Shown in pieces: positions 1 through 64,000 of a stretch of 64,000 bases of DNA. Where the stretch lies: NCBI GenBank assembly GCA_038087875.1, contig CM075988.1:17176001-17240000 (forward strand). Reading direction: 5' to 3'. Numbering within the stretch: the first letter of the stretch is position 1; the number at the start of each line of letters is the position of its first letter. Below the pieces are notes generated by a model. The model saw nothing but the letters and a program-made list of their open reading frames with translations, made no database searches and was not told the origin of the DNA. A program made the position numbers and the translations under genes. The stretch is from Malacoraja senta (Eukaryota).

Positions 1-109
1 CAGCAGCCCCAGCCCCTCCCCCCCACCCCCGCAGCCTGTGTCGAAGGGCGTCGTCACGTGTGTGGGAATAGAGAAAGAGGATTGGGGGTGATAGGGAATG
101 GGGAACAGA

Positions 110-615
110 TGGACTGTCCCTACCCCTCCTACTCCCACTCTCCCACCCCACTCTTCCCCTTCTCTCCTCTCCCACTCCCTCCCCTCCCACCCCCTCTCTT
201 CCCCTCCACCACCCATCTTCACCCCCATCTCCCCCCACCCCCTTCCCCTCTCTTGCACCACTCCCCGCTACCCCTCTGCCCCTCACTCCCCAATCTTCCC
301 CTCTCCCTCCCCCACCTCTCTCCATCCCCCATCCCTCTCTCCCTCTCTTCCCCCTACTCCTCTCCCCTTCCCCTCATCCCCTCTCCACCTCTAACATCCC
401 CTCCCCCCCTCTCCCCCCTTCCTGCCCTCCCCGCTCTCCTCCCACTCCCGCTCTCCTCCCACTCCCCACTCTCCTCCCTCTCCCCCACCCTGCTCTCTTC
501 TCCATCACCAATCTCTCCCCTTTCCTCCTCCCCCTCTCCCCTCCCTCCCCCTCTCCTCTTCTCTCCCCACCCCGTCTCCCTCTCCCCACTCCGTCTTCCT
601 CTACCCCCTCCCGCC
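110..615. repeat. C/T-rich low-complexity tract
   Basis: Almost pure C/T sequence; produces spurious Pro/Ser/Leu ORFs. Confidence 0.9.
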
Positions 616-719
616 GCCTGTGTTTGGGGGTGGTTAGGTGAGTGTGATGCCGTAGCCCCCCCCCCCCTCCCGCAAACGCGCGTTGGGGAAACAGCCCGCC
701 AACAGTCTCTCTGTCTTTA

Positions 720-932
720 AGACGGAATGCAGATGCTGGAAAATCGAAGGTACACAAAAAAAAGCTGTATAACCTCAGAGGGTGCAGCAGCATCTATGGA
801 TCAAAGGAAATAGGCAACGTTTCGGGACAAAACCCGTCTAAGGATGTGTTTCGGCCAAAAGCGTTGCCTATTTCCTTCGCTCCATAGATGCTGCTGCACC
901 CGCTGTGTTTCTCCAGTTTTTTTTTGTGTACC
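720..932. repeat. Inverted pair of Penelope-like terminal-repeat (pLTR) copies
   Basis: GCAGCAGCATCTATGGA..AAGGAAATAGGCAACG followed by its reverse complement; same sequence family as 39046-39145. Confidence 0.75.
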
Positions 933-3639
933 AGTCTCTCTGTCTCTCCCCTCTCTCTCTCTCTCTCTCTGCCCTTCTCTCTTCACAGCCCGCGGCTCAA
1001 CTCATGCACGCCCGCTGCAACCCCCCTTCACCTCTCTCCCCATCCTCTCCCCACCCCTCTTCTCTCTCCCCGTCCTCCCTCCCCCTTCCTCTCCCCCTCC
1101 TCACAATTTTTTTTTTCTAACATTAAATTTTCTCTCTCTGCCCCCCACCCCCTCGAGACGCACCTGAGAGGTGAGGGCTATTCGTCAGTGGATAGGGTGG
1201 AGATGGGATAAAAGAAGCAAATTAAAATATTAAGATAATATCAAGGGGTGTGATTTGTGTGTGTGTTTGTGGGTGCCAGATTCCCACCCCGCAACCGTGC
1301 TTTGGAGGAACAGACCCAACGGGTGGGTGGTTAGTGTGACGCCGCAGCCCCACCCCCCCCGCAAACGCACGTTGGGGATACAGACCCAACGGGTCTGCAC
1401 TTGGTCTAGTAACATATAAAAACAAATACATTTACACATATATAATATTTACAGCGTTTTGTTTTCTAGACATAACAAGATTACAAAAGGCATGTTTTCC
1501 AATTGCACATCATTAAAATTGTTTCAATTCCACTACTTTTGAAGGTCCAATTTATAATTTTTTGACTTCAGCATCTGTAAAGTTCAATATATATTTCAAA
1601 TCCCCTTTAATTGATATTTCACAGAACTGCGTGTGGGCATGTGCCACCATGTTATTGTACATTTCTATAAATACGTCATAATGGAGTTCATTTTTAATAC
1701 TTGTATGAGTTGAGAATGGCTTTCCAATGACTGAAGATGAGGATGACTTCCCAATTTCTTATCAGGTTGGGGTGATAATGAAACTGGACTGGAAGTATAC
1801 ATTGTGATAAGAGTCAAAAGCATTGGCAAGTGCAAACTGAACCCTTCTTCATTTTTTTAATTCGAAAGACAGCACTTCTGACAGCACAGCACTTAAATAC
1901 TAACTGTAGTGCTGATAGAAGCATGTGTTCAAGTCTCTCAGGTGTGACTTCAACTTGTAACCTTAGGATTAAAGATGGAAAATGCTGCAGTATTAACTAA
2001 GCCAGGCAGACTCTTTATTGGACTATAGAACATGATGTATCATGGTCTCACAAATTAATCTGAAATATCAATTTAAATGTTTTTTAATCCATAAAGAAAG
2101 GTTATAGATACTAACATTAAATACAAGTTAGATTTACAGAATTTTTAGAATTGCAATAATTATCAGGATTGGCAATTAGAAAACATGCCTTTCACAATCC
2201 TGGGATGACAGAAACATCTACAAAACCAAATATATTTTTAGAGTAGCCACTGTTATATACTGAAACAAATTTGCACACAGCAAAGCCCCGCAAACATTAA
2301 TAAGCTAACTGATCCTTTTCAGAGATGTTAAGAGGTACATTTTGAGAGAAAGCCAGGATACCTCCTTTTTAATTAAAATTGGCAAGGTTTTTCATGCTTT
2401 GTATGGTTCAAGTGTCTCAACCAAAAGAGCTATTAAATGGCTCATTAACAGATCCCGCATGGAGTAGTTTTGTGCACAGAAATTACACAACAATGCAATA
2501 GCAAATGGCCTATTACCTTCTGTTAAAAATGCAATCATAATTCACCTACAACAAATAAATCATTATTGTTTAGAAAGCTGTGGTCTATTTAGTCTAACAT
2601 TCATTTGCTGATAGAAAAAAATAATTTAAAAAAACTTAAATGGTCGCTCCACACCGAGACATCCATGCAGTAATGGCTGCCAAATCAACATCCACAAACA
2701 ATAGGATTAAGCAGGATTTGCAAGGTTACATGGATTTCTCACGCATTGATTTTATGGATACCACAGAGTTGTGCTGAATATTTGGTTCTCAACATGTAGG
2801 GTTCAGTCATGGCTGTTGAAAGTCAGAAACATTCACTGAGATTGTGAGAAACACTGCAAACTAAATACAACACATTGCACTCTTGAATTACCAGCAACAG
2901 GTAATCTTACCTAAAGACATATCTTCAGCAATTTCATTTATACTAAAAGCATTTTCCCAAAAGAAAATATTGAGCACAATAAAAGGGCCTTAAAATCTGT
3001 TTCAAACCTCTACAAGAAACTTTGAACAAGCAATAGACAGTTGTTATAGAAAATAACAGGTTAAATAAGAAAAGTTGTTTCCTGAACAACGACATTGCCA
3101 CCAACAAACACAGTGCTAATAAAATACTGCAGTCAAGATAACACTGCATATGTTTAGACTAAAAAGGCAAAGAATCAGAGCACTGGGTGATGTAGGGGAT
3201 TTGAATGAGATTTGTTTACTTCTGCAGCTTTGATTGAAATCAGCCAGTTTACCAAATTAGTTGAACTTTCTTTCTTTGCCAGTCCAAAAGGTCTATGTTG
3301 TACATTCCCAACTCTGGCTCTTGAATCCATGCTATATACCCTGCCCGCCTTTAAATTTACTGGAAGGATAAATGTTAGTGCCTTCTTCCAAGTCAGAATC
3401 AACTACCAGTTACACTCAAGATAACATTATGTAGACGTTCTCCCAACATCAGATTGCCAAAGGGACACTCAATTCTGTGCTGTCATGCGAACACATTACA
3501 TGGTAGACAGAGGAATAGTTCTAGCCTGCTTGAACAACTCCACTGGCTCCCGGAGATCCCTGGACCATGGATATTGAGGGTCGTAACACCATGCTAAATG
3601 CTCTTTATCCCCACCCCCCACTCAGTTTACGATTGTTCT

Positions 3640-3895
3640 CGCCGATGCAAACGTGGCCTCCTTTACATCAGCAAAACCAAGCTTAGGATAGGGCGACACC
3701 AAGAACCTGCTGGATCACCTGGCTGTTAACCATTTTAACTCCCCTTCCTATTATCAGACAGAAACCTTTGTCCTTGACCTCCTCCATTGCAAGAATAAGG
3801 CAACATACAAACTGGAGGAAGAACATCTCAAATTCAGCTAGGGTAGTTTACAACCAAATGGTTTGAACATTGAATTCTCAAACTTCAAGTAATAT
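3640..3895 (+). mobile_element. Degenerate Penelope-like GIY-YIG 3' fragment
   Basis: Homologous to the endonuclease region at 39255-39520 (KLEEEHLKFSLGSLQPNGLNIEFSNF). Confidence 0.7.
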
Positions 3896-4613
3896 AGCCC
3901 TAGCCATTTTCTTTTTTTTAAAAACATGCTCCCCATCCGGTTCGTTCACATTTCTCCAACCATCTCCCACCCCCATCACCCTGCTCCTTTCCCCTCCGCT
4001 ATACTCTCCCATCCCCAAGTTCCCAATTCCCCTTTTATCTGCCCTCTTTCCAATGCCCTGGGTACTATTGCATCCCTGTCTTTATATTTCACTCCTAAGG
4101 GCTCGAAATTAGCAGTTGCCCGGGTGCCATTGACCACCCAAAGTGCCGCCGGACAACCTAAACACCGAGTCATTTTGCCCGGCTTGGCAATCAAATACTG
4201 GTTTATACCGATAGACACAAAAAACTGGAGTAACTCGCGGGTGAGGCAGCATCTCTGGAGAATAGGAACGTGACGTTTCGTGTCGGCGGCGGCTGTGCGG
4301 GGCAAAGATACTAGGTGCGTGGTGACGAAGGGTTGGAGCGAATGACGGGTCCCGAACAGTGGCAGCGGCTCCACTGCCTCCTCCTCCCGCACCTCGCCCG
4401 ACGGAAGGCCTCCCTCTTCCTCCTTCCTCCCGGCCTAGGCGTGCGAGAGGGGTTGTTTAGAAAGCGCCGTTGGTGGATTTGCAAGCAGCGGCTGCTGCCT
4501 GCAAATCCGCCAACGGCGAATTCAAAACAACCCCTCTCGTATGCCGAGGCCGGGAGGAGGGTGGGAGAGAGAGGGAGGCGGAGGCCTCCTTCTGCCGTCT
4601 GAAGCAGCTGCAC

Positions 4614-4641
4614 CAAAGATCCTATAGCTATAGGATCTTTG
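4614..4641. mobile_element. 28-bp perfect palindrome with 8-bp target-site duplication (minimal hAT-type insertion)
   Basis: CAAAGATCCTATAG|CTATAGGATCTTTG flanked by AGCTGCAC at 4606-4613 and 4642-4649. Confidence 0.7.
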
Positions 4642-4816
4642 AGCTGCACCGCTCAGCCCCGCACCTTGCTGTCGGAGGAGGGGAGGCGGTGGCGAGGAGT
4701 CCCAACCGCCACCCCCTTTGGCACTTTGGCGTTGGATAGGGACAGCCCAGGCAGTGGGGCGATGTTGTCCGAGGAGCGCTGACCTTCCTTCCTCCCCACC
4801 TCCTCTGCCCCTCTCT

Positions 4817-4855
<39 letters not shown>

Positions 4856-5199
4856 ACGCCCCCCTCCACCCCTCTTATCCTGGGACCCCTCCTCTCCATC
4901 CCGCACTGATTCCCATTCCCTCCTCTAATCAGTCCTCACTGACATCCCCTGTGCTCCCCTCCCCATCTACCCCCCCCCCAATCTATTCATCACCCTACCC
5001 ACCTCGCATTGATTCTCCTGCCGCCGCCCCCATCCATCCTACACTGGTCCCCAATTCATCTTGTACTGAACCCCTTCCCATCCATCCTGCACTTCTTCCC
5101 CCATTCATACTGCACTGATCCTCCCATTCATGCCGTACTGACCCACCCTCCATTTACCCTGCACCAATCCCCCCATCCATCCTGTAGTGATCTCACCAT

Positions 5200-5530
5200 T
5201 CATCTCTTACTGATCCCCCATTCATCTTGTACTGATCCCCTCATGCATCCTGTACTGATCCCCTCATCCATCCTGTACTGATCCCCTCATCCATCCTGTA
5301 CTGATCCCCTCATCCATCCTGTACTGATCCCCTCATGCATCCTGTACTGATCCCCTCATTCATCCCATACTGATCCCCCAATCATCCTATACTGATACCC
5401 TCATTCATTCTGTAGTGATCCCCTATTCATCCTGCACAGACCCTCCGATCCACACTGTCCTGACCCCCCCCCCCCCGTTCATCCTGTACTGACCTCCCCC
5501 CATTCATCCTGTACTGATCCCCCCCATTCA
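5200..5530. repeat. Minisatellite, about 23-bp unit TACTGATCCCCTCATCCATCCTG
   Basis: Tandem units, near perfect at 5230-5360 and degenerate on both sides. Confidence 0.9.
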
Positions 5531-6234
5531 AGAAGAATGGGGGGAACAGTCTGAAAAAGGGTCTCGACCCGAAATGTTGCCTATTTCCTTCGCTCCATAG
5601 ATGCTGCTGCACCCGCTGAGTTTCTCCAGCACTTATGTCTACCTTCGATTTTCCAGCATCTGCAGTTCCTTCTTGAATATAATATGTGAATGCTTCATTG
5701 AGCATAATTCCGACTGGTAACTACGCACTTCGTCTGAGCACATTATCGCACGCGTCATGCAAACCGTCTTAAATGACCACCTAAACTGTCATTTGGCAAC
5801 CTAAAAAGCTGTCAAGGTTGCCCGGCTGGCTACAGAGAAAAAAAGTTAAGTGAGAGCCCTGCTCCTCCTCTCATCTAACACCCTTTTTTCTTGTTTTCTC
5901 CTCTAGCCTTTCTCACTTACTCCACCTATCTGTGAATCAAAACCCCCTCACCTATTTCCACCCACTACTAGCCAGGCTTTGTCCTGCCCGCACCTTTCTT
6001 TTCCAGCTTTCTCTCTCTCCCCCCCTACTCGTATCAGTCTGAAGAAGGGTCCTAACCTCCCTAGATTCTGCCTGAGCCGCTCAGTTGCTCCAGTACTGTG
6101 TGTTTTGGACAAAATAAGAAATAGGAACAGAAGCCAACTGCATGAGTACATAACTTTGCTCTGCCATTCAATAAGATCACTGCACTAGGGTAAAGTTTTG
6201 AAGGCAGACAATTCCGATAATGCTTTCTTTCATT

Positions 6235-6610
6235 TGTTAGGATATTCAGTACAAGAATTGGGACATTTTGTCACAGCTGTACAAGGCATTGGTTGAGGCC
6301 ACATTTGGAATACTGTGTGCAGTTCTGGTCTCTCTGCTATATGAAGAATGTCATTAAACTAGAAAGAGTGTCGAGGATATTTACGAGGGTGTTATTGGGT
6401 CTGGATCGTTTGAGTTATAGTGAGGGACTGGATAGGCTGGGTCTTTATTCCCTGGAGGGTAGAAGTCCGAAAGATGATCTTAATCAAGGTTTATAAAATC
6501 ATGAGGGGCATACATAAGATGATTAGCCATTGTCGTTCCGCAGTATAGGGAAAGCTAGAAGGGATAGGTTTAAGTTGAGAGGGGAAAGTTTTAAAAGGGA
6601 TCCAAGGGGC
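6235..6610 (+). mobile_element. CR1 LINE ORF2 3' fragment
   Basis: RPHLEYCVQFWS...KLERV...SYSEGLDRLGLYSLE, typical CR1 RT C-terminus. Confidence 0.8.
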
Positions 6611-7486
6611 ATAATCTACAGGAAGCATATCAGGCAAAGGACCAACAACGACGTCTCCACAAAATCATCTAAATCCATTCAGCAGGATATACAAATATCA
6701 GCATCCTTCCACAACCTAGGCTCAGGTTTATCAGGCTCAACTAGCTTCAGTTGGCAGACTATATCACCCACGTGACTGATACCAGACTCTGAACAATCAC
6801 TCTGCTTAATGCTCCCTCACAACAAGACATTTTCTGGAAGACACAGAACAAACTTGAAGAATGTTCTCAAGCGTCCTTGGGGGGGAAAAAATAGGGAGCA
6901 TCCCAATCCATTAGTTCTCAAAATGGAAAAGCAAGGTAAGTGCTGAGCACCACAGTCCTCCACAAGGGGAACATGGGGAAGGTAAGTGCAAATAGCAGTT
7001 AACAAAATGAAAACACATCATCCCGAACAACACACCTGTGAAGCATCACCTGCCCTGAAGTGAAATCAGTGGATTTCACATAGTGTTCATCAGAATCTAC
7101 AGTGAAAGCAAGTTCGCCCTCGGCTCCAAAGAATTGCACAAGAACGGTTATAAAATAAGTGCAAGTATTTTGTGTATTGATCTTCCAGGTAATTGCAGTA
7201 CATCTTACTCACCACACAGAGGTGACAGACCACAACAATACTGGTGTAGGGATGGAAAGCACTACGCACTCAGTTTCTACCAGCATACTGTCACCTCAGG
7301 CTCGCAGGATGACAGAAACCACTCCAATCTGATGCAGTTCTCTGCCCCAGTTGTAATTATCTCAGCAGACAAAATATGTAGAAAGGAACTGCAGATGCGT
7401 GTTTATACAGAAGATAGACACAAAGTGCTGGAGTTACTCAGGGGGGTCAGGCAGCATCTCTGGAGAAAAGGATGGGTGACATTTCG

Positions 7487-9187
7487 CAGGGCTGCCAACT
7501 CTCACGCATTGAGCGTGAGAATCACGCATTTCGCCCAATTCTCACGCACTCACGCTGATCACAAATTTCTCACGCTCTGTCGTGAAAAATTCTGTGAACA
7601 ACGAGAATTTCAAAACTAATATCGACTGCATGGGCCGCGGGTGTTGGAGAGCCGGGGCGGAGGGAGGGATGGAAGCAGTAGCAGCGGCGGGGGCAGATGC
7701 GGAAGGGGAGCCGGGGCTTGTGAGTGTTTGCCGGGCTGGCGAGTTGCTCGCTGCAGCTCCGGCCATGGAGCAGCCTCATTGCGTTGCGCTGCTGAGTTAA
7801 GAGTCTCTGTGCCAAATTCACCCTGGTGACAGGCATGGACCAGGCTGCGGCTCGGTGCATCCTGGAGGACAACCAGTGGCTGCTGGAAGTAAGTACCAAG
7901 CACTGGGTAGAAGAGGTGGAAGATAGCTGGCCTTCAAATGGGGGTGGTTGGAGAAATCATCCTGCTTGCCTGCTAGATTTTCACTTACTGTAACTGCAGG
8001 ATAAATGTTCCCGATGTTTGGGGAGTTCAGAACCGGGGTCACAGTTTAAGAATAAGGGGTAGGCCATTTAAGACTGAGATGAGGACAAACTTTCTTCACC
8101 CAGAGAGTTGGGAATCTGTGGAATTCTCTTCCACAGAAGGCAGTGGAGGCCAATTCACTGGATGTTTTCAAGAGAGTTACATTTAGCTCTTGGGGCTAAC
8201 GAAATCAAGGGATATGGGGAAAAAACAGGAAAGATGTACCGATTTTAGATGAACAGCCATGATCATATGGAACGGCAGTGCTGGCTCGAAGGGCCGAATG
8301 GCCTATTCCTGTACCTATTTCTATGCTTGAGTATATGGCAATAAACCTCGACCACTTGATTTTGAAGCATTCATGCATGGTGGAGGTATAATGTAGTCAT
8401 AGAGTGATACAATGTGAAAACAGCCCTTCTGCCCAACTTGCCTACAACCGCCAACATGTCCCAGCTACACTACCTGCTTTTGGTCCATAATCCCTCCAAA
8501 CCTGTCCTTCCATAATAATAATAATAATAATACATTCTATTTATGGGCGCCTTTCAAAAGTCTCAAGGACACCTTACAAAGTTTAACAAATAGTAGAAAC
8601 ATGTAAGCGGAATGAAATAAATAGTAAAGACATCACGAGTACACAAGTTAAAGAGAGAATTCAATTCATTCCAAAAACAAAAATCAAAAACACAATATAT
8701 CCATGTATCAGTTTAACTCTTTCTTAAATGTTGTGATAGTCCCTGCCTCAACTACCTCCTCCGGCAGCTTGTTCCATACACCCACCACCCTTTGTGTGGA
8801 AAAAGTTACCTCTTAAAAAGTTAACTCTTAAAAATACTTCAAACAAAAAACATTTAAATCATACTTCTACAATGCATTAAAACATGATTTTAATACAATC
8901 ATATTTCAAAAAGTCCCTACCGTGGGAGGAGGATCTCCCCCCTGCCACACCCTCTCCCCACTCAGTTGTTCCACTCCCTCGCCAGGTACCCCCAAGGCCA
9001 GTTATCAGTAATCGCTCAGACCCCCCACTTTCAAAAACGCTCTGCGGCCCCTGGTTCAGGCGGAGGGGGGGACACCCATCTCCCACACCTTCCCCCCCTC
9101 CCCCCCCACCTCGGTCTCTACGCTCCCTCGGGCTTGGTTTTCTCACAATTTCTCACTCCCTACTCTCACCCAATGTTGGCAGCCCTG
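7487..9187. mobile_element. Non-autonomous DNA transposon (hAT-like) with 13-bp TIRs, carrying LINE fragments
   Basis: TIR CAGGGCTGCCAAC / GTTGGCAGCCCTG; CATTTCG duplicated at 7480-7486 and 9188-9194; interrupts a pLTR copy. Confidence 0.75.
7985..8330 (+). mobile_element. CR1 LINE 3' end
   Basis: TRGHSLRI-type motif region, FFTQRVGNLWNSLP, and CR1 3' UTR (GGGCCGAATGGCCTATTCCTG). Confidence 0.8.
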
Positions 9188-11017
9188 CATTTCGGGGCAG
9201 AATTTCATGGTCGGATGAAGGATTCCGACCCAAAACCTCCCCAACCTGTTTCTCCAGAGATGCTGCCTGACATGCTGAGTGACTCTACCATTTTGTGTCC
9301 ATCTTAATTATCTCAGCAGTCTGGTCAGCATCATATTCTAGCATCATTTGCAAAGTTTAAACTTGGGTGCCATTGCCAAATAGGCAACAAGCACTATTCA
9401 ATTAAAAATAAAAATTAAAGGGTCAGACTTTATGGCCTTGACACACAAAAACTGCCAGGCATCATGTCCCAGCATGCTTTGAGGAACCAATGGACAATAT
9501 AATGGACCATCTAAGCATAGCAAAATGCTGAAGACTTAAATGCAGAGAAACAAGCAGAATGGACTCCACACTAATCAGATCACACGATGATGTGCATGTA
9601 TTGACATTTCACTGTTGTATCCTTCATTGTGCTCTTTTGGTCTGTCTGGCTGCATGACTTACAAATCCACAAAGAAGTAACAGACATGGTTCTACAAAAT
9701 ATGGCTTTATTCTCAAAAGCCTTTGGGAGCTTTAATAATAAGGTAGTTGCTGAAGTAAAACCTATTCAATGACTTTCAAAAAAGTGATAAACCCAGAACT
9801 TCAAATGGAATGATACTTCCTGGGACTGCGAACCAACCCATTATGGGTTTATTATTGTCCCATGTCCTGATATAAGTAAAAACTCCTTTTGCGTGATATT
9901 AGATCAAATCATACCATGCATAAGTACATTAAGGTAAGGCAACAACAACAAAAATCCAATATGCAGCATTACTACTACAGACAAAGTGCAGACAAAAATA
10001 TGCAAGAACTGCATCGAGGCAAATTGGGTGATCAGGAATTCATCCTTAATATAAAGCAACCATTTGGAGTAAACAGAAGATAACGTTGAGACAATGAATC
10101 TATCAAGGGTGTGATTTTTGTACTATAGGAGGATTCAAAATAATCTTGCAAGTAAACTGCAAACATATTTGATCCATAACAACAGATTTCCTTGGTGATC
10201 ACAAATGGTGATCAATCACCTTGACTTAAAAGACTACACATACGAGAAATATTTAAAACTAAAACAGTGTACTAAAGAAAACAGCAGATTTGGCATGATA
10301 TTTAAGTACAATAAATTATTAATTGAATGTCGGGTTATACTGCTTTGCAAGCCTTGACCAGATTTAAATTCAGGTCTGATTCAAGGGGGATGTGGTGACA
10401 CGTACCTGCAGCAAAACAAACGCTGAGAATTTCCTACCCAGTGATTCTACTCCCTGATTCCTCAAGTAACCTCTGGATACCATGGGCACTAGTTCATAAC
10501 TACTGTTTCTTGTTTCAACTGAAATATGTTACACCTGAGCACATTTAATAATTAATGTCACTGTATCAGAGTGCAGGAGTAAATTGTGAAAACCGATATT
10601 TCATAGCAGAAAAGATTGAGCAGTGGTGTCTATCATACCCAGAGGTTTCCAAGTCGGACATAAGCAAATTTACAATGCAGCAAGGCTGTCTCCACTCACC
10701 CAAAACACTGAAATACACTCTAGAAAATTACAGATCAACCATTAGCCATTCAGCCATTATATGTAGGTCTACCAGCAGAGGGTGCAGTAGTTCTGCAGTT
10801 GGACCAGTGTGGTGACTGCACACTCCACTGCCACACGTTTTTGATATTTTGTTTCATTCACAGGATGTGAGTATTGGTGACAGGGTTACACTGAACTGTC
10901 CTTGACAAGATAATGAGCTGATGTTTTAATCATGGCCTCGTGATTGAGGTACTCCTAAAGTGTTGCTGTGCATGTATTTCCTGTACATTGACCCAGTTAT
11001 TACAAAAGAATGGTAAT

Positions 11018-11673
11018 CTAAAATAAAACAATTCCTCCACTTTGATGACCTCGAAAAGATCATCCACACATTTATCTCCTCCCGCCTAGATTACTGCAAC
11101 TCCCTTTACACTGGCATCAGCCAATCTTCCCTGTCCCGCCTGCAACTGGTCCAAAACGCCGCAGCGAGACTCCTGACGGGCACCCGAAAAAGGGACCACA
11201 TCACCCCGATCCTGGCCTCTCTCCACTGGCTCCCTGTTCGGTTCCGTATACATTTCAAGATCCTCCTCTATGTCTACAAAGCCCTCAATGGGCTTGCCCC
11301 CACCTACATTAAAAGTCTTCTTACCCACCACTCCACCTCCAGGTCCCTCAGATCGTCCGACTTGGGGTTGCTGAATATCCCGCGGTCTAGTCATAAGCTC
11401 AGGGGCGACCGTGCCTTTGCGGTTGCAGCTCCTAGACTGAGGAACAGCACCCCCTTTCCCATCAGAACTGCCCCCTCCATCGACTCCTTTGTCAAGACTA
11501 AAAACGTATCTATACTCCCAAGCCTTTCTTGACGTCCTCTGAGCGAGGGCTATATGTATATATGTATGTAGTTTGTTTGTTTATACTATTCTGATAACAA
11601 ATGTAAAGCACTTTGGCCAACGAGAGTTGTTTTTTAAATGTGCTATATAAATAAATGTGACGACTTGACTTGA
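11018..11673 (+). mobile_element. L2 LINE 3' fragment
   Basis: IHTFISSRLDYCNSL...LQLVQNAAARLL...HITPILASLHWLPV; (GACTT)n tail; closely similar to the minus-strand copy at 44024-44670. Confidence 0.9.
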
Positions 11674-14600
11674 ATCTATACCTTATTCCTATTAATCGGG
11701 AGTTGATTGTCATTCCTTCCTCCTGGGAGAGTGGCAGCGATTTAATTTACATTGCCATCATGCAATGTTTGGTCAAGGATGTTTTTTGGGCAATTTCAAA
11801 GTGCAGATAGCAAAGAACCGAGGAATAACAATTTTAGAAGCTCAAGAGGGCATAGAACAACTGCTTTACAAGGACGGGTAGATAGCATGTGAAATGAAAT
11901 GTCAGTTTAATAGGATAAAGAGGAGAGACAATATAAAATGAATGATGCATTAACAGAATTTGACCAAGACTCAAGAAACCTAAAATGCATTTAACAAAAG
12001 TTAAAAACGGGAGAAGGTCACAAAGTTGTTAAAAGAGCTCATGGCTTTTTTTCCCCAACAAAGAACATAAAGGCATGCGGGGTTAAACCTTAATACGAGT
12101 CAAATTAGGCCTCATCTGAAATTTGGCTTCAATACAGTTCACCACGGTTGTACAATTTGATGCACATGGACAGTAAAGGTTTAGAGAGATATGGGCCAAA
12201 CGTGGGCAAAACTAGCACAGATGGGGCATCTTGGTCGAACAAGGGCAAGTTGGGCCGAAGGGTCTGTTTCTGTCCTGTATAACTCTATGACTAAATGGTG
12301 TCAAGACTTTGGCATGAAGAGGTTTACTGGAATGGTACCAGAGAGGAGGGAATTTAGCTGGATGAACGGTCACTGACATGGCTTTCCATACGGCAGAAAA
12401 CGATGAAGACGTTCGTGATATGTTAAAAATCATGAAGGCCTTTGAAAGAGTAAATTAAAAGAAAAACATTTTCTAGTGGCAGGAAGGTGACTAACCAGAG
12501 GCTCCATTGACCAGAAACGTTAACTTTTTCTCCTGTCACAAACTGCATGGTTATTTCCAGCAATTTCTGGTTATGTATGCAGCATGAATAAACACATTTA
12601 CCCACAAAATAGTGAATTGGAGCACTGCCTCCAAAGTGGTGGATTTAATAGCATCTTACAATAGAATTGTTTGATGGACAAATGTAGGGGGAAAAGAATG
12701 CAGTGGGGCTGATAAGATGGCACAATTGTAGAGGAAGAAAACCTCCTCTGATCTCAGGTAAGCCCCAAAATGTTATGGACACAGAATAAGAGGAAACTCA
12801 ATTGCAAGTAAAGAGACTGAATTAGGGTAAGACAACAAAAGAGTCTGCAGCTGCTGGAATCTAGAACACAAAGCAGAATGCTGGCAGCGAGTCAGGCAGC
12901 ATCTGCTGAGGTACAGGTTGCAAGTGGATTTTACAGGTCGATGCATCAGGATTAAGAGGGAAAAGGAAAGATTATTAGTAAGCAGAAGAGCTGCACAAAA
13001 CACAGAGGGAGAAGAACGAAAAAGTGAGACTCACCGAACCCCCGTCGTAGAGACAGGTAAACTTCTTCAATATTCTTCCAACATTGTTGTTTGTTCCAGA
13101 TTCTCGAATCTGCAGATGCTGGTTTACAAAATAAAAAGACACAAAATGCTCAAGTAACTCAACTTGTCAGACATCAACTCTGGAGAACATGGCTATTTGC
13201 TTTGTGGTGGTCCCTTTTCCTTTTCCCACCCTCTACAACCTACATCTCCTCTTCTTGCTTCACATTTCACACATATTCTCTCCTTATCTCCTAGCATTTG
13301 TCATCTTCCCATCTCTAGCCTCTGTCCGCCCATCTGCCAATCAAATGTAAATAAATCCAGGTCAGTACAGCATCAGGAAGTTATGTTGCAGCTTCACAGG
13401 TGGTGGTGGAAGCAGGTATGATAGGAGCATTTAAGAGGCGTTTAGATAGGCACATGGATATGCATACTGGAGGAATATGGGTCACATGCAGGCAGAGGGG
13501 ATTGGCAACATGCTCGGCATGGTCATTGAAGGATCTGTTCCTGTGCATATTTGTTCTATGTTCATACCCTACCTGACCTGTATGCACTTATCATTTGCCA
13601 GGCTTTATCCCACCCCCAGCTTTCTTCCAGCTGTCTCTCCCCCCCCCCCCCCCCCACCTAAGATCAGCTTGAAGAAGGGTCTCGACCTGAAACATCACCT
13701 ATCCGGGTTCTCCAGAGATGCTGTTCAACCTGCTGAGTTACTCCAGCACTTTCTGCCTACTTGAAGCTTGACATCTCTTTACAATGAGACCTCCATGAGT
13801 CTCTTACTGTTTTCCCTTGGTGGTTTCTGCTGCTTTTTTTGTCAGGAGGCACTCTTTTCTCTTCCCTCCTGAGCCTTGACTCACGACATAGACAAATCGA
13901 ATCGTACAGGTTGGAAACATCATGGTAAGATTATGCTACTGTCATCTTAACTCCTCAATATTGTTTTATTTAAGACTTGCCATTTGTTTCTGAAGCCATG
14001 GGCAATTAGTGACCCCCATGCAGAAGGCTTTACAATTAGGTGGCAGAAAGAGAGGAGGTCAAAAAACAGATTACACTAAAGTTAAGTGACAAATAATTTA
14101 TTGAAAAATTGTTCAAGGTTTTGGAGAATCCCACAATGCTACTGTAGGAGTATCTAAATGTTCTACTGCCCTGGACTTTCCCTTAGATAAGCAAAATATT
14201 GCTCAAGTATTTATCCAATTCCATCTTGAAAGATACTTTTAAAACCGATTCCATAATTCTTCCCAAGATGCACAACTATAATTAAAAATATTCTTAACTC
14301 AATCCTAATTCTGATTTGTTTTGCCATGCAGGACAAATCTGAAAATTATTAACATTTGATTAGATAACCCAGGTATCTAATCAAAATACGTGCCAATGAG
14401 ATTAGAGTTTCCTCCCATTTTTAAATATAGCTCATAGGTGCAACTTAGCAAATTATATTAATAGGGTACTTTATATACACAAAAATTTCCAAGGTCAAAA
14501 CCAAAATTTGATATCTGACCAGATAAAGAGATATTAAGGCCTTTGAACAAAGAATGAACCAGTCTAACAACTTAGGGATGAGTTACTGTAGGGTGTTATA

Positions 14601-16579
14601 AGAAGACAAACTGCATTTGCCACAGATGATACTAAACTTGGGCCAAGGCTATAGAACTCCTGGCTAAGCAAAAGTTTTTAAAGTGTTGGAAAAACTCAGC
14701 AGGTAGAGAAATAGCTAATCTGTGGAGGGAGAAAAAGAGTTAACTTTTTTTCAAGTTAGTGACCTATCATCAGAACTTGGTAAAGTTAGAAAACATGTAA
14801 ATCTTAACACAGAGGAGGGAGGGGTGGAGAGAACAAAGGAATAATCTGCGACAGGGTGGAGACCAAAAAGAGATTATACAAATAATGATAGTTTTGCTAA
14901 TAAAGGGTAATGCATTCTGATTTATTCTGCAAATTATCTGTCTGGAAGACAGGCAAATGAAAGATGCAATGAGGGCAAAAGTGAAATAAAATATACTAGA
15001 ATATGAGACATGGAGCACTGCAATTGCTGTAAATCTGGAATAAGAGAGAAAAATTTTAAATATCATTGAGATCAGCATAATATCTGGAGTGAGAAAAACC
15101 GTTAGCATTGTGATTGATGACATTTCATCAGAACTGGCTGTAATGTAGCACTCAAAATATCAGATACTGTTCACCAGCTTAGAATGGGCTTCATTGGCAC
15201 AGTATAGCAGTGATATAATTTCAGATTTGCAGCATCCGCAATTTTATAAAAAATTGAATGGAAAAAGACTGCATCAATAAGTTTAGTTTTAATTTAATTG
15301 GGATCAAGACGGCGTCAGTCACTGGTCCAATGTTAGGCATACAAGACTGAAGAGTGATAACTGGGGGAAAGGTTTCACTGTGGTGTGGTGCCAAACTGTT
15401 TTATAAAGAATTGCAAATCCACCATGGGCATTGAGATGAATACAACATATCTTGGAAAATCACATGAATGATCACCAAATATCGTGGAATTAAAAACAAA
15501 ACAGTAAATGCTGGGAACATACATAACATTGACCAACATCTGTGGAGATACCAGAACACTAACCTGTAGAGTGTTTCCAGCCTTTTTCTTTTTTAGTTCA
15601 GATTTCTAACATCAAGTCTTTTGCTTGTGAAACAAAATAGGACGATTTCATTGAGGAGAGAGATGTCAACTGGCCATTCTTTCTATTGCCTAGGGCTTCC
15701 ATGCCGATCTACCTCTTTTTACTTAACAAGTTCCTTTAAGGCAAATTATTTGACCATGTTTTTTCATTCCTGTACATCTCCCAATATTTCCAATTTGTTC
15801 CATTTTGTCTAATATATGCTCTTGTAAAACACCCTGTAGCATTTTACAAAGCAACATAAATGCAAACAGTTGTCAAATTGTTTCAACACATTTATTTTAC
15901 CATTATTAAACAATTTTCATGAAGAATATTGGTACAGAATCCTTCCATACATCGCATCTTGAGTAATGCAGAGTTATTTTATATTTCCAACAATTTGATT
16001 ATTCCTGTGTTATTATTAATACTTTTGTGAATTGTATAATAAATGAACAAATAATTAAACACCCCTCCCATTTAATATTCTGTTTACAGTTCTGGAGAAA
16101 CATTTTTTTTCCAGAAATTTTTCGAGTGGAAAGTCAGTTGATATTGTTCTGTAATGTCAAAGTGGCTTTGTGATGTCGTTCCAGGCGAGTCATATGCTTA
16201 GCTTGAAACAAGCTATGGTTAATGTTTAAGAAACGCTACAAAAATAAAATCAGAAATTCTAGCCGTTGAACTCTTCCTGTTACCATGGAGCAAGAAGCCA
16301 TCACAAGGGATTAAAACCAATTGAACCTGTACTATTTGTCCATCTTACCAAAACTGGCTCTGCACTATATCGAACAACAATAGAACAATCACGTTCATTG
16401 ATTGTCAACAAGAAAACCACACAAGCATGTAATTACTAATGCCCAATGAAAAGGGTGGTTATATAGCGATATGTTGTTTTTTTAATGAGCAGTTAGGATT
16501 TTTAAGATATACCTTTGAATGTAATTTTCTCCACTTCTGAGGACGTTGTAGTATAGCTCCATAGCTTCTACCTATCTCA

Positions 16580-16925
16580 AGAGTTCATAAGTTCTAGGAG
16601 CAGAATTAGGCCAATCTGCCCATCAAGTCTACTCCGCCATTCAAACATGGCTGATCAATCTCTCCTTCTCAACCCCATTCTCCTGCCTTCGCCCCATAAC
16701 CCCCTGACACACTTACTAATCAATCTGTCAATCTCCGCCTTAAAAATATCCCTTGCTTTGGCCTTCACAGTCTTCTGTGGCAATTAATTCCACAGATTCA
16801 CCACTGTCTAATTTTTAAAATCCTACTCATCTCCTTTCTAAAGGCATGTCCTTTTATTCCGAGGCTATGGCCTGTGGTCCTACTCTCCCTCTAGTGGAAA
16901 CATCCGCTCCACATTCACTCTAGGC
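16580..16925 (-). mobile_element. CR1 LINE 3' end
   Basis: Reverse complement of the CR1 3' end and tail seen at 37030-37320. Confidence 0.75.
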
Positions 16926-17650
16926 TAGTCTCCCATGCAATGACAATAAATAAAAATGGCAAGAAGCAGCAGTAACATTGACTACTGAATACATTGCAAA
17001 TAATCTAATCTCACCCAACAATACAAGTGTACTTTACCAGGAAGTATCACCCTGTCTGTTTAGTGCAAAGCCATGCAGCTGGTGCCGTTACATATAACAG
17101 AGCGAGCCTGTGACCATAGAAACAGGCATCATTTTGTAAATGAAAAAATAAACCAGAGGTTATTTGATAAAGACACAAGAGACTACAGATTCTGGAATTT
17201 TAGGCAATACAAAAACTGCTAGAGGAACTCAGTAGGACAGACAGTATCCTGTGGAGGGAAATGGGCAAGGTTTTGGGTCGTGAATTTTATCTAGACTATA
17301 TACAGTTTTTGGATACATAATACGCAAGTGTTGGATTTCGTTCATATTCATTAGTGATAGGAGCTGAATGAGGCCATTTAGCCCATCAAGTCTACTCTGC
17401 CATTCAATCATGGCTCCTCTACCTCTCCCACCTCACCCCATTCTCTTGCCTTCTCCCCATAACCCCCGATACCCATACTTTTAGCTTAAGTTCACATTTG
17501 GAAGGACACAATCCTTATTTGATCTCCAGAGTTTCTCAAAGAATTAGTTGTATTTTAAACAAGTGTAAACTATTCACTTATTGTTCCTTGCTGCTACATG
17601 AGCCACAGAAGAACCGTCTAGAGCTCTCCATGTTTCCTATGCATTACTCT

Positions 17651-17764
17651 ATGCATTCATTTAGTTTATTGTCACGTGTACCGAGGTACGGAGAAAAGCT
17701 TTTGTTGCATCAAAAGCTTTTCTCCGTACCTCGGTACACGTGACAATAAACTAAATGAATGCAT
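17651..17764. repeat. Perfect 54-bp-arm inverted repeat with 6-bp spacer
   Basis: 17651-17704 is the exact reverse complement of 17711-17764. Confidence 0.95.
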
Positions 17765-20039
17765 TTAGCGGAAAGACATCACATGATGAATTCAGTTTGC
17801 GGAAAGACATCACATGATTACAATCCACCCATCCCTGGTCTACAGATACATGATAAAAGGAATAATGTGCAGAGTAATGATATTACTCTGCATATGTTGT
17901 AAATTGCAAAAGTAAATTATTATTTGTGACAGAAATTATGTGACAATACAGTGTCTTGCTTTCCAACATATCTGATTAACCATGACCTGCATTGATAAGG
18001 TGCTTTTAAAGGCTCCCGAGTTGCTTCAAAGGAGCAATTAAATAAGGTGCAAAAACAAGACACATGAAGAAAAAATAGGATAGGTCAAAAGCATTGTGAA
18101 AGGGCAAGGTCTGAAGGAAAGTTTAAAATGGAGAAACAGAGGGTTTTCAGAGGAGTATTCCACAGCTCAGGATCCTGGCAGCTGAAGGAACACATGTGAA
18201 CTCTTTCTCAAATTTCCAATGTGCGCTCCTGCTCTGCCTCCAGAATCCATTCTGCCCTGCACCACTTCCAGTGTCATTTGACAACATTATCCAATTAGTT
18301 TGCATGGGAAAACGGTCAAATTATCATCAACGACATTTCAAAGGCAATTATAATATGGAAATGCTCATCAACTTGGAGATCAACCATAAAATGTTTGGCT
18401 GTGCATTCAACTGTCTGAATAAATACAGAGATTTGAGGAGTCCTCAATTAAAAACAAATGCTTAAAGATGAAAGCAATCTATTAAGTCTGCTTTTTATGA
18501 ATCATTCAGATGAACTACAACTAGCACAATATTTCAAAAATAGAGAATGCCCAAGGAAGATGATGATGATTGTGCTGCAGAAGGAGAGAGTTGGGGAGGA
18601 AAAAGAAAGGGAACAAATTGTGACAAAACAGGGACTTGATTAGTGGGATGAAACAAAGAGAAGGGCAGGAGATGAGGGCATCAAAGGGGCCCTCAACTAT
18701 TATCTGCCAGGCCTTGTCCTGCCACTCCTCTCTTCCAGCTTCCATTACCCCCCACCCCACCACCAATCTGAAGAGTCCTGACCCTAAACAGCACCTATCC
18801 ACGTTCTCTAGGGATGCTGTCTGACCTGCTGAAATACTCCTGCACTTTTTTTTCTTGTTTCTTTTTTTTGTAAACTAGCATCAGCAGTTCCTTCCACAAA
18901 GGTACTAAAGGGCTTGGTAGAGGAGTGAGACTAAGGTTGGCCAAGTGTCGGTAAAAGTGGAGAATGAGCAAGTAACATGGACGGAGAAATGGGCTGCGTT
19001 CAAGTTGGCAGAAAAATGTGTCGAATGCATTATGGGGCAAAGCACATGGATGCCATTTCAGTGTCATAGAAATGGAAGATGTATTGCCAAGGAACAGAGT
19101 TTCCAATTGAAATGGTCAGATGGGATGGTCGGATGGAGAATTGATGGCTGTGGAGATGAGATGAGATGTGGGAAGGTTTGACATTGGAGACTTTAGGAAG
19201 TGGGGGTGATAATTGTGTGCGTTTTTGAGATTTGGCTATCGGATGTTGTTTAGCTTTGGGGGAGCTGAGATTTTCAAAGTCAGGGAGGCTTTGCAGCTGG
19301 ATGTTACATTCTGGGGTGTAAAGCTTTTCGATGGGGTTTGAAGTTCGATCCTGGGACAGGGGAAATCAGCTGTTAGTTGTTGGTAGCTTAACTTTGGGAT
19401 GTTAAACTGCTGGAGATCTCATTGATGTAGATTAGGAAATCGGGATCAGCCTTTGGATTTAGGTGAGCAGAGGTGTAGCTGCACAAAGTTACATTTTGGG
19501 CAATTTAGCTGCAAGGTGTTAAGAAATGGAGCTTCAAATGCGATTACTATAGATTTAGCCATACAGTAAAATAAATATGGGCGGATTTGTCATTGGATGT
19601 CGAGGGTTCAACCGTGGATTAAGTCACGATCTGTTAAACCACTGTCCGATCCCCGATTTGTTAAGCCACATATATGGGGGCAGAGGGGAAATTGGTCTGT
19701 AAAAGCCACAGGTCTGGGGATCGGCCAGTCAATGGTCTGTATGGTAGATCACAGGGGTGGGGGAATATTGTTACCTCTGGTGTGTGTGTGTGTGTGTGTG
19801 TGTGTGGGGTGGGAAGGGAGTTAACCAGTGTGTAAGGGATGCTTCTGTGGGTTCTGTGTGTGTTGGAGGGAGGGGTGGAGGTGGAGCTGTCAGCTGCAGA
19901 TGCAGGGAAAGAGCTCCAGAGGATGGTGGGAAAGTGGTGAGTGGGGGTGTCAGCTGCGGATGGGTGGGGTGGGGTGGGGGCTTCTGAGGGAGTGATGATC
20001 TGGGGAGAGGGGGGGTCCGGGGGAGGTGGGTGAATGAGC

Positions 20040-20530
20040 CGTGGGGGGGGGGGGGGCCTGTGGAAGGGGGGGGGAGGATAAGCCGGGCTCCGGGCTCCGG
20101 GGTGATGAGCTCCAACAGCCGGCGGTAACATAGCAACCGTGCGCCGCTTACCTGAGGCACGGGCCGGCGAGAGAGTGTCTACAGTACGCGGTGGCCGGGC
20201 TCCATCACCCTCGGGACTGCGTCCAGACCAGGCCGGGCGACGCAAGCCCCGCTCCGCCACCGCTGCCTCCCTAACGGGATAACTGTGGAACAGACAACAA
20301 CAACTGCACACATCTACTTCCGGTGCCGCAGCTCAAACGCCCGCCCCCAACTCCGCCTTCTGCGTCCATTGGTCAAAGCTCCTGTCAGTTACCTCCACCC
20401 CACATCCTGTATGGTCCGCACAACTGTCAGTAAAGTTCGCGGTGTACCCGCCCCCCCCCCCCCACTTCCGGCCCCCCGGCGTCATGAAAACCACTGCGCA
20501 AGCGCGATGGAGGCCGCTGGGAGTTGTAGT
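20040..20530. promoter_or_regulatory. CpG-island promoter
   Basis: CpG-dense. ETS ACTTCCGG at 20316 and 20464; GC box at 20341; CCAAT on minus strand at 20368-20372; NRF1-like TGCGCAAGCGCG at 20495-20506; ZNF143/THAP11-type ACTACAACTCCCAG (minus) at 20517-20530; X-box-like site at 20124-20137. Confidence 0.8.
20152..20315 (-). other. Probable non-coding first exon of a gene divergent to BACE1
   Basis: Consensus donor CAG|GTAAGC at 20152/20151 inside the CpG island. The ATG-initiated frame closes within the exon. Transcription start is approximate. Confidence 0.55.
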
Positions 20531-20699
20531 TTTCTCGTTGGATATAACTTGGGATGGGGTTGGATAGAACAGCAGCTTACAACCCAGTGGGATGAAGTTC
20601 AATTTTTCTAACTTCAAGTAACCCTTGCTTTCCCTTTCTCTCCATCCCTTCCCCACACCCTAGTTCTCTGGCTAGTTTCACTGTCCTCCCGAGTAATTT

Positions 20700-21480
20700 T
20701 ACAGCAGAGAGCATAACTCGTTGCATCACGGCCTGATTTGGCAACTTGAATGCCCAGGAGTGAAGAAAACTGTAAAAAGTTGTGAACACTGCCTGGTCCA
20801 CCATGGGTTCTGCCTGTCCCGCTGAATTACTTCAGTCTTTGATGTCCATCATGGGTTCTGACCTCCCCACCATCAAAGTGATTTACAGGAATCGCTGCCT
20901 CAAAAAGGCAGCTAGCATCACCAGAGACACACCACCCTGGCCACACACTCATTTTACCCCTGCCATCGGGGAAGAAGATATAGGAGCCTGAAAACTGTAA
21001 CATCCAGGTTTCAAGAACAGTTTCGTCCCTACAGCCATCAGGCTATTAAGCACCGCAACCTCCAAATAAACTTTGAACTACATAGATTTGTCTTTTTGCA
21101 CTATTATTGAATCGAATTGGTTTTCTTGATTAGTACTAGAGGCAGGGGTTATGAGGAGAAGGCAGGAGAATGGGGTTAGGAGGGAGAGATAGATCAGTCA
21201 TGATTGAATTGAATGGTGTAGACTTGATGGGCCGAATGGCTTAATTCTGCTCCTATCACTTATGACCTTATGAATTGAATCTAATACTTTTGTTTGAATT
21301 GAATTGAATATAGTTTTTTTTTGTATGTATATACACACACACACACGGACTATATACACACACTGAACTTTTTTTCTCATTTATTATATTGGTTACAGTG
21401 TACTATGTTTACGTATTATGTTGTGCTGCTGCGAGTAAGAATTTCATTGTTCTATCTGGGACATATTGCAATGAAACACT
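20700..21480 (+). mobile_element. Rex1/Babar-type LINE 3' fragment with nested CR1 tail
   Basis: Decayed CITAWFGN...CLKKAASI...HPGH...LPSGRRYRS...FKNSF..AIRLL-type motifs. Confidence 0.65.
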
Positions 21481-22415
21481 CTTCACCCTCTTATGCCTCG
21501 TTGTCATCTCCCCCTTAGCTAACAGTGAATCATCCTACATTTCCTTGATCACCATCTGCTTTGATCTGTCGTTTTCACATTTTACCATTCGGTATCTAGT
21601 TTCTTTCTCCCTCAGTCTGAAGAACGGATTCGACCCTCCAGAGATGCTGCCTTGTCCCACTGAGTTACTCCAGGATTTTGTGTCTATCTACAGATAGAAA
21701 GGCATTTAAGTGGGTGAGCCCAGAAACATCCTGGCTGCAAACCTTTCGGAATGCAAAAAGGAGTTTGCAAAACATTTAGTTGCAGAGGCTTTATCAGCTT
21801 GCACCCTACAATGCAGTTGTAGACTGAATCATTTGCACTTGTCTGGCGTGCAAGGAGTGGTGAAAACCAGGAGGAGGCACTGGCTCCCACAGAAGCGACT
21901 CCAACGTTGGAGCGTCAAAAATGCAAAACTACAACACCCAGGGAGCTTGATGAGCATTGCTCCTCCTTCATTTCCCAGTGTCATTCCTGCATCTAATTGC
22001 ATCCACACTAGTTCTTCCGCTGAAGTAGGGAAGACTGTTCAAGCTCCGCTCGTGCAGTTCTAAACCCATCCCCGTTTATTTCTGTCAAACTCTGAACCAC
22101 CACCTAAAAAAACAGAACAATGCAAAATAATGGCATTTGCTGCGGTTTACCCGACTCTTCACGGAGATCCTTAAACGCAAAAGAGTAACTAGGTTTTACT
22201 CTTTGTCATTTTTTTGAAGAATGCCTTTTCCTTTCACTCAAAATAAATCCATCAATGAAGCATCCGACGCCGCGCGTTTGGCTTTCTTCTAAATCTCTCA
22301 ATGTAGGTCGATAAGGGGTTGAATAAATATTTTTTTGGAGGCAGCTGCCGTGCATTTGCACTTGCCTTTCTTTAAAGAGAAGAGAAGAGAGCGAGGCAGA
22401 GAAAGTGTGGTCGAA

Positions 22416-22670
22416 ATGAAATTTTGTCCCGTTTCTCGTTTTGCGCTGCTGGCTTGCTCTTTGACTGTATGGCTGCTTTGCAATGGAGAGCCGTCTGGGA
22501 CCAAAGTCCCTCTGAAAAACGACATCGGGACCTCCGGCAGGATGCCCAGAGCTGCTGATGGAACTGATCGGAGACAAAGTATCAATTTTATGGAAATGGT
22601 TGATAACCTGAGAGGGAAATCCGGGCAGGGGTATTATGTGGAGATGACAATAGGAACACCTCCTCAGAAG
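22416..22670 (+). CDS. BACE1: Beta-secretase 1, coding exon 1 (signal peptide, propeptide, start of protease domain; 85 codons)
   Basis: MKFCPVSRFALLACSLTVWLLC...RMPR...[28 protein letters not shown] matches the BACE1 N-terminus (human [28 protein letters not shown]). Phase-0 donor AAG|GTAAGA. Confidence 0.93.
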
Positions 22671-24489
22671 GTAAGATTGGGGCTTTTGGTAATGTTTGAG
22701 ATCAATAATGACATTTGTTGTGTTCTCCGCATTAAATTGTGTCTGATAATAATGACAATAACAAGCTATCATAGTATAGTAATTATGCTGGATATATTTA
22801 ATGTGAGTTACTATTCCTATGGTAAATGATTTGTGTTCTCGGGCGATACCTTTCCTTTCCATCTTTTGTAAATTATACAGAATCGTACCTTTTTGTTTTG
22901 ACAGTAGTACATATGCTTCCCACCTGCTTCTGGCATAAATGAGAGTGTAAGTCCAATCATTTTCTACGGTACCATGACATAAATCTCATCTGAACGCATC
23001 GTTGCGTTTCTTGTAGTGTGACAAATGTGATACACAACACCTTTCCTTTCCTAAGCACATTCTTGGAGAAAAAGCTTTTAGAAAATACTTATTCGCGTCA
23101 GTGCATCCCTTGTGCAGAAATGCTTCTTTTCTGAAACTAGCATAAAATTGACAAATAGATTTGTGAATAATTACACCACTGTACTGCCCCAAAATCAATG
23201 TTTGTATTGAACCAGCAATATGCTAATGTGCATTTAACTTCTATTACTGGAAAAAAAATCTGTAGTTACAATCTTTGTAAATTAATATAAAATCAAAATA
23301 AATGATTGTATCAGTGCAATCCAAAAAGTAAAATCCACACACAAAAAAAGCAGCAGAGTTGGTGTTTATCTGCAGAGAGCTGTCTGATATCAATCCTAGG
23401 GTCCAATTTTAGGCCTCAGGGCTGCTCTATTGAGAAAGATTAAAGAAACAAGCCAGCATTCCTGTTACTGATTGCTATTCAGTCATTTCTGCTGGAGCTT
23501 GGAAGCAGGTTCAGATTGGCTGTTATTCTGTCACAGTTTATTTCAATGTCTAGTTTCCCATTTGAGGAATGTTTTGTTCTCAATTCCCAACTGGTTAGTG
23601 CTTTCTAATTATGAATTTCATTTAATAGTTTCACTGTGATAACTTGTCATCCTCCAAATTACACCAACGCAGAGTTCATTTTACAGTCTTCATTTTTTTG
23701 AGGAACAAAGTATTTCATAAATTATCAGACCCCACACTTTAATGTATTGGTTGCAATTCCTTTATAGGGCTTGTAACTGTGCCCATGTCCGTTTTAAACA
23801 CACAGTCCATTTCTCTGTCGATGTAATGCCTGAATTGTACCTTCTTGATCTCATCCAATTTGGAGAAGTGGAAATCTTTCATGGGTCAAGAATGTTTAAC
23901 TGTCATAGCTACTGGCAACTGAACAATGAAATTCTTACTTGCTGCAGCTTTACGCTTCCATTAATGCAATAACACTCAAAATAAATATACAGTAATCGAT
24001 AAAACTCTAAATTAATAATCAGTAATACCAGCTAACCAGACCATCATAATGCGAAACTGAAGTAGGCGGTACAACCGAAACACTGTGTATTATAGAAGGT
24101 AGACACAAAATGCTGGTGTAACTCGGCAGGTCCGGCAGCATTTCTGGGGAAAAAGGATGAGAATTATCGGTATAAACCAGCATTTGCAGTTCCTTTCCAT
24201 ACATCCACAGTATATTACTGTTGTTGAGGACGAGTTCTAGTTAGTATTGTACAGTAATCAAGAGTCTGATGGTTGTGGGTAGAAGCTGTTGTTAAACTTG
24301 GAGGTCATGCTTGTCAGGTCCCCCCCATACCTTCTTTCCATTGGTTGCAGTGAGATGAGAAGATGATATTGAAGCCAGGCTGGCATTGGGCTTTGGTGAT
24401 ATTATCAGCGACTTCTGAAAATCCCCTCGACGGATAATGAGATTTCTATAAACAACTCATCTTCACGCTGCATGGAGGAGGCCCAGGAC

Positions 24490-25010
24490 ATTCACTTGCA
24501 CCTCCTCCAACCTCATCTACTGTATCCGCTGTTCCAGGTGTCAACTCCTGTATATTGTCGAGACTAAGCGCAGACTCGGCAATCGTTTCGCTGAACACTA
24601 CCGCTCAGACTGTCTGCCTTAACCTACCTGATTACCCAGTTGCTCAGCACTTTAACTCCCCCTCCTATTCCCACACTGACTTTCCGTCCTGGGCCTCCTC
24701 CGTTGTCAGAGTGAGGCCCAGTGCAAATTGGAGGAACGGCACCTCATATTTTGCTTGGGTTGCTTCCACCCCAGCGGTATGAACATTGACTTCTCTAACT
24801 TCAAGTAGCCCTTGGTTTCCCTCTCTCTCCATCCCCTCCCCTTCCCAGTTCTCCCATCTGTCTTACTGTCTCCGACTATATTCTATCCCTGTACTGCCCA
24901 CTCTGACATCAGTCTGACGAAGGGTCGAAGACCCGACATGTCACCCTTTCCTTCTCTCCAGAGATGCTGCCTGTCCTGCTGAGTTACTCCATCATTTTGT
25001 ATTTACCTTA
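24490..25010 (+). mobile_element. Penelope-like 3' fragment (GIY-YIG remnant + pLTR)
   Basis: FTCTSSNLIYCIRCSRCQLLYIVETKRRLGNRFAEH followed by pLTR at 24908-25010. Confidence 0.85.
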
Positions 25011-25039
25011 GAGGTCTAGATAGCTGATAGCAATAGGTT

Positions 25040-26030
25040 AGGGGAAAGAGTGGAACAAGAGCTGGTGGTGGGGTTGTGTTGAAACTGCCAATAATGTCAG
25101 AGAATAATGTGGTGGGCTGAAAGGTAAGGACGAGGAGAACCCTATCCTAGTTCTATCTGGATGGGAGAGGAGCAAGAGTAGAATTGCAGGGAACAGAGGA
25201 GAAACGGATGCCGTAGAAGCGAAACTATCCACAACAGCGGGAAGGAAACCACATTTCGTGAAGAAAGATGACATCTCAGATGGCCCAGAGTGAGAGGACT
25301 TATCTTGAGAGCAGTTACAACAGGGTTGGAGAAACTGCAAGAAAGGAATGGCATCCTTGGTCCTTGTAAGCGACAGGGTGGGAGGTTGTCGAGGTAGCTG
25401 TGGGAGTCAGTGATTTTGCAATAAATGTCTTATGATAGTCTATCCCCTGAGTAGGAGGCAGAGATTAAGAAAGGAGAGAAAAGTATCAGAGATGGGTCAG
25501 ATTAATTCAAGGGCAGGGTGGAAGTTCATAGGATCATAAGTAATAGTAGAATTAGGCCATTCGGCCCAGCATGTCTACTCTGCAATTCAATCATGGCTGA
25601 TATATCTCTCCCTCCTAACCCCATTCTCATGCTTTCTCCCCATAAGCTCTGACACCCAAGTTGGTGGTGAAATTGATAGATTCTGCACAGATACAGGAGG
25701 CATCCACAATGCAGTTGGAGTTGGCCAGTGCAGTTGGAGAAAGAGTTGCGGAGTGGTGCCAGGTTATGTTTGGAACAAGGGGTGTTCGGCATGGCTAATG
25801 TACCCAATGAAAGGACAGGCAAAGCTGGGGCCCATGCAAGTCCAAGGCTGCACCTTTGAAGTGAGAGGGATCAAAAGAAAATTTGTTGGGAGCGATGACA
25901 AGTCCTGCCAGGTGGAAGAGAATGTTGGTTGAGGATAACTGATTAGGTCTCTGTTCTATGAACAAATGGAGGCCTTCCTAATGAGGAACGGATGTGTAAA
26001 GGGAGTGGGTGTCCATGGTAAAGGTGAGGT
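25040..26030 (-). mobile_element. Degenerate Penelope-like RT fragment interrupted by a CR1-type tail (about 25526-25655)
   Basis: Homologous to 39800-40630 (SSHSGPSEMSSFFTKCGF versus AFHTRASEMSSFFRERGF). Confidence 0.7.
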
Positions 26031-26312
26031 ATGTAGAACGGAACAGCAGATGCTGGTTTAAACTGAAGATGGACACAAAAAGCTGGAGTAACTCAGCAGG
26101 ACAGCATATTTTCCTTCTCTCCAGAGATGCTGCCTGTCCCACTGAGTTACTCCAGCTTTTTGTGTATAGATGATTGGAAGTAATTGGAAGTTATTGAAGT
26201 GGGTGGAGAATGTGCAAGATGTCCCAGATATAGCTTAGACCCGTCTGCTATATTTCATTTACACCTAGAAAAGTGACAAATGGAATTCAGTCTGGCAGAA
26301 TGAGGTAAGTAA

Positions 26313-26610
26313 AGGGCCTGTCCCACTTTCCCGAGTTACTCACAAATTCTCCTGAGTTTTCCCCTTGATTCAAACTCGGAGATGCCAGCCGTAGGTACTC
26401 GGGGATATTTTTTTTACTCGTGGACATTTTTCATCATGCTGAAAAAAAGTCCCGACTTACCTGATGCCCCGAGTTCCTACAGCTGGCGTAACGAGCCGCT
26501 ACGCTATATCTACGGACTCCTACGGACTCGCTACGGACATTCTCCTACTTTGAATCAAGGGGAAAACTCGGGAGAATTCGTGAGTAATTCGGGAAAGTGG
26601 GACAGGCCCT
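26313..26610. mobile_element. PIF/Harbinger (Tourist-like) MITE
   Basis: Long TIRs beginning AGGGCCTGTCCCACTTTCCCGA; TAA duplicated at 26310-26312 and 26611-26613. Confidence 0.85.
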
Positions 26611-27419
26611 TAAGCACATAATAAATAATAGGACTGAGAAGTGTGGCAATAGAAATAAATAATAGAATAAGGAGCATTATGAAGGAATCTTAGAATGAGT
26701 GGCCACCAATATTTGAAAGCCACCAGGACTAGATGAGGCAGACACAAGAAACTCCAGACATTGGAATCTTGAGCAAACGACAAATTGCCTGATGAACTCA
26801 GCGGGTCAGGCAGTGTCTGAAGATGGAAACGTCTGAAGAAGGGTCCTGACTTGCAGCGTCGCCTGTCCATTTCCCCCCTCCCATGCTGCCTGACAGCAGA
26901 GTTCTTGAACATTTTTACGAGTTCCGGGATACTTGTCTTTAATTACCCTGAGCAGTGAAGGTAGAGCAGCGAGGTCTTTGTAGAACTGTGACAACAGCGG
27001 AGAGAGCACAGCAAGAATATTGTGCATTTTTCTGGTCCTCACATTGCAGGAAGGGATGTGATTTAGAACGGAGCGTGCAGTAATGATTTACAAGAATGTT
27101 GACAATGTTGATATCTTTAGCTCTGGAGAAAACAAGGATTGTTTATATTGCCTGTGGGGAGATTTAATTGAGGTGTATAAAATTATGAATTACCAAGGCA
27201 AAGTGGATAGGGAGGGTCCACTTCCCTTTAACTAAAGATCAATAACCAGGGGGCAAAGAGTTAAATTATTTGTCAGAAGAATTATAGAGGGAACGATGAG
27301 AATTTGTTTCCATCCGGAGGGAGCGGTTGGCTGAAAGGGCAATAGTGGCAGAACCTAAATAGCATTTAAACCGTTCTTGAAATGCCAGAGCTGGGAAGTT
27401 GAAGCAGACAGAATGTCAC

Positions 27420-27965
27420 ATTCATATGACATAGAAGCAGAATGACGCCATTCAGCCCATTGGGAGTCTGCTCAGCCATTCGATCATGACTGATCTTTTT
27501 TTCCCTCAACTCCTGTCTTCAACCCATAATCCCTGACACCTTTACTATTCACGAGCCTATCAATCTCTGCTTTAAAAATACCCAATGACTTGGCCTCCAC
27601 AGCCATCAGTGTCAACAAATTCCATAGATTCACCCCCCTCTGGCAAAAAAAAATCCTCCTCATCTCCTACAGCCTCCAATATCTAGAAATATTAATTCAT
27701 CGTCCTTTCATTCTGAGGCTGTGCCCTCTGGTGCTAGACTCTCCCACTACTGGAAACATCCTCTCCACATACACTCTTTCTAGGCCTTTAATTATTTGGT
27801 AGGTTTCAATGAGATCCCCCCACATCCTTCTAAACTCCAGTGAATACAGGCCCAGAGCCTTCAAATGCTCATCGTACATCAACCCAATCATCCCTGGGAT
27901 AATTCTCTTAAACCTCCTCTGGACCCTCTGGATGCCAACACATCTTTCCTCAGATACGGGGCCCA
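27420..27965 (-). mobile_element. CR1 LINE 3' fragment
   Basis: RVQRRFKRIIPGM...LGLYSLEFRRMWGDLIETYQI...TRGHSLR. Confidence 0.85.
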
Positions 27966-29534
27966 CCACCATAGATACGATGGGCTGAACAGTTCCCTTC
28001 TGCTTAATAATTTTTTCGGATTGTTGATTCTATGCCTATGGGCACATCCAAGAAGAAGGTTTCTCAGAATAACTTTCTTCAGTAGCTACCACCCAGACCA
28101 TTTTTGCCATATTCCTCTTTATGAACAATGTAATAAGTGTTTCTTTGAATTTTGCTTTTCTATTTCACTTGAATGAAATACATTTCTTCCTGGGATCTAT
28201 GGAATTTTAACAATGTATGTTTGTCATCAATGTTTTTAGCCTTTTCACCTTTAGCGTGATTACCCTGCGTTTTTCAATTAAACATATCACAGCTCAGACA
28301 GAAGATAGACACGAAATGCTGGAGTAACTCAGCCTTCTTTGGATAGAAGGCAGCATCTCTGGATAAAAGGAATGGGTGACATTTTGGGTCGAGACCCTTC
28401 TTCAGACAACAGCTCGGGTTGTGTGAATCTGTAGTACCTATCCGTCTATTTAATAATACCTCTTGGGCTCTAAGCAACCTTTTTGTCAGTAGTCCAGTCA
28501 CGCAGTACAGAAAAGGGCCGTTCAGCCCAACAAGACCATACTGACCAGTGAACAGCTGTTTATGCCAACCCCACATTAATCCCATTTTATTGCTCCCATA
28601 TTCCCACCAAACCCCCTTCCTCTCATTGTCACACCTTCATGCACACAAGAGTTTATTTACTGTGGCCAATTAACCTACCAACCAGCATGTCTTTGAAATG
28701 TGGGAGGAAACCAGAGCATTTGCAGTGAACCCATGTGGTCACTGGGAAATTGTGTGACCTCTATCAAGAACCAAGATTGAACTCGGAGCACTGAAGCTGC
28801 AAGGTTGCAGTATGTAATGCCACTATGCATTACATGGAAAATTGCAGCACGTCATAATAAGTTACTGTTTTACCTGCAAGAACCGTTTAAAATCTCCAAA
28901 ATAAGCCTCACAATCTCTTTGAATCTGAAAAGACCTGTATGATTAGATGCCATCAGTAATAGATTCATAGATTTAACCACAGCAAATGGATTGGATTCCC
29001 TTCCATGTACAGCTTGTGATGCATGAGGAAAAGAAGGATGTGATATTCCTTGTAGGATTTTATTTCTAGGTATTGGAGGCTGTAGGAGGGAATTTTTTGT
29101 TATACCCGTACCCTGAACCTGGCTTTACTTGGAGCCCAGCTCAGATAGGCACGGACACAAAATAAAACATCTTGCAGATCCGTCATCAGAGCCTCTGGAG
29201 AATTTGTCACGGGTGTGTGATTATGTCAGCAATGGTGAGAGGGTTCATGCAGTTGCATTGTTGCACTCTGCTGTATGTAGAAAGAGAAGGGGAGCCTACA
29301 ATTCGTAATAGGGGATCTTGAGAGAAGCCCTATTTGGGGTGGTAAGCAGCAGGAAACATGAGAACTTGGCTGAAAGGTTGGCTTTAATTGAACGTTGATG
29401 AAACTGGCTGTAATGTCAATGTAGTCAAAATATTTTGATATCTAGATTGCCGTGAACATGAGTTTAACCTAATGGTTCTGAATTTGTCAGTGACCTTTGC
29501 TGACTTCATTTGGAAGTAACCCAAGAATGGTTTG

Positions 29535-29838
29535 TTTAGTTTAGAGGTACAGCATGGAAACAGGCCCTTTGGCCCTTCGAGTCCACGTTGACCATCGATC
29601 ACCCGTTCACACTAGTTCTCTGTTATCCCATTTTCTCATCCACTCCTTACACACCAGGGACAATTTACAAAGGCCAATCAACCTGCAAACCCCCACGTCT
29701 TTGGGATGTGGGAGGAAACGGGAGCATCCGGAGGAATGCCACATGGTCACAGGGAGAACATACAAACTCCACACAGGATCAAACCACATCTTTGGCGCTG
29801 TGAGGCAGTAGCTATACCAGCTGTGCCACTGTGCTGCC
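29535..29838 (-). mobile_element. tRNA-derived V-SINE-like element
   Basis: Reverse complement of the 47806-48070 family (TGTGGAGTTTGTATGTTCTCCCTGTGACC core). Confidence 0.75.
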
Positions 29839-32800
29839 TAAAATTCCTTGAACAAAATTGTGAAATATTTACAAATGTGTTAATATTTGTCCTTATTCTG
29901 CCAAAGGACAATAACTGAATGTTACCTTGAAAGACACAAAAGTATATTCAGTCATTGTATTAAACATTTTTCATTTTGTAGCATTGGGGCCGGAGGGGGC
30001 AGTACATCATGGTAGTGTCCTTAAACTATAAAATTATGAGAGGCTTAAATAGGGTATTCAGTCAAAATCTTTATCCCAGGTTGGAAATGTCAAACTCTAG
30101 ATGGCATAATTTTAAGGTGAGAGAGGCACAGTTTAAAGGAGATGTGCATGGGCTAGTTCAAGTTTTTTTACACGAGGGAACAACGGGTGACTGGAACACT
30201 CTGCCAAGGGGAGTGTGGTGGCAGATATGAAAGTCGCATTTAAGAGGCCTTTAGATAGGCATCATATTTGGCACAGAGATTGTGGGCTGAAGAGCCCGTT
30301 GCTGCGCTGTACTGTTCTATGCTCTATGTGTGAACTATTGTTTTGAAGCTTGTTCAGTCCAATTAAGGAAATGATTTGAAGTGTCTTGTCCATTTTCATT
30401 GGGTGCAGATTCAAGAAGTCCCATAAGTTTGCATAAACATGCATGTCAATCATCAAAGATGAGTGCATTTTGGAGGCACAATTGGTGCATCGTATTTAAA
30501 GACAAAACCAGTTGGTGTCACGCCATTCTTTCTGCAGTTCACTTCCAATGAGAACCCGGCTGCAGGTAAAAACAATCCTGTATTTTCCTGTTGTATAAAC
30601 TGCATTTTCAGGTCCTGCTTGCATTTGCAGTGGTTGGGATCTCTCTCACCTGCATGAGGACCCATACAGGGTGAAGAAAGAATGAGAAAATGGGGGTGTG
30701 GGGGAGAGCAATTCTCCAATAGAAAAAGTGCCAGCTACATGCAGGGAGGTATGTGTGCTGACTTTATGGAGGGTTTTATGGAGTAGCAAAGATTCAATAA
30801 AGGTGTGCCGATAGCATTAGATGGAATGGGGAGATGGGATAAAGAGTGGCAGTTGCAACTGTAGCAGTCGGAGAAATGTGTTAGGTTAATTTCAAATAAA
30901 AACTGATGTGGCCGCAAGATTACTTTGGGGTGGGTTGGTAATGTATTAGGATGAAGAGGATAAAAATCCTTGGTTCTACAGAAAAAGTGTACTAAGATTT
31001 GGAGGAGGTGGGAATGTCCTTCAAATGATGACATGTGATGAAATAGTCACAGTGGGTTCATTTTGCCCATTATCTGAACCTCGCTCACAGGTAATAATTG
31101 GATATGGAGCACTGCTCATTAGGGAGGCAGCTGGCCCATTGTTCATTTATTAACTTAAAGTGCAGCTAAAACACCGTCACTGTTGTGGGTATCTTCTTGC
31201 GCTATTTCCCGCTGTAGTTTGCATGCAACCAATGCAATTCAGCCGGGCACAGCAACTCACAAATAGTCTATGAAGCGGTGAGAATAGAATATACAGCTGA
31301 GGAACTGATGAGGTAACCTTTTTGGAAAGTGGTGTTCCGTTAAAAATCCAAATTACATCCTTCCCATTTTTCTGATTAATATTTGTCAATTGTGAAATAT
31401 CAGCATGTTTAAGTGTGGGAGCTATTTTAAAAATAAATCTCCCATCTCTTCCCGCCACCAAGATTTCTCAACTCTATTTCATCTTAATCAGTACTCCGAT
31501 CACTAGGCAACAATTTAAAAGTTCCTCTGCCCATCAATCTCCCTCCATAAATTTTTGCTACTTCAAAACACTGTCACCTGTGTTCTATTACCATTGTCCA
31601 TTACATCTCTTACTGCAGTCCTATATTAACCACTGATCCACTGAATGTTACCATTTAAGTTATAGAGCATCACGCAATATACTGTAGCTTAATTACCCTG
31701 TCATTTGTTTTAGCGACTGTGCATCCTTTTCTCGTTGGCCAGCTGGTACTACTTTTCCAGAAGGAATACTTCTCAAGTCCCTTGCTATGTAACAGAAGGA
31801 GGCCAATCAGCCCATCAAGTTAATGCTGACTCACAGCAGAGCAGTCCCACTAATAGCTCCTCCTCCCTATTTCTGTGGTGCCCTGCAACTTCTCATCTCC
31901 TCCATGCCCATCTACTCCCCTTTGGTTGTTTCTTTAGGGATAATAAGCTGCAGTTAACCTACCAGTGCATCTTTGGAACGTGGGTGGAAACAAGATCACT
32001 TGGTGGTTTGGTGATATACACACATGTGCATACACACACGCACATATACATGTATAGATGTGTGTGTGTGTATATATATTGTTTTAAACAGGCTAACTCC
32101 TGGAAGTGCAGCTAATTTGTTGGAATACTAATCATGGACCACTCAGCTGGGGGAGAACTTGGTCTTCTCACCCAACACTGCACCCGTTCACTTTCCAATT
32201 TGAATTTCCAATTTGCATTTCCATCTGACGGTGCTGACTCGAAGGGCCGAATGGCCTACTCCTGCACCTATTTTCTATTGTCAAGAAGATTTGGAAAACC
32301 TGCTGGATATTCCCCCCCTCCCTCCCCACCACCTCCTGGGGAAATTGTGAGGGAGAGATGAATAATCTCAAGGGCAGCCAGGGACTGAATCAAGGACATC
32401 CTGGCTTGTTCAGAATACTCAATGCCATTGATATTATCTTGCATATGCATTGGAGGATTAATCATGGGGAATGCATAACCAAGCACGTCTAATCAATCTA
32501 ATCCTGTTGTACTGCATTTCCACAAGTCAACCTGCTGGCTGGCACTTCACTACATAAAAGTCATTATCCATTGTTAGTATTCCAACGAATTAGCTGCATT
32601 TCCAGGAGTTAGCCCATTTAAAACAAATACATATTCATTGCTCAGATCTATCTGTGATCCTTCAAACAACAGAACAGTATGTGCTGCTGGAAGGCCATCG
32701 TGTACAGCACTGTATGCAAGCGTTGGTAGTGCTTGAGCACTGCAAACATTTTCTTGAGGCCAAGAGAAAAATAATAGTGTTCGATCACAGGCAGCTCTTT

Positions 32801-34399
32801 GCAGAACCACCCCCAATTCCCCAAACAATAAACTAAGGTACCTGAGGGAAGGTTCACAATATGAGACGTATCAAGGCTGGCAAGATAATAGGATAAATTG
32901 TGAGGGAAATCAAGATGGATCAATTGGGTGATTGCAACCATGTTATTAAGCTGGAAAGAGTGCAGAGAAGATTTCCGAGGATGCCGCCAGGACTTGAGGG
33001 CCTGAAGTTGGGCAGGCTAGGACTTTATTCCTTGGGGATCAGGAGTCTGTGGGGTGATCTTTTGAAGATGTATAAAATCTTGTGGGGAATACATAGGATG
33101 AATGCAGGGTAGGGGAATCAAGAACCAGAGGGCACAAGTTTAAGGTGAGAGGGCCAAAATTTAATTGAAACCTCAGGAGTAACTTTTTAGACAATAGGTG
33201 CAGGAGTAGGCCATTCGGCCCATTGAGCCAGCACCGCCATTCAATGTGATCATGGCTGATCATCCACAATCATTACCCCTGTTCCTTCCTTCTCCCCATA
33301 TCCCCTGACTCCGCTATCTTTAAGAGCCCTATCTAGCTCTCTCTTGAAAGTATCCAGAGAACCTGCCTCCACCGCCCTCTGAGGCAGAGAATTCCACAGA
33401 CGCACAACTCTCTTTGTGAAAAAGTGTTTTCACACAGAAGGTGGTGGGTATATGGAATGGGGTGCCAGAGGAGGTAGATGAGGCAACTAGTTCATACCTC
33501 TAGTTTCTCTCTCCCCTGACTCGCAGCCTGAAGAAGGTTTCCGACATGAAACGTCACCTATTCCTTTTTTCCAGTGATGCTGCCTAGCCTGCTGAGTTAC
33601 TCCAGCACTTTGTGTCTATATTCTGCGAATGTATGCGTTTGGACTGGCAGGTTTTCAAGATTATCCCCAAAGAGGAATCAGAAGTGGTTCGGGGAGGCAC
33701 TTCCAGAGCTTGGGCACTGAAGACAGTTGCTGATATGAAGCAAATTCCCAAATGTGCAAGAGGCAAGAATTGATGTAGAGCAGTAGGTGCAGGGCTGGAA
33801 ATGCAAAAACAGCTATGTTCTGTTTACCACCTGTATATCATTGTATATATTTTATTTTTGGTTTCCTGTAGTGTGTTTGCCTGCGCAAGATTCAGTTGTG
33901 CTTTGAGTCATTATACAGGAAGAATGTTTTTGAACCGTGGAATATTTCAAGTGTGATGTTCATCGTCCTATTATTGCTGATGCTGCAATTTAGAATAATG
34001 ATTTTGGTAACATCTTAAGTGTCTATTTTTCCTCGAGTGTATTAGCATCAAGATAGCATGAAAAAAATCCTTCGAGCAGAAAGAATGTGAAAGTGGTTTC
34101 TGACACGCGAGGAAGCTTGTAAGATATTTAATCAGAGGTGCACACTTTTATCTCCGTTTTCCCAACTCCAAATCCCCTCCAAAGCAGCCAGTTAATTTTC
34201 AGTTTCCATGGCTATTTCTCTGCCACCTGTTGCTTTTGCTCATTGGTCATTAATCAAATGTTTTTATTGTATCGCAGATATTTAAAAATTAGACAGCGAC
34301 CATTCAACTCATTATGTCTGATTCAGCCGAAAATGTACTTTGGACTAATCTCATGTCAATCTTAGTTTGCAGTCCTGCAGGTTTTACTTCTACAACTGT

Positions 34400-34695
34400 T
34401 TTGTTTAGTTTAGTTTAGAGATACAGTGCGAAAACAGTCCTTGAGACCCACCGTGTCCACTCCGACCAGCGTTCCCCGTATACTAGAACTATCCTACATA
34501 CGAGGGACGTTACAATTATTACCAAAGCTGATTAACCAACAAACCTGTACATCTTTCAAGTGTGGGAAGAAGCCGGGACACCTGGAGAAAACCCATGCAG
34601 ATCATGGAGAGAACGTACAGACAGCACCCGTAGACAGGATTGAACCCGGGACTCTGGCGCTGGAAGACAGCAACCCCCCCGCCACCGTGCTGCCC
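34400..34695 (-). mobile_element. tRNA-derived V-SINE-like element
   Basis: B-box GGTTCAATCC on minus strand, conserved core and (CTAAA)n tail. Confidence 0.75.
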
Positions 34696-36264
34696 TGTTC
34701 TTCCAGATATTTTTTAAACAAGATGAAGAATTTGCCTTCAATACCCTTTCAGAGAGTAAGATCCAGAATTAAATCAACGTTTTCTTTCTTAACTCCTTTC
34801 GAGGCCTTATACCAATTAATTTAAATCAATGCTTCCGAGTTACTAACCTCTTAGTAGGGAAAATAAGTAATCTTTTAATCTTGGAGACACGGAACTGCTG
34901 ATGCTGGAATCCTGAGCAAAACACAAATGCTGGAGGAACTCAGCGGGTCAGGCAGCGTCTGTGGAGGGAACGGACAGACGACGTATCAGGCTGCGATCCT
35001 TCTTCATTCCGATGAACTTCATCAATCCGAAGAAGGGTTTAGTTCCAAAACATCGCCTCTCCTATCCATCGACAGATGCTGCCTGACCTGTTGAGTTACT
35101 CCAGCATTTTCTGTTTTGCTCCTTTTTTTGCCTTGTCTAGGGTTCTACTTTACCAAGAAACCAGATAACATGTGGAAACTGACATCAGCCGGAGCGGTTG
35201 TGGTGAGAATGGTAGCTACACATGAGGAGAGGGAACATACTGATCGTGTGAGATGGTGGAATGAGGCTTGTGGACAGGAGCGCTGGTAAAAAGCTATCGC
35301 GCTGAATGGTCTGTTTTTGTGCTGTGGCTTCACTTGTTATTGGCTAGACTTGTTATTGGCAAATACTGTAGAATCATATTGCAATACAGATCTTAAATCA
35401 TTCCCAATTCTTGCATTGTGCAAAAGAACTGGCTATGGAAAACTGTTCATGTGCTTCTGAGTCACACAATCGCTGTTAAGCATCTTTTCCAAAACACTCA
35501 CACACACACATACACACACACACACACTGTGAAAAGAAACAAAAAATATGGCTTGGAATTCTGCATTAAGATTTCTCCCGGCACTCATCAAAATGCTCCA
35601 GGCTAATATTTTTCCATTTCCTGTACCAGTTACCTTGTGGTCTCTTCATGTGAGAGCACTAATGAGTTGCTAAATTAGGGGTAGCTTTTCTGCCTTGGGG
35701 GCCATGACCCTTGAAGACATTCTGCAAACATGTTTCACAAAGGATCGGTTCTGCCAAAAGAACTCCACACCACGTCATCTTGTCCCTCAGTCCTAAGCGG
35801 AACAAAAAATATATATAGTTTATCTGGCTATTATATCATTTATTGTTTTCAAAACCTTGGATTACACGTTCACTGCTTCAATTCTATGTCTTATCTTGTG
35901 CTTTAAACCAAAATGGAGGCACAATTTGGAATGGTGTAAATGTAATTGAGGACCTGACTTGTTTTCATTATGGGCAGAGTACTCAATGAGACCTCTGTCT
36001 GGCGGTAAACAATGATTTTCTTTATTCTGAAGTAGTATGGTTTAAAAAGATAACAATCCTAGCTTTCTTTGTTTTCATTTGTGAGATATAGGCATCACCA
36101 GCATTTTATTGCTCATCCCTAATTACCATTGAGAAGATGGTGTTAACCCGCTTATTTGTACTGCCATTGTCCTTCTGGTGAAGACGCTTTCACAGTGCTT
36201 TTTGTTAGTGTGTTCCAGGTATAGAACAAACATCAGTGAAGCACAGGCAATATATTTACAAATT

Positions 36265-37325
36265 GAATGAGCCCATTGTATTAGAGGGAAGATACTAGCA
36301 TGGATAGAAGGTTGACTGAAAGGCAGAAGGCAAAGGCTGGGAATAGAAGGGGCTTTTTCTGGTTGACTGCCAGTGACTAGTGGTATTCCGCAGGGGTCGG
36401 CGTTGGGGACACTCTTCTTCACGTTGTATATCAATGATTTGGATGATGGAATTCATTGCTTTGTGGCAATATTTAGAGTGATACGAAGATGGGTGGAGGG
36501 GCAGGTCGTGTAAAGGTCGTCTGCAGAAAGACTTGGACAGGTTAGGAGAGTAGGCAAAGAAGTGGCAGATGGAATACAGCATAGCACTTTGGTAGTAGAC
36601 TGTTTTCTAATTGGGGAGAGGATTTAAAAATCGGAGGTGCAAAAGGACTTGGGAGTGCTGGTGCAGGATTCCCAAAAGGTTCATTTACAAGTTGAATCGG
36701 TAGTAAGGAAGGAAATACAATGTTAGCATTTATTTTGAGAGGACTGGAATATAAAGGCCAGAATGTATGTAATGCTGAGGCTTTATAAAACACTGGTCAG
36801 ACTGCATTTGGAGTATTGAGAGCAGTTTGGGGTCCCATATCTGAGGAAGGATGTGCTGGTGTTGGAGAGGGTTCAGTGGAGGTTTACAAGAATGATCCCA
36901 GGGATGATTGAGTTAACAGAGCTTTTCATGGCTCTGGCCCAGTACTCACTGGTGTTTACAAGGGTGAGGGGGGACCACATTGAAACTTACTGAAGAGTGA
37001 AAGGCCTGGATAGAATGGATCTGGAGAGGATTTTCTACTAGTGGGAGAGTCTAGGACCAGAGGGCACAGCCTCAGAATAGAAGGATGTATCTTTAGACAG
37101 AGTATGGTGAATCTGTGGAATTCATTGCCTGTGGAGGCCAAGTCATTTGGGTATTTTTAAAGAGGAGATTGATAGATTCTTGATTAGTAAGGCTGTCGAG
37201 TGTTATGGGGAGAAGGCAGGAAAATTGAGGTTGAGAAGGATAGATAGATCAGCCATGATTGAATGGTGGAGTAGATTAGATGGGCCGAATGGTCTAATTC
37301 TGCTCCTATGACTTATGAACATGAA
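36265..37325 (+). mobile_element. CR1 LINE ORF2 3' fragment (decayed)
   Basis: [28 protein letters not shown] motif, CR1 C-terminal motifs and TATGAAC tail. Confidence 0.85.
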
Positions 37326-38782
37326 CACATAACTTGGATGGGAATCTGCAGGTAATGACAGTGCTTTTCTGTCAAATTATGAGCTGCTATGACATGGCAA
37401 GGGGTTTTATTTAAGGAGAGGCTGTGAACACGACTGACTATGCCACTGTGGAATGTATAGGGAATATCTAGTCATAGAATCGTACAGCAAGGAAACGGGT
37501 CTTTTGGCCAACACGCCAGTCCGTCTAAGATGCCCCATCTAAGCTTGTCCCATTTGCCTGCATTTGGCCAATAATCCCTCTAAACCTTTCCTATCCATGT
37601 ATGTACCTGTTAAAGTATCTTTTAAATGCTGTAATAGTATATAGCTCAACTACCTCCTCTGGCAGCTCGTTCCATGTGGTGGAAAAGTTGCCTCTGAGTG
37701 AAAAAGTTGCCCCTGAGATGCATATTAAATCCTGCCCTCTCTCACTTTAAACATAGGTCCTCTTATTTTTGATTCCCCTATCCTGGGGACTCTGCATTCT
37801 GTTCCTGTCATGAATGTATGAAGTGTTTTTGTTTTTGTTTTTGTTTTGTAGATATATTTGATTCTGAATGGAGTTTATATTTGAAATAAAAATAAATATT
37901 GGCTCCTCTAAACAGTTAAACATCATTATTTTGTTTTTCTGGCCAAGTGACATATGTTTATTGATTGTGCATACTAGCAGTATTTTATATCCAAAAACGC
38001 ACTGGGTAATGTAATTCTGCAGACGTTGGAATCTAAAACAAGAACAGAAATACTGGAAGAACTTGACCAGTCAAGCCACATCTATGAAAGAAAAAAGTAG
38101 TTAATGAGTCTGAGGAAGGTTTCCTGAACAAAAACCTCAACTGATTTCTTGTTCGACAAGTCTTGTTTGGATGAGTTGTTCCAGCATTTCTGTTTTTACT
38201 GCAGGTGGTGGTGTTCCTACTAACGTCATTCTAAATCTCATCTGGCAGGACGTTCTGAAGTTTTTATTGTGTGCAGCATGATGCAGAGAATTCCCAATTG
38301 CCTTCCTATACACATAAAGGAAGCACACCTCTAGATTCAGGGACAGTGTTTTCCCAGCTGTTAACAGGCAACTAAAACCATCCTATCACTAACCAGAGAG
38401 CAGTCCTGACCTCCCATCAACCTTAATGGAGTCCTTTGAACTATCCTTAATCGGACTTTACTGGACTTTACCACTAAACTTTATCCTGTATCTGTACACT
38501 GTGGACGGCTTGATTGTCAACATGTATAGCCTTTTTGCTGACTGGATAGCAGGCGACAAGTAAAAAAGCTTTTCATTGTACACGTAACAATATTAAAAAT
38601 TAAATTCAACTAAACTAATCTAAAGGGTCAATAAAGAGAAAGTCGTGTCATGGGATTGTTTCTGGGCCATATAAAGTTCATTTTCCTTCTTGCTAAATAT
38701 TTGAAAAGGGAATATTTGTGGAAGAACAACAGGGAAGTACAATTAATTTGTAGCTCTTCCCAAATGGCTAAATACGAAGATG

Positions 38783-39045
38783 TTCACTTGTACCTCCTCC
38801 AACCTCATCTACTGTATCTGTTGTTCAAGATGTGGACTCTTATACATCGGCGAGACCAAACGCAGATTGGGCGATCATTTCGCGGTACACCTTCGCTCAG
38901 CCTGTGTGAACCAACCTGATCTCCCAGTTGCTGGACACTAATTCTCCTACCCATTCCTACACAGACCTTTCTGTTCTCAGTCTCCTCCATTGTCAGAGTG
39001 AGGCTAAATGCAAATTGGAGGAACAGCATCTCATATTTCGCTTGG
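38783..39045 (+). mobile_element. Penelope-like GIY-YIG fragment abutting the large element tail-to-tail
   Basis: FTCTSSNLIYCICCSRCGLLYIGETKRRLGDHFA...KLEEQHLIFRL. Confidence 0.85.
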
Positions 39046-41790
39046 TACACAAAAATGCTGGAGAAACTCAGCGGGTGCAGCAGCATCTATGGAGCGAAGG
39101 AAATAGGCAACGTTTCGGGCCGAAACCCTTCTTCAGACTGATAGGGGGTGGGGAGAAGAAAGGAAAAAAGGAAAAAAGGCGGAGGAGGAGCCCGAGGGCT
39201 GGGGGAGGGGAGGAGACGACCAGAGGGCTGATGAAGGGGAGGGGACAGCAAGGGCTAGCAGAATTGGGAGAATTCAATGTTCAAGCCCCCAGGATGTAGA
39301 CTGCCCAAGCGGAATATGAGGTGCATTTCCTCCAATTTCCGGTGTTGCTCGCTGTGGCCATGGAGGAGACCCAGGACAGAGAGGTCAGATACGGAATGGG
39401 AGGGGGAGTTGAAGTGCTGAGCCACCTGGAGGTCAGGTTGGTTATTGCGGACCGACCGGAGGTGTTCGGCGAAACGATCGCCAAGCCTCCGCTTGGTCTC
39501 ACCGATGTAGATCAGCTGGCATCTAGAGCAGCGGATGCAATAGATGAGGTTGGAGGAGATGCAGGTGAACCTCTGTCGCACCTGGAACGACTGCTTAGGT
39601 CCTTGAATGGAGTCGAGGAGGGAGGTGAAGGGACAAGTGTTGCATCTCTTGCGGTTGCAAGGGAAAGTACCCGGGGAGGGGGTGGTACGGGAGGGAAGGG
39701 AAGAATTGACAAGGGAGTTACGGAGGGAGCGGTCTTTGCGGAAGGCAGACATGGGGGGAGATGGGAAGATGTGGCGAGTGGTGGGGTCACGTTGGAGGTG
39801 GCGAAACCGACAGAGGATCACTTGTTGTATGTGACGGCTGGTGGGTTGAAAGGTGAGGACTAGGGGGACTCTGCCCTTGTTGTGAGTGGGGGGATGGGGA
39901 GATGGGGAGAGAGAGCAGTGTTGCGGGGTATGGCAGAGACCCTGGTGCGAGCCTCATCTATGGTGGAGGAGGGGAACCCCCGTTCCCTGAAGAATGAGGA
40001 CATTTCGGATGCCCTGGTGTGGAACGCCTCATCCTGGGAGCAGATGCGGCGTAGACGGAGGAATTGGGAGTGGGTGATGGAGTCCTTACAGGAAGCAGGG
40101 TGGGAAGAAGTGTAGTCCAGATAGCCATGGGAGTCGGTAGGTTTGTAGTGGATGTCGGTAAGAAGTCTATCACCTGCGATGGAGATAGTGAGGTCAAGGA
40201 ATGGTAGGGAAGTGTCGGAAATGGTCCAGGTGTATTTGAGTGCCGGATGGAAGTTGGTGGTGAAGCGGATGAAGTCAGTCAGTTGTGTGTGGGTGCAGGA
40301 TGTGGCACCAAAACAGTCATCGATGTAGCGGAGGTAGAGGTCGGGGATGGGGCCCTGGTACGCATTGAACAAGGATTGTTCTACGTACCCGACAAAGAGG
40401 CAGGTGTAGCTGGGGCCCATGCGTGTGCCCATAGCTACGCCTTGTATTTGGAGGAAATGGGAGGAGTCAAATGAGAAGTTATTGAGGGTAAGGACCAGCT
40501 CCGCTAGGCGGAGGAGGGTGTCGGTGGCCGGGTATAAGTTGCTTCTTCGGTCGAGGAAAAACCGGAGGGCTTCGAGACCATCCTGGTGGGGGATGGAGGT
40601 GTACAATGACTGGACGCCCATGGTGAAGATGAGGGGGTGAGGGCCTAGAGAGTGGAATGCGCGGAGTCGACGGAGAGTGTCTGAGGTGTCTTGAACATAG
40701 GGAGGGATTTAACCAAGGGGGATAGGATGGAGTCGAGGTGGGTGGAGATGAGTTCGGTGGGGCACGAACAGGCAGAGACAATGGGTCTACCGGGACAGTC
40801 AGGTTTGTGGATTTTGGGGAGAAGGTAAAAGCGGGCCGTGCGGGGCTGGGGAACGATGAGGTTGGAGGCTCGGTCGGGCAGGGAGTGGGAGTGGATGAAG
40901 TCGGTGATGGTGCTGGAGATGGTGGCCTGGTGCTCGTCAGTGGGGTCATGGTCCAGGGGTAAGTAGGAGGTGGTGTCCGAGAGTTGGCGCGTGGCCTCAG
41001 CTTTGTAGAGATCGACGCGCCAGACTACCACGGCACCTCCCTTGTCGGCGGGTTTGATAACCCAATCTAGGTTGTTGCGGAGTGAGTCGATGGCAGTGCG
41101 TTCAGGGGGATAAGATTGGAGTGAGACAGGGGAGTGGAGAAGTTGAGGCGGTTGATGTCACGGCGGCAGTTTTTGATGAAGAGTTCTAAAGCCGGAAGGC
41201 TACAAGGGGGGTTCCACGAGGAGGGGGTGCGTTGGAGACGGGAAAAGGGGTCATCAGTGGGGGGCGAGGACTCCTTCCCATGGAAGTGAGCTGTGAGGCG
41301 GAGGCGACGGTAGAAGCGTTCCAAGTCATGGAGGGCGCGGAACTCATTGAGGTGGGGACGGAGGGGGACAAAGGTAAGACCTCTGCTGAGGACAGGCCGT
41401 TCGATGTCGGAGAGGGGGAGGTCGGGGGGGATGGTGAACACCCGGCAGGGATGGGGGTTGGGGCCGGAGGAAGGCAGGTGGACGGAATGGGGACGAGGCA
41501 ATGTGTGGTGGGTGGGGGGGTGAGAGGGCTGTAGTGTGGGTGGGGAAGAGAAGGGGTCCCATAGTTGGAGAAGGATGGGGAAGAATCAATGGAACTAACA
41601 CTGAGGTAACCAGGGCTAGGCAGACTAGCACTAGGACCCAGTGGAGTCAAACCCAGGGGAGTGGGAGTGAGCAGCGTGGAGGCTTCAGGCCCAGTACAGA
41701 GACCAGTCTGAAGAAGGGTCTCGACCCAAAACGTCACCCATTCCTTTTCTCCAGAGATGCTGAGTTACTCCAGCTTTTTGTATCTATCTA
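39046..41790 (-). mobile_element. Penelope-like retroelement (probably Neptune group), near full length, frameshifted
   Basis: Collinear ORF pieces: LSRGLTFVP (41067-41501); IKPADKGGAVVVW, FYLLPKIHK and PGRPIVS (40645-41065); GVAMGTRMGPSY and YLRYIDDCF (39860-40621); CNRKRCNTC linker and GIY-YIG LIYCIRC..IYIGETKRRLGDRFAEH (39255-39821). 3' pLTR at 39046-39145 and inverted pLTR at 41703-41790. Confidence 0.93.
39109..39136 (-). ncRNA. Minimal type I hammerhead-ribozyme-like motif in the PLE 3' repeat
   Basis: CTGAAGA-A-GGGT(TTCG)GCCC-GAAA-C-GTT: CUGANGA and GAAA boxes, stem II, palindromic AACGTT stem III. Stem I is only about 2 bp, so activity is uncertain. Confidence 0.6.
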
Positions 41791-42096
41791 CGAATTTCTA
41801 AGCTTGATTGAGCATCTTCTGTGATCGCACTGATGATATGAAATCAACAATGCCACATTAACCCATGACAACTGTAATCCCAATCGCATTGCATTAAACC
41901 CAGAACCACTTGGATCCAAATGTTAATTGACAGTTGCTCAGCTTGAAAGAGATTCCCTCTTTCATCAGTTTCATGTTCCATTATTTAATTCTACAATACT
42001 TATAATACTGTGTGGTTGTGGTCTCCATGTTATATTGGTGTTGGTGTTGTTGTTCATCATTTGTTCTCCAGCAAGAACAAAGCATCTAGTCTTTGA

Positions 42097-43567
42097 TCAT
42101 TGAGAAAGTTGTCCTCCAGCAACTTAATCACTTCCTGGCTTCAACTGGCTGCTACGACAACTTCCAGTCAGGATTTCGACCTCTTCATAGCACTGAGACC
42201 GCCCTTATTAAAGTTGTAAACGACATCCGTCTTAACACAGACTCTGGCAAAGTTTAAATATTAATGCTATTAGACCTCAGTGCTGCATTCGACACTGTTG
42301 ATCACTCAATACTTTTGGACAGGTTGGAAAAATGGGTGGGGCTTTCAGGCACAGTCTTAAGTTGGTTCAGGTCATATCTACAAGATAGGAACTGTTTTGT
42401 TTCCATTGGCGACTTTGTATCAGAACCAACCAACGTGATGTATGGAGTCCCACAAGGTTCGATCTTAGGGCCCTCTTTATTCAACATCTACATGCTCCCA
42501 CTAGGGCAAATCATGCGAAATAATAATATTGACCACCACTGCTATGCCGATGACACTCAAATCTATGTAGCGCTATCACCAAATGACTATCGCCCCATAG
42601 ATCTGCTGTGCCAGTGCATTGAGCAAGTCAAAGACTGGATGTGCCAAAATTTCCTCCAACTAAATAAGGACAAAACGGAGATAATTGTTTTTGGTGCTAA
42701 AAAAGAAAGGCTTAAAGTAACCCAACACCTTCACTCTCTGTCCCTGAAAACTTCAAACAAAGCCAGAAATTTCGGGGTTATTATGGATTCAGATTTACAT
42801 TTCGACAGTCACATCAAATCAGTAACAAAATCGGCCTACTATCACCTCAAAAACATAGCAAGACTAAGAGGACTCATGTCAGCTCAAGACTTAGAAAAAC
42901 TTGTACATGCCTTTATTACTAGTAGGCTAGATTATTGTAACGGTCTCCTTGCAGGTCTTCTGAAAAAAACTGTCAGGCAGCTACAGCTTGTTCAGAACGC
43001 TGTTGCTAGAGTTCTAACAAAGACCACAAAATTTGAGCACATTACACCAATTCTTAAATCCTTACATTGGCTCTCTGTATGTCAGAGAATTGATTTCAAA
43101 ATCCTGCTGCTCACCTATAAATCACTACATGGTTTAGGGCCAAAGTATATCACTGACATGCTTCCACTATATAAGCCTTCTAGACCGCTAAGATCTTCTG
43201 AGACCAATCTGTTAGTGATTCCCAGAGTAAATACAAAACATGGGAAAGCAGGATTTAGTTACTATGCAACAAATAGCTGGAATAAACTTCCTGAAGATTT
43301 AAGACTTGCCCCTACTTTCACCACTTTTAAAACAAGACTGAAAACTTTTATGTTTACTTTAGCTTTCAGCTAAATCTTAACTCCATTGCACTTTTAACTT
43401 TTGCACTTTTCTATAATGCATTTTTAACTTTGCTTTTATTTTATTTTAATTCTTCTATTTTATTTCATTTCATTATTTCATTTTATTGTATGACATGTTT
43501 TTATGTGAAGCACTTTGAGTCTGCCTCGTGTATGAAATGTGCTATATAAATAAAGTTGCAGTTGCAG
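42097..43567 (+). mobile_element. L2 LINE, 5'-truncated, with open 369-aa RT C-terminal ORF (42264-43373)
   Basis: QSGFRPLHSTETAL, LLDLSAAFDTVDH, GVPQGSILGP, YADDTQIY, ITSRLDYCN; tail TGCTATATAAATAAA-(GTTGCA)2. Confidence 0.93.
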
Positions 43568-44023
43568 TAGTCTGTAGTGTTGTAATATGTATAGTGGTGG
43601 GTGATGAGACCCATTTGGTCTCAGAAAATTCCTTCCTCAGAGTTGCCAGAGGTGGAGGCAGATACGATATTGACATTTAACAGGCACATGGATATGCAGA
43701 GTATGTAGGGATAGATCAAGTAGAGGCAGAGAAGCCATGTTCGCACAGACAACGTGGGCTGAAGGGCCTGTTCCTGTGCTGTGCTGTTCTTTGTTCCATG
43801 TTCTTCCTCATATGAACAAGCACCGTGTTATATAAAGCTTCTATATGGTGTTTCTGTACAACTATGTTACATAGAAGCATGAGCAAAGATGCAAAAACAA
43901 ATGTCAACTCAGAAATTAACCCTTTAGATATACTTAACAATCAGTGGCTCTTTTTGTGTGTTGATCTATGACATTATGAAAGGTAATGGTAGTGGTGGAC
44001 AATATTTTTATATTTTTCCAGTT

Positions 44024-45207
44024 AAGTCAAGTCAAGTCAAGTCACATTTATTTATATAGCACATTTAAAAAAACAACTCTCGTTGGCCAAAGTGCTTTAC
44101 ATTTGTTATAAGAATAATATAAACAAACAAACTACATACATATATACATATAGCCCTCGCTCAGAGGATGTCAAGAAAGGCTTGGGAGTATAGATACGTT
44201 TTTAGTCTTGACTTAAAGGAGTCGATGGAGGGGACAGTTCTGATGGGAAGGGGGATGCTGTTCCACAGTCTAGGAGCTGCAACCACAAAGGCGCGGTCGC
44301 CCCTGAGCTTATGCCTAGACCGCGGGATATTCAGCAACCCCAAGTCGGCCGATCTGAGGGACCTGGAGGTGGAGTGGTGGGTGAGAAGACTTTTAATGTA
44401 GGTGGGGGCAAGCCCATTGAGGGCTTTGTAGACATAGAGGAGGATCTTGAAATGTATACAGAACTGCACAGGGAGCCAGTGGAGAGAGGCCAGGATCAGG
44501 GTGATGTGGTCCCTTTCTCGTGTGCCCGTCAGGAGTCTCGCTGCGGCGTTTTGGACCAGTTGCAGGCGGGACAGGGAAGATTGGCTGATGGTTGCAGTAA
44601 TCTAGGCGGGAGGAGATAAATGTGTGGATGATCTTTTCGAGGTCCTCAAAGTGGAGGAATTGTTTTATTTTAGCTATCGTCCGAAGCTGAAAGAAGCTAG
44701 CTTTTACCACGGCATTGACTTGTTTGTCAAATTTCAGTGCTGAGTCAAATATCACGCCAAGGTTTTTGACGTGAGGTTTGAGTAGTGGGGTAAGGCTTCC
44801 AAGGCTGCCTGCTATCATTTTGATTGAGTCAGAGGGGCCGAGAAGGATGACCTCAGACTTACTCTCGTTTAGTTGGAGGAAGTTCTGGGCCATCCAACAC
44901 TTTATATCCTCGAGGCAGCGGGTAAGGTTAAGCAGATTTGATTGTTTTTTGGGCTTCAGGGGGAGATAGAGTTGTGTATCGTCTGCGTAGTAATGGAAGG
45001 AAATGCCGTGCCTTTCAATGACTTGGCCTAAGGGGAGCATATACAGGGAGAAGAGAATGGGGCCAAGGATGGAGATTAGCTGGGGAGGAGAAAGAGTTGC
45101 CTATGTTAGTCGAGAAACTCCTACCTTTGAGGTAGGAGATGAACCAGCTCAGGGCAGTGCCATCAATACCAACCCCGTACCGGAGACGGTCAATTAGGAT
45201 GGTGTTA
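44024..45207 (-). mobile_element. L2 LINE, second family, 5'-truncated with internal deletions
   Basis: YADDTQLY, NFLQLNESKSE, FISSRLDYCN; (GACTT)n tail. Confidence 0.92.
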
Positions 45208-47805
45208 AGGACAAGATTGGAGCCAGAGGACATAAATGCATGGTCACTTATAAATCCAGCATGGATATTCTGAACTAATCTATGACCCGGAAAGTGGTGA
45301 GAGAATGGAATTAATTCAATGGATAATTGAGGTGTTTATCATGAACATGTGTGCTTGCCTCACTTCCCCTTGTAAGGGAGTATAGGGGGAGACATATGCT
45401 CATAAATGGGTGAAATGTGGATTATAAACACCAGTGTGACTCTGCTGTCTGAAATGGTTATAGAGTGATACAGTGAAGAAGTAGGCCCTTCGGCTCAACT
45501 TGCCCACACCGGCCAACATGTCCCAGCTGCACTAGTCCCCCCTGCCTGCGCTTGGTCCAGATCCCTCCAAACCTGTCCTATCCATGTACCTGTCTAACTG
45601 TTTCTTAAACGTTGGGATAGTCCCAGCCTCAACTACCTCATCTGGCAGCTTGTTCCGTACTCCCACCACCCTTTGTTGCTGTGCCGTCACCTGCTTCAGA
45701 GGGTGTGCTGTGAAGTTTCGCCAGACCGTGTATGAGGAGAAACCGAGAAAGGAACGAGTGGTAAGCTCATGGAAAGTGGGTTCAATTTGAGGATTTACAT
45801 GGAGAAGGTTTCCCCTGGCAGAGGAATTTAGAACCAGGGATCAAAGTCTTAAAATAAGGGTAGGCCATTTATTATGGATATGAGGAGAATGTCTTCAGTT
45901 AATGGAGGATGAATCTTGGAAATTTTCTACTGAGAGGCCTTTGGACGCACAATCATTAAGTTCATTGGGAATCAAGGGATATGAGATAGAGCAGGAAAAA
46001 GTTATCTAGGGAAGATCAGAATCACCTATCCATATTCTCCAGAGGTGCTGCTTGACCTGCAGAGTTACTCCAGCTCTTTGTGTCCTTTTGAGGGAAGATC
46101 AGCTTGATTTTGTTGATTGGCAGGCCATGCTCAAGGGGCTGAACAACTTACTCCTGCTCCTATATACACTTCCTTGTCTGGTGGTGAGCATCTGTAAAAT
46201 GATAGTTTATGATTATGATATTATGACATGATCATTATTGTAACATGTAGTATGGTTAATCAAAAAATTCCCTCGCCTATATCCACCTATCACTTGCCAG
46301 GCTTTGTTCCAACCCCACCTCTTTTTTACCTTCCTCTCCTCAACTGCAATCAGTCTGAAGAAGCGTCCCGACAAAAACATCACCCATCCACGTCTTCCAT
46401 AGATGCTGCTAGACCCGTGGAGTTACTCCAGCGTTTTGTGGCTTTTTCTGTGTAATGTGATAGGAATGTGCTTCACTTAAGTCAGTGAAAATATCCAAAA
46501 ATGCTCTTTGAAGGAACACAGTCGACTATTCCTCAGTCCGCAGCTGATATTTGTTCCTCACCCAACACCTAAACTTACATGAACTCGTCATTCATCCCAC
46601 TGTGAGGCCTTTTCAGCCGCGCAATAGTTTGATTGGGTAACATCAATGGCTGCACTTCAAAAGTAATTTTATTTGGCTCTGCAACACTCTTGGCAGGTTC
46701 TCAGGATATGAGTGGGGCTGGAGAAGTATGTCTTTCCTTCCCTTGTCCCTCCCATCCTTCCTCATTTTGTGTTTATTACATCCGGCTGCAATGTGGTGAT
46801 GCAACTGGACTAGTCACCCATAGGCTTCACGAGAACATGGGTTCAAAACTCTCTATTTCAGCTTTAAAATGGAAATTCAACTTCAAAAAAAGCTCCCAAA
46901 ATGTGTTTAAAAAGCTGTTTGGAATGAAAGGTGCCACAAATCTGTTTGACTCGTATTCTGAAAAAAGCAAAGATAGACGCAAAGTGCTGCAGTAATTCAG
47001 TGGTTCAGGCAGCATCTCCGTGGAAAAAGAATGGGTGATGTTTTGGGTCGGGACCCTTCAGCCATGTTGGTAAAAAAGCAATTTAATTAATGTAGAAACA
47101 AGGAACTGAAGATGCTGGTTTAGCAAGGAAAGAGACAAAGTGCTGGAGTAACTCAGCAGCTCAGGCAGCATCCATGGAGAACATGGATGTCAGCCATGTT
47201 GAAGAAGGGTCCTGACCCAAAACATCACCTATTCCTATTCACCAGTGATGCCGCCTGAAACGCTGAGTTACTCCAGCATTTTGTGTCCTTCCTGTTCAAT
47301 TAATGTTCTTCTGGAGAGGGAGCCCGTGGTCTTTACCCAGAATGGCATATCTCAAGTTGGCACTTGTGTTGTTTGCCCTCTGATCTGAGATCATAAGCCA
47401 CCTCTGCCAGTTATGCAAGAAAGAAGCCCACAGTCAACTTTCTTAAATGTAGATGATCTCATTGAAACATTCATAAGGCTTCCAGAGCTTGTCTGGGTGG
47501 ATGCAGTGATGATGTCTCACGTGGCTGGGGAGTATATAGACCTAGAAATCTGAAACTCAAAGTAAATGGTCAGGATTGAGACGGAAAAGCATTACTTCAC
47601 TCAAGGGTGGTAAATCTATAGAATGCTTTACTCAGTAGGCCTGGGGTGTTACTAAGTATATTCAAGTAAGTGATCTATTGATTATTGGATGTTAAAGCAA
47701 TCAAGGGATTTAGGTTTAAATGCAAAAAAGTGGTTCTGAAAGGAAGGATCAGCTGTAAATAGCAGAGGAGGCATGAGTGGCTGAATGGCCTACTTTTGTT
47801 ATTGC

Positions 47806-48080
47806 GGGTGGCACAACGGCACAGCGGTAGAGTTGTTGCCTTGCAGCACCAGGGATGCAGGTTCGATGTCACTATGGTTGCTGTCTATACGGAGTTTGTA
47901 TGTTCTCCCTGTGACCGTGTGGGTTTTCTCCGGGTGCTCCAGTTTCCTACACATTCCAAAGACGTGCAAGTTTGTAGGTTAATTGGTTTCGATAAATTGT
48001 CCCTGGTATATAGGATAGATGTGATTGGGGCGGAGGTGTCTCGGTGGGCCGAGGGGCCTGTTTTCATGCTGTATCTCTAT
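47806..48080 (+). mobile_element. tRNA-derived V-SINE-like element
   Basis: A-box-like GGCACAGCGG, B-box GGTTCGAT, central GGAGTTTGTATGTTCTCCCTGTGACCGTGTGGGTTTTCTCCGGGTGCTCC and CR1-like tail. Confidence 0.8.
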
Positions 48081-48427
48081 ATTAAACAAATTCTCTAATT
48101 CTCATGTTCTGCCTTACCAATAACACTAGTATTAAACATTAAAACAATTAGAAAGCTGTAGTACGGGTTGTTATAATGAATAGAGCAAGTACAACGCTGA
48201 GTTAGGAGTAATGCTGGTGCCCTGCAAGAAGCAGATGGTCTGAAATTCAAATTTTGCTTCAGTGAATTGGAAATTGTGTGCTTAATAAACCCAACATTAA
48301 TGGTAACAGATTCTGTTTTAGAAAACCATGTGTCAAAAGTCTTGAGAGCCCGCTTCTTATGCAGATCCATGTATGAAACCATCGGTTAATTTGGGAAGTG
48401 TTACTGCAAACCTCGTCTTGTTTTTGC

Positions 48428-48953
48428 TCTGCAGCTCTGTAGCCGCAAGCTTAGAGATAGTGATATAACAGATCCGCATGCAGCCCAGCAGGGGTGATTT
48501 GTGCAATCAGCTTTAAAAACGACATTTGCCACTATACAAGCAGTACTCTTCCAGTTTCAGGGGGCATTGCTATTGAATGGATGCTGGGAGAGGGTCCTCA
48601 AAGGGGCAGAGGGACGTAGCCAGGCTGATGAAGAGCAGGACATGTTGGTGGGATGTTTTGTTTTGTGCTTTAGGATTCCAGGAAGACAGTCTATGGTGAC
48701 AGTCTAGAGCTTCTGGCAGGAGGGTGCTTGAGAATCTAGGTATCTCTGTCCCTTTAGAAGCATTCTATAAGCCACTCCCAAAATTGCAGCATCCATTCAG
48801 TAGCAGCCCCCCCCCCCCCCCCCTCTGAAACTGGAAATGTTGCTTGTATAGTGTCATGTCCTTTTAAAAGCTGGTTGCAAAGATCACCCCTGCTGGGTGG
48901 CACGTGGATCTATTATATCACCATCTCTAAGCTTGGCACTACAGAGCTGTAGA
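48428..48953. mobile_element. Diverged MITE-like element with about 160-bp imperfect inverted arms
   Basis: 48428-48587 and 48788-48953 are reverse-complementary (CAGCTCTGTAG, AAGCTTAGAGAT, CCCAGCAGGGGTGAT, CACTATACAAGCA, TTCCAGTTTCAG, TGAATGGATGCTG). Confidence 0.65.
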
Positions 48954-50779
48954 ATGAAATCAAGATAAGGTTTCTAATATCACCTTGCAAATTAACCAAA
49001 GGGTTCATACATAGAGTCATGGGACATGAGTCGTAGAGTAATACAGCATCGAAACAGGCCCTCCGGTCCAACTCTTCCATGTCTATTCCATCGAGTGAGC
49101 ACCCACCAGCAATCCCCATACACTAGCACTATTCTACACACTAGGAACAATTTACAATTTTGACCAAAGCCAATTAACTTACAAACTTGTACGGCTTTGG
49201 AGTGTGGTAGGAAACCGGAGATCCCGGAGAAAACTGTTGAGTTTCAAAAAAGTCTTAAAATGTAAAATAATTAAGGATTATAATGTAAAATGATTAAAAT
49301 GTAAAATAAGTAAGGATTACAATTTAGAGTAAATGTTATTCTTTTTCTTTCCTTTGTAATGCTGATATTCTGGGTTATCTTATGGATTGTATAGGATAGG
49401 CAAAAATAAGTTTTGTGGCTTCAGCCTATTCCTTTTTCGGTCATTGATTATGTGAACGTTGTGTGTAATGGATTCAGTTTTGGTTCATATTCACACAGAT
49501 TGTAAAGTTTTGTTCTTTTTAATGTATGACCGAAATAAACCATTCATTCATTCAAAACCAAGGCGGTCACAGGTAAAATCTCCGTACAGGCAGCATCCGT
49601 AGTCAGGATTGAACCCGGGTCGCTGGTGCTGTAAGGCAGCAACTCTCGCTCTGCAACACCGTGCCACCCCTTCATGGAAATGTCGGAAATTGCAATTTTA
49701 CAAGAACGCACTAACTGATGAATCCAGGACAATTTTCGTCTCTGACAAAGAACTGCAGCATTCGATGTATGTTGCGTGAGTTGATTGACCTAAAACTCTA
49801 CACTAGAGGGAAATTAAAGAAAGCTGCTACTTGAATTGCCGACTACAAGTTTGGAGTATCTTTCTCCCACAGGACTGTAGCTTGTCTTTTTCTGTGTGAA
49901 AGGTTTAAGATGTCCTAAAATAGATGTGAAGTGTAAATGTAAGTCTTACTTTACATGGAATTATGCTAAGTTCTTTATTGATAAGAATTAGTTGGAAGAA
50001 ATCCATGGGTGGTAATTCAATATTTTATAGGAAGGAAACTACTCAGGATAAATAAGCGATGAGGCCATTTGGCCTGTGCCGTCTGTACCAACTCTTTACC
50101 AGAGTACTTGGAAACAGAGAAAATAGGTGCAGGAGTAGGCCATTCGGCACTTCGGGCCAGCACTGCAATTCAATATGATCATGGCTGAGCATCCAAAATC
50201 AGAAATTCCTGCTTTCTCCTCATATCCCTTGATTCTGTTAGCCCTATCTAACTCTAGATCTATATAGCGCTATAGAGCTATATCTAACTCTCTCTTGAAT
50301 ACTTCACTAGTTCCACCCACTTTACCCTTTCTTTGAAGTCTAGTCAATTTTCTTTGTTTATCCAATTTCCTCTGCAAGTTCACAATGGAAACCGCCTCCA
50401 CCACATCTGATGACAGTGTGTTCCAGATTCCAATCATACGTTGCACAAAAATAGTTCATCCTCATGTCACTCTTCATGCTCTTCCACTTTTATTTCATGC
50501 CTGTGACTTGGTCCACAAACACAACACCAAGGGCAACAGCCTCCCACGATCAATTCTGTCCAGACCCCTCATTAGTTCTTTGTGTACCTGTACAGTGTGG
50601 ATGACTCAATTGTAATCACGTATCTTTCTGCTGACTGGTTAGCACGCAACAAAAGATTTTCACTGTACCTTGGTACACGTGGCATTAACTAAACTAAATT
50701 AGTTTACATACTTCTAGCACTTCCACCCTTAGACTTCTCTGAAGTAAACTCTTTCGTACAGACCCAGCTTCTAGAATAC

Positions 50780-51330
50780 ATCCTTCTAACTCTGGTCCCT
50801 CATTCCAGGAGCCATTTCTGTACATCTTTTCTGGACTCTCTTAACGTCCTCATCCTTCCACATGTGAGGCAACTAGAATTGAGCATGATCTTCCAATCAA
50901 GGTTTGAAGTATCCAGTGTTTCATAAAGGTTCAGCATGACCATCATGCATTTACACTCTATGCCTCTATTGGTAAAAGCACGGCATTGAATACACTTTAT
51001 GAACCGTGTTTTCATCCTGTCCTGTCATTCTCAATGATTTGTGCCCCCATGTCCACCAGTTAGTTCCCTTGCCTCCAGCACCCGTGTCAGGACACTATAT
51101 TCTATATTGCCTCTCCTCAATCTTCATACATAACGTCTTATCTCACATTTTTCTGCATTAAACCTCATCTGCCACGTATCTGCCCACTCCTCCAGCCCTT
51201 GTATATCCTTCAGCAATCTTTCATCATCCATTTCACAGTGCACAACGCTGCCACGTTTTGCGTCATCTGCAAACTTAAAAATTGTGACTTGCACCTTCAA
51301 GCCTGGATCATTAATATAGATAAAACTGAA
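50780..51330 (-). mobile_element. Old CR1 LINE RT fragment
   Basis: IYINDPGL..IFKFADDAK...WADTWQMRFNAEKCE. Confidence 0.75.
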
Positions 51331-54300
51331 GCAAAAGCCATAAAGCCATAAAAGATTCCAGCAACTGCAGTTCCTTCTGTCTCGCTTTGTTGTCTGTTGC
51401 CTAGTCAACTTCATATCTTTGCTTTCAATATTCCTTTTGTTGTCATGAATTTAAAGTTATTTTATTCCAAAGAAGTGCACTTGTTGATCTTCAACTCCAA
51501 GTGGACGATTTCAATAAATGATTGATATGTGGTTGTAAAACGTATCTGAGACTTCACAGATATAAATGTGTTGGTATCTAAGGGGAATTTATATAGTAAA
51601 TTCGACAAAAATTTAAGAGTGGGTTTAGATTAATATTCTGGAATTTTTCTTGACAAAGTTTAGGGTTTGAGATAAAATTTAACCAATAGCTTTAAGATCA
51701 GAGGGGAAAACCATAAAGGAGATGTGCAGGGCAAGCTTTTTTTTCACAGAGTGGGAAGGAACATGCTGCCAGTGGTGGTGGTAGAAGCAAATATAACAGT
51801 GGCATTTAAGAGGTTTTTAGATTGGTACGTGGATATGCAGGGAATGGAGTGATATGGATCACATGCAGGCAAAGGTGATGAGTTTAATTTGGCTTCATGT
51901 TCAGCACGAATATTGTGGGCCAAAGAGCTTATTCCTGTGCTGCACTGTTCGATGTTAATAAAAATATTTTGAAAAATTGCAGGCAACCAAGCAATCTATG
52001 AGATTTGGCTTTGCTCAAAACACCTGCCACAATTTACATGCGTAACAGTAGTCAATGCACTGTAATAATTTATAGATTATATAGCACATTAAAATATCAT
52101 TGAGAGTCATGATAATCTATTGTATAAATGTTTCATTTATTTTCTGAAAAATCCGCTTACTTCATGTCTTTAGTTGTAAAACTGCAAGACTGGAAAACCT
52201 ACTGAAGTATGCAACAGTGATTTGATGCTGACAGTATGAACAATTAACAGATAAATGCATTATCGTAACATGGAAATGAAATCATTCCACTAATAAAACT
52301 CTGCCTCATTAACAACATGAGATTCCCTTCTCAACGATCCAAATAGAGAATCAAATATAATCAGTTTGATTCTTATGTGGATATGATCATCTCATTTATA
52401 ACTTTGGCTTTTTAAAAATAAATAAATGACTCCTTCCGCAATCCAAAATGAATGATTGTGGATTAATTACATCTTATTTCTCTATTTTGAACACATTCTA
52501 AAAGCCAAATAATCTTTATTTTGTGGTGTTTAATTCTATGAATCACGGAAGTAAAATTGAATTCCTGGAGGGAGGGTTCGGACTGAAGATGAATGGGCTA
52601 AACGGCCTTTACTTAGCAGGGATTATATAGAATGGGGCCCTTTCTTTCCACCCAAGTACCACACTGGTGCTCTGGACTATTTGTAAGGGAATGGGGAAAA
52701 AGCAGGGGGAATGGGACTGCCCCCAACATTTCCCCATGCCCTTGTCCGCATTTGAGGTAGTGGTTGTGAGTTTGGGAGGTGCTTCAGAGTAGCTGTGCAA
52801 GTAACAGCTATGCATTTTGTAGATGGTAAGCATTGTAGCCTCTGTCCGGGGGGTGGAAGGACAAATGTTTAGAATGGTGAATAGTATGCTGTAAGGGATG
52901 GAAATTGTTGCAAAATCTCGGGACAAATTCAGTTTGCATTATCAATTCTGCACTTCTTGCTGAATGTGGTTACGAATGTTCAGCCTTGTCTCAATGCCCC
53001 GGGATGGATGTCAGAAAACCCTCAGAATTAAAGGACTTCTTTTAGGAAGGAGATGAGGAGACATTTATTTAGTTAGAGGGTGGTGAATCTGTGGAATTCC
53101 TTGCCACAGAAGGCTGTGGAGGCCGTCAGTGGATCTTTTTAAGGCAGAGATAGATAGATTCTTGATTAGTACAGGTGTCGGAGGTGGTGGGGAGAAGGCA
53201 GGAGAATGCGGTTAGGAGGGAGAGATAGTTCAGCCATCATTGAATGTGGATTAGACTTGATGGCCTAATTCTACTCCTATTGAGGCCTAATTCTACTTCT
53301 CCTGATAAAAACATATCCATTCTGCATTCAGATTCTGTCCTAGGACTATTCAACCTTGTTACTGTGATTTCCGTTTGTCATTTACTCGTGCATAGGGTGT
53401 CGATGTTGCTGATGACGCCAGTATTTATTAACCATCCGAATTACCCCTGAAGTGGCAGCTCAGTGCCGACTACCTTAAGTGTCTGAAGTCACACATAGGC
53501 CAGACTGGGTGAGGGGAGACAGCTTCAGTTTTTCTGAACGACATTAGTGAACCAGATGGGATTTTTGTGACAATCTGACACTTTCACTGTTCCTGTCAAT
53601 CGTTAAATTCGGAGTTATTAAATTATTTCCATCCAGTTGAAATTCCAGCTCATGTCCCTGTATCAGTGGGTCAGAACGTTGGCTGATAGCCCAGTGACGT
53701 ACCGACACCACTGCCATACCTCTGACCAAAACCTTCACCGAGGCTTCTGATTAAATAAAAATGGGACACAGATCTATTTTTATACCCATTGTTTCCTGTC
53801 ACATTTTTGTTTTTGTTTTTAAAAAGCTGCAGTCATCTTCTAAGAATCCTTTTGTGGTGCTGGTAACCATGGTGAGAGTGGCAGAAATGTGACCAGTTTA
53901 TAAACGGCAAATTAAGCAACAAAATGGATGGGGTGTATTGAAATAAATGTCAAACTCAATAAAAGCTGCTTTTCCTAAATGCGGCAGTCCTTCTGCTCAA
54001 GCTGTTGTCAGGAGGGATTTCCAGCGCTTTGACCCCACAACGACGAAGGAAACTATTTCCAAGTCAAGGATTGTGTGTGAGTTGGAGTGAGCCTGCAGGT
54101 GGTGGCTCCTGCTGCCCTTGTTCTACTCTGTGGTAGAGGTCTGAAAGGTCCTGCCCCTCTTCTCTTCCAGCTTCTCCCCCCCCACCCCCCCATCCCTCCT
54201 CCGACAATCAGTCGAAGTAGGGTCCCAACCCAAAACTTCACACTTCTATGTTCTCCAGAAATGCTGACTGGCCTCATCTCCAGTACTTTGTTTCTTTTTC

Positions 54301-54719
54301 TTTCACTAACCAAGTACCCAGAGAGGCCTGGTAAAATCAGTCTGCCGAAGGGTCTCGACCAGAAACATCACCCATTCCTCTCCAGAGATGCTGCCTGCCC
54401 CGCTGAGTGACTCCAGCATTTTGTGTCTACCGGAGACCTGGTAAAAGGTTGGTTCATTGGGATTGATCAGTGGCAGTGTCTTCATGAAGAACCAACTGAG
54501 ATAAAACTTCCCACAGGGGGTGTTTCCCTGAATCTGTGAGCTTTTATATTGGAGAGCAGCTGGCTGAACAAGACTGCAGAGAAACCCGAAGCAGATACAG
54601 CATCCCTTCAGTACTGAAGAACTGGCCTAGATTATGTTCTCACATCTATGGATTTTGGTTTCATTCCACACCTTTCTGACCAAGATGAAGTCCTAAGTGA
54701 GCACTCAACAAGTGCAAAC

Positions 54720-54928
54720 TAAGTCAAGTCAAGTCACTTTTATTTCTATAGCACATTTAAAAAACAACTCTCGTTGGCCAAAGTGCTTTACATTGGTGGA
54801 GGTACTAACGTTATACAACAGTGGTTCATAGATTAAATACAAACATCACTACATACATATATCCCTCGCTCAAAGGACGTCAAGAGAGGCTTGGGAGTAG
54901 AGATGAGTTTTAAGTCTCGACTTAAATC
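54720..54928 (-). mobile_element. Short L2 3' end
   Basis: Same tail and 3' UTR as 44024-44220. Confidence 0.8.
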
Positions 54929-55431
54929 AGCCCATCTCTCCTCCCACCTGACCCTTCTCTCAACCCACCGAACACAAGGAGCAATAAGCACAGATTAAGG
55001 TCTGACTCTTCCTCAAAATGACCACACTCAAAATGCTAAACAAATAACAGCACTACATATGTAGAAACAAGGAACTGCAGATGCTGATTAATACACAAAA
55101 GGACACAAAGTGTTGCAGTAACTCAGCAGGTCAGGCAGCATCTCTGGAGAACATGGATGGGTGACGTTTTGGGTCAAGACCTTTCTTCAGACTGGTTGTC
55201 GGAGCGGGGGGTGGGGAGAAGAAACCTGGGAACTCTTCTAGCTTTATTCCCGGCCTACCCCTCACAATAAGCCTGAAGAAGGGTACTGACCTGAAACAAG
55301 TTATCCTATCCATGTTATCTAGAGATGCTGCCTGACCTGCTGAGTTACTCCTATTGATCACAACATGAAGGATCACAAGACGGGATCGTGCCTGAGTGGA
55401 GTGAAGTAACTGCTTTCTCTTTCTGTACTAG

Positions 55432-55521
<90 letters not shown>

Positions 55522-57448
55522 TAAGTACAAAACTCTTTGCCATTGCGATAAAATTGCATTGACCGTCCTAAAGCAGCACGCTTCCACATCCTTGCCCCCC
55601 TGTGCAAGACCAACAGCCTGATTCATGGCCAGTTAGAATAAGTGTGGGAAAGGGAAAAGACTGCAACAGAGAAGTCAGGGAAAGATGATGGAGTTGGTTG
55701 GTGGGCATTACAACGTTTCCACATCCAAGACCGAGAAAATTAAGAGAGCTTCTAGCAACTCTTATATAGACAATAGGTGCAGGAGTAGCCATTCAGCCCT
55801 TCGAGCCAGCACCGCCATTCACTGTGATCATACCTGATCATCCACATTCAGTATCCCGTTCCTGCCTTCTCACCATATCCCCTGACTCTGCTATCTTTAA
55901 GAGCTCTATCTAACTCTCTCTTGAAAGCATCCAGAGAATTGGCCTCCACTGCCTTCTGAGGCAGGGAATTCCACAGATTCACAACTCTCTGGGTGAAAAA
56001 GTTTTTCCTCATCTCCGTTCTAAATGGCTTGCCCCTTATTCTTAAACTGTAAGTCTAAACAACCTTTCACCTTCAAGTATGCCAATGGGATAAACGCTTA
56101 ATTGCCTTCACAGCTCGGGGGCAATTAGGGCTGGATAAATAATTGGCAAATAAATAAAATACTGCAGCTCCCAACCCGAGGAAGAAGAAAGGATGTTACT
56201 AAAGAAGATATATAATTACTATAGAGTCATTGTAACCAAGATTTACCAGACTGGTTCCTAGGGTGGAAGTGTGTAAGAAGGAACTGCAAATGCTGGTTTA
56301 TAGCAAAGATAGACACAAAATGCTGGAGTAACTCAGCGGGTCAAGCAGCATCTCTGGAAAAAAGGAATAGGTGACGTTTCGCGTCAATGATTCGGAGTCT
56401 GAAGAAGGGTCTTGACTTAGAGAGCTTCCAGCAACTCTTATATAGACAATAGGTGTAGGAGTAGCCATTCAGCCCTTCGAGCCAGCACCGCCATTCACTG
56501 TGATCATAGCTGATCATCCACATTGGGGTTTTTGCAGAGATGCTGCCTGATCCACTGAGTTACTCCAGCATTTTGTGTCTATTCTGGAATGGAAGGACAG
56601 TCATATAAGAGGAGACTGGGTCAACTAGGGAAGTATTCACTATATATTAGCAGAATGAAGGGAGATCATTGCACTTGGAGAAGTGGGAATTGATCATGGG
56701 TGGTCATCATGGCTTTGTTAAGGGGAGATCCTGACTGACTAAATTATTTAGAAGTAAAAACAAGGGCCTGCAGATGCAGTATTGCAGATTGCAGTATGAA
56801 GAAGGGTCCCGACCTGCAACCTCACCTATCCCAAGTTCTCCAGGGATTCTGCCCGACCCGCTGAGTTTCTCCCAACATTTTGTGTCTTTCCTGACAAAAA
56901 AATAGTATTTTTTGAGCTGGTAACTCAGTGTGAAAATAAAGGTTGTTACATAGGATTCAATAAAGCTTTTGACAGGGTTCCATATGAGAACCCATGAGGT
57001 TCAAAATTGGTTTGATGATAGGAATCAGAGGATGATAGTCAAGAGAAGCCTGTGACCTGTAACTTATCACAAGTTTTGAAGTTCAAATTGCTGCTCTTTG
57101 TTATGTTCAATCTGCTTGTGAATGATTAATAGTTGTGATGAATAAATTCATAGATTATAGTTGTTGTTGATAGTGAGGAGGGCGGTCTTTGGCTGCAGAA
57201 TGATATTGATCAGTTGGTCGGAAAGGAATGGCCAAGGACAATTAATCCTGACAAATGTGAGATGATGTGCTGTGGGAAGTCTAATGAGGCTAAAATATAC
57301 ACCGTAGGAAGTATTGTATTTGTACACTGTGGATGGCTTGAATGTAATTGTATTGTCTTTCCATTGACTGGTCAGCATGCAAAAAAAGTGTTTTCACTTT
57401 TCTATCCACAAATATCTGACCAAGATGAAGAATGCCAGCACTGGTACA

Positions 57449-57575
57449 GTCTGAAGGTTTCGGCCCGAAACGTTGCCTATTTCCTTCGCTCCATAGATGC
57501 CGCCTCACCCACTGAGTTTCTCCAGCATTTTTGTCTACCTTCGATTTTCCAGCATCTGCAGTTCCTTCTTAAACT
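57449..57575 (+). mobile_element. Solo pLTR-derived insertion with 9-bp TSD
   Basis: ACTGGTACA at 57440-57448 and 57576-57584 flanks one pLTR unit. Confidence 0.75.
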
Positions 57576-58155
57576 ACTGGTACATGGCTGATGTTTTCTG
57601 CCTAAGTTTAGCATTAAGACAGTGTTGAGAACCATAATTTGTTGGCTCTACATGTTGCAATGTTAGGTTATTGTAGTGAGGACATGAGTTAAACTGGTGC
57701 CGCGTCCATTGGCAGAAGGGAGACATCTTGGTGACCTTGTTCGAGAGTGAAGGAAGTTTAAGCGACCAAAAGTGAACTGTTCAGGGTAAAGCATCTGGCC
57801 CTGCGACTTGATCAATTCTTCGCAGGAGTCTCAGGGGCTGTCGACCCACAGTCAGAGCTGTACTATATGTCCCAATGATTGGCATACTTACTCTGAGCCA
57901 GAAGGTGGGGGGTTTGGTTCCCTGACTGAGGCGTGAGCACAACTGTATCGGCGGACACTACGGTACATAATTTGCATCTTATCAAAAGCCTTCTGAAAAT
58001 CAGATTCTTGATTAGTAAGGGTGTCAGGGCTTATGGGGCGAAGGCAGCAGAATGGGGTTGAGAGGGAAAGATAGATCAGCCATGGTTGAATGGCGGAGTA
58101 GACTTGATGGGCTAAATGGCCTAATTCTGCTCCTCGAACTTATGAACATGAGTGC

Positions 58156-58892
58156 ATCACTGATGGAGTGCCACACTGCTGGAGTGCCACACTGCTGGAG
58201 TGCCACACTGCTGGAGTGCCACACTGCTGGAGTGCCACACTGCTGGAGTGCCACACTGCTGGAGTGCCACACTGCTGGAGTGCCACACTGCTGGAGTGCC
58301 ACACTGATGGAGGTGCCACACTGATGGAGTGCCACACTGATGGAGGTGCCACACTGATGGAGGTGCCACACTGATGGAGGTGCCACACTGATGGAGGTGC
58401 CACACTGCTGGAGTGCCACACTGATGGAGGTGCCACACTGATGGAGGTGCCACACTGCTGGAGTGCCACACTGCTGGAGTGCCACACTGATGGAGTGCCA
58501 CACTGCTGGAGGTGCCACACTGCTGGAGTGCCACACTGCTGGAGTGCCACACTGATGGAGGTGCCACACTGATGGAGTGCCACACTGATGGAGGTGCCAC
58601 ACTGATGGAGTGCCACACTGCTGGAGTGCCACACTGCTGGAGTGCCACACTGCTGGAGTGCCACACTGCTGGAGTGCCACACTGATGGAGTGCCACACTG
58701 ATGGAGGTGCCACACTGATGGAGGTGCCACACTGATGGAGGTGCCACACTGATGGAGTGCCACACTGATGGAGTGCCACACTGATGGAGGTGCCACACTG
58801 ATGGAGGTGCCACACTGATGGAGGTGCCACACTGATGGAGTGCCACACTGATGGAGGTGCCACACTGATGGAGTGCCACACTGATGGAGGTG
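58156..58892. repeat. Minisatellite, 16/17-bp unit GTGCCACACTG(C/A)TGGA(G)
   Basis: About 44 homogeneous tandem units. Confidence 0.97.
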
Positions 58893-59297
58893 CTACCTCT
58901 CAGATCAGACCAAACCACGATCCATTTTCTCTCTCAGGCAGTGTCAAATATCCAACTTGTTTCCTCCTCACTATCCAACAAGAAAAAAATATACCAATGA
59001 TGTGCTTGCTATCATTTTGTTATTAATGAGTTTATTTTGCATAAATTGTCTACCATGTTTCCTGTATTAAACTAATTACTATTTTAAAATAAACACTTGT
59101 TTATGAGATAGAGGTTGTAAAATGTGATAATTAAGTGCGAATCCCTACGTTACATCGGCTGACACTCAGTCCTTCCCTGAGGACGTGCGGCAGCAGTGGA
59201 AGCGCTGATTTTCCACCACGCTCTAAACTGAGAGCATTCTTTGCCTATTCAGGCAGGAAATTTACTGAAGGGACAGGCAGCATCTCTGGAAATGAGT

Positions 59298-59325
59298 GAC
59301 GTTTCGGGTCGAGACCCTTCTTCAG
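59298..59325 (-). ncRNA. Hammerhead-like core in a pLTR copy
   Basis: CTGAAGA-A-GGGTC(TC)GACCC-GAAA-C-GTC with GUC triplet; the 5' arm of stem I is lost by rearrangement. Confidence 0.5.
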
Positions 59326-60514
59326 CGAAACGCCACCCATTCCTTCTCTCCAGAGATGCTGCCGGTCCCGCTGAGTTACTCCAGCTTTTTGTGTCTATCT
59401 TCGGTTTAGACCTGCATCTGCAGTTCCTTCTTGCACAATTTTCTGAAGGCCCTGGCCAACATTCCCGATTCAAATAACACGACTAAAAGCAGTTGCTCAT
59501 CTTCATTTTCAGCATGTGAGGCCTTGTTGTTTATAAATCAAAACTCTGCAGAATTTCGATATCGGAAATGAGAGCAGAAAATGCTGGAAACACTTAAAAG
59601 GTCAGGAAACCTCTGTGGAGAGGGAAATGAAACATTAATTGTTTCCTTTGCCACAGATGCGGGCGGACCTGAGGAATGTTTACAATATTTTCTGTTTTTC
59701 TTTGTATTATATGCAATTTGGGTGTGTGGCATTTTGCATATTGAAACTCACAGATAAAAGTATTGCATTGTCAGCGAAGTATTAGGGAAAGTAGTTGATC
59801 ATGCTCCAGAGCTATGTACTCCCCTGCATTCCTCTAGACTCACTCAGCTTGTTCCAGTAGAGAATTATGGATTTGGATCAGGCAGATTAAAAAGATTCTA
59901 CGATTCTACTGGAAATAGATGATACCAATTCTGCCATCAAAGAGTTACTAAACCCGTGAGAATTTTAAAACTCGCAATCTTTTTTTTTCAATTCCCTCCA
60001 TTGCCAAGACTCTCTCCATCCCAGACGCTCTTTAAGCCTCTTAAATCAATTTATTCCAGTCCTGTGCATTGCTGATTTTAATCATTCCACCATTGGCAGT
60101 GATGTCTTAAGCTGCCCAGAAGCTAAACTGGAACTAGCTCTCTAAATCTCTCTTTCCCCCCAACTACCTCCGCTCTCTTTTAAGACTCGTCGTGAATCTG
60201 GACATCTGCACAATATTGTCTTTTGTTCTGTATCAAATTTTGCCTATTAATATTCCTGTCAGGAAATGTTGCAATGTTATGGGTAATATATAATGCAATC
60301 AGATCGATACAGTTGTAATCTCACGGCAATGATTCATAAAATTGTGTCAAAGGGCATGGGGTGAGGACAGAATTTGACTGGGGCGGGAGACATGGGACCA
60401 ATAGGGGGTGCATACCACTCCGAACACTCATTAAGCACACAGAGAAAAAGCATGCTAACACAATGTATATCTTTAATGAGCCGCTCCAAAAGCCACGACT
60501 TTTAAATTCTTATA

Positions 60515-60713
60515 CAGCTGTCCCTCGACCTGCGATGGGTTTACGTTCCGATAAACCCATCGTAAACCGAAAATATCGCACATCGAAAACGCATTTAATA
60601 CATTGCGATCACGTGACCGGATTGGACGTGCGGCTCGCTGCCGTTGCCGAGCGTTTTCCCAGCGTAAAGTCGGAATATCGCAAGTCGAAGCATCGTAAAT
60701 CGGGGAGGACCTG
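60515..60713. mobile_element. Tc1/mariner pogo-Tigger-type MITE
   Basis: TA on both sides; imperfect 23-bp TIRs CAGCTGTCCCTCGACCTGCGATG / CATCGTAAATCGGGGAGGACCTG; CpG-rich. Confidence 0.75.
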
Positions 60714-60819
60714 TACATGCTTCTGGGCTGGGCACTGCACACAAATAGCCCACAGGATTTTTTTCTCTCATTCTTGTTATTTTCCAATGCATAAGAACAT
60801 TAGAAGATTAGCAAGAGAA

Positions 60820-63800
60820 AACACTGATTGGCTCTAGCCCAAGAGGGAGGAGAGAAGTGAGTCAAAGTTGGGAAAACAGTTGAAAACTGAGGAATTTGGA
60901 TTGTAAATTGGTAAATTAGGCAATTTATCAGTCAATGTAAGCAAGACTGCTCTTAGGGAGCGGCAGTGAGGGAAGTGCCCTGTGAGAAAAGTGTGAGTCT
61001 TCGGCTCGATAGTCTTAAGAGAGGAGGCTACGCAAAACACTGCAGAGGGAGAGACGAAAGAAGGAGATGTCAGGCAAGCTGATTCAGTGTGATGCTTGCA
61101 GTATGTGGGAGGTCAAGGACACTGCTGGTGCCTCTGGCTGCTACAAATGTGACAAGTGCATCCAGGTACAGCTGAAGGACCGTGTTGGGGAACTGGAGAA
61201 GCAAGTGGATGACCTCAGCTTTTGTCCGAGAAACTGAGTCGTTCCTCGACAAGTCCTACGGTAAGATTGTTAAAGGTCTGTCTCACTGTGCGAGTTGACC
61301 CACGAGTGACCCCGAGTGAAAGACTCGTGGTTGCGTACGAGACTACAAGTTTATGATCCAGAGTTTAACCGAGTTCCCACGGGTATGTCTAAGTTTCCCG
61401 TTTACTTCTCATTTCTGCAATGTTCCAAGTTCGTCTCCCGAGTGTACCAAGTTCCTCTCCCGTTAATCTTGAGGCAACAATGTATATCGAAGTGTTGAAA
61501 AATCATCACATGTTAAATAAATGATGTCATGCCAGCCAAAGAACGTAGAGACTATTGTGTTTGCTGCATGTGTTCTGCACAACCTGATCCGTATCAGAGG
61601 TGCAGCTTCAGGATCAGCAACAGCCATGCAGGACGGTGACTTAGTGGACAGTCAAACAGGGAGAATAACACAAGGTGCGTGGAGGAGTGGTACAAACGAC
61701 GAGACTTTGGTGCCACTGCAGTGTTTTCGAGGTAACACGGGGACCAACAGTGCAAAAGAGCAGAGAGACCATCTCTGCTCCTACTATAATTCAGAATTGG
61801 GCAGTGTGCCGTGGCAGGACAGCTTATTTTGAGCGGCTGCCGACCACAGGTACATCACTGCATGAGGAGAGCCCACATGCAGAAAAATCCAGTTAATTTC
61901 ATGTTTAGTTTAAATCCTGCTGACTTTTCTTTGTTTAACTTTAAGTGTGGATTTTATTTTTTATTGTGGTGTAAAAGTAATTTCATTGCATGATAACCAC
62001 CTTTCCTTTAAAACGTGGTTATCATGCATCTGCTTATCTGATTGTAGATCTCAAAACTTGTCATTTAGCGCATTGCATTGTATCTTTTATTGCCTGAATT
62101 TAGACTAGTGCATTTCTCAGCTGAATTAGTACATAGTGGAAATACTTTTATTTGTGCTTCATTTGTTGATTTTCATGTATGAGAAGCCCTTTTTCAGACC
62201 ACTGTGTTGTTTGCTGTGGCTACTTTTCTCAATATGCGCAAAAAAGCATTTTTTATATTGAACAAGAATAAAGACTTTGTTTCACATTCAAGACATTTGT
62301 TTCACATAAGACTTTGTCTTATTTTCTGATCTACTGAGAGGTGACAATTTTAAACATTTAAAAAGCACAGCATATGAGGCAGCTGAGTCCTTAAATCTCA
62401 CAAATGATTGTGAGAATCAAGATGTGAATATATTTTGCCTTCCTCTATTTTGTGTTTTATGATGAAAGGAATATTACATTCAAGTCATGAGACTTTGTAG
62501 TGATATTAAAATGAAGACTTCCAGACATCAATTTGATCTTGATAGCAAAGAACTCTCTTTTATTGTGCAATGAAGTAAACAAACAGTGAGAATCAAACGG
62601 ATCAGCAAAAAGCTTTTCAACACAACACAACACAACACAAATTTATATATAAACTTCAAGCAATTTTTTCTTTTCAACCCACTCTGTCACCTTATCAATA
62701 ACTTGCTTAACTGTGTTAAGCAGAATTTGTCTTTAAAAAGTCTAAGTAACTGATATTTCTGTCCCTGATTATTGTTTCTAAAAAGAGTTCCCACGGTAGA
62801 ATCACGAGTCACAAAGTTAAACGCACGGGCCACTACGTCCTTACAACGAGTTTAAATGTTTCAATTTTTAACCACAAGAGTACATTTTACTCGTGGAAAA
62901 GTTCAAACATGTTTGAACTTTTGCAAGAGTTAACAAGTTTCACGTGTACCTCCCGGGGTCACTCGTGGGTCAACTCGCACAGTGAGACAGCCCTTTTACC
63001 CCTGAGGTACTGGAAGAGAGAAGGTGGGAGACAGTGAGAAAGGGAGGGAAGCATGGAATGCAAACGTCCCCGGGTGTTGTACCTCTTGTGAACAGGTTCA
63101 CCCACTTAGAAGCTGTCGGGACAGAAGACGTTTTAACACTGAGCGGCAGACTGGCTTGCGATGCGAATAGGGCTGTTGAGCCAAAACCAAAAAGGCCAAA
63201 GTCAGGCAACGCCATTGTAGTGGGAGACTCCATTGTGAGAGGTACGGACAGGGGTTTCTGCGGCAACAGACGGGATTCGAGGATGGTGTGCTGCCTTCCT
63301 GGTGCCAGGATCCAGGATGTCACGGACAGAGTGCAGAAAATCCTCAAGGGCGAAGGTGAACAGCCGGAAGTGGTAGTGCATGTCGGCACAAACGATGTTG
63401 GAAAGAAGGGGATGAATATTCTGCAGCATGACTTTAGAGAGCTCGGAAAAATGCTGAAGCAGGACCTCCAGGGTTGTTATCTCCGGTTTGCTTCCAGTTC
63501 CTCGTGCTGGCGAGAGCAGGAACAGGGAGATACGGGACCTGAACGTGTGGCTGAGGAACTGGTGCACGGGGCAGGGATTTAGATTCTTAGATCACTGGGA
63601 TCTGTTTTGGAGTAAAAGGGAACTGTACAAAAGGGACAGATTGCATCTCAACAGGTGGGGGACCAGCATTCTGGCAGGCAGGTTTGCCACTACTACACGG
63701 GTGGTTTTAAACTGAATAAGGGGGGTGGGGTGTCGAATGGGATAGTTGAGGATGGAGTTAAAGGGAAAGGGTTTCTTAAATGTGTGAGCGTAGAGACAGA

Positions 63801-64000
63801 GGGGTGTAAAATGAGGGTAGAAGCAATAGGTAGCAAGGTGAAAAGTAAAAGTGGCAGGCAGGCAAATCCAGGGCAAAAATCAAAAAGGGCCACTTTTCAA
63901 CATAATTGTATAAGGGGTAAGAGTGTTGTAAAAACAAGCCTGAAGGCTTTGTGTCTCAATGCAAGGAGCATTTATAATAAGGTGGATGAGTTGAATGTGC
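60820..64000 (+). mobile_element. 5' part of a CR1 LINE (5' UTR, ORF1 zinc finger/coiled coil/SGNH esterase, start of ORF2), interrupted by Harbinger
   Basis: ATG at 61067: MSGKLIQCDACSMWEV..CYKCDKC..LKDRVGELEKQVDDL. Resumes at 62999 with IVVGDSIVRG...VVHVGTND. ORF2 endonuclease start LKALCLNARSIYNKVDEL near 63940. Frameshifted. Confidence 0.88.
61273..62995 (+). mobile_element. PIF/Harbinger transposon, internally deleted, with transposase C-terminal remnant (61521-61832)
   Basis: About 42-bp TIRs with one mismatch (AAGG(T/G)CTGTCTCACTGTGCGAGTTGACCCACGAGTGACCCCG); TTA TSD at 61270-61272 and 62996-62998; IVFAACVLHNLIR...AKEQRDHLCSYYNSELGSVPWQ. Confidence 0.9.

Follow-up and report, generated by a model that had tools for sequence, protein, structure and literature searches.

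Minimal type I hammerheads occur in the Neptune, Poseidon and Xena elements of fish, and an extra A, a G10.1-C11.1 pair and a palindrome are given as general traits of the hammerheads of metazoan Penelope-like elements (PLEs) in the available text of Cervera & De la Pena 2014 (PMC4209133), where no cartilaginous fish is named as a PLE hammerhead host. Cleavage of dimers was reported by Luense et al. 2017, as cited in a review (PMC6765202). In PAc, a Poseidon element of Anolis carolinensis (Frangieh et al. 2024, PMC11167929), RT was described as beginning internally on the RNA, at two sites by which the tail is defined, and both DNA strands were extended. The anole hammerhead cleaved only with the protein, hammerhead mutants still inserted, and no RNA-seq reads ended at the cut. 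The transcription start of PLEs was placed within the pLTR (PMC2377424), and an Inr-like TCACT was reported for the pLTR of Adineta (PMC3846280). A linker with the motif CX2-5CxxC was reported to mark the Neptune and Nematis clades and to be missing from Penelope and Poseidon (PMC8557442, PMC3846280).

Here, one PLE was analysed within a stretch of 64,000 nt from the skate Malacoraja senta (the window; contig CM075988.1, forward strand). The element belongs to an already described kind, and so do its insertion marks and ribozyme. The account that we favour, and regard as probable, is that the locus holds a dead Neptune-type copy, and that the abundant short repeat of the window consists of pLTR ends left by the parents' own copying from an uncut template, with no separate element involved. 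No paper on a skate or shark PLE hammerhead was found in a search that had most subscription journals as well as Repbase and Dfam outside its scope, and novelty is not implied.

A dead Neptune-type copy and an inverted cap

The PLE body, which was 5'-truncated, inactivated and of subfamily A, was delimited at 39046..41704 (minus strand) by tblastn homologs and family reads. The homolog alignment spanned 41528-39261 in four pieces in differing frames, and reads of the family (four public runs at 88% likeness, including one RNA run) covered the body up to about 41695. The N-terminal part of the RT ORF lay at 41106..41528 (minus, 60% to homolog P0002) and was followed by a second piece with the PLE DKG motif, IKPADKGG, at 40693..41109 (minus, 71% to P0002). 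Comparison with homologs placed the RT core and thumb at 39902..40708 (minus), with the motif A FTMGVQSLY and an intact YIDD. The linker, with CNRKRCNTC (CX4CX2C), and the GIY-YIG endonuclease occupied 39255..39899 (minus; by Pfam, motif and alignment) and ended at a TAG stop (39257-39255). The endonuclease matched Pfam PF01541 with E=2e-4 and 22 bits, just below the cutoff of 22.6, and the three RT pieces had no Pfam match to RT even at E 1. Downstream of the stop were a pyrimidine-rich 3' UTR (39140..39254, minus; 95% pyrimidine in the 40 nt ahead of the motif) and a tail-less 3' pLTR end unit of 94 nt (39046..39139, minus), at the end of which the family reads run on into the tail.

Full-length relatives of 908-957 aa aligned to the element only from residue 176-231, and about 200 of their N-terminal residues were unmatched. 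The tblastn alignments also changed frame near 41106, 40700 and 39900, which makes at least three frameshifts. In RT motif A, the Asp present in 109/110 homologs was Gly in the element; since nearly all of the family read depth carried the other letter at 40617, this change is private to the copy. No direct upstream pLTR was found at the locus. The element had been called autonomous in the first-pass annotation; because of the frameshifts, the loss of the motif A Asp and the missing direct upstream pLTR, this truncated copy is not autonomous but dead. In all three contig runs, family read depth climbed from 5' to 3' along the ORF and jumped at the pLTR bins, where the jump mixes subfamilies and gives no copy number. 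In one run (X24), first mates lay about 2-6 times more often in the ORF sense direction in most ORF bins, which would mean antisense RNA if a common stranded protocol was used.

The order of a PLE-type RT with the DKG motif and, at the C terminus, a GIY-YIG endonuclease is that of an EN+ PLE, and at the family level the pLTR with a hammerhead, the optional tail and the inverted 5'-truncated partner were found as well. The CX2-5CxxC motif of the Neptune clade was present between RT and endonuclease in the element and in 95/99 endonuclease-bearing homologs; the other clade with this motif, Nematis, is not known outside nematodes. In a tree of 49/110 homologs, which contained no named clade references, the RT grouped with two bamboo shark proteins (100/95). 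The closest named proteins were from bamboo shark (64-67%) and from skates (74-87%, across portions of the endonuclease). The element resembled the described Neptune clade in its RT-linker-endonuclease layout, the DKG motif, the 5' truncation, the inverted pLTR and the optional tail of 30-40 nt (Craig et al. 2021, PMC8557442; Arkhipova et al. 2013, PMC3846280), but differed in that this copy is dead and that its cap and body come from separate subfamilies. No relative of the element was found among viral contigs by protein or by motif.

The inverted pLTR end unit lay at 41705..41790 (plus strand); it was tail-less and started at the hot spot of copy 5' ends described below. The first-pass annotation had the 5' end capped by an inverted pLTR, and such a unit is indeed present, but it is not the element's own: it had 83% identity to the 3' pLTR of the element over 60 nt, carried 5/7 diagnostic words of the other subfamily (B) and 0/7 of the element's, and contained a broken core (G12 to A) and a short deletion. 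Thus, the inverted partner at this locus is of another subfamily than the body; both are tail-less, unlike the other head-to-head pairs. Body and cap may be the two arms of a single insertion, with another RNA as the template for the cap. Alternatively, an older B-type copy on the plus strand, split by the A-type body with a loss of about 200-250 nt, could have left the cap as its 3' end, a serious possibility that we nevertheless hold somewhat short of even. The remainder of that copy would be a GIY-YIG fragment at 38778..39045 (plus), which ends exactly at the 3' end of the element. This fragment was 71% identical to the element and 80% to the copy at 24491, and reads from it continued into its own subfamily's endonuclease. 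The two flanking pieces are both non-A, on the plus strand and in the correct order; no target-site duplication was found at the outer junctions (a 7-nt shared word lay 20 nt away), and PLEs were reported to prefer insertion into older PLE copies (PMC6765202). Such a split, however, requires an ad hoc deletion and leaves the cap beginning exactly at the hot spot, like the tail-less arms of other head-to-head pairs.

Beyond the cap, LINE-like RT frames with a YADD motif, putatively L2/CR1-like, were seen at 42258-43373 (plus, 371 aa) and 44393-45100 (minus, 235 aa).

The hammerhead motif and its relatives

A minimal type I hammerhead was identified at 39103..39142 (minus) by its sequence pattern, a core check and covariation. 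The core lay at 39136-39130, the extra A at 39129, stem II at 39128-39117 and GAAA at 39116-39113, followed on the 3' side by the CG palindrome, the GUU triplet and the predicted cut at 39109|39108; the minus strand of 39136..39109 read CTGAAGA-A-GGGT-TTCG-GCCC-GAAA-CG-TT. A hammerhead-like motif about 120 nt past the GIY-YIG stop had been annotated at first, and the distance from the TAG stop to C3 was 118 nt with the motif intact. The nucleotides C3, U4, G5, A6, G8, A9, G12, A13 and A14, the A15.1-U16.1 pair and H17 were found with zero mismatches at 39139 (11/11 core positions), together with a 4-bp stem II and the CG palindrome. The 27-nt hammerhead pattern had seven matches in the window and none in 100 shuffles; a scan of the window at the Rfam gathering threshold gave 0 matches. 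With the hammerheads of metazoan PLEs (PMC4209133), the element shared the CUGANGA box, the extra nucleotide between 9 and 10.1, the G10.1-C11.1 pair, the palindromic 15.2-16.2 and mostly solitary, dispersed copies. The extra A had been noted as a known variant; it was indeed already published, but as the norm of this group.

Stem I of the element consisted of a U.G and a G-C pair, a 2x2 loop with A.C and C.U mismatches, and then U-A and A-U pairs. Its two adjacent pairs agreed with the earlier count of about 2 bp but were not odd, as helix I of the D. virilis Penelope also has 2 bp, and an engineered form of that hammerhead cleaved weakly (PMC4209133). Stem I is at the weak end of the range, with precedent. 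The schistosome stems were given as 7-8 and 4-5 bp in the same source, compared with 4 bp in stem II and 2 bp plus the 2x2 loop in stem I of the element.

Related loci were taken from metagenomes (the best 80 of 540), and 68 of them had at least 150 nt downstream. The same layout was found 100-280 nt past the endonuclease match in 21 of these 68, as against 1/68 in antisense and 0/1,360 in shuffles. Although the search pattern demanded one stem I pair only, 19/21 of these motifs had at least 3 stem I pairs, in six sequence forms. The compensatory changes that the first-pass annotation had proposed to look for were found in stems I and II: the covariation score was 0.57, compared with 0.22 when shuffled and at most 0.14 when the structure was slid, over 16 chosen rows (5 from the window and 11 related) that are related to one another, the 11 having been selected with a pairing-dependent pattern. 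Changes on both sides were seen in 42 cells across these rows, stem II was paired in 95% over the same selection, and the inner stem I pairs formed in 16/16 and 14/16. Given this choice of rows, the covariation lends support to the predicted stems but no probability. The subfamilies of this genome itself showed one-sided stem changes only. From the sequence comparison, the motif of the element is judged to be homologous with those of its relatives, not a chance match.

It is unlikely, in our estimate, that the ribozyme is catalytically dead in the lineage of the element and that the motif survives solely as a promoter or as a signal for protein binding. Such a loss would fit a stem I weaker than that of most related motifs, copies that derive from uncut RNA (see below), and the predicted monomer fold, in which the core was buried and the stem II pair probability was at most 0.01. 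However, 2/5 related motifs likewise folded badly as monomers, and the four motif sites that differ between subfamilies A and B were all tolerated ones (the loop, two wobble pairs and H17). The 2-bp helix I of D. virilis and the anole motif that cleaves only with protein also speak against it. Monomer folding was dropped as a discriminator between live and dead motifs since the related motifs scored low too. Unconstrained co-folding produced a stem II/III duplex and no active dimer model, and from the hammerhead topology a dimer would not mend stem I, because the same two strands form it in monomer and dimer. Neither at the cut nor at the motif edge was there a pile-up of RNA read ends in one fragmented poly(A) library, which came from another organism and of which about 6% was read.

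In a copy of a distant subfamily at 14680-14777 (minus), the core read CTGATGA and stem I, with 4 bp (AGTT/AACT), was stronger than that of A or B.

The short repeat and its subfamilies

The pLTR-end repeat was the largest family in the window, with 37 linked intervals by self-BLAST compared with 22 for the runner-up, and its 44 profile matches covered 3,398 bp, or 5.3% of the window. The end sequence of the element is thus the commonest short repeat here, as had been claimed at first, but the element is not its parent: only 5/44 matches, the element included, belonged to subfamily A, and the remainder were B-type or more distant. Another parental lineage was represented by a 5'-truncated B-type PLE at 24491..24998 (plus), which retained endonuclease, 3' UTR and pLTR end, with the endonuclease fragment at 38778-39045 as a further non-A piece. 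Within subfamily A, the nearest short copy (5548..5677, plus, 94%) and the copy at 57447..57574 (plus) both started at the hot spot and had a tail, and a head-to-head pair at 749..933 had a tail on one arm. The copies formed a series of truncations that bore the insertion marks of PLEs rather than a defined separate element, and the "non-autonomous offspring" of the first-pass annotation was not supported as stated. Overall, the abundant repeat of about 95-130 nt looks like pLTR ends that stem from several PLE subfamilies related to one another, as judged from their sequences. Motif decay was counted in 22 alignable copies out of 30 (8 were dropped as truncated or misaligned): G12 had changed to A, a CpG change, in 10/22, and core, stem II and palindrome together were kept in 2/22 only.

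The window also contained an old GIY-YIG fragment at 3704-3891, 63-69% identical to other endonuclease pieces, and a decayed RT of another PLE subfamily at 25188-26215 (minus), which was split by a second repeat and adjoined a head-to-head pLTR pair. Members of the second commonest repeat family, that with 22 linked intervals, included 33105-33485, 36830-37341, 53020-53280 and 55743-56050, among others. Minisatellite-like arrays were seen at 58002-58896 and 5027-5530, the first with long stop-free frames on both strands. A G+C-rich stop-free stretch at 19661-20332 is possibly a CpG island or the first exon of a host gene.

The short copies, or stubs, might instead form a true non-autonomous family of SINE-like or retrozyme-like kind, transcribed by itself, with the PLE protein copying it in trans and rare tandem dimers as sources; we consider this improbable. 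The sharp 5' boundary and the high copy number would suit a family of its own, and for Adineta, pLTRs were reported to be capable of acting in trans (PMC3846280). In three runs, 16-25 contigs per run contained a joint that led from 39044 to 41704, and these possible head-to-tail junctions might, like those of retrozymes, come from tandem dimers of unit length. Moreover, animal non-LTR retrozymes were derived from pLTRs in a preprint (bioRxiv 10.64898/2026.07.22.740005), which describes type I hammerheads and includes one chondrichthyan case. The chondrichthyan retrozyme consensus in that preprint, however, averages 363 bp, compared with about 95 here, and retrozymes are tandem arrays with intact motifs, whereas the copies in the window were dispersed or head-to-head, about 95-130 nt long and mostly broken in the core. 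No tandem array of units with intact hammerheads was found in the window, where one loose tandem neighbour pair (46-nt gap) stood against seven head-to-head pairs. The stubs also share subfamilies with the ORF-linked ends, which like the truncation series disfavours a SINE-like origin, and the unit ends lie off the cut site, unlike the prediction for a ribozyme-processed circle.

Ends of the copies and a proposed copying route

The 5' ends of copies were concentrated at TCAGTC (39136..39141, minus), as identified by the copy census and by loose ends at the equivalent positions 41704-41706. Among 44 matches, 10 reached into the UTR, 17 started within 6 nt of the motif edge and 17 started further inside; the census profile begins near this edge, so that the pile-up is partly built in, and the copies at 24911 and 57454 were misclassed in opposite directions. 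The ends clustered 2-4 nt ahead of the ribozyme core and not at the cut site, within 3 nt of which 3 copies started compared with 2.2 expected. The loose ends 41704-41706 were among the six best-supported ones in each of the four runs, and the cut site was not among them; those at 41705 and 41706 had patternless AT-rich flanks. Most pLTR copies of the related loci reached at least 100 nt upstream, and only three (L005, L044 and L048) began near the edge. TCAGTC is initiator-like, presumably a match to the Inr consensus, and it is also a YAG after a pyrimidine tract.

At the other end, a tail of about 30 nt was found on 14/42 copies, compared with a background of 1%, and the 3' ends in the related loci fell into two classes, +86-96 and +143-149. 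In 5/7 of the head-to-head pairs exactly one arm was tailed; in the sixth the other arm stopped early, and in the seventh no tail was found. Five related loci (L023, L030, L044, L048 and L059) contained an inverted pLTR copy, and their 3' ends fell into two classes separated by about 50 nt. In tailed copies such as 5548-5677, the unit sequence AGATGCTG was complementary to the tail sequence CAGCATCT, and the two formed a long helix in the predicted fold. This helix is a candidate for the feature by which the two sites of RT initiation are set. In the pair at 26828 there were matching changes on both sides of the helix, which CpG decay could also produce.

Since the 5' ends lie ahead of the core and not at the cut, the copies were made from uncut RNA, and because the stubs contain the whole uncut ribozyme, cleavage was no part of their production. 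RT stalling at the ribozyme helices was ruled out by reasoning, as the copies include the whole motif. Most simply, the ends at the edge would be run-off copies of a transcript that starts there. It is quite improbable that the hot spot is instead a 3' splice site or a protein-bound RT block: a pyrimidine tract followed by CAG|T does lie directly ahead of C3, the intron end in D. virilis Penelope was mapped to the 5' end of helix I (PMC4209133) and splicing could, as proposed there, supply a different and stronger stem I, but the edge copies had no upstream exon sequence in common, no intron-type joint ended there among 15 of 1,765 joints, and related loci lacked an AG ahead of the motif.

Under the favoured account of pLTR ends copied by the parental PLEs, the hammerhead in the 3' pLTR would be a family heritage that constraint maintains in active lineages. 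The RT-endonuclease would bind the pLTR RNA and start RT inside it, about 92 or 125 nt past the motif start, as modelled on the anole PLE. Priming in the downstream pLTR would yield long, variably truncated copies, and priming in the upstream pLTR would lead to run-off at the RNA 5' end (TCAGTC), just ahead of the hammerhead, and hence to a short stub. Two primings at one break would give a head-to-head pair; an antisense template with self-priming was also proposed for such forms (PMC3846280). Cleavage would be slow, protein-dependent or dispensable for copying, and the stubs would decay neutrally after insertion.

The skate element shared with PAc (PMC11167929) the two 3' end classes one tail apart, the whole ribozyme within the copies and the failure to see RNA ends at the cut. 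PAc belongs to another clade, however, and its ORF starts inside the ribozyme, whereas N7 of the element is an A and gives no AUG. The sharp 5' boundary of the short copies was seen here, and none is described in the available text on PAc. We tentatively propose, with less assurance than for the account as a whole, that the transcript of the skate PLE starts 2-4 nt ahead of the core and that internal priming in the first pLTR mass-produces a stub of fixed length.

Our results suggest that a major repeat of the skate should be annotated as PLE pLTR ends. The sharp 5' ends ahead of the cut back in vivo the in vitro result from the anole that cleavage is unneeded for copying. If the proposed start and priming are true, they would be a way in which a SINE-like repeat, about 5% of the window, can arise without a non-autonomous element. 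Many dated copies would then record an uncut template, and the purpose of the PLE hammerhead would become testable from genomes alone.
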